In this document: positions 1 to 64,000 of the stretch, in pieces
Numbering within the stretch: the first letter of the stretch is position 1
How the letters are laid out: each line of letters begins with the position of its first letter
From: a virus
IMG/VR virus record: IMGVR_UViG_3300021135_000003
DNA length: 64,000 nt
Direction: 5' to 3' (one strand)
Translations under genes and position numbers: made by a program
The notes under the pieces: model-generated
Databases searched by the model: none
Seen by the model: only the letters and a program-made list of their open reading frames with translations
Told to the model about the DNA's origin: nothing

Positions 1-840
1 TATCTTCAACCAAAATCTTGGTTCAAACAATTTGATGTTATCTTTGGCGATGAAGCCCATCAATTTAAAGCGAAATCCCTTACTGGGGTTATGGAAAAGA
101 TGGATTCTATTAAATACCGTATTGGAACTACAGGAACTCTTGATAATAAGAAAGTTCATAAATTAGTTCTTGAAGGTGTTTTTGGTCCAGTGCATAGGGT
201 CACCACTACCAAGAAATTAATGGATAGTGGGAAACTCGCTGACCTAAATATCATGTGTGTGTTATTAAAATATAATGAAGAGATTCGTAAGGAACGTAAA
301 AATAAAACGTACCAAGAAGAAATGGATTGGCTAGTATCTTGTGAACCAAGAAATAAGTTTATCCGAAACTTGGCAGTAAATTCTAAAGGAAATACGCTAG
401 TCCTTTTTCAATACGTTGAAAAGCATGGCAAGGTTCTTTACGAACTTATTAAATCTAAAGTGCATGATAAAAGAAAAGTGTTCTTTGTTTATGGTGGCAC
501 TGAAACTACAGATAGAGAAGCAATTCGCCATATAACTGAAGGCGAAAGTGACGCTATTATTATTGCATCTTTTGGTACGTTTAGCACAGGGATTAATATC
601 CCATCATTAGAAAATGTTATTTTTGCTTCACCATCTAAAAGTAAAATACGTAACTTACAAAGTATTGGTCGTGGGTTAAGATTAAAAGATGGCAAAACTA
701 CATGTAACTTATTTGACCTTGCTGATGATTTACATTGGAAGTCTTGGAAGAATCATACTTTAAATCATGCAGCAGAGCGTTATAAAACTTACGCTGAAGA
801 AGAGTTTAAAGTTAAACTGGTTGAGGTAGATTTATGTTAA
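1..840 (+). CDS. uvsW: UvsW-like SF2 DNA helicase (5' end outside window)
   Basis: Frame is open from base 1 (…IFGDEAHQFK, DEAH box), then TTGT, TFSTGINIP and QSIGRGLR helicase motifs. Confidence 0.93.
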   Translation, partial: YLQPKSWFKQFDVIFGDEAHQFKAKSLTGVMEKMDSIKYRIGTTGTLDNKKVHKLVLEGVFGPVHRVTTTKKLMDSGKLADLNIMCVLLKYNEEIRKERKNKTYQEEMDWLVSCEPRNKFIRNLAVNSKGNTLVLFQYVEKHGKVLYELIKSKVHDKRKVFFVYGGTETTDREAIRHITEGESDAIIIASFGTFSTGINIPSLENVIFASPSKSKIRNLQSIGRGLRLKDGKTTCNLFDLADDLHWKSWKNHTLNHAAERYKTYAEEEFKVKLVEVDLC

Positions 841-1283
841 CTGGTAACGAATTCTATGTAGTAATGAAACTTACTACTGGTGAACAAATTATGGGTGTTC
901 TTGAACAAGAAGACTCAACGCACCTCCAAATAATTTCCCCAATGATTATTAGATCTATTCCTATTCCACAAGAAGGTAGAGAGCATATAACTGCTCACCC
1001 TTATTGCCAGTTCACAAACGACAATGTGTTTGATATAGATAAGAAAAATGTTATTTACATTAAACCTCTTAAAGAGATTATGATACCACATTATAAAAGA
1101 ATTGTAATGCAACATGAACGAGAAGATAGTGTTGAAGTTGCTACTGAGATAACAGCAGAAGAAGCGAGAAAACGAATTAGAATGTTAGCGGATATCTTTG
1201 GGGATGAATTAGATAGTGCTTTGGGAGAAGAAACAGAAAAAGAACCAAGTCACTTCGTAGAAGGAAACGATACTAAACATTAA
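834..1283 (+). CDS. Conserved T4-like hypothetical protein (Sm-like beta fold likely)
   Basis: MKLTTGEQI.G start pattern; usual position between uvsW and gp55. Confidence 0.55.
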   Translation: MLTGNEFYVVMKLTTGEQIMGVLEQEDSTHLQIISPMIIRSIPIPQEGREHITAHPYCQFTNDNVFDIDKKNVIYIKPLKEIMIPHYKRIVMQHEREDSVEVATEITAEEARKRIRMLADIFGDELDSALGEETEKEPSHFVEGNDTKH

Positions 1284-1306
1284 CTAATATCAAACCCGAC
1301 ATGGTT

Positions 1307-1335
1307 ATTATACCCACTGTTGGCGCACAAGGCAA
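1307..1335 (-). promoter_or_regulatory. Sigma70-type promoter on the minus strand (antisense to the upstream genes)
   Basis: Minus strand reads TTGCCT-N17-TATAAT (plus strand ATTATA 1307-1312, AGGCAA 1330-1335). Confidence 0.55.
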
Positions 1336-1371
1336 ATTTAAATGACTGCAAGATGCATAGTCAAATGAAGT

Positions 1372-1400
1372 TTGCCTTTTTTCATTATATAAGGTATACT
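1372..1400 (+). promoter_or_regulatory. Sigma70-type promoter for gp55
   Basis: TTGCCT (1372-1377)-N17-TATACT (1395-1400). Confidence 0.65.
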
Positions 1401-1437
1401 TACTGTATGTTGATAATTATAGGAAACAAATAATGCT

Positions 1438-2076
1438 ATGGCTCATTACGTAAACAATAAAGACTTTCTCGCAGCAATTGTTGAGATGAAAACAAAAGTT
1501 AAACATGCTGAAGAGAATGGTTTACCTAAACCAGTTATTAGTAATTATATCGGTGAGTGTATTTTAAAAATCGCAACTCATTTATCATATAAACCAAACT
1601 TCATTGGATATTCATATCGCGATGATATGATTCTTGATGGGATTGAAAACTGTATTCAGTATATAGATAACTTTGATCCATCTAAATCAAGCAATCCTTT
1701 CGCATACTTTACGCAAATTATTTACTACGCATTTTTACGTAGGATAGCCAAAGAAAAGAAACAGTCTTATATTAAAGGTAAGTTAATTCAGAACATGCCT
1801 TTTGAAGCATTTGAATTACAAGATCAAGATGATGGTGGTGAGTTCCATAACGCATATCTTGAATTTATGCAGCAGAATAATACGTTTGATGATTTTATCG
1901 GCAGGAAAAAAGAAAAAGCTGCCAAGAAAAAAATGGAAAATACACTTAACGCATTTATAGGTGAAGAACAAAATGTCAATGACGAGCAGAGCAGTGAGGG
2001 AATGGATACGGGACTTGTCGGTATCGACTCGATCTTATCCACCGATTCGGTCGAGGAAGAAAAACAGAAAGACTAA
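1438..2076 (+). CDS. gp55: Late transcription sigma factor gp55
   Basis: HYVNNKDF…YIGECILKIA…LSYKPNF..YSYRDDMI.DGIENC…NPFAYFTQIIYYAFLRRI.KEKKQ is the gp55 signature. Confidence 0.95.
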   Translation: MAHYVNNKDFLAAIVEMKTKVKHAEENGLPKPVISNYIGECILKIATHLSYKPNFIGYSYRDDMILDGIENCIQYIDNFDPSKSSNPFAYFTQIIYYAFLRRIAKEKKQSYIKGKLIQNMPFEAFELQDQDDGGEFHNAYLEFMQQNNTFDDFIGRKKEKAAKKKMENTLNAFIGEEQNVNDEQSSEGMDTGLVGIDSILSTDSVEEEKQKD

Positions 2077-3145
2077 AAAAACTATCAGAAAGTTTACTTG
2101 GGATGCTTCTGATAATATGTTTTATTTGAATAAGATTATGAACGAAAATACAAACGAAAAAATATTTTTAGGTGTTAGTGATTTTGATGATATGATTACT
2201 TCAGAAATTCTGAAGCGTCGTGTTGAAGCAGGAGAGCGCACTATCCATCGCGAAACTAATGTTCTTTGTAATAGAGAACACTGGGCTGAATGGGCTGAAG
2301 AAACTTTCAAGAACGACCTTCATGTGCAAGGTAATTCTTCTAATGGTTTTATTATTGAACGTGATACTAATAACTATATCAAGTTCGATGTTAATAGCAA
2401 TACAACTACTGTTCGTGCTTATGGTGATGTGCATTTTGCAGACGCTATTATTGCATTAGTTGAATCTAAATTTGATATTGTTACTTGTCACATCGAATGG
2501 GTTTATGGTGGTGATGGTCAATCAGTTAATGTTCCACTTAATCGCGATCGTTTACCTTGTGCTGAAATGTATCCTTTCTTAAAAGGAGAAACCCTTGAAT
2601 CATATTATGATCGTTACATGGAATCTTCTGCGAATATTCTTTTGTTAATTGGTCCACCTGGAACTGGCAAAACTACATTCATCCGTGGCTTACTTGCTCA
2701 CACAAACTCCTCAGCTATTGTATCTTATGATGCAGCAATCTTAGATAAAGATGGTTTCTTTGCTCGTTTTATTGAAGGAGACGAAAGCATTATGGTTCTT
2801 GAGGATAGTGACGCATTCCTTAAACCACGCAGTGATGGTAATACAATGATGCATCGTTTCCTTAACGTAGGTGATGGTCTTGTTACAACCAAAGGTAAGA
2901 AAATGATTTTCTCTACCAACTTACCATCTATCCGTGATATCGATTCTGCCTTGACTCGTCCAGGAAGATGTTTTGATATTGTTGAATTCAAACCACTGTC
3001 TTTGTTTGATGCTAAAAAACTAGCAGAAAAATTAGATGGTTCTGTTCCTGAAGTTTCTCCAGGTAAAGTTGTTGAGTTTTCTATCGCTGAAATCTTTAAT
3101 ACACAAACTAATAAGCCAACTGAGCGAAAGGTAGGGTTCATTTGA
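1961..3145 (+). CDS. AAA+ ATPase (start uncertain)
   Basis: Walker A GPPGTGKT, Walker B VLEDSD, SRH DSALTRPGR. Confidence 0.85.
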   Translation: MKNKMSMTSRAVREWIRDLSVSTRSYPPIRSRKKNRKTKKTIRKFTWDASDNMFYLNKIMNENTNEKIFLGVSDFDDMITSEILKRRVEAGERTIHRETNVLCNREHWAEWAEETFKNDLHVQGNSSNGFIIERDTNNYIKFDVNSNTTTVRAYGDVHFADAIIALVESKFDIVTCHIEWVYGGDGQSVNVPLNRDRLPCAEMYPFLKGETLESYYDRYMESSANILLLIGPPGTGKTTFIRGLLAHTNSSAIVSYDAAILDKDGFFARFIEGDESIMVLEDSDAFLKPRSDGNTMMHRFLNVGDGLVTTKGKKMIFSTNLPSIRDIDSALTRPGRCFDIVEFKPLSLFDAKKLAEKLDGSVPEVSPGKVVEFSIAEIFNTQTNKPTERKVGFI

Positions 3146-4197
3146 AAGTAGCAATTATTACTGATCAGCATTTCGGTGCTAGAAATGATAGTGTTGCGTT
3201 TTTAGATTTCTTCCAAAAATTCTATGACAATACTTTTTTTCCTACTCTTGATGCATCTGACATTGACACTGTTCTTATTCTTGGTGATACTTTTGATAGA
3301 CGCAAGTACGTCAATTTTTATGCTTTGGACAGAGCCAAGAAAATGTTCTTTGACAAATTGGAAGAACGTGGTATTACTGTTTATATGCTTGCTGGTAATC
3401 ATGACACCTATTATAAAAATACCAATGAAGTAAATTCTCCTGATTTGTTATTAAATGAATACAATAACATTGAAGTTATTGCTGAGCCAAAAACTATTAA
3501 CGTAAATGGCTTTGAGGTTTGTATGTTACCTTGGATCTGTCCTGAAAACTATCAACAAAGTATTGATGAAATAAAGAACACCACAGCTACGTTATGCATG
3601 GGGCATTTGGAGATTGCTGGGTTCGCAATGTATAGAGGAATGGAAAGTCATGAAGGATTTTCTGCAGAAATTTTCAACAAATTTGATTTGGTGTTTAGTG
3701 GTCATTATCATCATCGTAGTAACGACCGCAATATTTACTATTTGGGAAATCCGTACGAACTTACTTGGCAGGATTATAACGATCCCAGAGGATTCCACTT
3801 GTTCGACTTCTCTACAAGACAACTCGACTTCATTAAAAATCCTTATCGAATGTTCGAAAGACTCGAGTACACCGACAAGGAAACCGACCCGATCGACATT
3901 GATCAGTTAGAACTAAAAGAGAAATATGTAAAATTAGTTGTTTTGGAAAAAACTGATTTTTATAAATTTGACAAATTTATTCAGAAGTTATATAATAAAG
4001 GCTGCCACGAAATTAAAATTGTGGAAGACTTTTCTGAATTTGAAGCAGGTGAAATCAATGAGGAGATTAACTTAGAAGATACAGTTTCTGTTCTTTCTAA
4101 TTATATTGAATCAATTGAAACTGATGTTGATAAAGAAAAAGTTAAGTCATATATGCGTGGCTTATATACTGAGGCAATTAACATAGAGGTAGTCTAA
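3142..4197 (+). CDS. gp47: Recombination endonuclease subunit gp47 (Mre11/SbcD-like)
   Basis: TDQHFG, GDTFD, GNHD and SGHYH metallophosphoesterase motifs; upstream of gp46. Confidence 0.95.
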   Translation: MKVAIITDQHFGARNDSVAFLDFFQKFYDNTFFPTLDASDIDTVLILGDTFDRRKYVNFYALDRAKKMFFDKLEERGITVYMLAGNHDTYYKNTNEVNSPDLLLNEYNNIEVIAEPKTINVNGFEVCMLPWICPENYQQSIDEIKNTTATLCMGHLEIAGFAMYRGMESHEGFSAEIFNKFDLVFSGHYHHRSNDRNIYYLGNPYELTWQDYNDPRGFHLFDFSTRQLDFIKNPYRMFERLEYTDKETDPIDIDQLELKEKYVKLVVLEKTDFYKFDKFIQKLYNKGCHEIKIVEDFSEFEAGEINEEINLEDTVSVLSNYIESIETDVDKEKVKSYMRGLYTEAINIEVV

Positions 4198-4499
4198 TGA
4201 GTCAATTAGAGATTCAATATTTCTTTCCACTTACGGAACAGATTGAACTTGATTTAGATTTTTCTCAGTGTTCTCCGCACCAATATTATTATCGTGCTCA
4301 AGGTATAGCTGGTCTTCATGGACCAATTCCTGTTGGTATGCAATACAGAAATGCTGTACTTGTTAGTGATGGTGGAACAGGAGCAACTTGGTCTCAACGT
4401 ATTGGTGAATGGGAAATTCCCAGTGAAAAAAAACAACCAAGCAAACTTCAAAAGTTTATGATGAAGTATTTCTTGGGTTGGAAATGGATGGGTAAATGA
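4197..4499 (+). CDS. Hypothetical protein inserted between gp47 and gp46
   Basis: ORF with overlapping stop/start codons on both sides. Confidence 0.6.
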   Translation: MSQLEIQYFFPLTEQIELDLDFSQCSPHQYYYRAQGIAGLHGPIPVGMQYRNAVLVSDGGTGATWSQRIGEWEIPSEKKQPSKLQKFMMKYFLGWKWMGK

Positions 4500-6208
4500 T
4501 TGTATTTAAAAGTGTAAGCTGGAAGAACTTTTTATCAACTGGCAACTCACCCAATAAAGTATTACTAAACAAATCTCAAACTACTTTAATCATTGGTAAA
4601 AATGGTGAGGGTAAAAGCACAATCTTAGATGCTTTGTGTTTTTCTTTATTTGGTAAACCATTTCGTAATGTTAATAAAGGTCAGTTGGTTAACTCTATTA
4701 ACAATAAGAATTGTTTAGTTGAGGTTGAGTTTGATATCAATGGTAAAGAATATAAAATCATTCGTGGTATAAAACCAAACGTCTTTGAGATTTGGTGTGA
4801 GAATGAAATGATTAATCAAGATGCTGCTTCTCGTGATTATCAAAAGATCCTTGAGCAACAAATCCTAAGATTAAATTATAAAACTTTTACCCAAGTTGTT
4901 ATTCTTGGCTCGGCATCTTTCGTTCCATTTATGCAGTTATCTTCATCGCAACGTAGGGAAGTTATTGAAGATATTTTAGATATTAGAATTTTCTCTACAA
5001 TGAACTTGCTATTGAAAGAAAAAGCGCAGGAGACTAAAGATGCCATACTACGGACTGAGAGTGAAATTAAAAGCGCAAAAGATAAGGTTGAAAATCAACA
5101 AGCGATTATCAAAACGATCACGGAAGCGAAAACTGAAAGTATCAACAATATCTTATCAAAGATATCTGCGAACAATGCAGAGATTTTACACACAGAGAGC
5201 GAGATCGAACTTATCGTTTCGGAGATCGGTACTCTTAAAGCAAGCATCAATGATAAGGAAACTGTTACTGATGACATTGAAAAAGCAAAATCCTTTAAAA
5301 GTAAGTTGCTCCAAAAGATCGAAACTTGCGAGCATCAGTCAGAGTTTTTTAACGAGCACGATGTTTGCCCTTCATGTGACCAAGGTATCCCAGAGGAACA
5401 TAAATCGAAAATTGTCGAGGAACTTAATTCAAAGTTGCTGGAACAAAATGGAAAAGTTAGCGAACTCGAAACAATCCTATCCAGCCTTAATGAAAAATTA
5501 TCTGTCATTGCTGAAGTACAATCAAAAATTACCGAAAAAAATATTGAGTTATCTACAAGAAACTCAGCAATCACCCTCCTCAACAAACAAATTAAAACGC
5601 TACAGGACGAAGCTGAAAGCGCAAAAACTGATACGGCAAATATCGATGAGGAGAAGAACAAGTTAAAAGATCTAGCAAAAGATGCGCTAGATAAAATTGC
5701 TCAGAAGAATCAACTGCAAGAACATCGCAACATTGAAGAAGTTGCTAATGTGCTTTTGAAAGATACAGGTATTAAGACTGCTATTATTCGTGAATATCTA
5801 CCAGCAATGAATAAGTTAATTAACAAGTATCTGAACGCAATGGATACTTACATTCACTTTGAACTTGATGAAGCGTTCAACGAAAAGATTAAATCTCGTT
5901 TCCGTGATGAGTTTACTTACGCAAGTTTCTCTGAGGGTGAGAAAATGCGCATTGACCTTGCAATTCTTTTTACTTGGCGCCAAATAGCAAAAATGAAAAA
6001 CTCAGTTAATACTAACCTACTTCTACTCGATGAAATTTTTGATTCAAGTTTAGATACAGCAGGTACTGATTATTTCCTAACCCTAATGAATCAGTTTGGT
6101 GAAAATTCAAACATCTTTGTTATTAGTCATAAAGGTGATCAGTTGTTTGATAAATTCAGATCTGTGATTAAATTTGAAAAACGAAACGACTTTTCAATTA
6201 TCGTGTAG
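4496..6208 (+). CDS. gp46: Recombination ATPase subunit gp46 (Rad50/SbcC-like)
   Basis: GKNGEGKS Walker A, CPSC zinc hook within coiled coil, FSEGE signature, LLDE Walker B, ISH. Confidence 0.95.
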   Translation: MIVFKSVSWKNFLSTGNSPNKVLLNKSQTTLIIGKNGEGKSTILDALCFSLFGKPFRNVNKGQLVNSINNKNCLVEVEFDINGKEYKIIRGIKPNVFEIWCENEMINQDAASRDYQKILEQQILRLNYKTFTQVVILGSASFVPFMQLSSSQRREVIEDILDIRIFSTMNLLLKEKAQETKDAILRTESEIKSAKDKVENQQAIIKTITEAKTESINNILSKISANNAEILHTESEIELIVSEIGTLKASINDKETVTDDIEKAKSFKSKLLQKIETCEHQSEFFNEHDVCPSCDQGIPEEHKSKIVEELNSKLLEQNGKVSELETILSSLNEKLSVIAEVQSKITEKNIELSTRNSAITLLNKQIKTLQDEAESAKTDTANIDEEKNKLKDLAKDALDKIAQKNQLQEHRNIEEVANVLLKDTGIKTAIIREYLPAMNKLINKYLNAMDTYIHFELDEAFNEKIKSRFRDEFTYASFSEGEKMRIDLAILFTWRQIAKMKNSVNTNLLLLDEIFDSSLDTAGTDYFLTLMNQFGENSNIFVISHKGDQLFDKFRSVIKFEKRNDFSIIV

Positions 6209-6406
6209 TTGGAATTCCTAAGTCAACTCCTTCCAAAACTTATCTCTATGGTTTTATCTTGGATAGACCATGGGAATCTCCGCAACCGAGTCTATGAGTT
6301 GCAAGATCGGCTTGAAACCCTTGAGATCGCTTTAGAGGATATAGAGCGGATGAATAAAGACCCTAAGATCCATAGGGTTATTCAGAACACTAAAAAACCC
6401 TTATAA
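6209..6406 (+). CDS. Small hypothetical coiled-coil protein
   Basis: 65-aa ORF directly after gp46. Confidence 0.4.
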   Translation: MEFLSQLLPKLISMVLSWIDHGNLRNRVYELQDRLETLEIALEDIERMNKDPKIHRVIQNTKKPL

Positions 6407-6480
6407 ATCAACAACTTACGATTATAGTCAAATTTCGCTTTACTTTTACAAAAAGATGGCGTATAATAGTTGTATAAATG
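6391..6480 (+). promoter_or_regulatory. Early promoter cassette copy 1 (IHF-like box plus TTTACT-N17-TATAAT)
   Basis: AATCAACAACTTA 6406-6418; TTTACT 6439-6444; TATAAT 6462-6467; similar cassettes at 8.9 and 18.4 kb. Confidence 0.8.
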
Positions 6481-6497
6481 ATGAAAAGGTGATAAAT

Positions 6498-6656
6498 ATG
6501 TGGAATGAATTTAATGATTTTGAACTAGCCCAGTTGGCTGGTCAATATGGTCTAGAAGACTCATTAGTTTTCTCAGGTGAACTTTCCTTAGCAAATCGTG
6601 CTGAAGTTGAGTCATTGCTGACTTTAGCAGAACACGATATGGCGTTTGGAGAATAA
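6498..6656 (+). CDS. Small early hypothetical protein
   Basis: ATG after AAGGTGA SD, just downstream of the early promoter. Confidence 0.55.
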   Translation: MWNEFNDFELAQLAGQYGLEDSLVFSGELSLANRAEVESLLTLAEHDMAFGE

Positions 6657-6657
6657 T

Positions 6658-8838
6658 ATGGATATCAAAGCATCAGATCTTTCCGCACGTCTTCTTGCTA
6701 CTGAAAATCTTTCAGTGCAGCGTGCTAGAACTCGCACTGCATCATTCGATGTAAAATCCCGTGTACTAACACTACCTCTTTGGAAAGATATGACTCCCGA
6801 GATTGAGGACATGCTTGTTGGTCACGAAGTCGGTCATGCATTATATACAACCGATGAGTATTTTGTTCCTATTAAAGATAACTCAAAAATAATGACCTAC
6901 CTCAACGTACTTGAAGATGTACGTATTGAGAAAATGATCAAACGTAAATATCCAGGTCTGCGTAAACGTATGAACGAAGGATATAAACAACTCAATGATC
7001 GTGACTTCTTTGGCGTTAAACAAGTTCAGAATTTCAATGACTTATTGTTGATTGATAAAATTAATCTATACTTTAAAGCAGGATTTTCCTGTGGCGTTAC
7101 TTTTGACGCTGATGAAAAACCATTCGTCAATCGTGCTGAACGTACTGAGACTGTTCAAGAAGTTATCGATTTGGCTGAAGAGATCTGGGGTTACTCTAAA
7201 CAAAAATTAGAGGAAAAGAAGAAACAGATGCTTGAACAAAATCCTGAAGATCTCGAGCCAACTGACGATGAGCCTATGGGCGAGTTCGATGATTCGGATC
7301 TTGACTATGATGATTTTGAAGAATCAGAAGATCAAGATGATTCTGACTTGAAACCTTCTAGCCAAAAATCTGCTTCAAACGAACAACGTGAAGAAGATAA
7401 ACCTGATGAAACAACTTCTTCAGTTGGCGATCAAGAACTTGAGTCAAAGACTGAGAAAGCATTCTCTGAGAAATTAGAAGACCTTGCTGATGAGAGCAAT
7501 GAATATCTCTATCATGAATTTGATACTGATTATTTTGCTGATCCAGTAATCGGTTATAAACAGGTACTCAATGAGACTAAACAATATTGGGTTACTGAAG
7601 ATAACCTTATTGAATCCGCAAAAATTATTGCTGAAGAAAATAGTAAATATGATAAGTTCAAAACCGAGACTACACGTGCTGTAAATTATCTCGTTAAAGA
7701 ATTTGAGATGCGTAAATCTGCTGCACTATACAAACGTGCTCAAGTAGCAAAATCAGGTTCTCTAGATATGAAACGTGTTTGGTCATATACCCTCAGCGAT
7801 GATATCTTCAAACGTGTTACAATCCTTCCTGAAGGCAAAAACCATGGTATGGTTTTCTTGCTTGACTGGTCTGGTTCTATGGATGGTGTTCTTGAAGATA
7901 CTTTGAAACAGGTTATCAATTTGGCTATGTTCTGTGCTAGAATCAATATTCCATATCGTGTTCTTGCTTTTACTTCTCAGTACAATGATCGTAAATATCC
8001 TACTGAAGAAGAACGAATTAAGAATCGTCAGTGGGCTGTTAATAAAAATGCACGAAATGAAAACAAGAATATCTTGAGCAATGTAAGTAATAATTTTAAT
8101 CTTCTAGAATTATTCTCCAGCAAAATGAGCACTAGTGAATTCCACTCTATGGCAAAACGTGTTTTGAATACACGCAAATTCCAGTGGAACGATGGGTTCT
8201 CTACTGGTGGAACTCCACTCAATGAAGCATTGGTTTGGATTTACCTAAACATTGACAAATATATCAAACAAAATTCTATTGAGAAAATGACTTTGATTAC
8301 TTTGACTGATGGCGCTGGTGGACCATTGTATTCTTCTCGTGGTCTTGAAGATCAGAAATATGAATATGGTTCTGATGGCGTTACGAAGAAAGTTAAACAG
8401 AAACACTTTATTCGTGATACTGTTACTCAGAAGACTTATCAGTTGTCAAGATTTGCTGGTGTTCAAACTGAAACCTACCTGCGTATGATTAAAGATCGCC
8501 ATAATATTATGATTGTTGGTTTCTATATTTGCGCAAACCGCAGACGTGATTTGCAGTGCGCATTGAATGATAATTTACCAAATTATAATGGTAATTCTAC
8601 TTTCCAGATTGATTCTTGGAGGAAAGATTTCCGTGATCAAGGGTTTGCTTCAATTAAGAATACTGGTCGTGATGATTTGTTTTTGATTCCTCAAAGTTCA
8701 ACGAAGATTGAAGAGGGTGAGTTAGATGTAAAAGCCGATGCGAATGCAAAGGTTATTGCAAAGAATTTCAGTAAATTCCTCAACATTAAGAAAACCTCCC
8801 GAGTGCTACTCAATAGGTTCGTGGGTTATGTTGCGTAA
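6658..8838 (+). CDS. CobT-like protein: N-terminal HExxH metallopeptidase-like domain, acidic linker, C-terminal vWA domain
   Basis: HEVGH; D/E-rich linker; LLDWSGSM (MIDAS), GGTPL and LTDG; adjacent to a MoxR ATPase. Confidence 0.85.
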   Translation: MDIKASDLSARLLATENLSVQRARTRTASFDVKSRVLTLPLWKDMTPEIEDMLVGHEVGHALYTTDEYFVPIKDNSKIMTYLNVLEDVRIEKMIKRKYPGLRKRMNEGYKQLNDRDFFGVKQVQNFNDLLLIDKINLYFKAGFSCGVTFDADEKPFVNRAERTETVQEVIDLAEEIWGYSKQKLEEKKKQMLEQNPEDLEPTDDEPMGEFDDSDLDYDDFEESEDQDDSDLKPSSQKSASNEQREEDKPDETTSSVGDQELESKTEKAFSEKLEDLADESNEYLYHEFDTDYFADPVIGYKQVLNETKQYWVTEDNLIESAKIIAEENSKYDKFKTETTRAVNYLVKEFEMRKSAALYKRAQVAKSGSLDMKRVWSYTLSDDIFKRVTILPEGKNHGMVFLLDWSGSMDGVLEDTLKQVINLAMFCARINIPYRVLAFTSQYNDRKYPTEEERIKNRQWAVNKNARNENKNILSNVSNNFNLLELFSSKMSTSEFHSMAKRVLNTRKFQWNDGFSTGGTPLNEALVWIYLNIDKYIKQNSIEKMTLITLTDGAGGPLYSSRGLEDQKYEYGSDGVTKKVKQKHFIRDTVTQKTYQLSRFAGVQTETYLRMIKDRHNIMIVGFYICANRRRDLQCALNDNLPNYNGNSTFQIDSWRKDFRDQGFASIKNTGRDDLFLIPQSSTKIEEGELDVKADANAKVIAKNFSKFLNIKKTSRVLLNRFVGYVA

Positions 8839-8940
8839 GTTATTGATTTAGAAGGGGATTTTAATCCCCTCAAGTTTGTAAGGTTATACAAAATATCGCT
8901 TTACTTTAATTGCGAACTGGCGTATAATAGTTGTATAAAT
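8834..8940 (+). promoter_or_regulatory. Early promoter cassette copy 2 (IHF-like box inverted)
   Basis: TAAGTTATTGATT 8836-8848; TTTACT 8900-8905, N17, TATAAT 8923-8928, then AGTTGTATAAAT. Confidence 0.8.
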
Positions 8941-8974
8941 TGATTGATTATGTTGTTTTTTGAAAGTGAGTTAT

Positions 8975-10138
8975 ATGATGGCTAAGATTGACAGTGCGTT
9001 TCAGACCGAGTTTGAGACTAAACTTTTTGAATTATTCCCTGATGTGAAAACCGAAGGACTTGTGCAAAATGCGCAGTTGCTTGAAACGATGCGTGCTCTT
9101 AATACGAAAACCTCACCCAAGTGGTTGATGGTGAATAAAGTAAGTCGTGGTTTGTATGCGATCGATGGTAGTAAACCTATGGTCGTTGGCAATACTGCTT
9201 TGAAACCCCAACCAAAGATTGAATCATTTACAGTGGATTATAATAATACATCATCGTTGATTCCTGCGAAGGATCCAAATTTTGTTCCTTTCGGCAACTA
9301 TGCTGACTTGGAAAATATTATTAAGGCGAAGATTTTCTATCCAGCCTATATCAGTGGTCCGACTGGGAATGGCAAGTCAACTATGATTGAGCAGATTTGT
9401 GCCAAACATAAGCGTCCATTGATTCGTGTTAACTTGAATATGATGACTGATGAGGAACAACTCATCGGTACGAAAACCCTCGAAGACGGTAACGTGCTTA
9501 TCGTTGAAGGTCCAGTTCTTATCGCTATGCGAACTGGTTGTACCTTATTGCTTGACGAGATTGACGCAGGCTCAGCAAATACTTTGCTCTGTTTGCAACC
9601 TATCCTTGAAGGTAAACCCTATTACTTCAAACTTAAAAACGAGATGATCGTTCCTGCTCCTGGATTTAATATTTTCGCTACTGCGAATACTAAGGGTAAG
9701 GGTTCAGATGATGGTCGTTACATTGGCACGAACGTCTTGAACGAAGCATTCTTGGAACGATTCGCTGTTACGTTTGAACAGGATTATCCTAATGCTAAGA
9801 TTGAACAAAAGATTATTGAGAATCTGATGGAAACCTACGAATGCAAAGACGTAGAGTTCGCAGAGACATTGGTTAAATGGGCTGACGCAATCCGTCGCAC
9901 GTTTGCTGATGGTGGTGTGGATGAAACTATTACGACTCGTCGTATGATTCATATTGTTCGTGCGTTTGCAATCTTTAAGAAGCGTGAGAAAGCAGTAGAA
10001 CTTTGCTGCAATCGATTTGATTCTGCAACAAAGACTGCGTTCATTGACCTATATGATAAAGTTGCAAATCCTGCACCTGAGGTTCCTGCAACACCTGAAG
10101 TTGCTATAACACCTGCAAGTGATGAAGTGCCATTTTAA
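8975..10138 (+). CDS. cobS: CobS-like MoxR AAA+ ATPase
   Basis: GPTGNGKS, LLLDEID, TANTKGKG, NEAFLERF, ITTRR; family typical of T4-like aquatic phages. Confidence 0.88.
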   Translation: MMAKIDSAFQTEFETKLFELFPDVKTEGLVQNAQLLETMRALNTKTSPKWLMVNKVSRGLYAIDGSKPMVVGNTALKPQPKIESFTVDYNNTSSLIPAKDPNFVPFGNYADLENIIKAKIFYPAYISGPTGNGKSTMIEQICAKHKRPLIRVNLNMMTDEEQLIGTKTLEDGNVLIVEGPVLIAMRTGCTLLLDEIDAGSANTLLCLQPILEGKPYYFKLKNEMIVPAPGFNIFATANTKGKGSDDGRYIGTNVLNEAFLERFAVTFEQDYPNAKIEQKIIENLMETYECKDVEFAETLVKWADAIRRTFADGGVDETITTRRMIHIVRAFAIFKKREKAVELCCNRFDSATKTAFIDLYDKVANPAPEVPATPEVAITPASDEVPF

Positions 10139-10140
10139 AC

Positions 10141-10169
10141 TTGCTTTGCATATTAAATCGTAGTATAAT
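10141..10169 (+). promoter_or_regulatory. Sigma70-type promoter
   Basis: TTGCTT-N17-TATAAT. Confidence 0.6.
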
Positions 10170-10199
10170 ATTATTTGAAATTGAAAAAGGAAATTGATT

Positions 10200-10649
10200 A
10201 TGTTGAAATTCGCTGACCTGAGTATGGCTCAAAAGAAATGTGTTGTTGCTTTGATTGAAGCCCAACCATCTCTAAAAAAGAATAGCAAGATCTCTTTGAA
10301 AGAAGTTGTTGCTATCACCCAAGATTTGGCTAAAAAGCGTAGTGCTGGTGCGCCAAAGATTGGATATCCTAACTGGTTGTTCAAGAGCAATAAACTTGAG
10401 CGTGGTTTGTATCAGTTGCCAGTTCCTACTGAAACTGAACTCTCTACTTACGCTAAAGATTTGAACAACAAACCTTCTTCTAAGAAGATTGTAAAGAACA
10501 AGAAAGTAGTTAAGGTAGCCAAGACTGCTTCTACTACTGATCTTTCTGAGACCACTCGTCTTGAAAAGATTATCAATGATTCTGTTGAAGTTGACCAAGA
10601 TACGGAAGACTTCAATCAGATCTTACGTGAAAACGGCATTACTGTTTAA
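10200..10649 (+). CDS. Basic hypothetical protein, possibly DNA-binding
   Basis: Lys-rich ORF with AAAGGA SD; its P.WL…K..RGLY motif resembles the N-terminus of the upstream CobS-like protein. Confidence 0.6.
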   Translation: MLKFADLSMAQKKCVVALIEAQPSLKKNSKISLKEVVAITQDLAKKRSAGAPKIGYPNWLFKSNKLERGLYQLPVPTETELSTYAKDLNNKPSSKKIVKNKKVVKVAKTASTTDLSETTRLEKIINDSVEVDQDTEDFNQILRENGITV

Positions 10650-10661
10650 TCACGTGTTTGA

Positions 10662-10700
10662 GTCAGAGGGGTCACTGCCATCTCCCCTCTGACCTTTTTT
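10662..10700 (+). terminator. Rho-independent terminator-like hairpin
   Basis: GTCAGAGGGG / CCCCTCTGAC 10-bp stem followed by a T run. Confidence 0.65.
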
Positions 10701-10740
10701 ATTTTATGATGGTTCGTTAATTATGGAGTTTTCTCTTATT

Positions 10741-11001
10741 ATGTCTAAACAACAAACGCTGTTGAAACACCTCTCAGCTGGTAAAGCATTTACTGCAAAG
10801 CAAATCAAAGCATCTTTTGGTATTGCTCACCCAGCTTCCTCAATCCGTAACCTACGTGAACAAGGTTACTGCGTATACGCAAACCCTGCTGTTGTTAATG
10901 GCGCAGAAGTAGTTAAGTATCGCATTGGTAAGCCAACTCGTGCTATGGTTGCTCTTGCTGCTGCAATCAAAGGTTCATCTGTATTCACTCGTACAGTATA
11001 A
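10741..11001 (+). CDS. Small winged-helix/HTH protein
   Basis: L..L..GK.FTAKQI…FGIAHPASSIRNLREQGY.V winged-HTH pattern. Confidence 0.7.
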   Translation: MSKQQTLLKHLSAGKAFTAKQIKASFGIAHPASSIRNLREQGYCVYANPAVVNGAEVVKYRIGKPTRAMVALAAAIKGSSVFTRTV

Positions 11002-11014
11002 TTAAGTGAGTTAT

Positions 11015-11042
11015 AAATGGATATTCTTCGGAGTATCCATTT
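11015..11042 (+). terminator. UUCG-tetraloop hairpin (terminator or stabiliser)
   Basis: AAATGGATATTC-TTCG-GAGTATCCATTT; C(UUCG)G loops are typical of T4-like phages. Confidence 0.7.
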
Positions 11043-11064
11043 GTCGTTTCATTTGGAGAAATGT

Positions 11065-11166
11065 ATGATTGAGATTATTTTAGGTATTACCTTCCTTATT
11101 ATTATTGCTGTAGTTTGTAAAGGGATTTCCTGTATGAAAAACCATAGTGAAACATTGGAGGATTGA
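11065..11166 (+). CDS. 33-aa membrane micro-protein (not in ORF track)
   Basis: GGAG SD; MIEIILGITFLIIIAVVCKG… hydrophobic helix; stop overlaps the next ATG. Confidence 0.45.
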   Translation: MIEIILGITFLIIIAVVCKGISCMKNHSETLED

Positions 11167-11555
11167 TGTCAAAAGTAAAAATTCAAGATGCTCCATTTAC
11201 TGGACAGTTTTCAAAGCAACAGATTCAAGATGCTATTAAAGAATCACAGAACGCCACTACTGGTGGTAGAAAATTTGATGGTGGTAAACTGCAATATGGT
11301 TTACTGCCACCACTCGCATTAAAAGCGACTGTAGAAATTCTAACATTTGGCGCAGAGAAATATGAGCCAGATAATTGGAAACATGTGCCTGATTCAAAAC
11401 GTAGATACTTTGACGCAATGCAAAGACATCTTTGGGCATGGAAAGAGGAAGAGCAAAACGATCCCGAAACTGGCAAGAACCATTTGGCGCATGCAATGTG
11501 CTGCTTAATGTTTTTGTATGAGCATGATGTAAAGTATTCTAAGGAAACCAAATGA
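11166..11555 (+). CDS. DUF5664 / dATP-dGTP diphosphohydrolase-like protein
   Basis: GRKFDGGKLQYGLLP…LTFGAEKY..DNW…RHL.AW…DPETG..HLAHA.CC..FL pattern. Confidence 0.8.
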   Translation: MSKVKIQDAPFTGQFSKQQIQDAIKESQNATTGGRKFDGGKLQYGLLPPLALKATVEILTFGAEKYEPDNWKHVPDSKRRYFDAMQRHLWAWKEEEQNDPETGKNHLAHAMCCLMFLYEHDVKYSKETK

Positions 11556-11905
11556 CCATCGAACAATGGATTTATGCAGCAACAGCATGGGGAATTTTAA
11601 TTGCTATTATATATGGTAAAACTGGGTATCAAAACGTATTCAATTGTTACAAAATGTGGACAACAAAAGAATACTGGACTAATTATAACACAGTCGAGTT
11701 TCTTTCTTGGGCTGCAAAGGCAATTATTATTATTCCAGGATTGATTTGGGGTATTCAACTTTGGTGGTTATATATCCTAACACTTGGTACAAGTCTTTCT
11801 TTAATTTGGGCGAGTAATAAGAAATTACTTCCAACCCTAGTAGGATTTAATACTATTTGGGCATGGATTAGTTGCATGGTTATTGTTCAACATTTAGTCA
11901 AATAA
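11552..11905 (+). CDS. Small integral membrane protein
   Basis: Three to four hydrophobic, Trp-rich helices. Confidence 0.6.
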   Translation: MTIEQWIYAATAWGILIAIIYGKTGYQNVFNCYKMWTTKEYWTNYNTVEFLSWAAKAIIIIPGLIWGIQLWWLYILTLGTSLSLIWASNKKLLPTLVGFNTIWAWISCMVIVQHLVK

Positions 11906-11907
11906 AT

Positions 11908-11936
11908 TTGTCAAAAAGCCACTTTTAGGGTATAAT
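11908..11936 (+). promoter_or_regulatory. Sigma70-type promoter for the clamp/clamp-loader region
   Basis: TTGTCA-N17-TATAAT. Confidence 0.6.
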
Positions 11937-11977
11937 GAATTATACATATTATTATACCAAACAAAAAGGAGTTAATA

Positions 11978-12154
11978 ATGGAACATGTATATGTGCGTTG
12001 CCCAATGGATGGAACACAGAATCAAAAGTTTTGTGGTCTAGTTGAACACTATAAATCAAATGGAAATATTGATGAATGTCCACATCTCCAAGAGTGTAGT
12101 GAAATTAAAAATTATGTTATCAATGAAGAAGGAAAATTAAATGAAATTAAGTAA
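11978..12154 (+). CDS. 58-aa Cys-containing hypothetical protein (not in ORF track)
   Basis: AAGGAG SD; MEHVYVRCPMDGTQNQKFC…ECPHLQEC. Confidence 0.5.
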   Translation: MEHVYVRCPMDGTQNQKFCGLVEHYKSNGNIDECPHLQECSEIKNYVINEEGKLNEIK

Positions 12155-12797
12155 AGAAACTGTAGGTCTAATTAAGAACTTTGCTGGTATCAATAGCAAT
12201 TTGCTTTTGAAGGCTGGTAATAAATTGGCCACTATCTCGGCTCAGAAAAACGTAATGGCTGATGCAGTTGTTACTGAAACTTTCCCAGACTTTGGTATCT
12301 ATGACCTCAATGAGTTCCTCGGTGCCATGTCTTTGTTCGATGATCCAGAATTGACATTCAATGACAAGTGGGTTACTATTGAACAAGGTGGCAACAGTAT
12401 TAAATACTTTGCAGCTGAAGCAAGCGTATTGACTGCTCCACAAAAAGCGATTACCTTCCCAGATCCAGAAATTGAATTTAATATGAGCGCAAATATGCTC
12501 AGCATGATTCAACGTACTGCTTCTGTATTGCGTGCTTCTGATGTATCTATCGTTGGTGATGGTTCAACTATGAGCGTAGTTGTTGGTGATAAAAAGAATG
12601 CCACTGGTAACTCATATAACTCTACTGTTGGTTCAAGTGACAAGAAATTCAAAGTTAATTTGAAAGTAGAAAACCTAAAAATGATTCCAGGTGATTATGC
12701 TGTTAGTGTTTCCAGTAAGAAGATCTCTCGCTTCAAAGGTGCTGGTGATTTGGTTTATTATGTAGCAGTTGAGGCAGATTCATCATTCGAGTTTTAA
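12141..12797 (+). CDS. gp45: Sliding clamp gp45
   Basis: MKLSKET..LIKNFA.IN…FGIYDLNEFL…ENLKMIPGDY.V…YYVAVE. Confidence 0.95.
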   Translation: MKLSKETVGLIKNFAGINSNLLLKAGNKLATISAQKNVMADAVVTETFPDFGIYDLNEFLGAMSLFDDPELTFNDKWVTIEQGGNSIKYFAAEASVLTAPQKAITFPDPEIEFNMSANMLSMIQRTASVLRASDVSIVGDGSTMSVVVGDKKNATGNSYNSTVGSSDKKFKVNLKVENLKMIPGDYAVSVSSKKISRFKGAGDLVYYVAVEADSSFEF

Positions 12798-12798
12798 T

Positions 12799-14268
12799 AT
12801 GAAGAACATTATTGTTCTTGGTGGCGGAACAGCTGGGTTAATCTCTGCTATCACTTTAAAGAAAACTTTTCCCGATTATTCAATTAAAGTTATTGAATCC
12901 GATAACATTGGAATCATCGGTGTTGGAGAAGGATCAACTGAACATTGGAGACGATGGGTTGAATATTGTGGTTTAGACATTAGAAATTTAATTAGAGAAA
13001 CTGATGCTGCATTAAAGAAAGGTATCAAATTTGAAAACTGGAATGGTGATGGTAAAAGTTATTTCCACTCACTTGGTGGATTATGGTATCCTTACAATCA
13101 ACCAGTTAATGAAAATGAGTTTGTAAAATCTTTAATTATTTCAAATATTAAAACTGAAGATGTTTTAGTTGACACGAATTTAATTGATTCAAAATCTGGA
13201 ATTTTTAGTGTCAATCAATTTCATTTTAATACATTCAAGTTAAATGTTTATTTACATAAGGTTTGTGAAGAACGTGGCATTGAAGTAACAAATGATACAA
13301 TCTCCAATGTTACACTATCGCCTACTGGCGATGTTGCCTCTATTGTTGGAGAGAATGCTGAGTATTTTGCGGATTTCTTTATTGATAGTAGCGGATTTAA
13401 AAGGGTTATTGCTTCAGCAGTTGGAGCGAAGTTTATTTCCTATAAAAAATATCTTCCAATGAATCATGCATTAGCATTTCCAACTGATGATGTATCAGAT
13501 CTTAAACCATACACACTATCTCGTGCCCTCTCTTCTGGATGGAATTGGAGAATATCTACACAGGGTAGGTACGGTAATGGTTATGTTTTCTGTGATGACT
13601 TTATTGACTCAACAAAAGCCCATGATGAAGTTCAATCATTTTATACTGAACAAGTTAATGTCGCCAAAGATATTAGATTTGAAGCTGGTCGTGTAGATAA
13701 ATTTTGGATTAATAATGTAGTTTCTGTCGGTTTATCTGCATCATTTGTTGAACCTTTAGAAGCATCTAGTATCGGCAACTCAATATTGCAAGCATTTGGT
13801 ATATGCGAAATGTTAGGGGACTGGGTTGAAGACAGATCAGTATGCAACAAATACAATGATACCTTTACTAAGTGTTTTGACAATATAGTTGATTTTGTTC
13901 AGTTACATTATATCACTAAACGTAAAGATACTTTGTTTTGGCAAACATTACCAGAGATGATGACGCAGACTGATTTTATTAAAGATCATCTTGAACATTT
14001 CAAACGAAATATGCCATCCCAGCATTATTTTTCTGGTTTCTATAATATGTTTAATGCACCAAATTGGGCTCAGGTAATGGCTGGTCTTGATTTGTATGAA
14101 AAAGAACATATGAAATATAATTTGATTAATACTCATGGTAAGGGTATAATTGAAAACCAGTTGACTGAATATGATAAGTATCTTTCTGAATTGGAAACTG
14201 AGTCGTGGATTGAACATAAAGTTTTACTATCCCAAAATAATATTGTAGTAAAAATTGACCGTAATTAA
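12799..14268 (+). CDS. Flavin-dependent (tryptophan-type) halogenase
   Basis: GGGTAG FAD motif, IGVGEGS, K.GIKFENW with the catalytic-position Lys, FIDSSGF, WNWRI, FVEPLEASSI. Confidence 0.88.
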   Translation: MKNIIVLGGGTAGLISAITLKKTFPDYSIKVIESDNIGIIGVGEGSTEHWRRWVEYCGLDIRNLIRETDAALKKGIKFENWNGDGKSYFHSLGGLWYPYNQPVNENEFVKSLIISNIKTEDVLVDTNLIDSKSGIFSVNQFHFNTFKLNVYLHKVCEERGIEVTNDTISNVTLSPTGDVASIVGENAEYFADFFIDSSGFKRVIASAVGAKFISYKKYLPMNHALAFPTDDVSDLKPYTLSRALSSGWNWRISTQGRYGNGYVFCDDFIDSTKAHDEVQSFYTEQVNVAKDIRFEAGRVDKFWINNVVSVGLSASFVEPLEASSIGNSILQAFGICEMLGDWVEDRSVCNKYNDTFTKCFDNIVDFVQLHYITKRKDTLFWQTLPEMMTQTDFIKDHLEHFKRNMPSQHYFSGFYNMFNAPNWAQVMAGLDLYEKEHMKYNLINTHGKGIIENQLTEYDKYLSELETESWIEHKVLLSQNNIVVKIDRN

Positions 14269-14280
14269 ATAATGGAGTAA

Positions 14281-15237
14281 GTGATGATTGATTTTCGTGA
14301 TGACCAATTTCTTTGGGTAGAAAAATATCGCCCACAGAAAATTGATGACTGTGTTCTTCCTGAATCTTTGAAAGAAACTTTTAAGCAATATGTAACTCAG
14401 GGTGAACTACCTCATTTCCTTCTTTCTGGAACTGCAGGGGTGGGCAAAACTACCATTGCCAAAGCACTCTGTAATGAGATTGGTGCTGAATATATTATGC
14501 TTAATGGTTCAGATACTGGGGGTCATATTGATACCCTTAGAACTCAGATCAAGGGATTTGCTTCAACAGTATCCCTAACTGATTCACCAAAGATAGTTAT
14601 TATGGATGAGGCAGATTTTCTTCAGGCAAACTCTACTCAGCCAGCCTTGCGTGCATTTATTGAAGAGTTCTCCGCTAATTGTCGTTTCATCTTTACTTGT
14701 AATTTTAAGAATAAGATTTTAGAAGCGATTCATTCTCGTTGCGTTTGTATCGATTTTAAGATTGACGCAAAAGATAAACAAGTGATGTTAACTCAATTCT
14801 TTAAACGTGCAACGCAAATTCTTAAACAAGAGAATGTTGACTTTGATCAGAAAGTAGTTGCTGAACTAATTACTAAACACTTTCCAGATTATCGTAGAGT
14901 TTTAAACGAACTTCAGCGTTATAGTGTTTCAGGTAAGATTGATTCTGGTATTCTAGTTAATATGAGTCAGGAATCTTTCAAAGATCTAATTAAGATGATG
15001 AAAGAAAAAGATTTTACTAATGTGCGTAAATGGGTTGGTAAAAATTCTGATTCAGATACAGTTGCTCTGTTTCGTGAACTTTATGACACGTCAGTAACAT
15101 ATATGGTTCCAGAAAGTATTCCCTCATTGGTTTTGGTTCTTGCTGATTATCAATACAAAGCAGCATTCGTTGCTGATCATGAACTGAATATTATGGCAGC
15201 ATTGACTGAGATTATGGCCAACTGTAAATTCAAGTGA
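14281..15237 (+). CDS. gp44: Clamp loader large subunit gp44
   Basis: LWVEKYRP, GTAGVGKTT, DEAD, SRC motifs. Confidence 0.95.
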   Translation: MMIDFRDDQFLWVEKYRPQKIDDCVLPESLKETFKQYVTQGELPHFLLSGTAGVGKTTIAKALCNEIGAEYIMLNGSDTGGHIDTLRTQIKGFASTVSLTDSPKIVIMDEADFLQANSTQPALRAFIEEFSANCRFIFTCNFKNKILEAIHSRCVCIDFKIDAKDKQVMLTQFFKRATQILKQENVDFDQKVVAELITKHFPDYRRVLNELQRYSVSGKIDSGILVNMSQESFKDLIKMMKEKDFTNVRKWVGKNSDSDTVALFRELYDTSVTYMVPESIPSLVLVLADYQYKAAFVADHELNIMAALTEIMANCKFK

Positions 15238-15244
15238 GGCTGAT

Positions 15245-15574
15245 ATGACATTATATGATTATTTGATATGGATTGTTGTTTGGATTATGGGTGCTGTATA
15301 TGGATGGTATGCTAGAGAACGTCATGCAAAAAGAACTATCGAGCGTTTTGTTACAGAGATAATGCCAAAGGTTGAAGAACAATCTGATTCCCGCATCCAC
15401 GTTTCAATTGAAAAACATAATGGTGTATTTTATGTTTATGATAAAATACAAAATGAATTTATGGCTCAAGGTAAAACTCGTAGAGAGTTAGAAGATGCTC
15501 TTGCAAAAAGATATCCAAATAAATATTTTGCCGCAACAACAGAAGATCTAAGGGTACTCAATGAGTCCCTTTGA
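15245..15574 (+). CDS. Hypothetical protein with N-terminal TM helix
   Basis: Hydrophobic N-terminus; FMAQG motif. Confidence 0.55.
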   Translation: MTLYDYLIWIVVWIMGAVYGWYARERHAKRTIERFVTEIMPKVEEQSDSRIHVSIEKHNGVFYVYDKIQNEFMAQGKTRRELEDALAKRYPNKYFAATTEDLRVLNESL

Positions 15575-15944
15575 TTTTTTAAATGCAATTAATTTTACCA
15601 AAGAAGATTTGTTTGAAAAGGATCCGCAAGCAGGTAAAGATTATAAACCTTTCATTATAAATAGAGGGTTATCGTATTTCCCCGATACCGTATTCTATGC
15701 TAACCAGATGAATCAACATGCTGGTTTAGATAAGGATATGCAGTTTTTCTTTTTCCTAAATATTATTTCGAGGAAAAAGAGATTTAGTAAGTGGTCTAAA
15801 AAAGACGCTGAAACGGAATCTCTTGAACTCGTTAAAGAGTATTATGGGTATTCAAGTGAGAAGGCGACAGAAGCATTAAAAGTGCTGTCCGAAGAGAACT
15901 TGATTATGATAAAAGAGAAACTATATAAAGGTGGAAAATCATGA
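15561..15944 (+). CDS. gp62: Clamp loader small subunit gp62
   Basis: PFDFLNAIN..K…Y.PFIINRGLS.F.DT..YAN.MN…KKRFSKW…YYGYS.EKA. Confidence 0.92.
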   Translation: MSPFDFLNAINFTKEDLFEKDPQAGKDYKPFIINRGLSYFPDTVFYANQMNQHAGLDKDMQFFFFLNIISRKKRFSKWSKKDAETESLELVKEYYGYSSEKATEALKVLSEENLIMIKEKLYKGGKS

Positions 15945-16360
15945 CTGTTGAAATGATTTATTACGACTGGACGCCAGAGTCCATGCTTGAAGTGGTTTTA
16001 CCTGAGCCTGATAACTTTCTAAAGGTTCGTGAAACTTTGACTCGCATTGGGATTGCTTCTAGGAAAGAAAACAAATTATACCAATCTTGCCATATTTTGC
16101 ATAAGCAAGGTAGGTACTTTATCGTGCACTTCAAAGAACTATTTGCTTTGGACGGTAAAGAATCGAATATCACTGCTGGTGATATTGAGCGCAGGAATGC
16201 TATTTCTGGTTTGCTACAGGATTGGGATCTGTTAAAGATCCTAAATAATACGCAGGCTGAGCAAAAAGCATCTCTGTCTCAAATTAAAGTTGTGTCCTTC
16301 AAAGAGAAAGACCAATGGGAATTAGTACCGAAATATAACATAGGAAAAAAATCAAAATGA
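15941..16360 (+). CDS. regA: Translational repressor RegA
   Basis: PDNFLKVRETLTRIGIAS…LYQSCHILHKQGRYFIVHFKELF.LDG. Confidence 0.96.
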   Translation: MTVEMIYYDWTPESMLEVVLPEPDNFLKVRETLTRIGIASRKENKLYQSCHILHKQGRYFIVHFKELFALDGKESNITAGDIERRNAISGLLQDWDLLKILNNTQAEQKASLSQIKVVSFKEKDQWELVPKYNIGKKSK

Positions 16361-16533
16361 TTAAACTTGAACTTGAAATTAATGAAGTAAATTCTATTCT
16401 TGCCGTATTGGGTAAGCATCCTTTCGAGGAAGTTGTAGCATTGATCCAAAAGATCAAAGTACAAGGCGACCCACAAGCACAAGCAATCGCTGACGCTGAA
16501 GCTGCACAGGCACCAGAAACACCAGCTGTTTAA
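16357..16533 (+). CDS. 58-aa hypothetical protein (not in ORF track)
   Basis: ATG overlaps the regA stop; MIKLELEINEVNSILAVLGKHPFEEV..LIQKIK.QG. Confidence 0.6.
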   Translation: MIKLELEINEVNSILAVLGKHPFEEVVALIQKIKVQGDPQAQAIADAEAAQAPETPAV

Positions 16534-16547
16534 TCAGGAGAAACTAA

Positions 16548-16742
16548 ATGGCAGAACAAGTAAACCCAACAATCGAAGAAATTGAAGCAAAAGATGCTGC
16601 TGCTCGCGCAGAAGCTATTAAGGCTGCAGAAGAAAAAGCTGCTGCTGAACTTGCTGCTCACGTAGCTGCAGTTAAAGCTACTGAAGCTGAGGCTCTTGCT
16701 AAATCTGCCGAACAGTTTCCAGAATATCACGCTGATAAGTAA
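16548..16742 (+). CDS. Ala/Glu-rich helical small protein
   Basis: AGGAG SD; low-complexity EAAAK-like helix. Confidence 0.6.
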   Translation: MAEQVNPTIEEIEAKDAAARAEAIKAAEEKAAAELAAHVAAVKATEAEALAKSAEQFPEYHADK

Positions 16743-16858
16743 TTCACCTTAGGACCGCTAAGTTACGAATCGTTGGTAAAGCTGTCAGTACGTTAAGCTG
16801 TCGCTGGAACCAGTAACCAGCATTTAATCGACATGCCTTCGGGGTGTCAAATTTATAA

Positions 16859-16883
16859 CTCGCTTAATAGGAGAAACACCATG
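16859..16883 (+). promoter_or_regulatory. ROSE-like RNA thermometer hairpin over the hsp20 SD
   Basis: CUCGCU-UAAU-AGGAG: UCGCU pairs with the SD leaving a bulged G. Confidence 0.55.
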
Positions 16884-17381
16884 GGAAATTCATTTCCAAA
16901 CATTGCATTATTTGGTCCAGGATTTAAGGACTTCGACAAATTCTTTGTCGGCTTTGAGGATCACGCAAAACAGTTACAGTCTTTGCATGCTGATCTAACT
17001 AAAAACATTCCAAACTACCCACCTTATAACATTCGCAAGAATGATGAGAACTCATACACAATCGAAATCGCAGTTGCTGGTTTCGGTGAGTCAGAGATCG
17101 ATATTGAGATTGATGGTGGTAAGTTGATTGTTAAGGGTAATGTTGATGCAGCTACTGATGCACTAGAAGATAACTTCTTGTTCAAAGGTATTGCTACTCG
17201 TGCATTTACTCGTGCATTTGCTATCGATGATCATATCGAAGTTAAGAACGCAGAACTATTTAATGGTATGCTTAAAATCGCTTTGGAGCGTTTAGTTCCA
17301 GAAGAACAGAAGCCAAAGAAAGTTCCAGTAAAGACAACTGGCAAAAAAGAATTTTTGACTGAAGGAAATACAAATGACTAA
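16881..17381 (+). CDS. hsp20: Small heat-shock protein (Hsp20/IbpA family)
   Basis: NYPPYNI…IEIAVAGF…FKGIATRAFTRAF…V..AEL.NGML.I.L. Confidence 0.95.
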   Translation: MGNSFPNIALFGPGFKDFDKFFVGFEDHAKQLQSLHADLTKNIPNYPPYNIRKNDENSYTIEIAVAGFGESEIDIEIDGGKLIVKGNVDAATDALEDNFLFKGIATRAFTRAFAIDDHIEVKNAELFNGMLKIALERLVPEEQKPKKVPVKTTGKKEFLTEGNTND

Positions 17382-17481
17382 CATTCTAAAATCTATTAAG
17401 GGATTTGTTGTGGAAGTTATTGCGTGTATTCAAGAAGCAAAAAGAATTCAAGCACAGGAGTACACAAAATGGCACTCCTAA
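17374..17481 (+). CDS. 35-aa micro-protein
   Basis: Overlaps the hsp20 stop and the next start; AAGGA SD. Confidence 0.4.
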   Translation: MTNILKSIKGFVVEVIACIQEAKRIQAQEYTKWHS

Positions 17482-17615
17482 AATTGATTAGTAAATTATT
17501 TCCAAAACAACAATCATCTCTTGAACAATTTATCGTAAGTAAACGACCACTTAATGCTGCAGATGTAGAGCATTGGACTCGTAGATATTACGAAGGTCAA
17601 GCAAGGGGATTATAA
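17469..17615 (+). CDS. Small hypothetical protein
   Basis: AGGAG SD; LEQFIVSKRP…DVEHW.R.Y. Confidence 0.55.
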   Translation: MALLKLISKLFPKQQSSLEQFIVSKRPLNAADVEHWTRRYYEGQARGL

Positions 17616-17695
17616 TGTGTAATTGGATTCCAATGACCGATGATGATTGGGATTGGGTTAATGGTAAAGTACCAGTAACTCCTAACCAAAAATAA
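17615..17695 (+). CDS. 26-aa Trp/Asp-rich micro-peptide
   Basis: TAATG coupling; MCNWIPMTDDDWDWVNGKVPVTPNQK. Confidence 0.35.
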   Translation: MCNWIPMTDDDWDWVNGKVPVTPNQK

Positions 17696-17705
17696 TCATA
17701 GCAAG

Positions 17706-17729
17706 TAGGGGGACTTTCGGGTTCCCCTA
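17706..17729 (+). terminator. Hairpin ending the hsp20 unit
   Basis: TAGGGGGAC-TTTCGG-GTTCCCCTA. Confidence 0.65.
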
Positions 17730-17739
17730 AATACTTGTT

Positions 17740-17946
17740 ATGATGAAAGCAAAACTATCACCAAACCTCATATCCTTCTTTCTGGTTCGCAGAGGGAATT
17801 GGACATTGAAAGTTTCGGTGTACAAGAATAAGCAGATTCTAGTTTTAATGCAACACGTATATGATATGGATAAAATTATTATGGAATATTTCCAGAGTCA
17901 AGACGAAGCAGCAAATTTTATTGAACACATGATAGAGGAAGTATAA
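17740..17946 (+). CDS. Hypothetical protein
   Basis: 68-aa ORF coupled to the next gene. Confidence 0.55.
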   Translation: MMKAKLSPNLISFFLVRRGNWTLKVSVYKNKQILVLMQHVYDMDKIIMEYFQSQDEAANFIEHMIEEV

Positions 17947-18248
17947 TGATTAAAGTTTTTAAACTATTGAATGGTGAAGAGATTATCGCCAAGACTGAAT
18001 TAACTGAATTTGGTTATACATTAAGCGATCCCGCTGCAATCGTAATTCAACAAACAGAAAAAGGTGTTGGTGTTGGACTTGCTCCATACATGCCTTACGC
18101 TGAAAGCGACATTATCCTTTACGCTACCGCAATCGCTACTGAAGGTATTCCAGCCCCAAACATGGCGAACGAATATAACCGAATCTTTGGCTCGGGTATC
18201 GAGGTCGTTTCCGCCAGTGCCCTGAGTGGTCTAAAGATCGTCTCTTAG
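17946..18248 (+). CDS. Conserved T4-like hypothetical protein (Sm-like fold likely)
   Basis: MIKVFKLLNGEEIIA…P…Y.RIFGSGI; similar start to the ORF at 834. Confidence 0.65.
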   Translation: MIKVFKLLNGEEIIAKTELTEFGYTLSDPAAIVIQQTEKGVGVGLAPYMPYAESDIILYATAIATEGIPAPNMANEYNRIFGSGIEVVSASALSGLKIVS

Positions 18249-18352
18249 GACGTGCCAAAACGATCGTAGAGACGTTTTTCGGCTCCCAATAGGGGTTTAC
18301 CCACCCCTACCTCTCCGACCTCCCTACGGTCTCCTACGCCCTCTCTCGGGCT

Positions 18353-18470
18353 TTAAAATCCCTTTCTAAATCAATAACTTACGTATTCCCCTCAGGTTTG
18401 TAGGGGATAGTCAAATTTCGCTTTACTTTAATGCAATTATGGCGTATAATAGTTGTATAAATGATGAAAA
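18353..18470 (+). promoter_or_regulatory. Early promoter cassette copy 3
   Basis: AATCAATAACTTA 18369-18381; TTTACT 18422-18427, N17, TATAAT 18445-18450, then AGTTGTATAAATGATGAAAA as in copy 1. Confidence 0.8.
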
Positions 18471-18481
18471 AAGGAACTGAA

Positions 18482-18694
18482 ATGAGCGTAATTTATAAGT
18501 CAAAATCTGAGTTGGCTAAAGAAACTGAAAAACAAATTAAAGCATTCCTCCGTAAAGGTGGTTCGATTGAAGTTGTTAAGTCTCGTAAAGCACCAAAACA
18601 AATGATGCGTTCGAAATCTTCACGTGGCTTTGTTCAAGGTACTTCTGGTTTTCCAGCTGGTGCTCCACGCAAATCTGCTTTCAGTTTAGTTTAA
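18482..18694 (+). CDS. Small basic early protein
   Basis: AAGGA SD; AFLRKGGSIEV motif. Confidence 0.6.
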   Translation: MSVIYKSKSELAKETEKQIKAFLRKGGSIEVVKSRKAPKQMMRSKSSRGFVQGTSGFPAGAPRKSAFSLV

Positions 18695-18712
18695 TTTTTT
18701 AGGAGATCATAA

Positions 18713-19087
18713 ATGTCTGAATTCAAATCTTGGGAAGAAATGTCTGCGTTGGAACAAGCCCAGTGCACTTACTCGGACTTTCATAAAGATGCTTATGGTT
18801 TCCGTCCACGCAATGATGTTAGCAATTGGACACTAGAGGATTTTGATCGTGAGTTCGCTGTGTTTGCTCGTGTATGTGAAGAGAATCGCATCCAAGAAGA
18901 AGCTGCAGAAGCTGAAGCAATTATTCGTTTCGAGGATCGTGTAACAAATCTTATGCACACTGGCACTAATCGTGCTCGTGTTATTGCTTGGCTCATGGAT
19001 GCTGAGGGTGTTAATGGTGACTTTGAGTATTTCTGTTTTACGCAGGGTCTTCCTTATGGTTACTTCAAAGAAATGGAAGTAGCATGA
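18713..19087 (+). CDS. Conserved early hypothetical protein
   Basis: AGGAG SD; YSDFHKDAYGFRPR motif seen in T4-like early genes. Confidence 0.7.
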   Translation: MSEFKSWEEMSALEQAQCTYSDFHKDAYGFRPRNDVSNWTLEDFDREFAVFARVCEENRIQEEAAEAEAIIRFEDRVTNLMHTGTNRARVIAWLMDAEGVNGDFEYFCFTQGLPYGYFKEMEVA

Positions 19088-19431
19088 TTTTAGCAAGAGA
19101 ACTTACAACTTGGGAAGATGGTATGGATTGTAACCATACATATATAATGAGCGAATCAATGGATAAGATTTTTGGTTATTTCAAAAAGAATAATCCTAAA
19201 GATTTTATGATGTTTAAAAATTTTATTCGCATTGATACAAGGTATCGTAAGTTTAAAGTTATTCAACGCAACTTAAATTTTGCTGGGCAGAAACCCTCTA
19301 ATCGAACTTGGGAAATTAAAGGTAGCAAGGATCACGTATATACTGTTGAAGAAACAGAAAATGGTTTGAGTTGTAGCTGTATTGGTTTTAAATATCATGG
19401 TAAGTGTAAACATATCGAGAGTGTAAAATGA
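19084..19431 (+). CDS. SWIM zinc-finger protein
   Basis: C-terminal CSCIGFKYHGKCKH. Confidence 0.75.
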   Translation: MILARELTTWEDGMDCNHTYIMSESMDKIFGYFKKNNPKDFMMFKNFIRIDTRYRKFKVIQRNLNFAGQKPSNRTWEIKGSKDHVYTVEETENGLSCSCIGFKYHGKCKHIESVK

Positions 19432-20735
19432 ACATCAATAAATTTTTGGATAGTCTTGCGGCAAATGCTTCACGCAACTTTAAGAAAGAACAACTAGAAG
19501 CAAACAAAGATAATGAAACTCTCCGTGAAGTAATTCGTTTGGCTCTTGATCCATTTACTCAATTTTATATCCGTAAGATTCCAGCGTATACTCCACAGAC
19601 AGAACAAACTAATGTTACGTTGAGGTTTGCATTGGATTCTTTATTTGATTTATCCAGTCGTCTAGTAACAGGAAATGCGGCAATTGCTCATCTTAAAGGT
19701 ATGCTAGAAGTTCTAAGCCCAGATGACGCTAAGGTTATTGAAAGAATTATTCAAAAAGATTTGAAGTGTGGGGTTCAAGTATCAACAGCAAATGATGTAT
19801 GGATGGGACTCGTTCCAGAATATCCATGCATGCTTTGCTCACCATTTGAACAGAAATTGGTTGATAAGATTAAATTCCCAGCCTATGCTCAAATGAAGAT
19901 GGACGGTATGCGTTTCAATGCGATCGTTCGTGATGGTAAGTGTGAATTTAGGAGTAGAAATGGCAAAGAAATTTTATTACTTGGCAATTTGGAGCAAGAG
20001 TTTATTTCTCTTGCTGGTTCTGTTGATTGTGTTTTTGATGGTGAACTTTTGGTAATGGATGACGATAGTTGTCAGTTTATGGATCGTCAGACTGGTAATG
20101 GTATCCTCAACAAAGCAAACAAAGGAACTATATCAGCTGAAGATGCAGCAAAGGTTCATGCTTCTGTTTGGGATTTAATTCCTTATGTTCAATTTATTGA
20201 CGGACATTGCGGAACTCCATATTCAAAAAGGTTCTCAACTCTTGAGGCGATTGTAAATAAACAACCAGCCAAAGATAAAAAGATTTGGGCTGTTACTTCA
20301 ACCATTGTTGAAACGATTGAACAGGCTCAGGAGATTTTTCAAGATTATCTATCAAAGGGATATGAAGGTATTATTCTTAAAGATGGTAATGGTGTTTGGG
20401 AAGATAAACGTAGCAAGACTCAGATTAAATTCAAAGGCGAACTAGAATGTGATCTTAAGATCGTTGCAATTGAAGAAGGTACTGGTAAGTATGCAGGAAT
20501 GCTGGGTAATATTGTTTGCGAATCAGCTGATGGTAAAATTAAAGTAAACGTAGGCTCTGGTTTTAATGATACACATCGCAAGAATTATGGTCAAGAAATA
20601 GTTGACAAAATCGTGGCAATCAAGTATAATAGTAGAATAAAGAATAAGTTGGGAGACGAGAGTTTGTTTCTTCCAATCTTTGTTGAAATTCGTGATGATA
20701 AAGATATCGCAGATAGTTCAAAGGACATAAAATGA
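19428..20735 (+). CDS. gp30: ATP-dependent DNA ligase gp30
   Basis: KMDGMR, FDGEL, EGIILK, KFK, VGSGF, LFLP.F…R.DK. Confidence 0.95.
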   Translation: MNINKFLDSLAANASRNFKKEQLEANKDNETLREVIRLALDPFTQFYIRKIPAYTPQTEQTNVTLRFALDSLFDLSSRLVTGNAAIAHLKGMLEVLSPDDAKVIERIIQKDLKCGVQVSTANDVWMGLVPEYPCMLCSPFEQKLVDKIKFPAYAQMKMDGMRFNAIVRDGKCEFRSRNGKEILLLGNLEQEFISLAGSVDCVFDGELLVMDDDSCQFMDRQTGNGILNKANKGTISAEDAAKVHASVWDLIPYVQFIDGHCGTPYSKRFSTLEAIVNKQPAKDKKIWAVTSTIVETIEQAQEIFQDYLSKGYEGIILKDGNGVWEDKRSKTQIKFKGELECDLKIVAIEEGTGKYAGMLGNIVCESADGKIKVNVGSGFNDTHRKNYGQEIVDKIVAIKYNSRIKNKLGDESLFLPIFVEIRDDKDIADSSKDIK

Positions 20736-21097
20736 AAGTAGCAATCAATACATGTTTCGGTGGGTTTGGTATTTCAAATGTAGCGTTTGAGAAATTGCTT
20801 GAGCGTAAGGGTATCGCATTCGATAAGGTGCCAGCAAAATGGCCAATTCGTGGTAACGACTCAGACTATTACAAAGCTGGTAGTCCACAATCTGATGCGA
20901 CATATCTAAGTGAGTATGAATTCTATGAACAACGCAATGATCCAGATTTGATTGCAGTGATTGAAGAATTGGGTAAAGAAGCATGGGGTTTTGCAGCAGA
21001 ACTAGCAATCGTTGATATTCCTGATGATGTCGAATGGCATATTCACGAGTACGATGGTCTTGAGCATGTAGCAGAAAATCATAGGACTTGGGGTTAA
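20732..21097 (+). CDS. Conserved phage hypothetical protein
   Basis: KVAIN.CFGGFGIS…R.DP.L..V.EELG…EYDG.E pattern. Confidence 0.7.
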   Translation: MKVAINTCFGGFGISNVAFEKLLERKGIAFDKVPAKWPIRGNDSDYYKAGSPQSDATYLSEYEFYEQRNDPDLIAVIEELGKEAWGFAAELAIVDIPDDVEWHIHEYDGLEHVAENHRTWG

Positions 21098-22596
21098 TGA
21101 TTGATGCTGTTATTCTTAGTGGTGGTCAAGATATGCCAAACGACTACCCTAAGATACAAAGATCGCTTGGTCCATACAGGGTTGCTTCTGCTTTAGAAAA
21201 AGCAGGATACACTACATGTGTAATTGATTATATTCAGTATCTTTCAGTAGAAGAAATTATCAATGCTTTGAAAAATGTTTTAACACCTAATACTTTATGG
21301 GTTGGTATTTCTTCTACTTTTTTCTACTCACCATTAGCAAAGAAGGTTGGTCTTTCTAGGATGTACCAAAATATATCTTATGAAAAAATTTCTAAAGTAT
21401 ATGAATTTATTAAAGCGAACAGTAATGCTAAGATTGTTTTTGGTGGAGCATATGCCCTTCAAGCACACGCTGATCCGATGATTGATTATTACATTGCTAG
21501 TTATGCTGATGTGACTGTTGTAGAATTAACTGATTTCCTTTCAGGTAAGAAAATATATCTTGAACATTCAACTGAGATTGATATTGGTGGAACTAAGTCT
21601 GTGTTGATTGATTCTGGTAAGTATAAAGAACCAGAAATGAATTCATTGGAAACCTTTTGGCATAAAAAAGAATACAACATATTACCAACCGAATCATTGC
21701 CTATTGAATTTGCTAGAGGGTGTATTTTTAAATGCAAGTTTTGTAACTATCCCCTTCTTGGTAAAAAGAAAGGTACATACATTAGAGATATGTCTCAGGT
21801 TCGTGATGAGATAATTAAAGTGTGGGAAGAGAATGGAACTGATTCATTTTATATGACAGATGATACCTTCAATGATGATAATGATAAGATGGAAGAATTT
21901 CATAAGTTGTTTACATCGTTGCCGTTCAAACCTAAGTTTAGCGCATTTCTTCGACTTGATTTGATTGATAGATTCCCGCATCAAGCAGATCTTCTTTTAG
22001 AAGCTGGTTTGATTGGTAACTTTTTTGGGATTGAATCATTCAATCATAAAAGTGCTAGAGCAATTGGTAAAGGTTTGCACCCAGATAGAATTAAGAAACG
22101 TCTAAACTGGGTGAGAGAAAAATGGGATGGTAAGGTTAATACTGTAGTAGGATTAATTGTTGGTTTACCGTATGATGATGAGAAGTATTTTAGAGAACTT
22201 GAAACATATCTTATGTCTTCAGAATACCCTGCTCAGAGAACTGTTATTAATCCTCTGCATATTTTTGATAGGAGCAAAGGTGTTAATCTTTATGGTTCTG
22301 AGTTTTCAGTTAACTCAGAAGTCTATGGATATAAGTTTGATTCGAATGGTAGATGGTATCATGAAGAACAGGGTTTTGGTTTTGATGATATGATAAATGT
22401 TTCAAACTATTTTTCAGAATTGATGAGCAGTAAAAATAAAGTTAGTGGATTTGAGATGTTGACATATATGAATCTTGGTATTTCGTTGAAAGATATATTA
22501 ACATACACTGAAGATGAATTAATACAACGCTATGATATCCCAAAATTAAATAATGAAAAATTGACAATGTATAAACAAATGATTGGAGCAGTATAA
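21097..22596 (+). CDS. B12-binding radical SAM enzyme
   Basis: N-terminal cobalamin-binding-like region (VFGG), ARGCIFKCKFC CxxxCxxC, DDTFND, GIES, IVGLP. Confidence 0.85.
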   Translation: MIDAVILSGGQDMPNDYPKIQRSLGPYRVASALEKAGYTTCVIDYIQYLSVEEIINALKNVLTPNTLWVGISSTFFYSPLAKKVGLSRMYQNISYEKISKVYEFIKANSNAKIVFGGAYALQAHADPMIDYYIASYADVTVVELTDFLSGKKIYLEHSTEIDIGGTKSVLIDSGKYKEPEMNSLETFWHKKEYNILPTESLPIEFARGCIFKCKFCNYPLLGKKKGTYIRDMSQVRDEIIKVWEENGTDSFYMTDDTFNDDNDKMEEFHKLFTSLPFKPKFSAFLRLDLIDRFPHQADLLLEAGLIGNFFGIESFNHKSARAIGKGLHPDRIKKRLNWVREKWDGKVNTVVGLIVGLPYDDEKYFRELETYLMSSEYPAQRTVINPLHIFDRSKGVNLYGSEFSVNSEVYGYKFDSNGRWYHEEQGFGFDDMINVSNYFSELMSSKNKVSGFEMLTYMNLGISLKDILTYTEDELIQRYDIPKLNNEKLTMYKQMIGAV

Positions 22597-23126
22597 TGAA
22601 ACGTGAACTTGATGAAATACTCTGTGCAAAGTATCCTCTGATCTTTAAAGATCGTCACGAGAATATGCAACACACAGCAATGTGCTGGGGGTTTGAAACT
22701 GGTGATGGTTGGTATAATATCATTGATACTCTTTGTGGTCTATTGACAAGCGATTATCGTAGCGCAAAAAGTCGTTATGAACATCTTATAGAAACAGGTG
22801 TTGGTAATGTTCTTTACGGAACAAAAACAGTAACACAAGAAGCTGTTGATGAAGCAAAAACAAAACTTGACGAAGAAAGTCTGAAAGTTCCAGTTGCTGT
22901 TCAAGTAAAAGAAAAGTTCGGTGGACTAAGATTCTATGTTCAGGCTGCAACTGATAAACATTATCAGTATATTACTTTTGCTGAGTCTATGAGTTATCGT
23001 ACTTGTGAAGAGTGTGGTGCTCCAGGTAAAACTTATACTGATGGATGGCATATGACTCTGTGTGATATTCATGCAGAAATGAATGGTAAAGAAGAAGAAT
23101 ATGAATCTGATGAAGGGGATGAATAA
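22596..23126 (+). CDS. Conserved hypothetical protein with C-terminal Zn motif
   Basis: GDGW…QVKEKFGGLRFY…TCEECG.PG…TLC..H. Confidence 0.7.
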   Translation: MKRELDEILCAKYPLIFKDRHENMQHTAMCWGFETGDGWYNIIDTLCGLLTSDYRSAKSRYEHLIETGVGNVLYGTKTVTQEAVDEAKTKLDEESLKVPVAVQVKEKFGGLRFYVQAATDKHYQYITFAESMSYRTCEECGAPGKTYTDGWHMTLCDIHAEMNGKEEEYESDEGDE

Positions 23127-23491
23127 TGTTTTACGGTAAAGATATGGTCGAAGAAAACTTTGACGTTCTCTTACGCAAATTAGAACAACAGGAATTGTTT
23201 TTGTTTGAACCAATGCCAAGTTATAAAAATGGTGAACGATGGACTGATGAGTTCCGCACTCGTGATGGTCATACTAAACTTGCTGATGGATCATGGGTAA
23301 CTATTCATAAAGTAAACACTTGGGTTGAAAAACTTAAGAAAGATACCATCGAGTTATATGAACAGAATACAAAACAATCTCGTGAGATTAATTTACTCAA
23401 ACAACAAAGATATGAGATGGAATTTGGTTTGCGTTCTGCGCAGAAATCTTTAAACAAAGCATTAGCAATGAAAGGTAATAGTTATGAATGA
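23126..23491 (+). CDS. Hypothetical coiled-coil protein
   Basis: Translationally coupled ORF. Confidence 0.55.
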   Translation: MFYGKDMVEENFDVLLRKLEQQELFLFEPMPSYKNGERWTDEFRTRDGHTKLADGSWVTIHKVNTWVEKLKKDTIELYEQNTKQSREINLLKQQRYEMEFGLRSAQKSLNKALAMKGNSYE

Positions 23492-23774
23492 TAAAGTATG
23501 GGTAAAGGTTGACTGTATTGCACAGCATAAAGTAAGTTATATGGTTCAGGCTCCAAAGGATCACCCTGAATATGCTCTTGATGATGTCACTATGGAAACT
23601 GCCAAAGAATTTTCTCAGACATATCTTGGTGAAACTATTTTTAGCCATCGTGTTGTTTCTGAACAAGAAGCACTTGACATTTGCGATATTGAAAATGATT
23701 ATCTTAAGGATTGGACAGATGAACAAAAGATTAATACTCTGTTCACCAAAGAAGGCGAAAAGAGGGATTATTAA
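23484..23774 (+). CDS. Hypothetical protein
   Basis: Coupled ORF; EFSQ.YLGE.I motif. Confidence 0.6.
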   Translation: MNDKVWVKVDCIAQHKVSYMVQAPKDHPEYALDDVTMETAKEFSQTYLGETIFSHRVVSEQEALDICDIENDYLKDWTDEQKINTLFTKEGEKRDY

Positions 23775-24343
23775 TGTTTATATTTGACGTAGAAACTTTG
23801 GGTGTTGAATCTAATGCTGTTGTTTTATCGGCAGCATTGCTTCACTTTGACCCAGAGAAACGTCCAACCTATCAAGACTTGCTAGACAATGCGTGCTTTG
23901 TTAAGTTGAACGCAAAAGATCAAGCAAAACGTCTTGGTAGAACTGTTGATGTGAGAACACTAGAGTGGTGGGCAAACCAACACGAATATGTTCGTAGTGT
24001 TTCTTTTGATGCAAATTCAATAGATATGTATGCAGAAGATGCAATTAAAGAGTTACATAATTATATGAACAAATATATTAATGCAAATGGTCAAACTATG
24101 TGGGCAAGGGGTTCTCTTGATCAAATGGTAATTGATTCGCTTGCTAAAAAACTTGACATGCAACCTATTACTGGGTATAATATGTGGAGGGACGTTAGAA
24201 CTGCAGTTGATTTACTCAGTGGTGGAACTAATGGTTATTGTGAAGTGAATCATCCCTTATTTGAACGAGCGCAAGTTATTAAGCACCATCCTGTTCATGA
24301 CTGTGCTCTTGATGCTATGATGTTAATGTATGGAAAGAGTTAA
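23774..24343 (+). CDS. dexA: DEDDh 3'-5' exonuclease (DexA-like)
   Basis: FDVETLG, WARG..D, RDVRT, HHPVHDCALD. Confidence 0.85.
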   Translation: MFIFDVETLGVESNAVVLSAALLHFDPEKRPTYQDLLDNACFVKLNAKDQAKRLGRTVDVRTLEWWANQHEYVRSVSFDANSIDMYAEDAIKELHNYMNKYINANGQTMWARGSLDQMVIDSLAKKLDMQPITGYNMWRDVRTAVDLLSGGTNGYCEVNHPLFERAQVIKHHPVHDCALDAMMLMYGKS

Positions 24344-26829
24344 TGGAATTTTATACCTCAGTAAACCCTATCGGAGATCGAATCTTTGTTAGAGGTGTTG
24401 AGAATGGTAAACGCTATCAACGTAAGTTAGAGTTTAGTCCTACTCTTTATGTGACTGCCAAGAAACCCTCCAAGTGGAAGACACTGGAGGGAACATTCGT
24501 TGATGAGATTAATCCAGGCACAATCAAAGATACCAGAGAATTTATTAAACGCTATGATGGTGTTGAAGGATTCGCTGTATATGGAAACTCAAACTATGCG
24601 TATCAATACATAAGCGATAATTATCAGCATGATATCAATTGGGATATGGAACAGATTAAAGTGTTCACGATTGATATTGAAACTTCAACAGAGAATGGTT
24701 TCCCTGATATTAAATCAGCCAATGAAGAAATTCTTCTTATCACAGTTAAAGAACTTCAGACAAAACGTATTATTACTTTTGGAAGTAAAGCATATGTCAA
24801 TCCACGTGAAGATGTAATCTATGTTAACTGTAAGAATGAACAAAACCTACTAACCCAATTCCTAGAATTTTGGACTAAGAGCCATCCAGATGTTATCACT
24901 GGTTGGAATACTGACTTCTTTGATATGCCATATCTTATCCGTAGGATTGAGCGTGAACTTGGTGATGGCGAATCTAATAAGATGAGTCCATGGGGATATG
25001 TTAATGAACGAAAGACTTTCATTAAAGGTAATGAAGAGATTCACTACGATATCGTTGGGATTGCTCAACTAGATTATCTTGAACTCTATAAGAAATATAC
25101 ATATTCTAAACAGGAAAGTTATCGTTTGGATTATATTGCTGGTGAAGAACTTGGTGACAAGAAGAAAGTAAATCCAGGAGATTCATTTAAAGATTTCTAT
25201 ACTAATCACTGGCAGCAATTCGTTGATTATAATATTCATGACGTAGAGTTGGTTGATAAGTTAGAAGACAAGATGCGTCTTATCGAATTGCATTTGACCA
25301 TGGCTTATAATGCCAAGATTAATTTCGAGGATGTTTATTCGCAGGTTCGCATGTGGGATACGATTATCTATAATCATCTACGTAAAAAAGGTATTGTTGT
25401 TCCTGCCAAGAGTCACTCAGGCAAAGATGCTCAATTTGAGGGTGCATATGTTAAAGATCCAATTATTGGTCTTCATAAATGGATGGCTTCTTTTGACTTG
25501 AACTCATTGTATCCGCATTTGATTATGCAGTATAACATTAGTCCTGAAACTTTGACATCGGAAAAGATTAGCGTTACTGTTGATAAACTTTTGAATCAAG
25601 AAATTGATACCACATATGTTAAGCAACGAGATCTTGCTTTGACTGCCAATGGATGGACTTATACTAAAGAGTTTAAAGGTTTCATGCCAGAGTTAATGGA
25701 ACAGATGTATAAAAATCGTTCTAAGTTCAAGAAACAAATGCTTGCCATCCAACAAGAGTATGAAAAAGATAAGTCTAAGAAACAATTGCTGAAAGATATT
25801 TCTCGTTTGAATAATCTGCAGATGGCTATGAAGATTGCTTTGAACTCTGCTTATGGTGCAATGGGTAATCAGTATTTCCGTTACTTTGATATTCGTATGG
25901 CTGAGGGTATTACTACTTCTGGTCAGTTGTCTATTCGTTGGATGGCCAACAAGTTAAATGCCTTCATGAATAAAACATTGAAGACTGAAGGTAAAGATTA
26001 TGTAGTTGCAATTGATACTGATTCAATCTACCTTACTCTTGAAACATTAGTTGAACAAACTTGCGCTGGCAAAACTGATGAACAGAAAATTAAATTCATG
26101 GATAAAATCTGTGAAGATGTTTTCCAACCATTCATTGATTCAGGTTACCAAGAACTAGCAGACTATATGAATGCGTATAGTCAGAAGATGCAGATGAAGC
26201 GTGAGGTTCTAGCTGACAAAGGTATCTGGACTGCCAAGAAACGATATATTCTTAATGTGCATAATTCAGAGGGTGTTCAATATGAGAAACCTAAAATTAA
26301 AGTTATGGGTCTTGAAATGGTCAAGTCCTCTACTCCTGCAGTTATTCGTGATAAATTGCGAGATTCGATTGAGGTTATTCTTAAAGGAAATCAATCACAT
26401 TTACAGAACTACATATTAGAGTATCGTAAAGAGTTTGAGAAACTTCCTGTTGAAGAGATTGCGTTTCCTCGTGGTGTTAATGGTATGAAACAATACGCTG
26501 GTTCACCTATCTATTCTAAGGGAACACCAATTCATGTTCGTGGTGCTTTATTGTTTAATCACTATACTAAGAAGATGGGTCTTGATAAAAAGTATCAACC
26601 AATTCGTGATGGTGATAAAATTCGATTTGTTTATGTTCGCAAACCAAATCCATTCCAAGAAGATGTTATTGCATTCAGTCAAGAGTTACCACCAGAGTTT
26701 GAATTGAACTCCTACATAGATTATGATAAACAATTTGAAAAGGTATTTCTCGATGCCCTACAAATTATTATTGGTTCGCTTGGTTGGAATACATCAGAAC
26801 AAAGTTCATTAGAGGATTTCTTTGGATGA
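24343..26829 (+). CDS. gp43: Family B DNA polymerase gp43
   Basis: DIET exonuclease, SFDLNSLYPH, KIALNSAYG, DTDS, KKRY; C-terminal clamp-binding SSLEDFFG. Confidence 0.97.
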   Translation: MEFYTSVNPIGDRIFVRGVENGKRYQRKLEFSPTLYVTAKKPSKWKTLEGTFVDEINPGTIKDTREFIKRYDGVEGFAVYGNSNYAYQYISDNYQHDINWDMEQIKVFTIDIETSTENGFPDIKSANEEILLITVKELQTKRIITFGSKAYVNPREDVIYVNCKNEQNLLTQFLEFWTKSHPDVITGWNTDFFDMPYLIRRIERELGDGESNKMSPWGYVNERKTFIKGNEEIHYDIVGIAQLDYLELYKKYTYSKQESYRLDYIAGEELGDKKKVNPGDSFKDFYTNHWQQFVDYNIHDVELVDKLEDKMRLIELHLTMAYNAKINFEDVYSQVRMWDTIIYNHLRKKGIVVPAKSHSGKDAQFEGAYVKDPIIGLHKWMASFDLNSLYPHLIMQYNISPETLTSEKISVTVDKLLNQEIDTTYVKQRDLALTANGWTYTKEFKGFMPELMEQMYKNRSKFKKQMLAIQQEYEKDKSKKQLLKDISRLNNLQMAMKIALNSAYGAMGNQYFRYFDIRMAEGITTSGQLSIRWMANKLNAFMNKTLKTEGKDYVVAIDTDSIYLTLETLVEQTCAGKTDEQKIKFMDKICEDVFQPFIDSGYQELADYMNAYSQKMQMKREVLADKGIWTAKKRYILNVHNSEGVQYEKPKIKVMGLEMVKSSTPAVIRDKLRDSIEVILKGNQSHLQNYILEYRKEFEKLPVEEIAFPRGVNGMKQYAGSPIYSKGTPIHVRGALLFNHYTKKMGLDKKYQPIRDGDKIRFVYVRKPNPFQEDVIAFSQELPPEFELNSYIDYDKQFEKVFLDALQIIIGSLGWNTSEQSSLEDFFG

Positions 26830-27437
26830 GATATATTTTAAATAAAGTAAAAAATTTTCAGCCAGTTCTTTCCGTAGATAATATTTTTACCAAAGAAGAA
26901 TTGGATAAAATTAATTCACAACTATCTTCTGTTAATACGACAGCAGCAATTGCTGGGTGGGGTTCATCCATTACTACAGATGAAGAAATGAATGCAGCTG
27001 TTTTACATAGTCATCAAGCAAGAAAATCTAATGTATATTGGTTAGATAATTCAGAGTATGATTGGATTTATGATAAACTTCAGATTGCTATTAATCATGT
27101 AAATCTAACAAACTTTAATAAAGTTTTATACTCAATTGAATCATTACAGTATACAGAATATGATTCTAAGTATAATGGTTTTTATTCTTCTCATGCTGAT
27201 GCTTATGAAGATAATCCACCTCTGAATCGATCGCTATCGTTTTCTCTTCAAATATCAAAACCTGAAGATTATACTGGAGGAGATGTAAAAATTTATTATC
27301 AGGATAAAATTTTTACAGCAAATAAGGCATATGGTACAGTTACATTTTTTGATTCAAAACTATTGCATGAAGTAACACCTGTAGTTTCTGGGTTTAGAAA
27401 AAGTTTAGTTGGTTGGATTATTGGTCCAAGAATATGA
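26826..27437 (+). CDS. 2OG-Fe(II) oxygenase (PKHD/prolyl-hydroxylase-like)
   Basis: HAD…YTGG…HEVTPV..G.RKSLVGW. Confidence 0.85.
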   Translation: MRYILNKVKNFQPVLSVDNIFTKEELDKINSQLSSVNTTAAIAGWGSSITTDEEMNAAVLHSHQARKSNVYWLDNSEYDWIYDKLQIAINHVNLTNFNKVLYSIESLQYTEYDSKYNGFYSSHADAYEDNPPLNRSLSFSLQISKPEDYTGGDVKIYYQDKIFTANKAYGTVTFFDSKLLHEVTPVVSGFRKSLVGWIIGPRI

Positions 27438-27982
27438 ACAATATTAGGATTATTAAAACTGGGATTAATGTTTCAAAGATTTTGAAACAACTAAAAGATC
27501 ATCCTGACGATTGGATGGCTCAACGAAATATCGAGGGTGCTCAATCTTTAATCGATAGAGGATATGATAATATCCCAGTTGGTAATCTTCAGTTGGTAAT
27601 CGGTGCTGTAGAAAAAGCTGAAGACTTTGTAGGAGACAGCGAGATTTGCGTACCAACTCCAGCAATCAAACATCACACAGAGATAGTAGGATTTCTAAAA
27701 AGAAATTTTAAGAAATTCAGTAGATGCGGTTTCCTTTCTCTTGCTTCAGGTGAACACGTTGGGCTACATATTGATGAGGGAACTTATTATCTTACAAGAG
27801 ATCGTTATCATTTATCCATTCAAGGAAAATATAGATATTTTGTAGGCGACGAATCAGTTATTGTTGAACCTGGAACTTTACTTTGGTTCAATAACAAACT
27901 TATGCACGGGACTGAAAACATTGGTGATTGCACTCGGATTACTTTTGTATTTGATGTTCCACATTCTAAACAAAATCCATAG
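27434..27982 (+). CDS. Asp/Asn beta-hydroxylase-like 2OG oxygenase
   Basis: HIDEG.YY…RYHL…WFNNK..HG..N…RI..VFD. Confidence 0.8.
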   Translation: MNNIRIIKTGINVSKILKQLKDHPDDWMAQRNIEGAQSLIDRGYDNIPVGNLQLVIGAVEKAEDFVGDSEICVPTPAIKHHTEIVGFLKRNFKKFSRCGFLSLASGEHVGLHIDEGTYYLTRDRYHLSIQGKYRYFVGDESVIVEPGTLLWFNNKLMHGTENIGDCTRITFVFDVPHSKQNP

Positions 27983-27990
27983 GAGGATAT

Positions 27991-28242
27991 ATGAAAGTTA
28001 AAAAGTTTTATGCAGAATGGTGTGGACCATGTAAAGGGTTATCAATGGTAATTGCTGGAGCAGGAGATAAGATTACTATTCCAATTGAGAATATTGATAT
28101 TGATACTAACATTATGGAATCAGTTCAGTATGATGTTAGATCTGTTCCCATGTTAGTTCTCGTTGATGATAATGGAAAAGAGATCAAACGTCTAAATGGT
28201 ATGGTAAATGAAACACAATTGTTAGAATTTTTAAAGGTATAA
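27991..28242 (+). CDS. trxA: Thioredoxin
   Basis: WCGPCK and SVP cis-Pro motif. Confidence 0.9.
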   Translation: MKVKKFYAEWCGPCKGLSMVIAGAGDKITIPIENIDIDTNIMESVQYDVRSVPMLVLVDDNGKEIKRLNGMVNETQLLEFLKV

Positions 28243-28243
28243 T

Positions 28244-29317
28244 ATGGCAAGCATCCTAGACAAAATCAAGAAGAACTCAACTATCAAAGACTCTGCGATT
28301 CTATCTGAATCAAAGTTCTTTAAGAAGAAGGATATGATTCCTACTTCAGTTCCAATTATCAACGTAGCCTTATCAGGTCGCCTTGATGGTGGACTTACTC
28401 CAGGTATTACTATGTGGGCTGGACCATCGAAACATTTTAAAACTGCCTTCAGTTTGTTGATGGCTAAATCTTATTTGGACAAATATCCCGATGCAGCACT
28501 TCTTTTCTACGATTCTGAATTTGGTACTCCTCAGTCTTATTTTGATACCTTTGGCATTGATACATCCCGAGTGGTTCACACTCCTCTTACAGACGTTGAA
28601 CAATTAAAGATTGATATCATGCAACAACTACAAAACGTAGAGCGTGGTGATCATCTTATTATTGTTATTGACTCTATTGGTAATCTTGCTTCTAAGAAAG
28701 AAGTTGAGGATGCATTGGAAGGTAAGTCTGTAGCAGATATGACCAGAGCAAAACAAATGAAGTCTTTGTTCCGTATGGTAACACCACACTTGAACTTAAA
28801 AGATATTCCTTTGGTTGTTGTTAATCACACCTATATGGAAATTGGTTTATTTCCAAAAGCAATTGTCGGTGGTGGTACTGGCGCAATGTATTCAGCAGAC
28901 AATGTCTATATCCTTGGACGTCAACAAGAAAAAGAAGGAACAGAGATTGTTGGTTATAACTTTATTATCAACGTAGAGAAGAGTCGTTATGTTAAAGAAA
29001 AATCTAAGATTCCTGTTAGTGTTACTTTTGAAGGTGGTCTTAGCAAGTGGTCTGGTTTATTGGATGTTGCTCTTGAGTCAGGACATGTTATTAAGCCATC
29101 TAATGGTTGGTACTCAAAAGTGGATCTTGAGACTGGGGTTGTAGAAGATAAAAAGTATCGTATTAAAGATACTGACTCAAAAGATTTCTGGCTACCAATT
29201 CTTACAAGTAAATCATTCTATGATTTTATCAAGAACAAATATTCAATTGGTCAGGGTGAAGTAATGATGCGTGATGACCTTGATGAAGCACTTGAGGCAT
29301 TGGCATTTGATGAGTGA
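28244..29317 (+). CDS. uvsX: RecA-like recombinase UvsX
   Basis: AGPSKHFKT, YDSEFG, DSIGNLAS, VNHTY, GGGTG. Confidence 0.96.
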   Translation: MASILDKIKKNSTIKDSAILSESKFFKKKDMIPTSVPIINVALSGRLDGGLTPGITMWAGPSKHFKTAFSLLMAKSYLDKYPDAALLFYDSEFGTPQSYFDTFGIDTSRVVHTPLTDVEQLKIDIMQQLQNVERGDHLIIVIDSIGNLASKKEVEDALEGKSVADMTRAKQMKSLFRMVTPHLNLKDIPLVVVNHTYMEIGLFPKAIVGGGTGAMYSADNVYILGRQQEKEGTEIVGYNFIINVEKSRYVKEKSKIPVSVTFEGGLSKWSGLLDVALESGHVIKPSNGWYSKVDLETGVVEDKKYRIKDTDSKDFWLPILTSKSFYDFIKNKYSIGQGEVMMRDDLDEALEALAFDE

Positions 29318-29627
29318 CCATCTTGCAAAACCTTATATCCTTGTTGAGAATCGCAAAACAGGACATGATGCGATAAAGTTGACTTCTGGACCATTTCAGG
29401 GTATAATATATTCTTACGGTAAAGTTAAGTTTGAAGAGCAACATGATGATACTTGCAAACTTAATTTTGAGTATGAAGTCCATAATAATCAAATAGAATA
29501 TAACAAAGAAGAATTCGAATTCTATATTGGTGAACTTCTTCAGTTTATTATGGCAGAAGAACTACAAAGAAATAATATTACTTACACTGGCGGAATTGAT
29601 GAGAATAGAAACGAAGATTCTGAGTAA
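29310..29627 (+). CDS. gp40-like head vertex assembly chaperone
   Basis: Syntenic between uvsX and gp41; G..YSYGKV.F…L.F.Y pattern. Confidence 0.55.
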   Translation: MSDHLAKPYILVENRKTGHDAIKLTSGPFQGIIYSYGKVKFEEQHDDTCKLNFEYEVHNNQIEYNKEEFEFYIGELLQFIMAEELQRNNITYTGGIDENRNEDSE

Positions 29628-30987
29628 TCTTGTATATGATGAGCAGTATTGTCGTAAGGTAATCCCATTCATTAGAACAGATTACTTTTCAGAAAGAAAA
29701 GAAGCGATCCTTGCCAAAGTTATTTTGGATTTCTTTACGAAGTATAATAAACCACTGACTAAAGAAATTCTATCAATTGAGGTAGGAAACCGAACTGACA
29801 TTAATGACAAAGAACTTTCTGAGATTAATAGTTATGTAGATACTATGACTCATGAGGATGTTAATGAATCATGGATGTTGGAACAAACTGAGAAGTTCTG
29901 TAAAGATAAGGCTGTCTATAATGCAATTCTACACTCGATCCGAATCATTGATGGCGGAGATAAAGTTAACACCAAAGATTCCATACCTTCTATCCTTTCT
30001 GATGCTCTTGCCATCTCTTTCGATAATCACGTTGGTCATGATTACATCGAAGATAGTGATGCACGTTATGACTTCTATCACCGAATTGAAGAAAAGATTC
30101 CTTTCGATTTAGATATGTTTAATAAGATTACCAAAGGTGGTTTATCCAAGAAAACTTTAAACATTGTTTTGGCTGGTACTGGTGTTGGTAAATCTTTGTT
30201 TATGTGTCACGTTGCTGCTGGAGTATTAACTGCTAGTAAGAATGTTCTTTACATTACTATGGAAATGGCTGAGGAAAGAATCGCTGAGCGTATTGATGCG
30301 AACTTGTTGAATCTTACTATGGATGAGTTGAAAGTTATTGATAAAGATATCTTTGATAATCGTATCAATAAGATCTCTGGTAAAACACAGGGTAAATTAA
30401 TCGTTAAAGAATATCCAACTGCAGGTGCTCATGCTGGTCACTTTAGAGCATTGCTTGAAGAGTTGAAGTTGAAGCGTGAGTTTCTTCCTGACATTATCTT
30501 CATTGACTATCTAAACATTTGCGCAAGTCAGCGTATGAAGCAAGGTGGAAGTATTAATTCTTATACATATATTAAGAGTATCGCTGAAGAGTTACGTGGT
30601 TTGGCAGTAGAATATAATGTTCCAATTGTTTCTGCCACGCAAACTACTCGAAGCGGATTCACAAATAGCGATCCAGGTTTGGAAGATACTTCTGAATCGT
30701 TTGGATTACCAGCCACTGCTGACCTTATGTTTGCGCTAGTATCTAATGAAGAACTTGAACAGTTGAATCAGATTGTTGTTAAGCAGTTAAAGAATCGTTA
30801 TAACGATCCAAGTTTTTACAAGAGATTCGTCATTGGTGTTGATAGAGCCAAGATGAAGTTATATGATGTTGAGGCATCTGCTCAAGTAGGTTTATCTGAC
30901 TCAGGTCAAGATGATGTTCCTATGTTTGACAAAAGTGAATTTGGAAAGCGTCAGAAAGCAGAAGGTTTCAGTGGGTTTAAGTTTTAG
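29599..30987 (+). CDS. gp41: Replicative helicase gp41
   Basis: AGTGVGKS, TMEMAE, KEYPT, IDYLNI, SATQTTR, SESFGLP, LKNRY. Confidence 0.96.
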   Translation: MRIETKILSNLVYDEQYCRKVIPFIRTDYFSERKEAILAKVILDFFTKYNKPLTKEILSIEVGNRTDINDKELSEINSYVDTMTHEDVNESWMLEQTEKFCKDKAVYNAILHSIRIIDGGDKVNTKDSIPSILSDALAISFDNHVGHDYIEDSDARYDFYHRIEEKIPFDLDMFNKITKGGLSKKTLNIVLAGTGVGKSLFMCHVAAGVLTASKNVLYITMEMAEERIAERIDANLLNLTMDELKVIDKDIFDNRINKISGKTQGKLIVKEYPTAGAHAGHFRALLEELKLKREFLPDIIFIDYLNICASQRMKQGGSINSYTYIKSIAEELRGLAVEYNVPIVSATQTTRSGFTNSDPGLEDTSESFGLPATADLMFALVSNEELEQLNQIVVKQLKNRYNDPSFYKRFVIGVDRAKMKLYDVEASAQVGLSDSGQDDVPMFDKSEFGKRQKAEGFSGFKF

Positions 30988-30996
30988 GAGAATAAT

Positions 30997-32313
30997 ATGG
31001 TAAAAGTAATTGTAGCTGAACAGAAACACAATTGTGAAGATCTTCTTGGTAAGTTTGTTGACGAATCACATTATGATCATCTTATCGAAGAAGATACTGA
31101 TGTTTATATGCCACCACAATTTGGTGAAGATCCAATCTCAGAGAAACGAATTGTATTAAAGTTTAGGAAAAACTATTTTAGTAAAGAACAACAAGATGCC
31201 GCATATGTCGGACTTAGAGAAGCAGCGATTCGCACAGAGAATCGTGGACTTGCTTCTGGTATCAAAGATGGCATTCTTGCCACAACTGAAGGTCGCGAGT
31301 GGGTCACAAACTACCAACAGGAAATGATGGATGCGTTGCTAAAGAATCGAAACTCTGCTCTTGATGAAGAAGATGTTATTGATGTTATTCGTGCCAAGTA
31401 TCCTACTGAAACTGATAAGCGTATGGCAGGTGGTAGTGGTAAAAACAACGTATGGGTTATCTCACGTTTCCGTGGAACTAAGTTTGATTTTGAAGCATGG
31501 CTAGATACTATCAAACCACTTGGTCGTCAGAATCGTGCTGAGGCATGTGAAGATGTTATGGAAATGATTAGTACCACTACCTATGGTACTGCAGTTAATT
31601 CTGGTATCGCTGGTTGGTTCGATCGTTATCCTCGCATTCCTTATGGTCGTGCCACTTCCTATACTCGTGACAACTTTGATAAGTTTGTAATGTCATATCC
31701 ATTCCTGCAGAATCTTGCTGAAGGATTTAAAAATCTTTTACCTCAACGCTATGCTGCACAAATGAAAGCAGCAAACAAACTAGATCCAAGGTTCTTAGTT
31801 CCAGGAACACCATTCACAACAGTAACTGTTAATAAAACATTTAGAACTGCGGCACATAGAGATGCTGGTGATTTGAATGAGGGTTTATCTAATCTGTTAA
31901 CATTATCCAATGATGGTAATTACACTGGTGGATATTTGATTGCTCCTGAGTATCGAATTGCAGTTAATCCACGTCCAGGAGATTTGCTTCTAATCAATAA
32001 TCACGAAGTTATGCATGGCAATACACCTATTGTTTGCGCAGAAGGTTCTGAGCGTATATCATTGGTTGTGTATTTCCGTGAGAAAATGTTAGAACTTGGT
32101 TCTTTTGAATATGAAGACTGTCGTTATAATTTTGTTGAACATCGTAGACGTAATCACGAGCATCCAATGTGGCAAAAACTTTGGAATGGTGTATCAGAAT
32201 CTATGTGGACTAGTCAAGAATGGTATGATTACTGCGAAGAAAAACTTGGTCGTGAGGAATTAATGAAATATCATCCAGAAGCAAATTCTTCTTCACTTGA
32301 GGATTTCTTTTAA
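30997..32313 (+). CDS. TET/JBP-family 2OG-Fe(II) nucleic-acid base dioxygenase
   Basis: FTTVTVN..FRTAAHRDAGD (HxD), GGYL..PE, GDLLL…HGNT (distal His), RISLVVYFRE (2OG-binding Arg). Confidence 0.85.
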   Translation: MVKVIVAEQKHNCEDLLGKFVDESHYDHLIEEDTDVYMPPQFGEDPISEKRIVLKFRKNYFSKEQQDAAYVGLREAAIRTENRGLASGIKDGILATTEGREWVTNYQQEMMDALLKNRNSALDEEDVIDVIRAKYPTETDKRMAGGSGKNNVWVISRFRGTKFDFEAWLDTIKPLGRQNRAEACEDVMEMISTTTYGTAVNSGIAGWFDRYPRIPYGRATSYTRDNFDKFVMSYPFLQNLAEGFKNLLPQRYAAQMKAANKLDPRFLVPGTPFTTVTVNKTFRTAAHRDAGDLNEGLSNLLTLSNDGNYTGGYLIAPEYRIAVNPRPGDLLLINNHEVMHGNTPIVCAEGSERISLVVYFREKMLELGSFEYEDCRYNFVEHRRRNHEHPMWQKLWNGVSESMWTSQEWYDYCEEKLGREELMKYHPEANSSSLEDFF

Positions 32314-33017
32314 TGTGTAGCGTTATTGGTGCTTTGATTCAGAATCCTACTGAAAAGGATTTTGAATCTATCCGTAAAGTATTTCTTGAGTCAAAGATTC
32401 GAGGAATGCACGCAACTGGTTTATCTTATATTAAAGATAATAAGATTATTACATTTAAAGAAGCAGTTCCTGCAGATAAATTTATTCATTTAGATAATTT
32501 AGAGGAGATGGTCAATGACGATGGTAATCTTTACCTTATTGGTCACTGTAGATATTCTACTAGCGATTTATTGTATAATCAGCCGATAGCAAGCGAAACC
32601 CATTCTATTGTTCATAATGGAGTTATCACTCAAGAACTTCCAGAGAACTGGAGTAAGATATTTCATTATCCTTGTGAAACAAAGAATGATTCTGAATTAG
32701 TTTTACATTCTGATAATGCTCTTGGTGAATATCCAGATGCATCTATGGCAGTTTGTGAGTTGTCACTAAAAAAAGAACTTACTGTTTTTAGAAATGGTAA
32801 ACGTCCATTATATTTGACTTCTTTAGTAAATGGAGTTATAATTACTTCTACTGCAGATATTCCTAAACGTGCAGGTATTAGAATGCCAGCAGTAGAAGTG
32901 CCAATGAATACTTACCTCACGTTTGATTCAAATATGACAATGAATGTTAATCTTGTTAAGACTAACAAACCAGATTTACAAAAGGTAAACTATGAGACTG
33001 AAGAAATATCCAACTGA
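32313..33017 (+). CDS. Class II (Ntn) glutamine amidotransferase
   Basis: N-terminal Cys2 (MCSVIG), RG.HATG, GHCRYST, NQP, HNGVI, NDSE. Confidence 0.88.
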   Translation: MCSVIGALIQNPTEKDFESIRKVFLESKIRGMHATGLSYIKDNKIITFKEAVPADKFIHLDNLEEMVNDDGNLYLIGHCRYSTSDLLYNQPIASETHSIVHNGVITQELPENWSKIFHYPCETKNDSELVLHSDNALGEYPDASMAVCELSLKKELTVFRNGKRPLYLTSLVNGVIITSTADIPKRAGIRMPAVEVPMNTYLTFDSNMTMNVNLVKTNKPDLQKVNYETEEISN

Positions 33018-33873
33018 TAAATTTACTTACGGAATGGAGATAGAGTGGGGTGATGTGCCTCGCTCTTTTTCAATTCCAGAACATCTCGGAACTTGGGAAC
33101 ACTCAGAACGAGATATTATTAACTTAAGAGAGCCATATCAATATGTCTGCGCTGACCCACTTGGTGAATCTCCTCCAGTCGGTGGGGAAATTAATACTAA
33201 ACCGACTAAGACTTGGGAAGAGCAGGTTGATCGCTACTTTGAACTCAAACAGTTATTTGAGAAGGAAGGACACCCACCTACTGTTGGTGCTACTGCTCAT
33301 ACTCATATTCATTGCCGTGTACCGAATCTCCGAAATGATATCAATGCTCTGAAGCGTTTGACAAAGTATATTAAAGAAAACCAACACCAAGCAGTTGAAC
33401 ACGTCTATGGTTACTTTGAACATAATCAAATGAAAGGTGCCAAAGGCGCAAAAATGTATTTGAAGTTTGATGGTGGTCGAACTCTGCCTGACTATATGGC
33501 TGATAACATTATTAATCTAGCGACTGACTTTGATTCATTCATTAAGATGCACGCTGCAGGTAAAGATGGAGTATCAATGGGTCGCCCATTCCGCTACGCT
33601 ATTAATATGTACGCACTGAAGCATATCGATACGGTAGAGTTTAGATTGTTCCGTGGTACAATGGATCGTACGGAACTTGAATCGTGTTTCCGATTTGTTC
33701 AAGACTTTCTTGATGCTGCGTTGAATACTGGTGAATCAGTAGTACAATTAATTTCAAATAATAATTATAAATTCCCTCCAATGATTTGGGATCTTCATCA
33801 GTTTATTGGTTGGGAGAAAACAAAACATCCAGAAGATCGTGGAGAAAAAGTAAGAACATATGTTGAAGTATAA
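32992..33873 (+). CDS. Putative amidoligase (glutamine synthetase/GCS2-like COOH-NH2 ligase)
   Basis: TYGMEIEW (ExE), GGEINT.P, HIH, RYAIN, TVEFRLF. Confidence 0.78.
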   Translation: MRLKKYPTDKFTYGMEIEWGDVPRSFSIPEHLGTWEHSERDIINLREPYQYVCADPLGESPPVGGEINTKPTKTWEEQVDRYFELKQLFEKEGHPPTVGATAHTHIHCRVPNLRNDINALKRLTKYIKENQHQAVEHVYGYFEHNQMKGAKGAKMYLKFDGGRTLPDYMADNIINLATDFDSFIKMHAAGKDGVSMGRPFRYAINMYALKHIDTVEFRLFRGTMDRTELESCFRFVQDFLDAALNTGESVVQLISNNNYKFPPMIWDLHQFIGWEKTKHPEDRGEKVRTYVEV

Positions 33874-34366
33874 AGTAATAGAAGATTGTGTATCAAGAGA
33901 TTTGCAAAACAAATATTTGGAGATCTCAGAAGGTATACATTGGACCTATAATAAAACTTGTATACATCCTTTAGATATTCCAATTCAGAATGAAACTACA
34001 TTTGATGTTGGACAACTAACATGTAGAGTTCCAGAACACGATTATAATTTGTTCCTCCCTCTTCTAGATCATTTTGAACAATACTCTAAAATTAATCGCA
34101 TAAAATATAATTTGTTATGGAGATGTTCTGAAACAAATAATAGACATACAAGTTTACATAAAGATGGTGATGACCAATGTATGAGTGCAGTATATTATGT
34201 TAATGATTCTGATGGAGATACCATCATAATTGATGGTGATGATGAATATAGAATTAAACCAAAGAAGGGATCTATTCTAATATTTCCTGCGCATCTAATT
34301 CATGCCTCATCTAACCCATCAAATGCGTTTGAGAGAATTTGTATAAATTTGGTAGTAACAAAATGA
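33860..34366 (+). CDS. 2OG-Fe(II) oxygenase
   Basis: HKD…YYVNDSDGDT…PKKG…F…HAS…RICIN. Confidence 0.8.
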   Translation: MLKYKVIEDCVSRDLQNKYLEISEGIHWTYNKTCIHPLDIPIQNETTFDVGQLTCRVPEHDYNLFLPLLDHFEQYSKINRIKYNLLWRCSETNNRHTSLHKDGDDQCMSAVYYVNDSDGDTIIIDGDDEYRIKPKKGSILIFPAHLIHASSNPSNAFERICINLVVTK

Positions 34367-34914
34367 AATTACTAAATTGCCCACGTGCGGATTTTATCGC
34401 AGCAATAACTACAGACAAAGAAGATAACTTTGCTAAGACGTTTGTTGCCAAAGCAGATATGCAAGACCAATGGGATTATTGTATTGGCGCATTCGATGGT
34501 AATGAATTAACTGCTGCAATTATCACCACAATATCAAAGACCAAACCTCATGTTGCAAACCTTCAACTGTTACATACATTTGCAAAACATAGAGGTAAAG
34601 GTTCAGCTCGATTACTTTGTGAAGATTCATTGAAGCGAGCAAGAGCCACTGGTGCTACATACTTCAGAGTATCTTCCGAGAAGACGGCAGTTGGTTTCTA
34701 TGAACGATTGGGTTTTAAGTTTTGGGGTACTCAAAAGAGTGGTTGCCAATTATCCATATTCAGGATAAATGGAGATAATTATTCAGAAGCTGATTACGAC
34801 TACTCCGATACAATTATCAACAAGGCTGTTAATCGCAAAGGTAAAGGTGGCTGTGTAACTCTGTTTAGTCTTGCAGAGGATCAGAAACAACTTGACTTTC
34901 ATTCATTTTTGTAG
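34363..34914 (+). CDS. GNAT acetyltransferase
   Basis: HRGKGSA acetyl-CoA motif; AVGFYERLGF. Confidence 0.85.
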   Translation: MKLLNCPRADFIAAITTDKEDNFAKTFVAKADMQDQWDYCIGAFDGNELTAAIITTISKTKPHVANLQLLHTFAKHRGKGSARLLCEDSLKRARATGATYFRVSSEKTAVGFYERLGFKFWGTQKSGCQLSIFRINGDNYSEADYDYSDTIINKAVNRKGKGGCVTLFSLAEDQKQLDFHSFL

Positions 34915-34920
34915 TATAAT
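34892..34920 (+). promoter_or_regulatory. Sigma70-type promoter inside the modification cluster
   Basis: TTGACT-N17-TATAAT. Confidence 0.65.
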
Positions 34921-34939
34921 ATAATTTTGGGAACACACT

Positions 34940-35260
34940 ATGACACACTTGAGAGAAGAAAATTTGGCAGTTGTTACAAGAAGAATTGCTGAGGATGCAT
35001 GGGTAACTAATCTTGATGGAACAAAATCAAGAGCAGTATCTTGGTGCAAATGCTGTAGGGTTCATAAACCTTTAAGTGCATTTTACTTAAAATCAAAGAG
35101 TACTAGAAAACATAAAAATGATGTTCGAGGATATTGTTGCATTTGTTTTGATGAACAAAACAAAAAAGCAAAAGAAATTCGTGAAGAACGAAATGCAGTC
35201 AAACAATTGAATATTCTGATCAATGAATTAAAGATAGAATTTGAGACTGCGAATCAGTAA
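34940..35260 (+). CDS. Zn-finger hypothetical protein
   Basis: CKCC..HKPLSAFY…YCCIC, resembling the Zn domain of endo VII/HNH-type proteins. Confidence 0.55.
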   Translation: MTHLREENLAVVTRRIAEDAWVTNLDGTKSRAVSWCKCCRVHKPLSAFYLKSKSTRKHKNDVRGYCCICFDEQNKKAKEIREERNAVKQLNILINELKIEFETANQ

Positions 35261-35823
35261 TGAATTTCGAACATATTTTTCCATCAGTTATAGGTTATGA
35301 GATTAATAAAGATTTAACAGATAACATTTTGCTTATTGCAAAAGAATATCTTTCTGATGATTCTAAGATAACCTATGAATGGAATTATAAAAACACATAT
35401 GGTAATATCTTAATAGATGATAAATTAAATTTTGTATATGAGAAGATAGCTGAACTATCAAATACATATTTGATAACCTCTAATATTAAACCACCAGAAA
35501 AATTAGAAATACAACTTTTCTTTAGTGAAATATACGGAAACGACACTCATGTTAAACACTCTCATCCAGGAGCATTACTTTCTGGATTATTTTATTTGAC
35601 TGTTCCAGATGATGCTGCTCCAATTATTTTTTATGATACGAGCCCACATTATGATTATATTCCGTATAATGCATTAAATCCATCTGATGACCGTAGGCAA
35701 TATATTATAAATCCAAAAGAAGGTATGGTTCTAATATGGAATTCTTGGTACCAGCATGAAGTTCCAAAATCAAATAGTATTAAACCAAGAATTACAGCAG
35801 TGTTTAATGTTGCTAGAAAATAA
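35260..35823 (+). CDS. 2OG-Fe(II) oxygenase (TIGR02466-like)
   Basis: HSHPGALLSGLFY…P.EG…SW..HEVP…RI…FN. Confidence 0.8.
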   Translation: MNFEHIFPSVIGYEINKDLTDNILLIAKEYLSDDSKITYEWNYKNTYGNILIDDKLNFVYEKIAELSNTYLITSNIKPPEKLEIQLFFSEIYGNDTHVKHSHPGALLSGLFYLTVPDDAAPIIFYDTSPHYDYIPYNALNPSDDRRQYIINPKEGMVLIWNSWYQHEVPKSNSIKPRITAVFNVARK

Positions 35824-36839
35824 TGGATTACAGACAACCTCAAAATAATAGAGAAGCGTTCATTCGCTGGTACGCATGGTCATTGAAGTATGATGACTGT
35901 GATCCAGCTGTTTGGTGCACGAACTATCTCAATAAGCGTTACGAGCATAATGATGAACAACGTCTTTGGCTCGCTTGGCTTTACGGTAACACTTATCAAC
36001 TACCAACTGCGTGGGTATTGATGAATGAATTTCCTGATTATGAATTAGCAACAGTTGATAGAATTACGCAGTGGAACTCAACAAATTATAAACGATTACG
36101 TTACCAAACTGATACCAAGTGGAACAAGGGGCATCTCCCTGCCATGTTTGCTTCATATCAGCAATTTATTGGTAACAAAACTCAACGAGAAAGAATGGAA
36201 GGGTTTTATGGAGACAATGAAGAGACAAACTTTGATAACCTGTGGGAAAGCGTTAAGTCTGGGCTGCATAAGTTTGGTCGCTATTCCACTTGGTTTTATC
36301 TTCAGCATCTTAAGCATACCGCTGGTATTCTTATCAGCCCTACTAGTCTCATGCTGGATGATTATGATGGCTCTCGGTCTCATCGTAATGGATTATTATG
36401 CGCCCTCGGCAGACATTACGATATGGATAGAAAACTCACTGAACAAGAGTATGCAACTCTTGAGTCAGAAGCCAGATCTATTCTCATCGAAACCAAAGAT
36501 AGATTCCCAGATTTGGAAACGCAAATAGATTTTTTTACAATGGAAACCTGTCTGTGTTCGTTTAAGAAAATCTTTAGAGCACATCATGGACGTTACCTTG
36601 GTTACTACTTAGATCGTCAGGCTGAAGAGATTATTAAAGCAGAGGGTGATGGTTGGTATGGTATTGATTGGGATGTTCTGTGGCAAGCACGTGAAGAAAC
36701 TATTGACTTACGTCTAGATCACAAAAGAGGAATCGATAAAGAAAAGTTTCCTGCATTTATAAATTCAGGTAAAATAGAAAACTTGGATTGGATGTTTGAT
36801 GATGAAGAACCTATGTTAATTGGATTGGAGAATTTTTAA
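35823..36839 (+). CDS. Amino acid:DNA transferase (alpha-glutamyl/putrescinyl-thymine pyrophosphorylase family)
   Basis: WL..LYG.TY, RYQTD.KW.KG, HhH-like FGRYSTWFYLQ.L, ET.LC.FKK and RY.GYY motifs. Confidence 0.75.
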   Translation: MDYRQPQNNREAFIRWYAWSLKYDDCDPAVWCTNYLNKRYEHNDEQRLWLAWLYGNTYQLPTAWVLMNEFPDYELATVDRITQWNSTNYKRLRYQTDTKWNKGHLPAMFASYQQFIGNKTQRERMEGFYGDNEETNFDNLWESVKSGLHKFGRYSTWFYLQHLKHTAGILISPTSLMLDDYDGSRSHRNGLLCALGRHYDMDRKLTEQEYATLESEARSILIETKDRFPDLETQIDFFTMETCLCSFKKIFRAHHGRYLGYYLDRQAEEIIKAEGDGWYGIDWDVLWQAREETIDLRLDHKRGIDKEKFPAFINSGKIENLDWMFDDEEPMLIGLENF

Positions 36840-37291
36840 TGGCTATTACTAAAGGTCAAATGACTGGACTTACTGGTGCTATGTATGAAGATATGAATCC
36901 TGCTAGTGTTTCAATTTCAAATACTGGTGCTATTACTGGAACTATTATTGGAGCAGCAGGTAGTACGATTACTACTGGAACAGGAATAAGTTCTATCTCA
37001 ATTCGAACAAGTGCTGATGAAATCTTTGATAGATATTCTTTAAATGAGTTTCTTGTTGAGCATCGTGTTCAAGAATTTGAACTTATGAAACTCCGTGAAA
37101 CCACTGTTGACTATGCTGATGTTATTAAAAATAATCTAGCAAAGACTGCTTCTAAAGAAATTATCAAGAAAATGACCTTCACAAAGAAACATGAGATTGA
37201 TAGTGATACTCATTCATTCCGTGGACGTGTTTGGGTATTTACGAAAGATGAACTAAACAAAATGATTGAGGAGATCAGAAATGGCATTTGA
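36839..37291 (+). CDS. Hypothetical protein with Thr/Gly-rich N-terminus
   Basis: Coupled ORF inside the cluster. Confidence 0.55.
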   Translation: MAITKGQMTGLTGAMYEDMNPASVSISNTGAITGTIIGAAGSTITTGTGISSISIRTSADEIFDRYSLNEFLVEHRVQEFELMKLRETTVDYADVIKNNLAKTASKEIIKKMTFTKKHEIDSDTHSFRGRVWVFTKDELNKMIEEIRNGI

Positions 37292-37889
37292 AGAACGTAT
37301 CGGCGCAACTGATATTATTACATTCGAAAGAACTACCATGGAAACAAAAGAACGAAAGATAGTTGCTGTCGGTGGATCTCCTGGAACTGGAAAGACTACG
37401 TTATTCCGTAAATATATGGAAGATAAACAGTGGATCGGAGTTGAGCCAGCAAAATTAGTATCAACAATGTATAATACCGAACGAGATCTTTATATCCTTG
37501 GTAAATACGAAGAGGGTGAAACCTTTGCTGGAACCGATCGCCTTTCTATGGCTGTTCAACCACCTCTTCAAGAATGGGTCGCTTCCCATAACTGCAATAT
37601 CCTTTTCGAGGGAGATCGGGTTTTCAACCAATCATTCCTAGAGTTCTGCATGGGTCTCCCAAATACCAAGCTAGAAGTGGTATTTCTAAAGGCTCCCAAA
37701 GATATTTTAGAACAACGCTATAAAGATCGTGGATCTGACCAGTCAGAACAATTCCTAAGAGGAAGAGAAACTAAATATAGTAACTTGATGTCTAATTTTG
37801 AACTTATGCCATATATTACTGAGTTTGTAAACACTAACTTAGAGGAGCAGGGGAAGGTTCTTGCATTTTTGGAGAAGCAGTTTAGTTAA
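37281..37889 (+). CDS. P-loop kinase, 5-hydroxymethyluracil DNA kinase-like
   Basis: GGSPGTGKTT; LGKY…FAGTDRLSM; FEGDR; R…RGS.Q; near the amino acid:DNA transferase. Confidence 0.72.
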   Translation: MAFEERIGATDIITFERTTMETKERKIVAVGGSPGTGKTTLFRKYMEDKQWIGVEPAKLVSTMYNTERDLYILGKYEEGETFAGTDRLSMAVQPPLQEWVASHNCNILFEGDRVFNQSFLEFCMGLPNTKLEVVFLKAPKDILEQRYKDRGSDQSEQFLRGRETKYSNLMSNFELMPYITEFVNTNLEEQGKVLAFLEKQFS

Positions 37890-37909
37890 GCAAGCATCTT
37901 CTGGGGATT

Positions 37910-38605
37910 ATGTATCACCTAGAAAACGCCAATTATGACTTTATGGAATTACTGAATTTCTATTCAGTACCTTTCCGAGCGAAATTCATACCCTCAAAAA
38001 TATGGAAAGATTTAGATAACTACCGAAACGACTCAGTTGGACTAGGTAATTATGTTAAGAAGTGGCGCACTAAAATAGAATGGAGAAAAGAGCCATCTAA
38101 AGCCACAAGATTTAAAAGAGGGGTTAGTATTGCAGGCGAATACGATATCGAGAAACGCCAGTGCTGTCTTATAATCTATACAGATTATTTTAATACATTC
38201 CCCTTTACTGAAAATGGTTGGAGAAATTTTAAGTTCCGATTAATAACATGCCTTCAGCATGAGATTATCCACTACATGCAATATGATAGACGTGACGATC
38301 AATGGAGCCACTACGTAGTTCCATATAAAAAAGCCCATAACAAAAGAAAGAATGACGAGAGACAATATCTCTCTGAGTTCGATGAGATCCAAGCATATGC
38401 TCATTGTATATTAATGGATTTTAAATCTAGACGTCCAAATATGGATATTGAAACCCTCCTCAATAGATGTAAAACCCATCGTGATTCTAGAACTTTAACA
38501 TACTTCTTAAAGACATTTGATTATGATTTTAAGAATAACGCAGCAATACCTAAATTAATGCAGCAAATAGTTAAATGGGAACGTAAATATAATCGAATTA
38601 CTTAA
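37910..38605 (+). CDS. HExxH zincin-like protein
   Basis: QHEIIHYMQ…YL…DEIQAYA. Confidence 0.6.
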   Translation: MYHLENANYDFMELLNFYSVPFRAKFIPSKIWKDLDNYRNDSVGLGNYVKKWRTKIEWRKEPSKATRFKRGVSIAGEYDIEKRQCCLIIYTDYFNTFPFTENGWRNFKFRLITCLQHEIIHYMQYDRRDDQWSHYVVPYKKAHNKRKNDERQYLSEFDEIQAYAHCILMDFKSRRPNMDIETLLNRCKTHRDSRTLTYFLKTFDYDFKNNAAIPKLMQQIVKWERKYNRIT

Positions 38606-38616
38606 ATCCATCTCGT

Positions 38617-38624
38617 TATAAATA
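38617..38624 (+). promoter_or_regulatory. T4-type late promoter
   Basis: TATAAATA, 32 nt before the 38656 ATG. Confidence 0.75.
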
Positions 38625-38655
38625 AAGATATAACACTACTTAATTGATGGATTAA

Positions 38656-39999
38656 ATGAAAGATTATAGACAACTAATCAAAGAACTACCGAGTAAAACG
38701 ATAGTTCTAGCCTGTGGAAAGTTTAACCCTCCGACTATCGGACATGAACTTCTTATAAAGGCTGTCAAATCTCTAGCCGAGCAGAAGAATGCCAGCTACG
38801 CCATTTATGCGTCCGATCTAAGCGACGCTAAAAAGAATCCTCTAATAGTAGAAAAGAAAGTACAGTATTTAAATCTGTTATTTCCGAATACACATTTTTC
38901 TACATACTCAGATAATATTAATGAAACAGTTTCTAAACTAAAAGAAACTTATCGAAAAGTTATCGTTGTTACAAGCGCAGATAAAGTAGCATCACTAAAG
39001 AAATCTTTGAAAGAAGCTACAGTTATATCAGCAATGGATAAAGATCCAGACAGCGAAGATACTACTCGTACTTATGCAGTTAAAGGTTTATACGAAGAGT
39101 TTAAAAAGAATTTACCTTCAGCAATTCGTGAAATTGATTCTCGTAGATTAATGAATGATTTAAGAGTTGGTTCAGGATTAGAACCAATCAAAGAAGAAAT
39201 TAAATTAGTCAAAGATAATCTACGTGAACAATATTTCCGTGGTGAAATATTTAATGTTGGTGAACACGTTGAGTCAGATGGTCAAGAATATGAAATTATT
39301 AAACGTGGTTCTAATCATTTGTTGCTAAAAGAATCAACAGGTAAATTAGTAAGCAAATGGATTCAAAATGTTAAATTAATAGAAACCGATATGCAAAAGA
39401 AAAAATTAAAATCATTTAGAACTATCGCAGAAACTTACGACCATCACCACGAAGAAGCGATGCAGCATAAAGATAATGCAGAGAAATCTAAAACTGCTGG
39501 TAACATGGGTGGTTATCATGCACATATGGTTAATCATCACGACTCAATGGGTCGCTGGCATGAATCTAAAGGTAGACATTCTTCTGCTGAGCGTGAGTGG
39601 GAAAAAGCTGAACAACATCATAGCGAAGGATTAAAACATCCTTATGTTTCTGAAAGTGTTATTAAAGAAGAAACTAAAATTGAACACCATGCTGACCACA
39701 AGTTAATTGACCATGGTCATGCTGTTCAAATTAAAATTGGTAAAGAACACCACTCTAAGATTGGTAAACTACAACACGGGCAACGCCATTCTTTTAAAGA
39801 AAAAGATGGAGAGAATCACTGGGTTGCTGTAAAGCGTGGTGATCGTTTACATTTTTTACCTAATCATTTAGATACACAGACTATGTCTTCAATGTCTTGT
39901 CATATCGGTGCTGCTGACTGGAATGGTCCATCAGGTGCTGCTCCTCAAGATGGAAGACAACCATTTGATCCAATGAGTAGTTCGAATGCTGACGTTTAA
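38656..39999 (+). CDS. Cytidyltransferase-like (TxGH) domain protein with His-rich C-terminal extension; probable internal head protein
   Basis: GKFNPPTIGHE, KKNPL; REQYFRGEIF…RGSNHL domain; leader MKDYRQLIKE. Confidence 0.7.
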   Translation: MKDYRQLIKELPSKTIVLACGKFNPPTIGHELLIKAVKSLAEQKNASYAIYASDLSDAKKNPLIVEKKVQYLNLLFPNTHFSTYSDNINETVSKLKETYRKVIVVTSADKVASLKKSLKEATVISAMDKDPDSEDTTRTYAVKGLYEEFKKNLPSAIREIDSRRLMNDLRVGSGLEPIKEEIKLVKDNLREQYFRGEIFNVGEHVESDGQEYEIIKRGSNHLLLKESTGKLVSKWIQNVKLIETDMQKKKLKSFRTIAETYDHHHEEAMQHKDNAEKSKTAGNMGGYHAHMVNHHDSMGRWHESKGRHSSAEREWEKAEQHHSEGLKHPYVSESVIKEETKIEHHADHKLIDHGHAVQIKIGKEHHSKIGKLQHGQRHSFKEKDGENHWVAVKRGDRLHFLPNHLDTQTMSSMSCHIGAADWNGPSGAAPQDGRQPFDPMSSSNADV

Positions 40000-40378
40000 A
40001 GACTATGTTTCTGATAGAGAAGCAATTGATGAGGCAACAACTTCATCAAGAATGCATGCTAAGTTTAGATTAAGAACTAGCAAAACTAAACGTAAACAAA
40101 GAAGTAAAATAGCAACACATACTGTTGCTAATGGTAAGAAAGCTGAAAGCAGAGCCAGAAGAATGGCTATTAGAATGATGAAGAAAAGAATGTTGCGTGG
40201 TAGAAAGTTACGTAATCTAGCACCAGATGAAAAAGCAAGTATTGAAAAGCGTATGAAAACAAAAATGGCGCAGATTAAACAAATGACTTCAGGTCTAGTT
40301 GCGACAGTTAGAAGAATTGAAAAATCAAGATTAACCCATGGGGAAGTTTCTCGTGGAAAAACTAGAAGAGTATTTTAA
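39986..40378 (+). CDS. Highly basic protein, probable internal head/DNA-binding protein
   Basis: MLTFKDYV…IDE leader; very Arg/Lys-rich. Confidence 0.6.
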   Translation: MLTFKDYVSDREAIDEATTSSRMHAKFRLRTSKTKRKQRSKIATHTVANGKKAESRARRMAIRMMKKRMLRGRKLRNLAPDEKASIEKRMKTKMAQIKQMTSGLVATVRRIEKSRLTHGEVSRGKTRRVF

Positions 40379-40825
40379 ATGGATGAATTAAAAACCGCAA
40401 TTAAAGTATTGTTGGCAAATGCTACTGTCATGTATTATAAAACACACCAATTCCATTGGAACGTAGAAGGTATTTTATTTACACAATATCATGCATTCTT
40501 TGAAGAAGTTTACGTTGATGTATATAATTCTATTGATCCTACTGCAGAACTGCTACGTAAGATTGATGACTATGCGCCAGTAAGTATTGATGAGTTATAC
40601 AAATATAAAACAATCGAAGAAGAATCAACTAGATTAATACTTCTTTCTGATATTTTGCAAAAGTTAATCGAAGCAAATCAAGAAGTGATTAACAGCCTAA
40701 ATAAAGTGTTCGAACTAGCAAATGCAAATAAACAACAAGGTATTTGTAATTTTATTGCTGACCGAATCGATACACATCAGAAACATGGATGGTGGTTAAA
40801 AACATCCGCAAAGAAAATAGGTTAA
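40379..40825 (+). CDS. dps: Dps/ferritin-like DNA-protection protein
   Basis: H.FHWNVEG..F…H.FFEE.Y…D..AE..R; H.K..W.L. Confidence 0.92.
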   Translation: MDELKTAIKVLLANATVMYYKTHQFHWNVEGILFTQYHAFFEEVYVDVYNSIDPTAELLRKIDDYAPVSIDELYKYKTIEEESTRLILLSDILQKLIEANQEVINSLNKVFELANANKQQGICNFIADRIDTHQKHGWWLKTSAKKIG

Positions 40826-40826
40826 T

Positions 40827-42020
40827 ATGAAATCATTCCAAACATATTTAAAAGAAGAAGCCGAAGGTGCTAAGTTAAAGCACATTACGCATCCTGAAGA
40901 TCGTCCATTAATGCATGGTCACGAAGGATTTGAACATGCTCATGGTGCTTTAATGCACGCACATGAACATATGAAAGCTGGTAAGAACAATAGTAACCTT
41001 ACCACTAAGTATGATGGTTCTCCTGCTGTAGTTTTCGGCACTCATCCTAAGAATGGTAAATTCTTTGTTGCTTCTAAATCAGCATTTAATAAAGAACCAA
41101 AGATTAATCATACTGATGCTGACATTGACAAGAATCATGGCCACGCTCCAGGTCTTGCCACTAAATTAAAAGCTGCGTTACATCACCTACCTAAAGTTAC
41201 ACCAAAAGGTAAAGTATATCAGGGTGATATTATGCACTCTGAGGGTGATGTTAAACACGATAAAAAATCTGGTAAAGCATCCTTTACTCCTAACACTATT
41301 ACCTACACTGCGCATGGTGAAGAAGCCAAGAAAGCTACAAAAGCAAAAGTAGGTGTTGCTGTTCATACTCAATATCATGGTAAAGATATTCAATCATTAT
41401 CTGCTCATCATGAAGTTAATCATCACGAATTTGGTCAGCATCCTGATGTTCACCACCATGATGCCAGCTATGATACTAGCACAGCAAATCATTCTAAACA
41501 AAATCAAGATGAGTTTCATAAACATATGGCAGCTGCCAAAGCAGTTCATGACACTCATGGCGACAAAATGTATAATGCTATTCACCCAGCGCATAGTGGT
41601 GAACATGGTCATCTAGCAACATACATTAACTCAACTGTTAGAAATAACACTACTCCAAACGTAAAAGATTTTAAATCTCATCTTGAAGCCCACCATGCTA
41701 AGCAAGTTGCTGGTGTTAAGACAGAAAAAGCCCAAGAACAAAAACGTGCAAAAGGTAAAGAAGAAATTGCCCACGTTGAGAAAAACAAAGGGCATTATGA
41801 GAATACATTAACTGCTCATAATCATTTGGCAGCAGCAAAGAATACATTAGTTAAATCTTTAGAAAGTGGTCATAGTAATTATGAACACCACATCGAAGGT
41901 AAAGAATCCAAACCAGAAGGTTTTGTTATTAATCATGAACACAATGGTAAAACAGAACCATCTAAACTTGTGAATCGTGCTGAGTTCGCAAGATCAAATC
42001 TTTTAAAGGTGCGTAAATGA
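40827..42020 (+). CDS. His-rich DUF6267-like protein with ligase/nucleotidyltransferase motifs; probable internal head protein
   Basis: MKSFQTYLKE leader; TKYDGSP, FFVASKS, YQGDIM, PEGFVI, KLVNR. Confidence 0.7.
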   Translation: MKSFQTYLKEEAEGAKLKHITHPEDRPLMHGHEGFEHAHGALMHAHEHMKAGKNNSNLTTKYDGSPAVVFGTHPKNGKFFVASKSAFNKEPKINHTDADIDKNHGHAPGLATKLKAALHHLPKVTPKGKVYQGDIMHSEGDVKHDKKSGKASFTPNTITYTAHGEEAKKATKAKVGVAVHTQYHGKDIQSLSAHHEVNHHEFGQHPDVHHHDASYDTSTANHSKQNQDEFHKHMAAAKAVHDTHGDKMYNAIHPAHSGEHGHLATYINSTVRNNTTPNVKDFKSHLEAHHAKQVAGVKTEKAQEQKRAKGKEEIAHVEKNKGHYENTLTAHNHLAAAKNTLVKSLESGHSNYEHHIEGKESKPEGFVINHEHNGKTEPSKLVNRAEFARSNLLKVRK

Positions 42021-43087
42021 AATCATTTAAATCATTCTTAAACGAAGAAATTTATTTCGAAGATAATCTAACAGAAGCTGCTGACGATGCTTCTAAAGAA
42101 GGTGGCGTTTCCAATAATACTAAAGGTGTTCTTCATGAACTTTTAGTTGGCAAACATTTAAACAATGGTCAGCATATGTCTAAACATGAAAATGCTGAAG
42201 GTGAAACACCACAACAAGCGCATGATCGTTTAAAGAAACAGATTCATCCTAATGATTATAAACGTATTGAAGCAAATGCCAAAAGCGCAGCTGCAGATAT
42301 TCATAAGAACATCCAAGCAACTCATCCAGGTCATGTAATTCATGGAGTTCATTGGACTTCAAAACCTGGAGATACAGAAAAAGTAACTGGTGTTAAAGCA
42401 ACTCAGAAACAAGACTCTTCAGATATCTATATTTCTACTCACCACCCTAAGAAACCTAAAGATGAAACCCATCATGGTTATAGTTTAAAGGTTAGTGATA
42501 AATCTAGTAAGAATGTTCCATCATCAAGTCTTGGTATGAAATCAAGTGGTGAAAAGGCGCAATCGCTTTATAAAGAACACCAAAAGAAAATTAAAACGAT
42601 GCATCCTGAGTTAGAAGGTAAGAACGAAGAAGCACGTAAAGAATGGGCACAAAAGAACCCAGAGAAACACAATCAAGTTAAAGCTGAAAATAAAAAACTA
42701 TTGGCCAATGTTGCGCATCACCATGCTGCTGAATTACAACATCATTTAGATTCTGGTAATCATGAACACGTAGTTAATCATATCCGTGATGTTCTTGCAG
42801 CTAAAAGTACTCCAGCTGCAGAAGCTGGTAAAGCAAACTTCTCTAAACATACTACATACCAAACTGCAAAGGGTGTTCAACATCATACAGCAAACCCAGC
42901 TCAAGATTATGAACATATTCTAAAAGATCATAAGAATATTAAAGTAAAAGCAAGTGGTGGCTCTGTTCATTTTAGTCACACTGATCCAAAAACTGGTAAA
43001 GAAACAAAGTTTGCTTCTCAAGCGCATAAGTTTGATTCACAAAGCGATCCATTATCAACAATTAAAAGCGCAGGTAAAGCTGTATGA
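42017..43087 (+). CDS. His-rich probable internal head protein, possible PD-(D/E)xK-like nuclease fold
   Basis: MKSFKSFLNE leader; LHELL…SDIYI…GYSLK. Confidence 0.55.
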   Translation: MKSFKSFLNEEIYFEDNLTEAADDASKEGGVSNNTKGVLHELLVGKHLNNGQHMSKHENAEGETPQQAHDRLKKQIHPNDYKRIEANAKSAAADIHKNIQATHPGHVIHGVHWTSKPGDTEKVTGVKATQKQDSSDIYISTHHPKKPKDETHHGYSLKVSDKSSKNVPSSSLGMKSSGEKAQSLYKEHQKKIKTMHPELEGKNEEARKEWAQKNPEKHNQVKAENKKLLANVAHHHAAELQHHLDSGNHEHVVNHIRDVLAAKSTPAAEAGKANFSKHTTYQTAKGVQHHTANPAQDYEHILKDHKNIKVKASGGSVHFSHTDPKTGKETKFASQAHKFDSQSDPLSTIKSAGKAV

Positions 43088-43503
43088 TTTCCTTTAAAGA
43101 ATACTTAGAAGAAGCCAAGCGTGGATTGTGGGATAACATCCATGCTAAACAAGAAAGAATTAAGAATGGTTCTGGTGAACATATGCGCAAACCAGGAAGC
43201 AAAGGTGCTCCAACTGATGCAGCATTAAAAGCGTCTCAAACAAATGAAGCAGCAGTTGACGCAAAAGGATATAAGTCATCTACTGGTGGGCTAACACAAA
43301 AAGGTCGTGATCACTATAATGCACAAGGTGGTCATTTAAAGGCTCCAGTTACTACACCACCTTCAAAGTTAAAGGCTGGTAGTAAAGCTGCCAATCGTAG
43401 AAAATCTTTTTGTGCACGTATGAGTGGCGTTGATGGTCCAATGAAGAAACCTAATGGTGAACCAACTCGTAAAGCACTAGCATTAAGAAAATGGAATTGT
43501 TAA
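43084..43503 (+). CDS. Basic probable internal head protein (DUF6321-like C-terminus)
   Basis: MISFKEYLEE leader; GLWDNIHAK; GGL..KGR…RRKSFCARM.G…ALRKWNC. Confidence 0.65.
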   Translation: MISFKEYLEEAKRGLWDNIHAKQERIKNGSGEHMRKPGSKGAPTDAALKASQTNEAAVDAKGYKSSTGGLTQKGRDHYNAQGGHLKAPVTTPPSKLKAGSKAANRRKSFCARMSGVDGPMKKPNGEPTRKALALRKWNC

Positions 43504-43504
43504 A

Positions 43505-46375
43505 ATGATTACCTATAACGAATTAAAAGAAAAATGTACTTGCTGGACAGGTTACAAACGTAAACCTGGAACTGCACCATGCGCTGAAGGAAGCTGTGTG
43601 AAAGAAGAACTAGAAAAACACCACGCATTAGCGTTTGGTCGTATGAACCCAATTACTTCTGGCCATGAGGCAGTAGTTAATAAACTTCATTCAGTTGCCA
43701 AAGAACATAATGCTACTCATAGTCTTGTAGTTTCTCATAGCCAAGATTCTAAGAAGAATCCTTTATCTGCTGAACAAAAAGTTAATCACGCTAAACACGC
43801 ATTCCCTGGAACAAATGTAACTGCTGCTAGTAAAGAAGCACCTACAATCCTCCACCATGCTGCAGCTGCTCATGCTGCTGGCGCAACTCACTTACATGTA
43901 GTTGCTGGTTCTGATCGCCATGAAGAGATGCATAATCTTCTTCATAAATATAATGGTCAGAATGCTGCTCATGGCAATTATAATTTTAAAAAGATAACAG
44001 TACATTCTTCTGGTGAACGTGATCCAGATGCAGAAGGAACTACTGGTATCTCTGCAAGTAAAATGCGTGAACATGCTGCTTCTGGAAACAAAAAAGCATT
44101 CCACGCTGGAGCACCATCAAAAATGAAACCAGAACACAAGGACGCCATGTATAACGATGTGCGTAAAGGTATGAACTTAAAAGAAGAAACTATGGATCAA
44201 CAAGACGATCACGCTAAACAACTAAAGCGTTTTAAAGACCAAATGACCAAAGGTAATGGTCCAAAAATAGATCCTGAACTTGCTTTAGATAAAAAAGAAA
44301 AAGCAGCTATGGGTGTTAAAGAACATCTAGATGCTAACGCTGGCGCAGGTGCTTGGATTAATGATTTTATTTCTTCAACTAATCCACGTTTTAATAATAA
44401 GTCTAAATCAGAACGTCGCAAAATGGCTATTGGTGCTTACATGGCTGCCAAAGCAAAAGGTATGAAAGAAGAATTTGAAATTGAAGAAGGATATGATAAA
44501 ACTTCTGCAATGCATAAAGCTGCTAAACAAGCTGCTCAAGGTTTTGATGGTAAAGCAATCTACCATCCAAATGGTCACGCAGAAGTAAGAATGCGCGCAA
44601 TGGTTCATGGTCATAGTACTGTTAATCCGCATGGAACAGTTTTAATGTCTGGTGAGGAAAAAGCCAAACGTGCTGCTAAAGAACATGGTGGCAAAGCTGA
44701 AGGTAGTATAGTTCATTTTAAAGAAGGTACTCTTCAAGGTAACGTAGCTGGTGGTGATGCAATGAACACAACTACTTCTGCTCCATCAGATAATAAAATG
44801 CCAGCAGGTAGTGTTAAGAAAGTTAAAGGATTCAAATTTTTTAATGGCACAAATGAACCAAATACTCAAATGGCAGTTAAAGAAGAAACTCTAGATGAAC
44901 GTAATAAAGCCAATGCTCTTATGCGTAAAACTATGGACGCTTCTCGTGGTGCTCGTTACAAATTAAACAATCCAGTTCCTGCTGCTGAACCAGAACATAA
45001 AACTGCCCAAGCGCATAATAAAGCAATTGGTCGTGCGCTACGTAATGAAGGTACCATAGAAACTTCAACTGGAAGAGTTCATAAAAAAGATGAATGGGAA
45101 GGATATCCTTCTACATTTAAAGATAAAGACGATAACAAGTTACTAAAAGGTAATGAACGTAGTCGAATGAATAAAGCAATCCCTCCAAACGATAAGTTAA
45201 AGGAAGCTGCTACTGGTAATCCAGGAAATGGTTACCATGGTGCTGTTCAAAGTCCAGATGAGAAATATGAAGCAACACATAAACATGTTAAGAACTTAAC
45301 TGACGCTGATGATAAGACAGTTAAACATTATCTAGATTCTGCTCATGGTCGCCATTTGGCTGGTCGTGAAGAAGATCATGAGTATATTAAAAAGGACTTT
45401 AAGAAATTTAAAAAGTATTATCGTCCAGAAATGCATGAGTCAACTGAGATGGCTAGATTAGATCTTCAAACTATTATTAACAATGTTAATAGAGTTAAAC
45501 CAATGGTTGATAAAGAAACTGATCTACCAGATTGGATTGAATCTAAGATTACTATGGCTGCAGATTATATCAAGTGCGTAAGCGATTATATCGAAGCAGC
45601 AGAACAAATCGGAACTGGATTAGAAGAAGAAACTGCTCCAGTTGGTAAAGTTCAAAAAATTGATAAAAAAACCGCAGTAATAAAATTACATCCTAATGGT
45701 GCAGCTTCTGACACCGATGAGGGTTGGGCTAAACCAAAAATTAAAGAGGGAACTATGAAATCATATAAAGATTTTTTACAAGGATTAGATGAGGCTTCTA
45801 AAAAGAAACCAGCATGGCTTCTTGATGCTGAATTAAATGCAGAGAAGAAAGAAGGCAAACTTAAAGAAGCAAAAGAAGGCAGTGCTGAAGATAAAAAAGA
45901 AGATAAAGCTGGTATGAAGCGTACTGGGATGACTGCCAAAGAATGGGAAAAGTCTGCTGAAGATAAAAAAGAAGATATGCAGGAAGCTAATTGGATCAAG
46001 GGTGCTATTAAACATCCAGGCGCAATGACTGCTGCTGCAAAACGTGCTGGCGAAACTAACGCTGAGTACGAACAGCAACATAAACACGATTCTGGTAAAG
46101 CAGGTCGTCGTGCTCGTCTAGCATTAACTTTAAAGAAAATGCATGAAGAACAGATTAATGAATATGAAGCAGATAAGAATGGTGTTTATCGTCATACTAA
46201 GAAAGCCACTTACGGAACATCTTATGTTGATCCAGAAGGTGCTGACGAAACTGCTGCTGATCTAAAGAAAAAAGAAAAGAAAACAGCTGGACGTAAAGCA
46301 GGTTCAGGTGCTGGTGTATACAAGCCACGTGCAACAATGTCCAAGTTAAAACAACTTGGCGCAACTTATAAATAA
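43505..46375 (+). CDS. Large mosaic protein: TxGH nucleotidyltransferase domain followed by many short modules separated by hydrophobic-x-E motifs
   Basis: FGRMNPITSGHE, SQDSKKNPL, VAGSDR, GERDPDAEG..GISASKMR; internal MKSYKDFL. Confidence 0.7.
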   Translation: MITYNELKEKCTCWTGYKRKPGTAPCAEGSCVKEELEKHHALAFGRMNPITSGHEAVVNKLHSVAKEHNATHSLVVSHSQDSKKNPLSAEQKVNHAKHAFPGTNVTAASKEAPTILHHAAAAHAAGATHLHVVAGSDRHEEMHNLLHKYNGQNAAHGNYNFKKITVHSSGERDPDAEGTTGISASKMREHAASGNKKAFHAGAPSKMKPEHKDAMYNDVRKGMNLKEETMDQQDDHAKQLKRFKDQMTKGNGPKIDPELALDKKEKAAMGVKEHLDANAGAGAWINDFISSTNPRFNNKSKSERRKMAIGAYMAAKAKGMKEEFEIEEGYDKTSAMHKAAKQAAQGFDGKAIYHPNGHAEVRMRAMVHGHSTVNPHGTVLMSGEEKAKRAAKEHGGKAEGSIVHFKEGTLQGNVAGGDAMNTTTSAPSDNKMPAGSVKKVKGFKFFNGTNEPNTQMAVKEETLDERNKANALMRKTMDASRGARYKLNNPVPAAEPEHKTAQAHNKAIGRALRNEGTIETSTGRVHKKDEWEGYPSTFKDKDDNKLLKGNERSRMNKAIPPNDKLKEAATGNPGNGYHGAVQSPDEKYEATHKHVKNLTDADDKTVKHYLDSAHGRHLAGREEDHEYIKKDFKKFKKYYRPEMHESTEMARLDLQTIINNVNRVKPMVDKETDLPDWIESKITMAADYIKCVSDYIEAAEQIGTGLEEETAPVGKVQKIDKKTAVIKLHPNGAASDTDEGWAKPKIKEGTMKSYKDFLQGLDEASKKKPAWLLDAELNAEKKEGKLKEAKEGSAEDKKEDKAGMKRTGMTAKEWEKSAEDKKEDMQEANWIKGAIKHPGAMTAAAKRAGETNAEYEQQHKHDSGKAGRRARLALTLKKMHEEQINEYEADKNGVYRHTKKATYGTSYVDPEGADETAADLKKKEKKTAGRKAGSGAGVYKPRATMSKLKQLGATYK
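46367..46374 (+). promoter_or_regulatory. T4-type late promoter
   Basis: TATAAATA before the 46405 gene (AAGGAG SD). Confidence 0.75.
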
Positions 46376-46404
46376 CTTAAAGTCCAAATTCAAGGAGAAT
46401 AAAA

Positions 46405-47319
46405 ATGGCACTATGGGGAAATCAAGACACATTAGCGTCTTCACCAAAAAATATCGCTAGAAAGGCAATTTTTGATGCCACTAGCACTAGCATTGTAAAT
46501 ACAACTAATAAAACAATCAGCTTAGTTAATTCTACTACTAACTTTACTAATGGTGATGCCGTTCTGTATTCTGTTAATGGTGGAACAGCATGTACTGGTC
46601 TAACAGATGCAACTGTTTATTATGTTCGTCGCGTAGATTCTTTCAACGTAGCGTTATATGATACTCTTGCTCATGCTGTTGCTGGCGGTGCAACTGGTTT
46701 GGTTAATATTAGTGCAGTTGGTACTGGTACTACTCATTCTTTACAGCGTTATGCTAACACTGCAAATACTAATTCTGGTAGTGGTAAAGCAGGTAATAAC
46801 ACTTCAGTATTCTTAGTTACTAAAGAAGAAGCCCAAACACCAGAAAATAGAGCAAAAGGAATTAAAGGTCCAGGCTGGTATAATTATCTAACTTATACTG
46901 CTGCTGACAGTTCAGTTCGCAATAAAGTAGAAAAACTTATTGCTTTTGAATCTGAAGTAACTGAAACATCTTCAAACTACGTAACTACTAATGATCCATT
47001 AGTTTCTGGTTTAATTACTATCGGTACACAACCTTCTAGCGTTGCTGGTGCTTCTACACCATACACTGGTACATTCGCAGTTGCTGCGACTATTACTGGT
47101 AACGGAACTATTGGTTACCAATGGCAAGTTTCTACAGATGGCGGAACTACTTACACTAACGTAACTAACGCTGGCGTATATAGTGGCGCAACAACTAATA
47201 CTCTAACATTGACTGCTGCTGCTAAAGCAACATACAATAACTACAAGTATCGTGCTGTTCTAAGTGCTACTGACTACACAACTCAGACTTCTGCTGCTGC
47301 AACTCTAGTTTACGCTTAA
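46405..47319 (+). CDS. Virion structural/decoration protein with C-terminal Ig-like domain
   Basis: MALWG start, G.K.PGW..Y..Y motif; Thr/Ala/Gly-rich; YQWQVSTDGG..Y…LT…YR Ig pattern; late promoter. Confidence 0.7.
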   Translation: MALWGNQDTLASSPKNIARKAIFDATSTSIVNTTNKTISLVNSTTNFTNGDAVLYSVNGGTACTGLTDATVYYVRRVDSFNVALYDTLAHAVAGGATGLVNISAVGTGTTHSLQRYANTANTNSGSGKAGNNTSVFLVTKEEAQTPENRAKGIKGPGWYNYLTYTAADSSVRNKVEKLIAFESEVTETSSNYVTTNDPLVSGLITIGTQPSSVAGASTPYTGTFAVAATITGNGTIGYQWQVSTDGGTTYTNVTNAGVYSGATTNTLTLTAAAKATYNNYKYRAVLSATDYTTQTSAAATLVYA

Positions 47320-47335
47320 TAAATAAATTATGTAA

Positions 47336-47359
47336 GGTGGGGAGGTTTTTCTCCCCATC
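47336..47359 (+). terminator. Hairpin after the structural gene
   Basis: GGTGGGGAG-GTTTTT-CTCCCCATC. Confidence 0.55.
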
Positions 47360-47380
47360 ACTCTTTGAAGGTATTATGGT

Positions 47381-47758
47381 GTGAATGAAAAGTTAAATGA
47401 ATCGAATTTTCTACTTTATGCGATGCATCATTATGATAACACTCAGTGTTATAGTTTAGCAGAGTTCGAAGATGATTTAAAAAAGTTTTTATATCTTAAG
47501 AAACTAATATCTCGATATAAAAACAATGGCGATTTAAAAGAAAGACTAATACTCAATCATATAATCGTTCTTTATAATCTATTCGGTGAAGCTACTACTA
47601 AGATGTTATTTTATAAAGTAGATGAAGAGTGCTGGGATATTCTAACAACATTCCTAGTATATCTTGATAGGATGCCAGAATCTTTACCTGATTTTGGCAT
47701 AGTGTTATCGGAAGTTGTATTAGATGAGAAAGTTATCTCAATACTAAGGAAGATCTAA
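47381..47758 (+). CDS. Conserved T4-like hypothetical protein
   Basis: NF.LYAM.HY…EF.DDLK.F.Y.K.L…LKERLILNHII.LYN.FG. Confidence 0.75.
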   Translation: MNEKLNESNFLLYAMHHYDNTQCYSLAEFEDDLKKFLYLKKLISRYKNNGDLKERLILNHIIVLYNLFGEATTKMLFYKVDEECWDILTTFLVYLDRMPESLPDFGIVLSEVVLDEKVISILRKI

Positions 47759-48300
47759 TGAGTAGCCGTATTATAGACAATCTGTTAGCATATAAAGTTT
47801 TACGTATGTTAGTAACAAACTTTGTTGATACCGATGCATTTAAACTCGGTATCATTGACGCACACGGTAATACATTAATTAAAACTAGCCAATTCAAAAC
47901 TGATGCTCAACGTAATGCATATAATTATCTAACACGTTTAGTTTTTAATCTTAAAAAATTAATTAATAAATTTGGCGGAGAAAGTAGACTAAAAAGTTTT
48001 GCTGCTGCTCTTTGGTTAATTAAAGAAAACTATCAAAGCGGTTCAAGAACTACTTCTCAGTTAGAAGAGAAATTTAAAAAACTAATGGAAACTGAAATCC
48101 ATTTAGTTGAAGAGGAAATTTTAGTTGGTAGATTCCTTAAAGAAGATGGTGATGGTGGCGCTGTAGTTGGTGGACCACCAGCCAATAATACATCTGGTCC
48201 AGTGGCAACGCAAGAGCCAAAGATTTATCCTAATAGTAAGAAGAAACCTATATTTGGATTAGCAAGACGTTCAGCACTGGCAGTTAAAGAGATTAAATAA
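47758..48300 (+). CDS. Conserved T4-like hypothetical (head-associated) protein
   Basis: DAFKLGIID..G…RLVFNLKKL…AAAL.LIKE. Confidence 0.7.
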   Translation: MSSRIIDNLLAYKVLRMLVTNFVDTDAFKLGIIDAHGNTLIKTSQFKTDAQRNAYNYLTRLVFNLKKLINKFGGESRLKSFAAALWLIKENYQSGSRTTSQLEEKFKKLMETEIHLVEEEILVGRFLKEDGDGGAVVGGPPANNTSGPVATQEPKIYPNSKKKPIFGLARRSALAVKEIK

Positions 48301-48301
48301 A

Positions 48302-48745
48302 ATGTGGATTTTGTCATTTGTTCCTGATGCTTGGCTTCAGTTTGCTGTTTATTGTATATTGATTAGTGGTGTTGGTATGTATGTGGTAAGTTTCTTTTTG
48401 AACTTTATACCACCTGCATTACCATATAAAGAACCAATTAGAATTATGGGAACTTTACTAGCAATTGCTGGTATTTGGTTCCATGGTGGTGCTGCTGCTG
48501 ATGCAGAATGGCGAGCGAAAGCTGCAGATTTACAAAATAAGATTGCAGTAAGCGAAGCCCAATCTAAAGACAACAATGTAAGAATTAAAACTGTTTATGT
48601 TGATCGTGTTAAAGTAGTTAAAGAAACACAAGTAGTAATACAAGAAAAAATTAAAGAAATTGAGAAACATATTGATTCTCAATGTACTGTTGATACTCAG
48701 GTTATTAATATCCTCAATGATTCCGCAAAGAGGAAAGTGAAATGA
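48302..48745 (+). CDS. Rz-like inner-membrane spanin
   Basis: N-terminal TM helices, periplasmic coiled coil with a late Cys; overlaps the lipoprotein gene. Confidence 0.6.
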   Translation: MWILSFVPDAWLQFAVYCILISGVGMYVVSFFLNFIPPALPYKEPIRIMGTLLAIAGIWFHGGAAADAEWRAKAADLQNKIAVSEAQSKDNNVRIKTVYVDRVKVVKETQVVIQEKIKEIEKHIDSQCTVDTQVINILNDSAKRKVK

Positions 48746-49002
48746 AACTATTATTAATTGTTCCTGTATTATTATTGGCTGGCTGTTTAGCAACACCTGT
48801 GCAGAGAAGTTTTCCCGAGGTTCCTGAAGAACTAAAGGTGGCTTGTCCAGATTTGAATTTACTTGAACCGACAACTAAACTTAGTGAAGTTGTTTCGGTT
48901 GTGACTAAGAACTATGGTCAATATCAAGAATGTCAAATTAAAGTTGACGCTTGGATTGAATGGTATAAAACACAAAAAGAAATCTTTGAATCGGTAAAGT
49001 AA
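48742..49002 (+). CDS. Rz1-like outer-membrane lipoprotein spanin
   Basis: Lipobox LLAGC, Pro-rich segment, NY.QY.EC. Confidence 0.68.
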   Translation: MKLLLIVPVLLLAGCLATPVQRSFPEVPEELKVACPDLNLLEPTTKLSEVVSVVTKNYGQYQECQIKVDAWIEWYKTQKEIFESVK

Positions 49003-49003
49003 A

Positions 49004-49330
49004 ATGGATCTACCACAAGAGAGAATAGCAAAATTGGAAGCTCAAGTCGAAGGCATTAAAGATGATGTCGCAGCCGTAAAACAAGACATCAAAGAATTGC
49101 ATTCTCGCATTACCACAGGTAATCGCGAGATTACTGATCACATTGATCGCAAGATTGACGATCTAGCAAAGTCTGATGAAGACCAACATACTGCAATGGG
49201 TAAAAAAATTGATGCAATGAAAGATCGTATAGATTTACTTGAACGCTGGAAATGGATGATCGTTGGTGGTGCAATTGCAGTTGGTTATCTATTATCCCAT
49301 ATTAATATTTTGGATAAAATATTCAAATAA
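49004..49330 (+). CDS. Coiled-coil protein with C-terminal TM helix (XhlA/holin-like)
   Basis: Heptad repeats, then LERWKWMIVGGAIAVGYL. Confidence 0.55.
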   Translation: MDLPQERIAKLEAQVEGIKDDVAAVKQDIKELHSRITTGNREITDHIDRKIDDLAKSDEDQHTAMGKKIDAMKDRIDLLERWKWMIVGGAIAVGYLLSHINILDKIFK

Positions 49331-49333
49331 AGT

Positions 49334-49362
49334 TTGCTTTGCAAGAGCATATGGGGTATAAT
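49334..49362 (+). promoter_or_regulatory. Sigma70-type promoter for primase
   Basis: TTGCTT-N17-TATAAT. Confidence 0.6.
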
Positions 49363-49370
49363 TACTCTAT

Positions 49371-50402
49371 ATGCTCTATATTGATAACAAATACGCACAA
49401 ATCCTTGGCACTCGTCTAAGGAACTTCAAACAAAAGAAAGACTACCTCTGGAATTACAGTTGTCCAGTGTGTGGAGATTCTTCGAAGAACAAACTCAAGG
49501 CTCGTGGTTATATTTACCGTGGTGAGCAAGAGTTATTTGTTAAGTGTCACAACTGCGGTTATGGTACTAACCTTGGTAATCTAATTAAGTATGTGGATGC
49601 GAAACTTTATGATGAATATGTTTTGGAACGCTACAAAGCTGGCGCATCAAAACACCATGATCACAAAGACGTTAAACAAACAAGCGTCATCTTAGAAACT
49701 CCCAAAGAAGAATTACTTGAGGATGATATTCTCTCAAGTTTATCACGATTAGATAAACTACCATTGAATCATCCAGCAGTTGAGTATTTAATTAATAGAA
49801 AGATTCCAAAAGATAAATGGAGTCTACTATATTTTGCTCCAAAGTTTAAAGCGTTTACTAATTCAGTAACTGCTAAATTCCAAGAGCCAATTAAGGATGA
49901 ACATCCTAGAATGATTATACCTTTCTTTACACCAGCAGGTAAATGTTTTGCTTTTCAAGGCAGAGCATATGGTAAAGAAGAACCTAAGTATTATACCATT
50001 AAAGTTGATGAAACACAGGAGAAGATTTATGGACTTGACAGGATTGACTACTCTAAAAGAATATATGTTGTTGAGGGACCAATTGATTCGTTATTCCTTC
50101 CAAATGCAATTGCTGTATCAGGAGCAAGTTTTGATACCCCTACTATTCGGCAGCTATTGGCTAATGCAACGATAGTAATGGACAATGAACCAAGAAGCAA
50201 AGAGATAACTAAGTTTCTTGAAAAAAATATTGAAGCAGGTTATTCTGTTTGTATGTTCCCTGAGCATATTGAACAGAAAGATATTAATGATATGATTTTA
50301 CATGGTAATATGACAGCCGATGAGATTATAGATACGATAAATACAAATACCTTCAAAGGAATGGAAGCAAAATTGAAATTTAGTACATGGAAGAAAATAT
50401 GA
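49371..50402 (+). CDS. gp61: DNA primase gp61
   Basis: CPVCGDS…KARG…CHNC zinc domain; VEGPIDSLF, DNEPR and KDIND TOPRIM motifs. Confidence 0.95.
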   Translation: MLYIDNKYAQILGTRLRNFKQKKDYLWNYSCPVCGDSSKNKLKARGYIYRGEQELFVKCHNCGYGTNLGNLIKYVDAKLYDEYVLERYKAGASKHHDHKDVKQTSVILETPKEELLEDDILSSLSRLDKLPLNHPAVEYLINRKIPKDKWSLLYFAPKFKAFTNSVTAKFQEPIKDEHPRMIIPFFTPAGKCFAFQGRAYGKEEPKYYTIKVDETQEKIYGLDRIDYSKRIYVVEGPIDSLFLPNAIAVSGASFDTPTIRQLLANATIVMDNEPRSKEITKFLEKNIEAGYSVCMFPEHIEQKDINDMILHGNMTADEIIDTINTNTFKGMEAKLKFSTWKKI

Positions 50403-50554
50403 AAGTTAAGATGGTAAGTTATAGTCAAGCTGCCGATGAATATGAATTCGATGGTTTGACTAATGTACAGGATTTAATTGCGTTCTGTGCACGTGTTAGT
50501 AATCCAAGCAATCAGTTCAACACAGAGACTAATAAAAATTGGGGCGAAGTATGA
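50399..50554 (+). pseudogene. thyX: Truncated ThyX (flavin-dependent thymidylate synthase) N-terminal fragment
   Basis: MKVKMVSYSQ…DLIAFCARVSNPSNQFNTET is a ThyX N-terminus; the frame ends 7 codons later without H.SP.E or RHR motifs. Confidence 0.8.
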
Positions 50555-52350
50555 CAGATATTGTGCATGGCATAAAGGTAGACTATTCTCGTGATGAATT
50601 GTTTGATGAGTTAGGTAAGTTAAGATTAAAAGAAAGTTATATGAAGGATGATGAAGTAAGCCCACAAGAGAGGTTTGCTTTTGTTTCAAATAAATTTGGG
50701 AGTAACCCTGAACATGCGCAACGACTATATGAATACAGCAGCAAGCATTGGCTATCTTATTCTACTCCCATTCTCAGTTTTGGTCGTAGTAAACGTGGCA
50801 TGCCTATATCATGTTTCCTTAATTATATCGAAGATACTGCAGAGGGTTTAGTTGATAATCTTAGCGAAACTAATTGGCTATCTATGCTTGGGGGTGGTGT
50901 GGGCATTGGCTTTGGTATTCGTAGCGCAGACGATAAATCTACTGGTGTCATGCCTCACCTCAAAATGTATGACGCAAGTTCTTTGGCATATCGTCAAGGT
51001 CGTACTCGCAGGGGTAGTTATGCTGCTTACTTGTCTATTGATCATCCAGATATCATAAACTTTCTTGAGATGCGCAAGCCGACAGGCGATCAAAACATGC
51101 GCACTCTTAATATGCATCATGGTATTAATATCCCTGATGCGTTTATGCAGATTATTGAAAACTGTATGCTAGATCCAGATGCAGATGATAAATGGAATTT
51201 GATTGACCCAGCGTCAAACGAAATCCGTGAAACTGTTTATGCCAAAGAACTCTGGCAACGCATTCTAGAAATGCGTATGATGACTGGTGAACCATATCTA
51301 CATTTTATTGATGAATCAAATCGTAAAATGCCTCAGTGGTTAAAAGATAAAGGTTTACAGATTAATCAATCTAATCTCTGTTCAGAGATTATTCTTCCAA
51401 CAGATGTTAAACGAACAGCAGTTTGTTGTTTATCTTCTTTAAACCTTGAACACTATGATGCTTGGAAAGATGATAAACTATTTTTGAAAGACGTTGCTGA
51501 GATGCTTGACAATGTTCTTCAATTCTTTATTGATAACGCACCAAAGACTATTAAACGTGCTATCTATTCAGCCAAACAAGAACGTAGTATTGGTATTGGT
51601 GCTTTGGGTTGGCATGCATATCTTCAACGCAATAATTTGCCATGGGAATCACCAATGGCGATCGGCAGAAATAAACAAATCTTTGCTAATATCAGAGGAC
51701 AACTAGATGAAGCGAACAAACAATTGGGATTGGAACGTGGTGAAGCACCTGATGCAGTGGGTACTGGGAATAGGTTTAGTCATCTTATGGCTATTGCTCC
51801 CAATGCTTCTTCTTCCATTCTCATGGGGAATACTTCTCCTTCTATTGAACCTTATCGTGCCAATGCTTATCGCCAAGACACTTTATCGGGTTCTCACCTA
51901 AACAAGAACAGGTGGCTTGATGAAATTATCCAAAAAGAAGCAGTCAATCATAAAGAAGGTTGGGCAGACGAAGTGTGGTCTAGCATCATTGCGAATGATG
52001 GTTCAGTTCAGCACCTCGATTGGATGGACGAGTGGACAAAAGATGTTTTCAAAACTTCTATGGAAATCGACCAGCGTTGGGTCGTCCAACATGCAGCAGA
52101 CAGGCAAGTATATATAGACCAAGCGCAGTCATTAAATGTTTTCTTTAGACCTGATAGCAATATCAAATACATTCACGCTGTGCATTTCCAAGCATGGAAA
52201 CAAGGTTTGAAAACTATGTACTACTGCCGTAGTGATAAGATTGCTAAAGCAGATAAAGTATCTAAGCGTATCGAACGTGAAGTGATTAAAGAAATCGATT
52301 TACACGCATTAACAGGAGATGCTGACGCTTGTCTAGCGTGTGAGGGATAA
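50551..52350 (+). CDS. nrdA: Ribonucleotide reductase class I alpha subunit (short, no ATP cone)
   Basis: PISCFL, GGGVG, GEPY, SNLCSEI, AIAPNASSS, DQAQS.N, KTMYY, C-terminal CLACEG. Confidence 0.95.
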   Translation: MTDIVHGIKVDYSRDELFDELGKLRLKESYMKDDEVSPQERFAFVSNKFGSNPEHAQRLYEYSSKHWLSYSTPILSFGRSKRGMPISCFLNYIEDTAEGLVDNLSETNWLSMLGGGVGIGFGIRSADDKSTGVMPHLKMYDASSLAYRQGRTRRGSYAAYLSIDHPDIINFLEMRKPTGDQNMRTLNMHHGINIPDAFMQIIENCMLDPDADDKWNLIDPASNEIRETVYAKELWQRILEMRMMTGEPYLHFIDESNRKMPQWLKDKGLQINQSNLCSEIILPTDVKRTAVCCLSSLNLEHYDAWKDDKLFLKDVAEMLDNVLQFFIDNAPKTIKRAIYSAKQERSIGIGALGWHAYLQRNNLPWESPMAIGRNKQIFANIRGQLDEANKQLGLERGEAPDAVGTGNRFSHLMAIAPNASSSILMGNTSPSIEPYRANAYRQDTLSGSHLNKNRWLDEIIQKEAVNHKEGWADEVWSSIIANDGSVQHLDWMDEWTKDVFKTSMEIDQRWVVQHAADRQVYIDQAQSLNVFFRPDSNIKYIHAVHFQAWKQGLKTMYYCRSDKIAKADKVSKRIEREVIKEIDLHALTGDADACLACEG

Positions 52351-53015
52351 TGATACCAGCAACTATAATTGACGACTTCTTTGAGACACCAACATTGGTT
52401 AGAGATTATGCTTTATCTTTAGATTATAAAAATACAGGAATATTCCCAGGCACTAGGACTGACAATTTAAAAGATATAAATCAAAATCTGTATAATCATC
52501 TAACTTCAAAAATTGTATCAGTATTTTTTGATCTTTCAAAAGATAAACTTAATTGGGAGTTTGATATTAGGTTTCAGTTGGCTCCAGAAAAATATAAAGA
52601 AGGGTGGGCTCATACTGACGGTGATGTTGCTAATTTTGCTGGAGTAGTTTATCTCAATCCAACTGCACCATTGAATGGTGGAACTTCTTTATGTTATCCA
52701 TCAGTTCCAAGTAATTGGAGAGATGAGAATCATACAGTAAAGACTATTTCGTTTAGAGATAAACTATATTCTGGTGATATAGATAATGCTGATGATAAAA
52801 GAGTTGAACATAATAGTCAATTTTATACTACGTTAGAAGTACAAAATATTTTCAATAGGGCATTTATATATGACGGTAATAAGTGGCATAAAGAAAATAA
52901 ATTATTTGGAGAAGGTAATGAATCTAGATTGACATTGGTTTTCTTTGCCAATATAATCACTTTTGGATCAACCAAATCTCCATTAGAAAAATGGAAAACA
53001 ATTTCGGGATATTGA
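52350..53015 (+). CDS. 2OG-Fe(II) oxygenase (DUF6445-like)
   Basis: IIDDFF..P..VR.YAL…FPG.R; HTD…AGVVYL…GT…NR…H…RLT.VFF. Confidence 0.78.
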   Translation: MIPATIIDDFFETPTLVRDYALSLDYKNTGIFPGTRTDNLKDINQNLYNHLTSKIVSVFFDLSKDKLNWEFDIRFQLAPEKYKEGWAHTDGDVANFAGVVYLNPTAPLNGGTSLCYPSVPSNWRDENHTVKTISFRDKLYSGDIDNADDKRVEHNSQFYTTLEVQNIFNRAFIYDGNKWHKENKLFGEGNESRLTLVFFANIITFGSTKSPLEKWKTISGY

Positions 53016-53016
53016 T

Positions 53017-53547
53017 ATGTTGAATATTGGTGACGTTTATGAGATAGATACATTTCTTACTGAATCTGAAAGAGAAATCGTTGATAATGAATTTGAGAAT
53101 CCTAGTTGGGAATTGAAGGGTGGTGAACTTGCATTAAGATCTCATGGAATTCCAATTAAATCTTTTCTGTATAAAGAATTACAAGGAACTAAAATTGAAG
53201 ATCTATTCAAATCTAAAGTTGAAGGTATTTTAAACACTAAAATAAAAACATCAAGGATTTATGGAAATGGTCAAGCCCATGGACAATGTGGTTTCTTACA
53301 CTATGATGATAATGATGCAAACTCCCTTTCTGGAAGTTTAGTTTATTATGTTCATAAACAATGGCCACCATTCTTTGGTGGACATCTTATTTTTACTGAA
53401 AACGATACTGTTGTAAAGTCAGTATTCCCATATCCAAATTCCGCAGTTCTTTTTAATTCTGCTATGCAACACTGCCCATTGGAACCAACAATCTACTGTT
53501 TAGACATGAGAATAAGTATAGCATATAAATTTAAGGTAATAGAATGA
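53017..53547 (+). CDS. 2OG-Fe(II) oxygenase
   Basis: RIY.NGQ..GQ.G.LHYD…W…GG…P.PN…F…H…RISIA.K. Confidence 0.8.
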   Translation: MLNIGDVYEIDTFLTESEREIVDNEFENPSWELKGGELALRSHGIPIKSFLYKELQGTKIEDLFKSKVEGILNTKIKTSRIYGNGQAHGQCGFLHYDDNDANSLSGSLVYYVHKQWPPFFGGHLIFTENDTVVKSVFPYPNSAVLFNSAMQHCPLEPTIYCLDMRISIAYKFKVIE

Positions 53548-54536
53548 TCACAAAAACAAAAAATAATTTAACAGACCAGCGAACATATTTTAAACCATTC
53601 AATTATCCATGGGCATATGATGCTTGGTTGAAACACGAACAGGCTCACTGGCTTCATTCTGAAGTTCCAATGGCTGAAGACGTAAAAGACTGGAAAAAGA
53701 AATTAACAAATGAAGAAAAACAATTCCTCACGAACATCTTCCGATTCTTTACTCAAGGAGACATTGATGTTGCTGGGGGTTATGTTAACAATTACTTACC
53801 GTATTTCCCGCAGCCAGAAATACGTATGATGCTCATGGGTTTTGCTGCTCGTGAAGCATTACACATTGCTGCTTATAGCCACCTTATTGAAACATTAGGT
53901 ATGCCTGAATCAACTTATAATGAATTTCTTGAATATCAAGAAATGAGGGATAAACACGAATATGTTACCGAACTCAGTTCGAAAAATGGTACTCTTGCGT
54001 CAACTGCAACGCACATCGCAGTATTCTCTGCTTTTACAGAAGGTATGCAGCTTTTTAGTTCTTTTATTATGCTCCTTAATTTTCCTCGTCATGGTATTAT
54101 GAAAGGGATGGGGCAAATTGTTACTTGGTCTATTGTTGATGAAACGATGCACTCTGAGAATATGATTCGTTTGTTTAAAGAATTTATTAAAGAAAATAAT
54201 GAAATTTGGAACGATGAACTGAAGGGTAAGATCTATACCATTGCTGAGCGAATGGTGGAGTTAGAAGATAAATTTATTGACCTTTGCTATGCTAATGGTG
54301 ATATGCGCGATTTATCTGCAGCTGATGTTAAACAGTATATTCGTTATATCGCAGATCGTCGTCTTATCTCATTGGGTATGAAAGGTATTTACAAAGTTAA
54401 AAAGAACCCATTACCATGGGTTGAGGAAATGATTAATGCACCAGTGCATGGAAACTTCTTTGAGAATCGTGTAACTGACTATGCTAAAGGTGCGCTGTCT
54501 GGGTCTTGGAATGACGTATGGGGCAAAGCAGCATGA
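53544..54536 (+). CDS. nrdB: Ribonucleotide reductase class I beta subunit
   Basis: FFTQGD, REALH..AY (radical Tyr), TEGMQLFSSF, DETMH, NFFE. Confidence 0.95.
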   Translation: MITKTKNNLTDQRTYFKPFNYPWAYDAWLKHEQAHWLHSEVPMAEDVKDWKKKLTNEEKQFLTNIFRFFTQGDIDVAGGYVNNYLPYFPQPEIRMMLMGFAAREALHIAAYSHLIETLGMPESTYNEFLEYQEMRDKHEYVTELSSKNGTLASTATHIAVFSAFTEGMQLFSSFIMLLNFPRHGIMKGMGQIVTWSIVDETMHSENMIRLFKEFIKENNEIWNDELKGKIYTIAERMVELEDKFIDLCYANGDMRDLSAADVKQYIRYIADRRLISLGMKGIYKVKKNPLPWVEEMINAPVHGNFFENRVTDYAKGALSGSWNDVWGKAA

Positions 54537-54682
54537 TAGTAAAACAATTTCAATGTCCGTCTTGTGCGGCAGAAGGAAAAATTACAGTAAAGGGCGATGA
54601 CTTTAATTTTGAAGATATTGTTTATTGCCCTTTATGTTCAGCTGATATTTACGAAGAAGAGGAACTAGAAAAAGATGAGTAA
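54533..54682 (+). CDS. 49-aa zinc-ribbon protein with acidic tail (not in ORF track)
   Basis: CPSC…YCPLC…EEEELEKDE; coupled to nrdB. Confidence 0.65.
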   Translation: MIVKQFQCPSCAAEGKITVKGDDFNFEDIVYCPLCSADIYEEEELEKDE

Positions 54683-55160
54683 CATTAAATTTGTGAGTAA
54701 TGTTCTTTCGCCATCTCTATTAGAAATTATAAAAGATTTTTCTAGAACTGGAGAAGTCCGACATAGTTATATGAGTTGGGGTTCAGATATTATTAAGGAT
54801 AGTAATCCAGTATTAGTCAAAGACCTAAACGATCAAATAACATCTAGAATATCACAAGAGATAAAACAATACCTACCAGAATATAATAGCATTGGTTGTA
54901 TGTGGTATGGTTGGATAAGAGGTAGCTACATCCCATGGCATGGTGATAGTCATGTTAAGTTTGGGGCAACAATCTATCTAAACGAATATTGGGATGATGA
55001 CTGGGGTGGTTACTTTGCCTATAAAGATAATAATGAGATCAAGTGCATAAAACCAGAATACAATAAGATGGTTTTTATTGAACCTCCAATCCAACATACA
55101 GTTTTTAATACCTCTTCAGTAGCTCCAATCAGAGAAACTATACAAATATTTGGTAGATAA
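54675..55160 (+). CDS. 2OG-Fe(II) oxygenase (prolyl-hydroxylase-like)
   Basis: WHGD…TIYLN..W…WGG…P.YN…H.V…RETIQ.F. Confidence 0.82.
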   Translation: MSNIKFVSNVLSPSLLEIIKDFSRTGEVRHSYMSWGSDIIKDSNPVLVKDLNDQITSRISQEIKQYLPEYNSIGCMWYGWIRGSYIPWHGDSHVKFGATIYLNEYWDDDWGGYFAYKDNNEIKCIKPEYNKMVFIEPPIQHTVFNTSSVAPIRETIQIFGR

Positions 55161-55171
55161 ATATATGTCCT

Positions 55172-55597
55172 ATGTGGACATTTAATAATCAAATCATTGA
55201 AGATTTACCAGAAGATTGTGTTGGCTTTGTTTATTTAATTACGAACAAAGCCACAAGTCGCATGTATATCGGTAAGAAGTTAGCGAAGTTTTCTAAGACA
55301 ACCTATAAGATGGTTACTCAGAAAAATGGTATAAAAAAGAAAAAAAAGATTCGTGGCAAGATTGATAGCGACTGGAGAGAATATTATGGTTCTAGTATTG
55401 AACTAAATAAAGATGTTGAGTCTCTCGGTAAAGAAAACTTTATACGTGAGATTTTATTTTTGTGTAAATCTAAAGCAGAATGTTCTTATATAGAAGCAAG
55501 GGAACAGTTCGGGAGGAAAGTATTAGAATCAGACGACTACTATAATGGACAGATATCTGTTCGAGTCCATGGTTCTCATATTAAAAACAAATTATGA
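55172..55597 (+). CDS. GIY-YIG endonuclease (endonuclease II/DenA-like)
   Basis: GFVYLITN…MYIGKK…W..YYGSS…E…YYN. Confidence 0.8.
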   Translation: MWTFNNQIIEDLPEDCVGFVYLITNKATSRMYIGKKLAKFSKTTYKMVTQKNGIKKKKKIRGKIDSDWREYYGSSIELNKDVESLGKENFIREILFLCKSKAECSYIEAREQFGRKVLESDDYYNGQISVRVHGSHIKNKL

Positions 55598-56727
55598 CAT
55601 ATCTACTATTCGGAACAGCATTAGCATTATCTGCTTGCGCTGCTTACTATTCTATTATGGGGTTAGTTGCGATTTTCGCAGCTTCAGCCATACCAATTTT
55701 CATTATGGGTTCGCTACTTGAATCATCAAAATTAGTTGTTGCTTCATGGCTATACCGTAATTGGAAAGAAGTTCCAGTATTATTAAAATATTACTTTACT
55801 GTAGCTTTAGTAATTTTAATGCTACTAACGTCAATGGGTATTTTTGGTTATCTATCAAAAGCCCATTTAGATCAAGCAATACCATCTGGAGATGTGCAAG
55901 CAAAACTTTCATTAATAGATGAAAAAATTAAAACCGAAAAGGAGAATATAAATGCAAGCCGTAAAGAACTTTCTCAACTCGATGCTCAAGTTGATCAAAC
56001 CATCTCAAGAACCACAGAAGCCAGTGGAGCAGAGCGTGCCATTTCCATTAGACGAGGACAGCAAAAAGACCGTAACAGAATCCTCAACGAAATCGGTCAA
56101 GCGCAAACCAAAATCGCCAAATACAACGAAGAGCGTGCGCCAATCGCCAGCGAAGTCCGCAAAGTCGAAGCCGAAGTCGGTCCAATAAAATATATTGCAG
56201 CATTATTATATGGTGATAATCCAGAAAATGATGTATTAGAAAAAGCAGTTCGCTGGGTTATTATAATGATTGTTTCAGTATTTGATCCACTAGCAGTTTT
56301 ATTATTAATTGCTGCTAACTGGCAACAGAAACGTAATAGAGAAGAAGTTGAACCAATTCAACAAGAAGTTTTTATTGATCAGGGCGAACTACCAGATCCT
56401 CCACCAGAATCACCATCAATTGAAGTTACTTTAGAAGATAATTTACATGCTTCTGATAATGCTCAGTTATCAATAAAAGGCGATGAGCATATTGTTGAGA
56501 AAAATATCAGCAATTATGAATCAGCTGAAATAACTGACGAAGAACTTAATATTACAGTTGATGAAAGTAAAGATTGGGAACCTAATCTATACAATCGTCT
56601 TGAAAAACGTGATGATTCACTACCTCAAAAAACCCAATCATTTCTAAATAAAGCCAAAGAAGTTTTCTCAACTATTGGTGTAAAAACCATAGAAAAGGAA
56701 GTAGAAGACTTGCAAAATAAGAAATAG
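55594..56727 (+). CDS. Membrane protein with periplasmic coiled coil and acidic tail
   Basis: Three N-terminal TMs (TSMGIFGYLSKAH), coiled coil, EVGPIKYIA, TM with FDPLAV. Confidence 0.7.
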   Translation: MTYLLFGTALALSACAAYYSIMGLVAIFAASAIPIFIMGSLLESSKLVVASWLYRNWKEVPVLLKYYFTVALVILMLLTSMGIFGYLSKAHLDQAIPSGDVQAKLSLIDEKIKTEKENINASRKELSQLDAQVDQTISRTTEASGAERAISIRRGQQKDRNRILNEIGQAQTKIAKYNEERAPIASEVRKVEAEVGPIKYIAALLYGDNPENDVLEKAVRWVIIMIVSVFDPLAVLLLIAANWQQKRNREEVEPIQQEVFIDQGELPDPPPESPSIEVTLEDNLHASDNAQLSIKGDEHIVEKNISNYESAEITDEELNITVDESKDWEPNLYNRLEKRDDSLPQKTQSFLNKAKEVFSTIGVKTIEKEVEDLQNKK

Positions 56728-56799
56728 CCATTCCTAAATAGTCCTATAATAAGAGGGTAAAAGATTAAACCCCAACCATAATAACTATATGGATAAAGT

Positions 56800-57075
56800 A
56801 TGGATTTATTTAAATTGGTGGCGGAGGTTGGATTTCCCATTGCTGCAGCTGCTGCAGCTGGTTATTTCGTTTTCCTAACCCTTAAATTTATTTTAGCTGG
56901 CGTAACTTCCTCTGTTAAACAGATGGCTGGTATCATCATGGCATTAGATAAACGTGTTTCAGCCATGAACCACGATGTCATTCGAATTGATACTAAAGTA
57001 AGTCATGCACTCCATATTCCACCTGATTTAGATAGAATCGCTAGAGCAGAGCAATCTGATGCGAGGAGAGATTAA
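56800..57075 (+). CDS. Small membrane protein (paralog of 57449)
   Basis: GFPIAAA…TM…LD.R…M..D..R. Confidence 0.65.
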   Translation: MDLFKLVAEVGFPIAAAAAAGYFVFLTLKFILAGVTSSVKQMAGIIMALDKRVSAMNHDVIRIDTKVSHALHIPPDLDRIARAEQSDARRD

Positions 57076-57257
57076 TGACATTTACATTTACAATTACTGC
57101 TATGCAGTTATATACCGTAGGGTTTTTTAGTTTTATTGCTTTTCTCCTTTACCTTTATACTAAAGATAATGGAGATGATCACCTGACTCATATTAGACAT
57201 GATATTGAGATGAAAAAAGAATGGTTTAGAATGCTTGCTGAAAGGAACGCAAAATGA
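57075..57257 (+). CDS. Small membrane protein
   Basis: Single TM; coupled ORF. Confidence 0.5.
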   Translation: MTFTFTITAMQLYTVGFFSFIAFLLYLYTKDNGDDHLTHIRHDIEMKKEWFRMLAERNAK

Positions 57258-57442
57258 TTTACGTAGATTACAATTTTGATTTAAACGATAATGTTATTAT
57301 TTTTGATGCAGATTTAAAACTATCTGGTCAATCAAATGGAAATAAATGGGGCAATCTTCCAGAAGCATGGAAAGAAGGAGATATGTTTAAACTTGTAACT
57401 GGCGCAAATGGCAAAGTTGCTTTGTTAAGAACTAAAGAGTAA
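57254..57442 (+). CDS. Small hypothetical protein
   Basis: Coupled ORF; YVDY.FDL…WKEGD.F. Confidence 0.55.
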   Translation: MIYVDYNFDLNDNVIIFDADLKLSGQSNGNKWGNLPEAWKEGDMFKLVTGANGKVALLRTKE

Positions 57443-57448
57443 TAGAAA

Positions 57449-57730
57449 ATGGATTTAGTCTCATTAATTAATAAGTATGGATTTCCTATTGTTGCCGCAG
57501 GTGGCATGGGTTATTTGGTTTATTATGTTTGGAAATGGGTAACGACTGAGATTAAGCCAGTAACGACTGAAGCAAATAATGTATTGATCGCATTAATCGA
57601 TCGAATTAGAATGTTGGATAATGATCTTATCCGATTAAATCAAAAAGTGAATGTCATCCTTTCGTTGCGTGAACAGGGAAATTTAAAAGATGATTCACAA
57701 AAGAGTACTGTTAATAACACTGATAAGTAA
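57449..57730 (+). CDS. Small membrane protein (paralog of 56800)
   Basis: YGFPIVAA…TM…LIDRIRMLDND.IRL. Confidence 0.65.
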   Translation: MDLVSLINKYGFPIVAAGGMGYLVYYVWKWVTTEIKPVTTEANNVLIALIDRIRMLDNDLIRLNQKVNVILSLREQGNLKDDSQKSTVNNTDK

Positions 57731-58133
57731 TGTCGCAATTGCCACACCATTGCCAGATCAGTCATTTAAATCTCCATCCTTCAATGGCAATGGCTATTCA
57801 TCACACGTTCTTACAATAGAGAACCAAGAGTATACAAGACAACAACAAATAGTTAAAGATGCATTGGCAGCAGCCCAAGCAGCTGCCAATGCTCAACAAA
57901 ATACAAACATTGCTAAATTTTTAAATAATTTAGAATCTCGTATTTACGCTCAAATCTCTCAAAATTTGGCAACCGCAATGTTTGCCAATGGAGGTTCAAA
58001 TAGCGGAACATTAAACTTTGAAGGTAATTTAATTAGTTGGACTAAAGATAGTTCAAATGTATATCTTAGCGTAACAGATACATTAGGTAATGTTACAAAT
58101 GTTACAGTACCACTTGGGCAGTTTACTTTCTAA
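57690..58133 (+). CDS. csgF: Curli assembly protein CsgF-like
   Basis: Signal peptide, then F.SPSF.G.G…L..ENQ; F..NLESRIYAQ.S..L; directly upstream of csgG. Confidence 0.8.
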   Translation: MIHKRVLLITLISNVAIATPLPDQSFKSPSFNGNGYSSHVLTIENQEYTRQQQIVKDALAAAQAAANAQQNTNIAKFLNNLESRIYAQISQNLATAMFANGGSNSGTLNFEGNLISWTKDSSNVYLSVTDTLGNVTNVTVPLGQFTF

Positions 58134-59002
58134 TGAAAAAGTTAATTTTATTATCACTAATATTAATTCTTTCTGGTTGCGCTGTAATACAGAAAGCTGG
58201 CTATGAATATAAGCCAGAAGTAGCACCCAATAAACTTGAGAAAGAATTTGATGCTATTCCTGCGCCTGATGGTAAAAAAGTAACTGTCGCTGTTTATAGT
58301 TTTCAAGATAAAACTGGACAGCGTAAACCTACACCTGGAATTGCTAACTTATCCACTGCTGTGACGCAAGGTGGCGAAGTATTTTTAATTCGTGCTTTAC
58401 AAGATGTAGGTAAAGCGCAATGGTTTGATGTAGTTGAACGTGTTGCTGTAGATAATCTGACAAAGGAAAGAACAATCATTCGTCAGATGCGCGAAGCATA
58501 TGAAGGAAAAGAAGCAAAACCACTAATGCCACTTCAATTTGCTGGTTTAATTATGGAAGGTGGCATTATTGGTTATGATTCTGGTTCTGAATCTGGTGGT
58601 GCTGCTCATAGATTTTTAGGTATTGGTTCTCAAACTCAATACTCTAAAGATACGGTAACAGTATCATTAAGAGCAGTATCTGTAAATACTGGTAAAGTAT
58701 TAGTTGCAGTTACTGTAACTAAAATAGTTTATTCAACAGCAGATTCTGTAGCTGTATTAAAGTTTTTAAATAATGGAACAGAAGCATTTGAAGCTGAGGC
58801 AGGTTTAACAATTAATGAGCCAGGAACATTGGCAATAAAGGCAACGATTGAAGCAGCAGTAGTTGAATTAATTAAAGAAGGCGAACGAAGAGGAGTGTGG
58901 GATTATAAAAAGACCACACTATCGCTTCCAGTTATAATCCCTGATAAAAAATATGAAGGAAACGAAAACCAAAACAAAGAGAACCTAAAGGAGAAGAACT
59001 AA
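58133..59002 (+). CDS. csgG: Curli secretion channel CsgG-like lipoprotein
   Basis: Lipobox LSGC; VAVY.F.DKTGQRK…STAVTQG…WF.VVER…L.KER.IIR; EGGIIGYD; D.VTV.LR.VSV.TG; NEP…IE.AV. Confidence 0.92.
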   Translation: MKKLILLSLILILSGCAVIQKAGYEYKPEVAPNKLEKEFDAIPAPDGKKVTVAVYSFQDKTGQRKPTPGIANLSTAVTQGGEVFLIRALQDVGKAQWFDVVERVAVDNLTKERTIIRQMREAYEGKEAKPLMPLQFAGLIMEGGIIGYDSGSESGGAAHRFLGIGSQTQYSKDTVTVSLRAVSVNTGKVLVAVTVTKIVYSTADSVAVLKFLNNGTEAFEAEAGLTINEPGTLAIKATIEAAVVELIKEGERRGVWDYKKTTLSLPVIIPDKKYEGNENQNKENLKEKN

Positions 59003-59030
59003 GGAACGTAACTTAGTTCTAATAAAAAAG

Positions 59031-59837
59031 ATGGTTAAAAGAATGAAAGGAAACGGCGAATTTCCGAGAAAATTATTCGCAATTCTAGCATTGACTGCAA
59101 TGTCAATGTCGGGTTATGCTGCTGATAATAGCATTTATATTGATCAGTCTGGCGATAATAGTACGATTAATATTACCCAAGATGGTGCTGGTAACACGGT
59201 AAGAGGATTACCTGGAATTGGTACTAGTAGTCAAACTCCTGCAAAAATTTGGGGAGACAATAATACCGTAACTATCGATCAAATTGGTAGTGGCAACATG
59301 TTAAGGTTTGGTATTGATACTACTACAGGTGGAAATGGTACACCTAGCATTCGTTACAGCGTAACAGGTAATAATGCTGACGCAACAATTAAAAGTATGA
59401 ATCCAGGATCAACTAATGATAGTCCTATAATTGATGTTCAACAAGTTGGAAATTTTGCTTTCTTGAATATTAATCAAACAGGTGCTGGTCAAAATAATAG
59501 TATTACTGCATTGCAGAGTGGTGGTAATAATAACAGTTTAACTGTTAATCAAAGCAGTGATACTAATGCTACAGTTTCAGTTAATCAAACTGGTGGCGGT
59601 GGAAATACTACTACAATTAATCAAAGTCAGGGAACTAATTCTATTTCTTTAGTAACAGTTGGTGCATCTAACGCAACTACAATTAATCAAACTGGTGATA
59701 ACCAAGCTAGCATTAATATTACTGGTTCTAGTAATACAACTTCACTAACACAAACTAATGTAAGTGGTGGTAATAATATATTTAATTATACTGGTGTTGG
59801 TTCTGGAAATAGTGTAACAGTTTTACAGAACAAATAA
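59031..59837 (+). CDS. Curlin-repeat (CsgA/CsgB-like) secreted protein
   Basis: Signal peptide; many N-x-x-x-I/V-x-Q-x-G-x-x-N repeats; Asn/Gln/Gly/Thr-rich. Confidence 0.8.
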   Translation: MVKRMKGNGEFPRKLFAILALTAMSMSGYAADNSIYIDQSGDNSTINITQDGAGNTVRGLPGIGTSSQTPAKIWGDNNTVTIDQIGSGNMLRFGIDTTTGGNGTPSIRYSVTGNNADATIKSMNPGSTNDSPIIDVQQVGNFAFLNINQTGAGQNNSITALQSGGNNNSLTVNQSSDTNATVSVNQTGGGGNTTTINQSQGTNSISLVTVGASNATTINQTGDNQASINITGSSNTTSLTQTNVSGGNNIFNYTGVGSGNSVTVLQNK

Positions 59838-59838
59838 T

Positions 59839-60954
59839 ATGAAATATTTTATATTATGTTTATTTGTCGCTGGTCTTTCTAATTGCGGTAAGACGCATGC
59901 TGCTGTCGGAAAGATTACTGAACAAGTAAACTTACCTCCCTCAATCCAGAGAGATAAAGAAACACTCTCTGGTGCGAAAGGAACTGGTGTTGAAATGAAC
60001 GACGCAATTAAAACAACTCGTGGTAAAGTTGGTATCACATTTGCTGATGATACTAAAGTAGAGATAAACGAAAACTCTAGACTGGTCATTGATGACTTTG
60101 TCTACGATCCAAAAGCAAAGAGTGGTAAACTTGCAATGAAAGTTGCGCTGGGTACTGTTCGTTACGCATCTGGGCAAATCGCCCATAATAATAACCAAAA
60201 TGTAAATATCAATACACCAACTGCCACTGTTGCAGTTCGTGGTACAGACTTTACTGCTACAGTAGATGAAATTGGCGCTTCAACTGTTATTCTTCTTCCA
60301 ACATGTCCAGGAAATAGAATTCCTATCGATGTATCAAAAGATTGTTACACTGGAATTATTGATGTTATTACCGATGGCGGTATGGTAACACTCACCAAAC
60401 CATTTGAAGCAACAAAGGTATATGATCGTTCCATCGCTCCAATGAAACCAGTGGTTTTAAATTTATTAAATTTTGACATGTTAAACAATATGCTTATTGT
60501 TTCTCCACCAAAAGAAATTAAAAAACAAGAAGAACAAACAAAAGTTGTTTCAACTGGAGCATTGAGTGTTGACTTTTTAAAAGAAAACTCTCTTGTTAAT
60601 GCATTAGATGCTCAACAGAAAGATGCATTTCAAGATAAACTATCAAGAAATTTACTTGATCAAAACTTTCTCGCCAATGTCTTGGATATTATTAATGCTC
60701 AAATGGCAGCACAGTTAGACTTATTAAACAATAGTAAATCTGGTTTACTCCCAGATTATATCGCAACTAGCGGAGTTGTGGCTGAAGTTGATGATAACAA
60801 TGTAACTCTTTATAGAAATGATGGATCAAATACACAAAGTGTAATGGTTCCAAAAAATCAAAATTCTAAAATAATTCAGCAACAAGGTTCTGTTGAAATT
60901 ATAAACAGAGTCAACAATGGTGGAACAACTATAATTACTTTAAGGCAGAATTAA
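59839..60954 (+). CDS. Exported FecR-domain protein
   Basis: Signal peptide; D.I.T..G.V.I.F.DDT.V.I.ENS.L.ID.F.YDP…G..RY.SG…TPTA..AVRGTDF. Confidence 0.85.
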   Translation: MKYFILCLFVAGLSNCGKTHAAVGKITEQVNLPPSIQRDKETLSGAKGTGVEMNDAIKTTRGKVGITFADDTKVEINENSRLVIDDFVYDPKAKSGKLAMKVALGTVRYASGQIAHNNNQNVNINTPTATVAVRGTDFTATVDEIGASTVILLPTCPGNRIPIDVSKDCYTGIIDVITDGGMVTLTKPFEATKVYDRSIAPMKPVVLNLLNFDMLNNMLIVSPPKEIKKQEEQTKVVSTGALSVDFLKENSLVNALDAQQKDAFQDKLSRNLLDQNFLANVLDIINAQMAAQLDLLNNSKSGLLPDYIATSGVVAEVDDNNVTLYRNDGSNTQSVMVPKNQNSKIIQQQGSVEIINRVNNGGTTIITLRQN

Positions 60955-61541
60955 TGAAATTGTTTGTTTTTGCATTTTTTGTTGCTGTTTTTGGATTTTG
61001 TTCAAAAACAAAAGCAGCAGATGCAACTGTAAATATAAATCAAGTTGGTTCAAATAATGTAATTAATATTGAGCAGTATAATGCTGCCAATAATGCGTCA
61101 ATAAACCTTGGATCAATATCTCCAGTTGATAACACATACATAAATATAACACAAAGAGATTCTGGTGTAAAAACTGCCACTGTTGAAATCCCTTCTGGGA
61201 TAAACAATGGGGTTAGTATTTTACAACAAGGTGCTGGTAACCATACAGCAAATATTCAGAATTTAAATGGTTCTGGAAATAATATAAGTATTGATCAAAA
61301 TGGATCTGGAAATCATGAGTTCAATGTTATTGCTGGAAATGGAACTACAAATAATGGTAATACTATTAATGCAGTTCAGTCTGGTGGTGTTGGTGCAGAT
61401 AAGTGGTTTCAAGTTAATTTAAATGGAACTACTGGAGCAACAGTTAATGTGCAACAAACTAACCCTACTCAAGCACAACAGGGTTCAATGAATATCCAAT
61501 GTTCTACAGGTTGTGGTACTTGGTCATATATTAGAAACTAA
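60954..61541 (+). CDS. Second curlin-repeat secreted protein
   Basis: Signal peptide; INQVGSNN, ILQQGAGNH, IDQNGSGNH, VQSGG repeats; C-terminal CxxxC. Confidence 0.72.
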   Translation: MKLFVFAFFVAVFGFCSKTKAADATVNINQVGSNNVINIEQYNAANNASINLGSISPVDNTYINITQRDSGVKTATVEIPSGINNGVSILQQGAGNHTANIQNLNGSGNNISIDQNGSGNHEFNVIAGNGTTNNGNTINAVQSGGVGADKWFQVNLNGTTGATVNVQQTNPTQAQQGSMNIQCSTGCGTWSYIRN

Positions 61542-61567
61542 ATAGAAAACAACATAAAGGAAATGAA

Positions 61568-62386
61568 ATGAAATATATACTCTCGTTATTCTTAGTAATA
61601 ACATCCCTAACAGCCAACGCATGGACACAAAGACAACCAAACCCTGTTGCAGCATGCCAACCCCATGCGCCATATGGTTTCCCTCAGACAACTGGTGTAA
61701 CACCTATCTGTCGCCAAGCATATTTGGTAGGATATGATGCTGCAGCCAAATTACCAAAGTTTGTAACCTATGAACTTCTTCCTCAAAATGCTCTTGGCTG
61801 CGTTGCTAGGACTAATGCTTTCGCAGCTGATCAGTCTGTTGCTGGTGGCGCTGTACCTGCTGATTACGCAGGGACTGGTTATGATAAGGGTCACATGAGT
61901 CCAGATGGTGACTTATCTTGGGACACTCAAGTAGAGTTTGAATCATTCCTCATGACAAATATGTCTCCACAGGCTGGTTCATTAAATCGTGGAATTTGGA
62001 AATTACTTGAAACTTCAGTTCGTGGTTGGGCAGTTCAACGCAATCAATCATACACAATCTATGTAGGTGGTGTTTATAATCCACAAGACAAAAAAATTGG
62101 TAATGGTGTTATAGTTCCACATGGTTTCTACAAAATTGTTATTAATAATCAAACAGGTGAAGTTGCTGGCTGGGCATTCCCACACGTAGCTCCATATCCT
62201 AATCTTGGAAATGATTTAACTAAATTCCGTTTGCCAATCGCACAGATTGAACAAGCAGGTGGTGTTAAGTTTGCTTTCCCTGCAAACGCTAAAGAACTTG
62301 CTCCTGGAGCAGAATGGCCAGTGGACTTTGGTGCACTCACTAAAGCAAAACGTGCTAAGTGTGGTGCTAATGCTTCTGATGACTAA
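61568..62386 (+). CDS. Secreted DNA/RNA non-specific endonuclease (NucA/Serratia family)
   Basis: Signal peptide; YDKGHMSP (DRGH-type), F.MTNM.PQ…LNRG.W..LE..VR, VP..FYK. Confidence 0.9.
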   Translation: MKYILSLFLVITSLTANAWTQRQPNPVAACQPHAPYGFPQTTGVTPICRQAYLVGYDAAAKLPKFVTYELLPQNALGCVARTNAFAADQSVAGGAVPADYAGTGYDKGHMSPDGDLSWDTQVEFESFLMTNMSPQAGSLNRGIWKLLETSVRGWAVQRNQSYTIYVGGVYNPQDKKIGNGVIVPHGFYKIVINNQTGEVAGWAFPHVAPYPNLGNDLTKFRLPIAQIEQAGGVKFAFPANAKELAPGAEWPVDFGALTKAKRAKCGANASDD

Positions 62387-62418
62387 TTCGTGAAATACTT
62401 TCACACAAGGAGACTTAA

Positions 62419-62532
62419 ATGTTAGATACACTACTATGGATAGCAGTTGGTGCTTTTGTTGGTTGGAATTTCCCACAACCTTTTTGGGCTGTGGCAATCC
62501 AAGCAAAAATTAAATCAATGATCGCAAAATAA
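62419..62532 (+). CDS. 37-aa membrane micro-protein (not in ORF track)
   Basis: AAGGAG SD; MLDTLLWIAVGAFVGWNFPQPFWA. Confidence 0.6.
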   Translation: MLDTLLWIAVGAFVGWNFPQPFWAVAIQAKIKSMIAK

Positions 62533-62915
62533 TGGCTTACTCTGATCGAGTTATTGATCACTACGAGAACCCACGTAATGTGGGTTCTCTGGATAAAAAT
62601 GATCCATCAGTTGGTACTGGGATGGTTGGCGCACCAGCGTGCGGTGACGTGATGAAACTTCAAATTAAAGTAGAAGAAGGAATTATCACAGATGCCAAAT
62701 TCAAAACGTATGGTTGTGGCTCGGCTATTGCATCGAGTTCGCTTGTTACTGAATGGGTCAAAGGGAAAACACTTGCCCAAGCAGGACAAATTAAAAATAG
62801 CGAGATTGCTAATGAACTTGCCCTTCCGCCAGTTAAGATTCACTGCTCTATACTTGCGGAAGATGCGATTAAGGCAGCGATACACGACTATCAACTTAAA
62901 TGTGAATGTTCATGA
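62532..62915 (+). CDS. iscU: Fe-S cluster scaffold IscU
   Basis: [42 protein letters not shown]. Confidence 0.97.
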
Positions 62916-63220
62916 TTAATTTAACAGAAACTGCAAAGAATCAAATATCAGAAGTTCTTTCTGATGGTAGTGGTAAATACGTAAGAGCATTTGTTCAAGG
63001 TGGTGGATGTTCTGGTTTTAATTACGGATTTACTATTGAAGAAGATAAAGAAGAAGATGATTTTGTAATTGAACAGCTTATCATCGATTCAATGAGTATG
63101 CAATATTTTGAGAACGCAACGATAGATTATACTAGCGACAAACTAAAAGGTTCACAGTTTGTTATCTCTAACCCTAATGCTAAATCCACTTGTGGATGCG
63201 GGAGTTCGTTCAGCGTATGA
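62912..63220 (+). CDS. iscA: A-type Fe-S carrier (IscA/ErpA)
   Basis: GGGCSGF.Y…[13 protein letters not shown]. Confidence 0.92.
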
Positions 63221-63567
63221 AAAAACTTATAATCATAACAGTATTTTTATTGAATGGTTGTTCGCTCCTATCAGTAATTATGCCTATCGACCATGATCCA
63301 GTTATGTTTAATAACCTTGTTTCTGTTAAGATTGCAGTCGACAAATTAAACTGTGATGATAAAAACTGGAGCGATGCTGAATCAAAGTTACAGCAATTAA
63401 AATTGTATAGCGATTATCGTGGTGATCCTCAAGCAAAATCAATTGCTCAGTTAGATGAAGCAATCGGCAAAGCAAAGAAATCTGATAATAAACTATTTTG
63501 TGAAAGTATCCTTAAAATTAACAAAACTAGAATTGACGTCATTGCTGACGCATGGAAAGGAAGATAA
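63217..63567 (+). CDS. Lipoprotein
   Basis: Lipobox LNGC after a hydrophobic signal. Confidence 0.65.
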
Positions 63568-63797
63568 TGATAGAAGAACTTAGAGAAGTTGCAGGTATGG
63601 GTGGTCCAGCTGCTGGTTTAGCAAATGAACTTTTAGTTTTACGTGAACAATATGAATCCGAACAATTGAGTAAAGATGAATATCAATTCCTCGTGCAACA
63701 AGTTTGGGAAGTAAAAGCTGCGCAAGAATTATCCTCTGACGAACAAGCATTCCGCTATATCGTTACTGCAGCGCAGGCAATGTATATGTTTGTGTAA
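63567..63797 (+). CDS. Hypothetical protein
   Basis: TAATG coupled on both sides. Confidence 0.55.
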   Translation: MIEELREVAGMGGPAAGLANELLVLREQYESEQLSKDEYQFLVQQVWEVKAAQELSSDEQAFRYIVTAAQAMYMFV

Positions 63798-64000
63798 TGA
63801 AAAAATTATTATCACCATGGATGGCACTAGTAACCCTAGTGCTCATGGTTTGTATTCGTTTAGCTGACCCATCTTTTGTAGAGTCAGTGCGACTTCGTTA
63901 CTTCGATCAATTAATAACATCAAAGGAGTCCACTGTATCAGAACAGGTGCATGTGGTAAATATAGACGATGAGTTTATTAAGCAAAAAGGACAGTTCCCG
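63797..64000 (+). CDS. CHASE2-domain membrane sensor, 5' part only (often an adenylate/guanylate cyclase)
   Basis: MKKLLSPWMALVTL…TM…DP.FVES.RLRYFD…V.VVNIDD..I…GQFP, a CHASE2 N-terminus; runs off the window. Confidence 0.75.
   Translation, partial: MKKLLSPWMALVTLVLMVCIRLADPSFVESVRLRYFDQLITSKESTVSEQVHVVNIDDEFIKQKGQFP

Follow-up and report, generated by a model that had tools for sequence, protein, structure and literature searches.

The window analysed here, a stretch of 64,000 nucleotides from a freshwater, T4-like phage, raises the question of why a DNA dioxygenase and a DNA polymerase should end in the same peptide. The dioxygenase is a 438-amino acid TET/JBP (5mYOX) 2OG-Fe(II) enzyme encoded on the plus strand (nucleotides 30997 to 32313; Pfam Tet_JBP, 1.5e-24), whose C-terminal tail is N-S-S-S-L-E-D-F-F-stop (32284 to 32313, plus strand). 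The polymerase is the gp43 family-B enzyme, of 828 amino acids (24343 to 26829, plus strand; Pfam DNA_pol_B 1.3e-28, DNA_pol_B_exo1 1e-24), and its ORF ends E-Q-S-S-L-E-D-F-F-G-stop. As the first-pass annotation had noticed, the seven residues S-S-L-E-D-F-F are identical in both proteins and the codons are partly different: the first Ser is AGT vs TCT and the Leu TTA vs CTT, while the last four codons are the same. This 7-mer is the longest peptide common to the last nine residues of any pair among 89 non-overlapping plus-strand ORFs; in 500 shuffles the longest shared C-terminal peptide had 3 to 6 residues and never reached 7, and from composition about 7e-7 other ORFs are expected to match the polymerase tail. 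The latter (S-S-L-E-D-F-F-G-stop, 26803 to 26829, plus strand) can be aligned residue by residue with the C-terminus of T4 gp43, A-S-L-D-F-L-F-G, and is the positional counterpart of its clamp-binding end. The sequence, its orthologues and structural models suggest that the tail of the dioxygenase is probably a gp45-binding motif, which would tether thymine hypermodification to sliding clamps on replicated DNA.

The dioxygenase scores 86.5 bits with the Tet_JBP profile (PF12851), for which the curated Pfam cut-off is 34.9, and in an alignment of 28 sequences (A3) the H-x-D...H iron triad (H287, D289 and H340) is invariant and the 2OG-binding Arg, R353, nearly so (at least 90%). The protein has an N-terminal domain of about 190 amino acids, and its AF2 model (pLDDT 89.5 overall) shows a TET-type jelly-roll, the top PDB matches found by Foldseek being CcTet, TET2, NgTET1 and CMD1 (E 3e-11 to 6e-9). 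Judging from gene content, the substrate is most likely thymine, which would be hydroxylated: a P-loop nucleotide kinase 3 of the 5-hmdU DNA kinase type (37266 to 37889, plus strand) and an amino-acid:DNA transferase (ADDT) belong to the same cluster, all within nucleotides 30997 to 37889, which points to T. The thymidine hypermodification of phages ViI, M6, SP10 and phiW-14 reportedly relies on a 5-hmdU DNA kinase and an amino-acid:DNA transferase (Lee et al. 2018); in those phages a ThyA-type hydroxymethylase is reported to make 5-hmdU at the nucleotide level, before it enters the DNA. Both enzyme families are present in the window beside the putative source of 5hmU (Ploopntkinase3 8.6e-07, ADDT 3.8e-22 and Tet_JBP 1.5e-24). 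Unlike those pathways, neither a ThyA-type gene (PF00303) nor a C5-methylase (PF00145) was found in four complete relatives, and therefore the TET/JBP enzyme, acting at the DNA level, is the likely source of 5hmU.

The tail, in the form [ST]-L-[ED]-x-F-F, is kept in 61 of 64 distinct TET orthologues. The Leu is invariant in the 61 tail-bearing proteins and is written with five codons; the final Phe is found in all 61 (31 TTC and 30 TTT), the preceding Phe in 59, Glu or Asp in 61 and Ser or Thr in 60. The residue between the acidic one and the Phe varies, as do the sequence and length (4 to 6 residues) of the linker. This conservation through synonymous change extends to orthologues with identities down to about 41% and to distant T4-like phages such as DLP_6, C48C1 and many 50%-identity cluster representatives; the protein-level selection that the first-pass annotation had suspected from the codons of the two tails is borne out, and the L-E-x-F-F that it proposed to look for persists at the C-termini of TET orthologues. 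In the AF2 model residues 431-438 have a mean pLDDT of 54 and the tail (432-438) lies outside the fold. The complete relatives G001 (gp45 98% identical) and G004 stand in for the whole genome of the window, and among about 230 ORFs in two complete relatives the strict motif is present only in the polymerase and TET. Co-variation was seen in one locus, L118, where the polymerase ends M-D-D-L-F-G and TET ends L-E-E-M-F-G; the contigs of P0017, P0029 and P0042, three distant representatives that bear the tail, are too short to show a polymerase. In one clade of relatives (L074 and L078-L081) TET ends without the tail, so that it is dispensable for that TET; in these loci the adjacent TAGT, the TET-associated glycosyltransferase, carries it.

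The tail is not restricted to these two proteins. Among 61 gene families with at least four members in related loci, five carry it, compared with 0.025 expected by chance: the polymerase (36 of 36), TAGT (8 of 8), TET (69 of 79), ADDT and a GT1 glycosyltransferase. Only the strict motif was used for this enrichment because a looser regular expression, allowing any small residue before the Leu and a single aromatic residue, also matched a neck protein, a baseplate hub protein and a rubrerythrin and was not specific. The carriers have unrelated folds. Dam methylases of C48C1 and L051 also include the tail and, since it was found in 8 of 120 homologues of the L051 methylase among the matches listed, it characterises a minor subclade of these enzymes. 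By these computations the tail is a C-terminal motif of the clamp type that is under selection and can move between proteins.

Other members of the modification cluster have related ends. The ADDT of the window, a 338-amino acid protein (35823 to 36839, plus strand; Pfam ADDT 3.8e-22), includes an acidic linker followed by G-L-E-N-F-stop (36822 to 36839, plus strand), a candidate variant of the clamp-binding tail. An end G-L-[ED]-x-F, either terminal or one residue short of the stop, was found in 24 of 24 homologues in related loci and in 117 of 120 database homologues among the matches listed, all of them 79-93% identical. The GNAT acetyltransferase (34339 to 34914, plus strand; 191 amino acids; Pfam Acetyltransf_10 1.5e-11) ends L-D-F-H-S-F-L, its hydrophobic tail D-F-H-S-F-L being probably a weaker variant; among its 20 homologues the ends include D-L-N-S-F-L and K-L-D-G-F, and the GNATs of three related loci (L075-L077) end [ST]-L-E-E-F-L-V. 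As ends with the loose motif are also found on the neck and baseplate hub proteins, the case for the GNAT tail is weakened, and so, to a smaller extent, is that for ADDT. The first-pass annotation had read both ends correctly; with regard to a shared L-E-x-F-F, the ADDT tail is well conserved but its form is G-L-[ED]-x-F. A conserved end of the L-A-F-L-E-K-Q-F type in the kinase (Pfam Ploopntkinase3 8.6e-07) was considered as a fourth tail and set aside, as it seems to belong to the final helix of the folded protein; this pathway member is not claimed to have a clamp tail.

Both the cognate clamp and its loader are encoded in the window together with the tail-bearing TET. The gp45 homolog, of 218 amino acids (12141 to 12797, plus strand; Pfam gp45-slide_C 2.8e-10), matches over its full length the clamps of T4 (1CZD, E 7.6e-24) and RB69 (1B77/1B8H, E 1e-21), and the clamp-loader large subunit gp44 is encoded by nucleotides 14281 to 15237 of the plus strand (Pfam Gp44_lid 4.4e-18, AAA 4.9e-17). 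In T4, gp43, gp55, gp33 and an internal loop of the DNA ligase bind gp45 through interchangeable hydrophobic-acidic motifs of the L-D-F-L-F type (PMC6212786, PMC2988020). The late sigma factor gp55 of the window (1438 to 2076, plus strand; PHROG late sigma factor, 1.8e-61) includes the sequence T-L-N-A-F-I (1942 to 1959, plus strand) followed by a variable acidic tail; this is likely the gp55 clamp-binding epitope of the lineage, T4 gp55 having S-L-D-F-L-Y four residues from the end, and it is kept in G001 and G004, in which the tail beyond it differs. A 109-amino acid ORF of G001 with G-L-D-Q-F-I near its end was considered as gp33 and not retained, with no PHROG match. Elsewhere, the TET homologues of S-CBWM1, HTVC112P, P12024L and a contig carrying PolA all end without the tail; no match to a family-B polymerase was found in S-CBWM1, HTVC112P or P12024L, and none to gp45 in S-CBWM1. 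The distantly related TET (25% identity) of the T4-like phage Melnitz ends N-L-N-D-F-L-G-E.

When the gp45 trimer was modelled with TET residues 379-438 the complex scored 0.62, against 0.07 for the best of three controls; of 80 solved complexes 58 attain that mark, as do 2 of 110 mismatched pairs. In the model it is residues 428-438 that lie on the clamp, with L434, F437 and F438 among those predicted to contact a single gp45 subunit (residues 32, 35-39, 101-107, 175, 193-195 and 207-212); at least 92% of the contacts recur between runs, and the pLDDT of the partner does not fall below 60. This score may owe something to memory of the solved gp45-peptide complexes 1B8H and 6DRT, the alignments used being our own and shallow; among the matches listed the gp45 homologues are all 93-100% identical, and therefore the clamp alignment has little depth. 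The model agrees with the docking proposed by the first-pass annotation, whose view that the base-modifying enzymes ride gp45 is partly supported, by computation: the TET motif is conserved, portable and predicted to dock on the clamp, and the transferase tail is well conserved, with the GNAT tail left as a weaker variant.

The mechanism that we envisage is the following. The last six or seven residues of TET would be a gp45-binding motif of the gp43 polymerase kind, joined to the folded C-terminal helices by a linker that is short, flexible and variable, and the Leu and the two Phe would enter a single gp45 subunit at its hydrophobic pocket. Clamps loaded at the fork by gp44/62 would remain on replicated DNA and therefore carry the dioxygenase along the new duplex, where it would most likely turn thymine into 5-hydroxymethyluracil; the kinase and ADDT, the latter with its own conserved G-L-E-x-F tail, would then build the hypermodified base, and GNAT would probably bear a weaker tail. 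We infer binding in the cell, the coupling to replication and the thymine substrate from the data described above.

Other readings of the shared tail have to be weighed against this one. That it has no function, being a product of chance or composition, a leftover of recombination between the ends of genes or a piece of each enzyme's own fold, is very improbable. The identity of the last four codons in the two tails and the loose hydrophobic-acidic ends of structural proteins would agree with such an origin; however, a 7-mer was obtained in none of the 500 shuffles, the excess of tail-bearing families is large (5 of 61 vs 0.025), the tail persists through synonymous change in orthologues as distant as about 41% identity, the structural model gives it low confidence and leaves it outside the fold, and its carriers have unrelated folds. 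A tail that docks the enzymes on some other common partner, such as a replisome protein, a scaffold of a modification complex or a localisation factor, the polymerase tail being then bifunctional, is also unlikely. It would account for the clade in which a tail-less TET adjoins a tail-bearing TAGT, as expected of an enzyme-enzyme complex with one anchor, but for motifs of this class no partner other than gp45 is documented in T4-type phages (PMC6212786, PMC2988020), TET homologues lack the tail where searches gave no match to a family-B polymerase or to gp45, and the modelled docking on gp45 scores far higher than the controls.

Binding to gp45 could also serve regulation rather than the tethering of catalysis, the modification enzymes competing with the polymerase, gp55 and gp33 for clamp pockets and so timing the switch to late transcription, or slowing the fork until the DNA is modified. 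The polymerase tail and the gp55 motif belong to the same class, there are no more than three pockets on a clamp, and the T4 tails are interchangeable (PMC2988020); yet we give this reading little weight, as the proteins with the tail include many unrelated catalytic enzymes of DNA modification but no dedicated regulator, a distribution explained more simply by a clamp that works as a toolbelt. In its full form, which we put forward tentatively and regard as possible rather than probable, the toolbelt would comprise the whole multi-enzyme hypermodification pathway assembled on the three-pocket clamp, with dioxygenase, transferase and tailoring enzymes, each tailed, taking turns or sitting together on clamps behind the fork.

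The tail resembles the gp45-binding epitopes of T4 and RB69 proteins (PDB 1B8H, 6DRT; PMC6212786, PMC2988020) in being a short, interchangeable hydrophobic-acidic peptide at or near the C-terminus, on a variable linker, and presumably in being directed to the hydrophobic patch of a gp45 subunit; it differs in that the carriers are base-modifying enzymes instead of replication or transcription proteins, and in the lineage consensus, L-E-x-F-F vs L-D-F-L-F in T4. There is a T4 precedent for a post-replicative DNA-modifying enzyme that binds the sliding clamp: one report, which repeats the pull-down and cites Sommer et al. 2004, describes binding of the T4 alpha-glucosyltransferase to gp45 and a proposal that it modifies DNA together with replication, and states that the interaction is not the main determinant of the share of alpha-glucosylation (PMC13216743). 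Clamp binding need not, then, strongly affect modification levels. The glucosyltransferase ends without a polymerase-type C-terminal tail, which rules out the tail as the explanation of its gp45 binding; here, unlike in T4, the enzymes as a set share one defined and portable motif. Phage thymine dioxygenases (5mYOX) have been divided into ParB-dependent and ParB-independent subclasses that oxidise T after replication, the former needing a ParB homologue, of the CTP-dependent clamp family, and having a C-terminal extension (PMC13229309). That report makes no mention of gp45 or of such tails. Compared with its enzymes, the TET of the window is a longer form, of a T4-like phage (438 amino acids), with no ParB neighbour and with a replicative-clamp motif instead; in HTVC112P, ParB adjoins TET.

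In eukaryotes, DNMT1 is recruited to PCNA by a PIP box. The likeness would lie in a DNA-modifying enzyme that a short linear motif holds on the clamp of the replisome, so that modification and replication are coupled; the chemistry differs (maintenance methylation vs hypermodification), and the eukaryotic/archaeal PIP box (Q-x-x-[LIM]-x-x-[FY]-[FY]) starts with Gln, is usually internal or N-terminal and binds a different member of the clamp family. The residue three positions before the tail Leu of the TET orthologues is Ala, Ser or Lys and never Gln. From its sequence, the tail would work like a PIP box and is not a member of that class. The literature searched contained no account of clamp tails on TET/JBP, TAGT or ADDT enzymes.

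With regard to the benefit, the first-pass annotation had favoured the sparing of host DNA, which is here no more than a possible gain. Any template with a primer or a nick that the phage clamp loader meets will receive gp45, and the phage may at least as likely profit from speed, completeness and processivity of modification on nascent DNA. If the toolbelt holds, thymine would be converted processively along nascent DNA, and the tail would be a general sequence flag for DNA-acting enzymes of unknown family in T4-like phages. An end of the polymerase type is a cheap annotation rule: where an unknown protein of a T4-like phage has the polymerase tail as its end, as does the 282-amino acid protein of L118, it is probably a DNA-acting enzyme. 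Adding the clamp and its loader might also render oxidation by TET-type enzymes processive in vitro. For T4-like phages a portable clamp tail offers a concrete answer as to how modifying enzymes are delivered, namely by the replisome's own clamp, and it may explain how hypermodifying enzymes cover the phage genome fast enough to beat host nucleases.

The window contains the replication module of a T4-like phage, including genes for a UvsW-type helicase, gp55, gp47, gp46, the sliding clamp gp45, gp44, the family-B DNA polymerase gp43, UvsX, and gp41. A tight modification cluster begins immediately after gp41 with a TET/JBP dioxygenase (TET, a 438-amino acid ORF, nucleotides 30997-32313, + strand; Pfam Tet_JBP, 1.5e-24), followed by a glutamine amidotransferase, an uncharacterised 293-amino acid protein, a 2OG oxygenase, an acetyltransferase (GNAT), a second 2OG oxygenase, an amino-acid:DNA transferase (ADDT), an uncharacterised 150-amino acid protein, and P-loop nucleotide kinase 3. 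The 3' end of the TET gene (32284-32313, + strand) encodes N-S-S-S-L-E-D-F-F followed by the stop codon, and gp43 (24343-26829, + strand) ends in E-Q-S-S-L-E-D-F-F-G. The first-pass annotation had pointed out that seven terminal residues are identical in the two proteins while their codons partly differ, and this was confirmed: the first Ser and the Leu are encoded by different codons. The match is real and not the product of chance; of the window's 89 non-overlapping + strand ORFs, no other pair shares so long a peptide near the C-terminal ends, the longest found in 500 shuffles was a 6-mer, and from composition only about 7e-7 further ORFs would be expected to match the gp43 tail.

The stop codon of TET (TAA) shares bases with the ATG that starts the class-II glutamine amidotransferase gene (T-A-A-T-G, 32311-32315), an arrangement suggestive of translational coupling along the modification cluster. 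Besides TET, three small 2OG-Fe(II) oxygenases and an Asp/Asn beta-hydroxylase-like cupin, all of them lacking the tail, are found within and around the replication and modification cluster (26784-27982, 33860-34366, and 35260-35823). The gene of a tryptophan-halogenase-family flavoprotein (12769-14268; Pfam 4.7e-98) separates gp45 from gp44 within the clamp/clamp-loader operon.

Scanning of IMG/VR identified 289 stretches encoding TET relatives, of which 80, all 62-99% identical, were retained as loci. The sequence [ST]-L-[ED]-x-F-F, in some cases with one extra Gly or Ala, is the end of 61 of the 64 distinct TET proteins. Within these 61 orthologues the Leu is invariant yet spelled by five codons, the final Phe is present in all (TTC in 31, TTT in 30), and the preceding Phe, the Glu/Asp, and the Ser/Thr are kept in 59, 61, and 60, respectively. 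The residue between Glu and Phe is variable, as is the 4-6-residue linker that follows a conserved H-P-x-x. Such a pattern marks a short linear motif kept by purifying selection on the protein sequence, as had been proposed from the codon differences. More distant TET proteins with the tail are those of Stenotrophomonas phage DLP_6 (48% identity; T-L-G-D-F-F-V, polymerase T-L-D-S-F-F-A) and phage C48C1 (41% identity; S-L-E-E-F-F-V, polymerase T-L-E-D-F-F-G), and that of Caulobacter phage Cr30 (L002:9001-10329) has only a degenerate A-T-L-F. On the contig L118 the two proteins deviate in parallel (polymerase M-D-D-L-F-G, TET L-E-E-M-F-G), a single case of co-variation on one contig. Among 50%-identity cluster representatives of 1.8 billion proteins, the tail is present in most near-full-length TET relatives and absent from the TET/JBP proteins of about 300 amino acids of other phage types.

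Same-strand ORFs of at least 80 amino acids from the 80 loci and the window were clustered, yielding 61 families with at least four members. The tail was found in only five of them, the polymerase (36/36), the TET-associated glycosyltransferase (TAGT, PF20691; 8/8), TET (69/79), ADDT, and a GT1 glycosyltransferase, against a chance expectation of 0.025 families calculated from how often the motif occurs internally. All 24 ADDT family members end in G-L-[ED]-x-F, and the GT1 family ends in [DN]-L-E-S-L-F-G. The helicase gp41, UvsX, the amidotransferase, the cupin, and 50-odd further families of this clustering lack the tail. It is also found on Dam-type N6-adenine methylases (phage C48C1 and locus L051) and on GNATs of three loci (L075-L077). 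In two complete relatives, G001 (164.7 kb, gp45 98% identical) and G004, with about 230 ORFs each, the strict motif is restricted to the polymerase and TET. Of the similar tails previously proposed for ADDT and GNAT, that of ADDT is a well-conserved candidate, and that of the window GNAT is more tentative because looser versions of the motif are seen at the ends of structural proteins as well.

One of these, a neck/head-tail adaptor protein (PHROG 211), has the conserved end A-P-L-[ED]-F-F-L-G in both complete relatives (L100:2325-3290, - strand, G001; L109:15553-16290, - strand, G004); its likeness to the clamp motif could be either a coincidence that limits the specificity of the motif or an unexplained link. 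One clade (L074, L078-L081) has a TET that stops at query residue 426 and lacks the tail, and the TAGT starting 19 bases downstream ends in T-L-E-E-F-F (in L079, TET 5219-6523 and TAGT 6524-7321); one tail may serve the TET-TAGT pair, or it may have moved between neighbours. In L118, where ADDT has no tail, the adjoining gene (12797-13645) encodes a 282-amino acid protein with no Pfam match recorded that ends in L-S-L-D-E-F-L, a candidate new DNA-acting enzyme flagged by its tail alone. Most Dam-type methylases related to the L051 enzyme, among the matches listed (P0284-P0395), end instead in G-[IT]-E-G-L-[VA]-x-L-[ND], which is likewise a conserved peptide of hydrophobic-acidic character at the C-terminus.

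The motif class and its gp45 pocket are already known. In T4 the documented ligands of the gp45 hydrophobic patch are the hydrophobic-acidic ends of gp43, gp55, and gp33 and an internal loop of T4 ligase, and such ends can be swapped between proteins (PMC2988020, PMC6212786). T4 gp43 ends in A-S-L-D-F-L-F-G, and T4 gp55 has S-L-D-F-L-Y four residues before its end. Lacking a Gln, the tail does not qualify as a strict PIP box. The window gp45 aligns over its full length with those of T4 (E 7.6e-24) and RB69 (E 1e-21), and gp55 (1438-2076) retains T-L-N-A-F-I (1942-1959; P-L-D-N-F-I in G004) ahead of an acidic tail that varies, so that the clamp motif of this lineage can be read from two independent established ligands, gp43 and gp55. 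The window gp55 motif lies about 40 residues before the end, versus four in T4, and the long acidic tail differs even between G001 and G004. A 109-amino acid ORF of G001 (L094:17508-17837, - strand), with no PHROG match, has G-L-D-Q-F-I ten residues before its end and would fit a gp33-like clamp-binding coactivator by size and motif.

The AF2 model of TET is confident (pLDDT 89.5) apart from its eight C-terminal residues (mean 54), which are positioned past the final helices. When three gp45 chains were modelled with TET residues 379-438, the tail docked with a score of 0.62 versus 0.07 for the best control, in a model built with a shallow clamp alignment; the score mark is attained by 58 of 80 solved complexes versus 2 of 110 mismatched pairs. 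Contact agreement between runs was at least 92% and partner pLDDT at least 60. Predicted clamp contacts are limited to TET residues 428-438, with L434, F437, and F438 against gp45 residues 32, 35-39, 101-107, 175, 193-195, and 207-212 of one subunit, 101-107 being the interdomain connector by alignment to T4. The model supports binding of the TET tail to gp45 and is not a demonstration of it; the prediction may draw on solved gp45-peptide complexes.

TET proteins without the tail occur in Synechococcus phage S-CBWM1 (neither a family-B polymerase nor a gp45 match), in a cyanophage-like contig with a family-A polymerase exonuclease domain, and, with no family-B polymerase match, in Pelagibacter podophage HTVC112P, where TET adjoins a ParB gene, and Nonlabens siphophage P12024L. 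In the T4-like Methylophilales phage Melnitz, conversely, the TET belongs to a different clade (25% identity), lies beside a C5-methylase, and ends in N-L-N-D-F-L-G-E; the Melnitz polymerase ends in T-L-E-D-F-F-G. In P12024L (L120:2095-2853, 2855-3490) the protein after TET ends in Q-L-E-I-F and a DNA methyltransferase in Q-Q-T-L-F, both resembling the bacterial beta-clamp-binding motif, and many short phage TET representatives (about 300 amino acids) end in G-D-P-L-Y, T-P-L-F, or R-L-F forms; the Cr30 TET is grouped with these cases. Docking on the host clamp may be the counterpart in phages without a clamp of their own.

The iron triad and 2OG arginine of TET are conserved (H287, D289, H340, R353), and its closest folds are CcTet, TET2, and NgTET1. 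Since four complete relatives have no C5-cytosine methylase or ThyA-type hydroxymethylase and the cluster contains kinase and transferase families that process 5-hydroxymethyluracil (5hmU) in DNA, TET most likely acts on thymine within DNA, like the recently described phage T-dioxygenases (PMC13229309). In the proposed mechanism the clamp loader gp44/62 would load gp45 at primer ends, and one pocket would be taken by the polymerase, with the remaining pockets, as well as clamps that stay behind on completed DNA, being free. TET would dock there through its tail and oxidise T on the new duplex, the 5hmU would be phosphorylated by the kinase, ADDT, which bears its own tail, would add the amino acid, and the GNAT and oxygenases would tailor the product. 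The probable benefit is faster, more complete, and processive modification of nascent DNA. That docking also keeps the oxidase off host DNA, as the first-pass annotation had it, is possible, and nothing in the analysis requires it.

A eukaryotic analogue of clamp-tethered DNA modification is DNMT1-PCNA. Binding of the T4 alpha-glucosyltransferase to gp45 has been established (Sommer 2004) and was confirmed in PMC13216743, where it was not considered the chief factor setting the glucosylation share in T4; unlike the window TET, this enzyme has no polymerase-type C-terminal tail. No description of such a tail on phage base-modifying enzymes was found in the literature searched. What is new is a defined polymerase-type tail on the TET/JBP dioxygenases and several other base-modifying enzyme families of T4-like phages.

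What the first reader, a model, noticed from the sequence alone, without database searches (positions are those of the whole stretch)
57690..61541. Phage-encoded curli-like (type VIII) secretion module with its own amyloid-type subunits
Seen: csgF, csgG (lipobox, conserved core) and two signal-peptide proteins built from curlin-type N-x3-I-x-Q-x-G-x2-N repeats, flanking a FecR-domain gene. No csgE, csgC or csgD is visible. Established: CsgG/CsgF export and anchor curli amyloid in bacteria, and csgF/csgG have been noted in some marine T4-like phages with unknown function. Inference: during infection the phage builds an outer-membrane pore plus surface beta-solenoid/amyloid fibres. Possible roles are receptor masking (superinfection exclusion), aggregating infected cells with fresh hosts, grazing protection or solute uptake.
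Basis: partly seen in the sequence, partly recalled or inferred. Interest (0 to 1): 0.8.

Follow-up and report, generated by a model that had tools for sequence, protein, structure and literature searches.

The report
Freshwater phage copy of viral curli module
A freshwater T4-like phage carries an intact copy of the already published "viral curli" gene block (outer-membrane pore, pore cap, two fibre-type subunits and an exported FecR-type protein), so the genes are real, but the block is a new member of a known kind whose function nobody has tested.

Summary
Observation confirmed. Window 57690-61541 encodes CsgF, a CsgG lipoprotein, a 268-aa curlin-repeat protein (Cur1), an exported FecR-domain protein and a second, 195-aa curlin-repeat protein (Cur2). 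All have N-terminal hydrophobic, signal-peptide-like leaders and all are under purifying selection.

The block and its proposed roles (superinfection defence, "sibling capture", import) are already published for marine pelagiphages: Zaragoza-Solas 2020, Buchholz 2022 and, with curlins, FecR and cyclase, Wittmers 2022. This scan had also noted the module before on other DNA (438 notes, at least 259 genomes).

- a pair of small membrane proteins upstream;
- a late-promoter-like motif;
- a CHASE2 (cyclase) gene starting at 63797.

What is new here is modest:
- The phage comes from freshwater and sits in a CsgG clade separate from HTVC008M and Melnitz.
- A 2.2-kb insert (secreted nuclease, IscU, IscA, lipoprotein) separates Cur2 from the cyclase.
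- The published "histidine kinases" are, if they are these genes, about 92-aa membrane proteins with no kinase domain.
- The two curlins are distinct classes. Every post-FecR curlin ends in a Cys-x(2-6)-Cys cap (63/63), against 0/76 pre-FecR and 1/104 bacterial curlins.

Fibre formation remains an inference.

The parts
56734..56740 (+). Late-promoter-like motif CTAAATA, 60 nt upstream of the first gene of the block
   Evidence: Sequence read. All 10 CTAAATA in the window lie on the coding strand. [ACT]TAAATA lies within 100 nt upstream of the first small-membrane gene in 23 of 25 related loci, against 6.4% of random windows. Promoter function is inferred.
56800..57075 (+). TMa: 91-aa protein with one hydrophobic stretch near the N-terminus (phrog_18771), paralogue of TMb
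   Evidence: PHROG E 5.7e-35. No Pfam or NCBIfam family, and no HisKA/HATPase match. Nearest named ESM Atlas cluster is YvrJ, score 0.89, a lead only. dN/dS 0.06-0.09. A TMa/TMb pair occurs in 29 of the 89 loci fetched by then; two more loci show a single copy.
57075..57442 (+). Two small ORFs (60 and 62 aa) inserted between TMa and TMb in this sub-clade
   Evidence: ORFs. Relatives occur only in the closest loci. No Pfam hit.
57449..57730 (+). TMb: 93-aa small membrane protein, paralogue of TMa; overlaps csgF by 41 nt
   Evidence: phrog_18771 E 5e-35, plus a weak holin PHROG hit at 6.8e-4. dN/dS 0.08-0.11.
57690..58133 (+). CsgF homologue with signal peptide; N-terminal FKSPSFNGxGYSSHVL block is conserved in every aligned relative
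   Evidence: Pfam PF10614 1.1e-13. phrog_35372 1.8e-62. 28-sequence alignment A3. dN/dS about 0.18.
58133..59002 (+). CsgG outer-membrane lipoprotein (lipobox LSGC)
   Evidence: Pfam 5e-47. PDB E. coli CsgG 3e-48 over residues 1-260. NCBIfam CsgG model 177 bits, below its cut-off of 505. Constriction loop KPTPGIANLSTAV against E. coli KPYPASNFSTAV. dN/dS 0.10.
59031..59837 (+). Cur1: pre-FecR curlin-repeat protein, 268 aa, signal peptide, no C-terminal cysteines
   Evidence: Pfam Curlin_rpt 1.3e-7. PDB 8c50 7e-5 and 8enq 4e-4. NCBIfam CsgA 5e-8 and CsgB 4e-5, both far below cut-off. 9 curlin kernels. N-terminal ADNSIYIDQ.G conserved almost without change in 25 orthologues.
59839..60954 (+). 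Exported FecR-domain protein, 371 aa: signal peptide, FecR-fold N-terminal half, poorly modelled helical middle, small beta C-terminal domain
   Evidence: Pfam PF04773 4.7e-10. AlphaFold2 pLDDT about 80 for residues 20-210. Foldseek to PupR periplasmic domain 6ovk 2.9e-4 and BDI_1681 4m0n 8e-4. At least 7,894 relatives in metagenome proteins. dN/dS 0.10-0.22.
60954..61541 (+). Cur2: post-FecR curlin-repeat protein, 195 aa, signal peptide, C-terminal Cys-x3-Cys cap followed by WSYIRN
   Evidence: Profile A1 to 8c50 5e-18. 19 of 20 orthologues match Curlin_rpt. AF2 pLDDT 82. VIA-align Z 14.3 to P. korlensis CsgA and 9.2 to the E. coli CsgA fibril. The C-terminal Cys pair occurs in 63/63 post-FecR curlins.
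63797..64000 (+). N-terminus of a CHASE2-domain membrane protein, cut by the window end; the partner adenylate cyclase in related phages
   Evidence: Pfam CHASE2 E 5.5e-4, 20 bits, below the 26.3 cut-off on a 68-aa fragment. 62-65% identical to the first 33-67 residues of a frame at the same downstream position in three related loci, which overlaps the frame that matches the HTVC008M cyclase in loci nearly identical to one of them (L070). CHASE2 cyclases follow the module in 37 of the 89 loci fetched by then.

Best explanation
This is a virus-specific derivative of the curli (type VIII) secretion system, probably transcribed late in infection.

Shown:
- The phage encodes a full-length CsgG lipoprotein and a CsgF with a conserved N-terminal block.
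- It encodes two different curlin-repeat proteins and an exported FecR-fold protein.
- All have hydrophobic N-terminal leaders typical of Sec export and all are under purifying selection.
- They sit in a fixed order that recurs in viral contigs from many metagenomes.

Inferred:
- After Sec export, CsgG is lipidated and forms the outer-membrane channel, and CsgF caps it.
- The curlins are threaded out unfolded and fold into beta-solenoids on the cell surface.
- Cur1 has two open, stackable ends and is the unit that can polymerise.
- Cur2 carries a Cys-stapled, non-curlin C-terminal end, so it can stack at one end only. It therefore acts as the base (CsgB-like anchor) or as the cap of the assembly.
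- The FecR-fold protein stays in the periplasm and works with the downstream CHASE2 cyclase as a sensor pair. That pair would couple the state of this surface structure, or an outside signal, to cAMP in the infected cell.

The benefit to the phage (aggregation or host capture, defence against other phages, lysis timing) is unknown.
For: - Family matches for all parts.
- Hydrophobic N-terminal leaders on all exported parts and a lipobox on CsgG.
- Curlin kernels far above shuffled controls.
- A confident beta-solenoid model of Cur2 whose best match is a solved CsgA.
- dN/dS of 0.06-0.3 for all seven genes wherever dS is unsaturated, except the most divergent Cur1 pair at 0.45.
- Strict gene order csgF-csgG-Cur1-FecR-Cur2 in 80 IMG/VR loci, HTVC008M and Melnitz.
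- Viral CsgGs form one clade, SH-aLRT 95.
- The Cys cap is present in 63/63 post-FecR curlins, 0/76 pre-FecR curlins and 1/104 bacterial curlins.
- The FecR N-terminal half matches the PupR periplasmic signalling domain.
- CHASE2 cyclases lie downstream in 37 loci and at 63797 here.
- Exported FecR proteins paired with CHASE2 sensors are known in bacteria: the Burkholderia biofilm operon (PMC5192318) and S. meliloti CyaD1 with SMc02177 (PMC5498481).
- A late-type motif lies upstream in 23 of 25 loci.
- Wittmers et al. report transcripts of these genes in ocean metatranscriptomes (PMC9599517).
Against: - No experiment shows export, fibres or cAMP for any phage copy. I found none in the paper library.
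- Buchholz et al. saw no clumping of Melnitz-infected cells (PMC9004378).
- There is no CsgE or CsgC.
- The E. coli constriction residues Tyr51 and Phe56 are replaced by Thr and Leu.
- A disulfide-forming Cys pair fits poorly with passage through a narrow pore, so Cur2 might stay in the periplasm.
- The beta-solenoid match of Cur2 is only slightly above unrelated beta-helices (Z 14.3 against 12-13, and with rmsd 8.8 against 2.9 A).
- The cyclase is cut by the window end, and here five unrelated genes separate it from the module.
- The host is unknown.
Confidence: 0.55

Rival explanations
1. The block is mainly a trans-envelope sensor. CsgG/CsgF and the curlins form a fixed surface or periplasm-spanning antenna rather than a polymerising fibre. 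The FecR-fold protein relays its state to the CHASE2 cyclase, and cAMP tunes late infection.
For: - FecR is interleaved between the two curlin genes in every complete locus.
- CHASE2 cyclases travel with the block.
- The FecR half has the fold of a cell-surface-signalling domain.
- FecR with CHASE2 sensor pairs exist in bacteria (PMC5192318, PMC5498481).
- FecR, the TM pair and the cyclase were absent from about 70 genuine bacterial curli loci, so they are a viral addition.
- The Cys-capped Cur2 varies from 146 to 852 aa, like a rod of set length.
Against: - Cur1 keeps the canonical polymerising kernel and two open ends.
- Here the cyclase is detached from the block by 2.2 kb of unrelated genes.
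- Earlier notes of this scan report no recognisable cAMP receptor in such phages; I did not check this.
- No interaction has been measured.
Confidence: 0.2
2. The block is a lysis-timing or outer-membrane-permeabilising device. The CsgG (with or without CsgF) pore, together with the two holin-like small membrane proteins, controls when the envelope fails (Buchholz et al. 2022); the curlins are accessory.
For: - The TMa/TMb pair lies directly upstream, with a weak holin PHROG hit and a YvrJ-like lead.
- There is a late-type promoter motif.
- The pinholin/secretin proposal is published (PMC9004378).
Against: - CsgG sits in the outer membrane, whereas holins act on the inner membrane (established knowledge).
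- The proposal was made on the premise that csgA and csgB are missing, which is wrong: two curlins are present and under purifying selection.
- The TM pair was not found within the fetched DNA of most loci (absent from 58 of 89).
- FecR and the cyclase are left unexplained.
Confidence: 0.1
3. The block is an uptake channel. An ungated CsgG pore (no CsgE) lets nutrients or cofactors into the periplasm of the infected cell.
For: - No CsgE gate was found.
- The idea is in the literature (PMC7029224, PMC9599517).
- The constriction is less aromatic than in E. coli.
Against: It does not explain CsgF, the two curlins under purifying selection, or FecR. Late expression leaves little time for the phage to benefit.
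Confidence: 0.05
4. The block is not a working phage module: either bacterial DNA joined by mis-assembly or a decaying relic, or the repeat proteins are virion parts.
For: None found. Some related contigs sit in bacterial MAG bins.
Against: - G+C is uniform at 0.34-0.38 and all genes are on one strand, between T4-type core genes.
- The synteny nrdB-segE-membrane protein-TM pair-csgF recurs in several viral contigs.
- The MAG contigs are low-GC and carry the full viral block.
- Reading frames are intact with low dN/dS.
- The signal-peptide-like leaders imply export, whereas T4-type virions assemble in the cytoplasm (established knowledge).
Confidence: 0.02

Closest known systems
Pelagiphage viral T8SS (curli) region: HTVC008M, Melnitz, pelagimyophage MAGs and HTVC023P-type podophages (Zaragoza-Solas 2020 PMC7029224; Buchholz 2022 PMC9004378; Wittmers 2022 PMC9599517)
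   Same: - Same genes in the same order: small membrane pair, csgF, csgG, curlin, FecR, second curlin, then a CHASE2 adenylate cyclase.
- The CsgGs belong to one viral clade.
- The same functional hypotheses apply.
   Different: - The DNA is found in freshwater metagenomes (20 runs, 17 studies), whereas the papers describe marine phages and report that freshwater SAR11 myophages lack the operon.
- CsgG is only 45-47% identical to HTVC008M and Melnitz and lies in a separate 58-row clade.
- DNA polymerase is at most 56% identical to any phage record.
- Cur2 is short (195 aa against 341-441).
- A secreted nuclease, IscU, IscA, a lipoprotein and an 81-aa ORF are inserted between Cur2 and the cyclase.
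E. coli / Salmonella curli system (csgBAC, csgDEFG)
   Same: CsgG lipoprotein (E 3e-48 to PDB CsgG), CsgF, and Sec-exported curlin-repeat subunits with the N-x-psi-x-psi-x-Q kernel and a beta-solenoid fold.
   Different: - No CsgE, CsgC or CsgD.
- Constriction residue Tyr51 is replaced by Thr and Phe56 by Leu.
- The mature curlins start directly with a repeat, with no N22-like leader.
- One curlin has a C-terminal Cys pair.
- An exported FecR protein, a small membrane pair and a cyclase are added.
- The system is encoded by a lytic phage.
Alphaproteobacterial curli loci (e.g. Litorimonas haliclonae and a Caulobacterales MAG), the nearest bacterial CsgGs found here
   Same: The order csgF-csgG followed by two or three curlin genes, with no csgE/C/D. 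CsgG is 44-45% identical, the best true bacterial hits. This agrees with the alphaproteobacterial origin proposed by Wittmers et al.
   Different: No FecR-type gene, TM pair or cyclase within 8 kb. Only 1 of the 104 curlins next to all bacterial CsgGs sampled ends in a C-terminal Cys pair.
Exported FecR-domain protein plus CHASE2 sensor pairs: Burkholderia biofilm-regulating operon (PMC5192318) and S. meliloti CyaD1 with SMc02177 (PMC5498481)
   Same: A signal-peptide FecR-domain protein with no anti-sigma domain is encoded near a CHASE2 membrane sensor (a cyclase in S. meliloti and here).
   Different: In bacteria the pair is not tied to CsgG, CsgF or curlins. The Burkholderia sensor is a histidine kinase and its FecR protein carries LysM.
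Caulobacter holdfast anchor HfaA/HfaB/HfaD (PMC6707917)
   Same: From my own knowledge of this system, not read here: a CsgG-like outer-membrane protein exports amyloid-like proteins that stay on the surface as an anchor.
   Different: The HfaB model matches only weakly (5e-6 against 4.5e-52 for CsgG). As I recall, the Hfa system has no CsgF, and a CsgF is present here.

Membership tests
Curli / type VIII secretion system | CsgG: outer-membrane lipoprotein with lipobox and the CsgG fold | tested here: met
   Pfam PF03783 5e-47. Full-length alignment to E. coli CsgG at 3e-48 with the LSGC lipobox aligned. The NCBIfam equivalog cut-off was not reached (177 of 505 bits), so this is a homologue, not an equivalog.
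Curli / type VIII secretion system | CsgG constriction residues (E. coli Tyr51, Asn55, Phe56; numbering from my own knowledge) | tested here: not met
   The aligned loop reads T, N, L here. Across viral copies Tyr51 is never aromatic, Asn55 is mostly Ser, and Phe56 is Leu or Phe. The pore is kept but its lining differs.
Curli / type VIII secretion system | CsgF with signal peptide and the N-terminal segment that binds the CsgG barrel | tested here: met
   Pfam PF10614 1.1e-13 over model positions 23-132 of 132. The N-terminal block is the most conserved part of 28 orthologues. Direct alignment to solved CsgF failed, and binding was not tested.
Curli / type VIII secretion system | Sec-exported subunits built of curlin repeats (kernel N-x-psi-x-psi-x-Q, about 23 aa, beta-solenoid; Sleutel 2023, PMC10192328) | tested here: met
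   Cur1: Pfam 1.3e-7, PDB CsgA hits, 9 kernels. Cur2: profile 5e-18 to 8c50, 5 kernels, AF2 solenoid with Z 14.3 to CsgA. Both have signal-peptide-like leaders.
Curli / type VIII secretion system | Separate nucleator (CsgB) and major subunit (CsgA) | tested here: inconclusive
   There are two clearly different classes, with and without the Cys cap, but neither maps onto CsgA or CsgB. Cur1 scores 5e-8 to CsgA and 4e-5 to CsgB, both far below cut-off, and Cur2 scores to neither.
Curli / type VIII secretion system | CsgE periplasmic adaptor, CsgC chaperone, CsgD regulator | tested here: not met
   No such match was found in Pfam or NCBIfam scans of the ORFs scanned between 53544 and 64000. The rest of the genome was not searched. 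These genes are also absent from alphaproteobacterial systems, according to Wittmers et al. (PMC9599517, citing Dueholm 2012).
Curli / type VIII secretion system | Subunits form extracellular amyloid fibres (Congo red or ThT binding, SDS-resistant, visible by EM) | not testable with these tools
   No experiment on any phage copy was found in the library.
FecR-type anti-sigma regulators (FecR, PupR) | Cytoplasmic anti-sigma domain plus transmembrane helix, ahead of the periplasmic FecR domain, with a partner ECF sigma factor and TonB-dependent transducer | tested here: not met
   The protein starts with a signal peptide followed at once by the FecR domain. Only the periplasmic domain matches PupR. 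No sigma factor or transducer was found among the scanned neighbours. It shares the fold, not the family role.
Histidine kinase (label given to the genes ahead of csgF in PMC9599517) | HisKA dimerisation domain and HATPase_c catalytic domain | tested here: not met
   TMa and TMb are 91 and 93 aa and show no Pfam or NCBIfam kinase match even at E up to 1. The nearest named cluster is YvrJ (0.89, a lead only). That these are the genes the paper calls HK is my inference from their position.
Viral T8SS region of pelagiphages (Wittmers 2022) | Phage-borne csgF-csgG-curlin-FecR-(curlin)-(adenylate cyclase) in that order, with CsgG in the viral clade | tested here: met
   Gene order. CsgG lies inside the 70-row viral clade, SH-aLRT 95. 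A CHASE2 start lies at 63797.

The most novel reading that the evidence does not exclude
The block is not a biofilm-type fibre machine. It is a late-infection envelope sensor that sets the time of lysis, comparable in purpose to T4 lysis inhibition. Cur1 and the Cys-capped Cur2 would build a rod of set length on or through the CsgG/CsgF pore. The FecR-fold protein would read the rod's state, for example contact with other cells or phages. The CHASE2 cyclase and the two holin-like membrane proteins would turn that signal into a decision to lyse or wait.
Probability: 0.1. Interest if true: 0.75.

Novelty: new member of a known kind. Interest (0 to 1): 0.3.

Why it matters
The viral curli block is abundant: Wittmers et al. 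put it at about 0.1% of assembled viral proteins in the ocean, and here the FecR protein has at least 7,894 relatives in metagenomes. It gives infected cells an envelope structure that the known hosts (SAR11, OM43) lack, yet its function is unknown.

This copy shows that the block is not confined to marine pelagiphages. It also sits in a distinct, large clade of T4-like phages found in lakes.

Three points sharpen future tests:
- The two curlins are different, non-interchangeable classes, one of them with a Cys cap.
- The published "kinase" genes, as identified here by their position ahead of csgF, are small membrane proteins without a kinase domain.
- The block lies behind a late-type promoter motif.

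None of this changes the overall picture, which is already published.

Tried and rejected
- No whole genome is held for the window, and there are no tRNAs in the window, so I made no host call.
- Sequencing runs: no RNA holder is listed, so nothing can be said about expression from reads.
- Foldseek with the Cur2 model gave no significant match. Only the wide VIA-align search ranked CsgA first.
- CsgF found no solved CsgF, either alone or as a profile.
- The FecR protein found no solved relative by sequence, alone or as a profile. The ESM Atlas gave nothing for its C-terminal half.
- The idea from another first-stage note that the FecR protein ends in curlin-like strands is not supported by kernel counts: 1 strict kernel against 0.42 expected.
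- TATAAATA and sigma-70-type scans were not enriched.
- The genome-contig scan with FecR returned only phage-type contigs sitting in MAG bins, not bacterial loci.
- I looked for FecR, the TM pair and the cyclase next to about 70 genuine bacterial CsgG genes and found none. The profiles were built from viral sequences, so very divergent bacterial FecR genes could have been missed.
- The literature search for an experimental test of phage curli found none.

Full report
**What is there.** All the ORFs of the finding exist on the + strand, abutting or overlapping.
- 57690-58133 is a CsgF homologue: Pfam PF10614, E 1.1e-13, covering almost the whole model; phrog_35372, 1.8e-62.
- 58133-59002 is CsgG: Pfam 5e-47. 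It aligns from residue 1 to 260 with E. coli CsgG of PDB 3x2r/6l7a at E 3e-48, and the lipobox (LSGC) lies at the same position.
- 59031-59837 (Cur1, 268 aa) matches Pfam Curlin_rpt (1.3e-7) and the solved curli subunits 8c50 (7e-5) and 8enq (4e-4).
- 59839-60954 has a FecR domain, 4.7e-10.
- 60954-61541 (Cur2, 195 aa) has no hit on its own. A profile of 20 orthologues hits the P. korlensis curli subunit 8c50 at 5e-18, and 19 of the 20 orthologues match Curlin_rpt.

**Curlin repeats.** I used the curlin kernel defined by Sleutel et al. (N-x-psi-x-psi-x-Q; PMC10192328). Cur1 has 9 kernels, against 0.70 in composition-matched shuffles (0 of 2000 shuffles reach 9). Cur2 has 5, against 0.58 (1 of 2000). 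CsgF and the FecR protein have none beyond chance. The AlphaFold2 model of Cur2 is confident (pLDDT 82, pTM 0.80) and consists of 14 short strands spaced 10-16 residues apart (typically 11-13), which gives about seven two-strand coils. Foldseek found nothing significant. A wide VIA-align search ranked P. korlensis CsgA first (Z 14.3, but with rmsd 8.8 A against about 2.9 A for the next rows) and the E. coli CsgA fibril at Z 9.2, with unrelated beta-helices at Z 12-13. The fold supports the sequence evidence but would not carry the claim alone.

**Export and constraint.** CsgF, CsgG, Cur1, the FecR protein and Cur2 all begin with a hydrophobic leader. All seven genes from TMa to Cur2 have dN/dS of 0.06-0.3 against close relatives wherever dS is not saturated, except the most divergent Cur1 pair, which gives 0.45.

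**Is it phage DNA?** The window is one-stranded and has uniform G+C of 0.34-0.38. It carries T4-type replication genes (DNA polymerase, helicase, ligase, NrdA/B). Its DNA polymerase is at most 56% identical to any phage record. The stretch occurs in 20 public runs of 17 studies; 19 are labelled freshwater or freshwater sediment and one is labelled only "metagenome". No RNA run is listed. Earlier notes of this scan on the same genome also call it a freshwater T4-like phage.

**It is already known.** The same order csgF-csgG-curlin-FecR-curlin, followed by an adenylate cyclase, is annotated in Pelagibacter phage HTVC008M and in Methylophilales phage Melnitz.
- Zaragoza-Solas et al. 2020 first reported CsgF and CsgG in pelagimyophages and proposed uptake or "sibling capture".
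- Buchholz et al. 2022 held that csgA and csgB are missing and proposed a lysis-timing pore.
- Wittmers et al. 2022 identified the curlins, FecR and the cyclase in podo- and myo-pelagiphages. They showed the genes are widespread and transcribed in the ocean, and they discussed superinfection defence, aggregation and import.

I found no experimental test of it. This scan has also noted the module many times on other DNA.

**Extent of the module.** In IMG/VR, 212 stretches encode relatives of this CsgG. Among the 80 loci fetched plus the two isolates, the order csgF-csgG-Cur1-FecR-Cur2 is conserved wherever the contig reaches far enough.

*Upstream pair.* Upstream lie two paralogous small membrane proteins, TMa at 56800-57075 and TMb at 57449-57730 (phrog_18771). 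The family occurs in 31 of the 89 loci fetched by then, as a pair in 29, including both isolates. From their position they are probably the "histidine kinases" of Wittmers et al. However, they are about 92 aa long and have no kinase-domain match. Their nearest named cluster is YvrJ, with a weak holin PHROG hit.

*Promoter motif.* Sixty nt upstream of TMa lies CTAAATA. All ten copies of this motif in the window are on the coding strand. [ACT]TAAATA lies within 100 nt upstream of the first TM gene in 23 of 25 related loci with otherwise diverged spacers, against 6.4% of random windows. This resembles the T4-type late promoter core; that comparison is from my own knowledge, and function is inferred.

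*Downstream cyclase.* The ORF that starts at 63797 and runs off the window matches CHASE2 (E 5.5e-4 on 68 residues). It is 62-65% identical to the first 33-67 residues of a frame at the same downstream position in three related loci. That frame overlaps the one matching the HTVC008M cyclase in loci nearly identical to one of them. CHASE2 cyclases follow the module in 37 of the 89 loci fetched by then.

*Insert.* Here a secreted Endonuclease_NS (2.8e-40), IscU, IscA, a lipoprotein and an 81-aa ORF are inserted between Cur2 and the cyclase. Locus L016 shows a similar arrangement: Cur2, nuclease, lipoprotein, then the cyclase, but without IscU and IscA.

**Comparison with bacteria.** A scan of one genome per species returned about 70 genuine bacterial CsgG loci. 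None has the viral-type FecR gene, TM pair or cyclase within 8 kb. The few "genome" loci that do are low-GC contigs in MAG bins that carry the whole viral block, and they are most likely phage contigs. In a CsgG tree the 70 viral-type sequences form one side of a branch (SH-aLRT 95). The window sits in a 58-row clade apart from the HTVC008M/Melnitz clade. The nearest true bacterial sequences are alphaproteobacterial (Litorimonas and a Caulobacterales MAG, 44-45% identity). This agrees with the single, alphaproteobacterial origin proposed by Wittmers et al.

**Details that differ from E. coli curli.**
- The constriction loop KPYPASNF of E. coli reads KPTPGIANL here: Tyr51 becomes Thr, Asn55 is kept, and Phe56 becomes Leu. 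The residue numbering is from my own knowledge; the alignment is. Across viral copies the Tyr is never aromatic.
- The mature curlins begin directly with a repeat (ADNSIYIDQ in Cur1, ADATVNINQ in Cur2, ADNTI-type in most Cur2 orthologues), with no N22-like leader. This fits the absence of CsgE.

**Two curlin classes.** In the papers I searched for it I found no mention of the following. "Cysteine" does not occur in Wittmers et al., and the other two papers state that the curlin genes are missing. I found that every post-FecR curlin ends in Cys-x(2-6)-Cys plus one short strand, whatever its length (146-852 aa) or clade. This holds for 63 of 63 post-FecR curlins, 0 of 76 pre-FecR curlins and 1 of 104 curlins next to bacterial CsgG (the counts include near-duplicate loci). 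The two curlins are therefore distinct classes. One has two stackable ends and the other has one modified end.

**The FecR protein.** Its model is confident only for residues 20-210. That part matches the periplasmic signalling domain of PupR (6ovk, 2.9e-4) and BDI_1681. It has no anti-sigma domain and no membrane helix, so it is not a FecR-type anti-sigma factor. NCBIfam relates it weakly to the Leptospira FecR-domain proteins Lsa33 (named a surface adhesin) and LipL45 (a lipoprotein). Exported FecR proteins encoded beside CHASE2 sensors are known in Burkholderia (a biofilm-regulating operon) and in S. meliloti (CyaD1 with SMc02177).

**Most likely mechanism.** I put this reading at about 0.55.
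1. The products are Sec-exported.
2. CsgG and CsgF form an outer-membrane channel.
3. Cur1, and perhaps Cur2, are threaded out and fold into beta-solenoids. Cur1 polymerises; Cur2 forms the base or the cap.
4. FecR plus the CHASE2 cyclase act as an attached sensor.

The parts, their leaders, the selection on them and their linkage are shown. Export, polymerisation and signalling are inferred. The rivals are a pure sensor (0.2), a lysis-timing pore (0.1), an uptake pore (0.05) and an artefact or virion part (0.02).

**Verdict.** The finding is real, intact and conserved, but it is a new member of a published kind. Interest is low to moderate.

Noticed in passing
window 61568-62386 (motif at 61538-61544): A DNA/RNA non-specific endonuclease (Pfam Endonuclease_NS, 2.8e-40) with a signal-peptide-like leader sits right after Cur2, behind its own CTAAATA motif. 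It recurs at this place in L007 and L014, with a weaker 35%-identical match in L016. A secreted nuclease next to a curli-type block is unexplained.
   Followed up: partly
window 62532-63220: Phage-borne Fe-S cluster assembly genes IscU (NifU_N, 4e-53) and IscA (3e-14) are inserted between the curli block and the CHASE2 gene. In L023 the same pair lies upstream of the block, so it moves around.
   Followed up: partly
window 63190-63567: A 125-aa predicted lipoprotein (lipobox LLNGC) with no family match is conserved near the block in L003, L007, L014 and L016. It is followed by an 81-aa ORF with no family.
   Followed up: no
window 55594-56727: A 377-aa membrane and coiled-coil protein (weak DUF4407 match) is the usual upstream neighbour of the block. 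In loci where no TM pair was found (e.g. L011, L015, L018) it is the nearest recognised gene upstream of csgF. It may belong to the module.
   Followed up: no
window 55172-55597: A SegE-type GIY-YIG homing endonuclease (8e-33) lies between nrdB and the block. It is conserved at this position in several relatives.
   Followed up: no
L026-L030, L035, L077-L079 and others (CsgG ORFs of 390-444 aa): Many viral CsgG genes carry a C-terminal extension of 100-170 residues that the window's 289-aa CsgG and E. coli CsgG lack.
   Followed up: no
L084-L091, L095, L106, L140, L141: Contigs filed in bacterial MAGs (labelled Polynucleobacter, Rhodobacteraceae, Legionellales, Pirellulales, Luteolibacter, Sphingobacteriales and others) carry all or part of the viral curli block (the longer ones the whole of it) at low G+C. 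They are most likely phage contigs binned by mistake.
   Followed up: partly
L020, L059, L036 (post-FecR curlins of 852, 625 and 493 aa): The Cys-capped curlin class varies almost six-fold in length between phages, while the pre-FecR class stays within about a 1.5-fold range (228-329 aa, mostly 255-330).
   Followed up: partly
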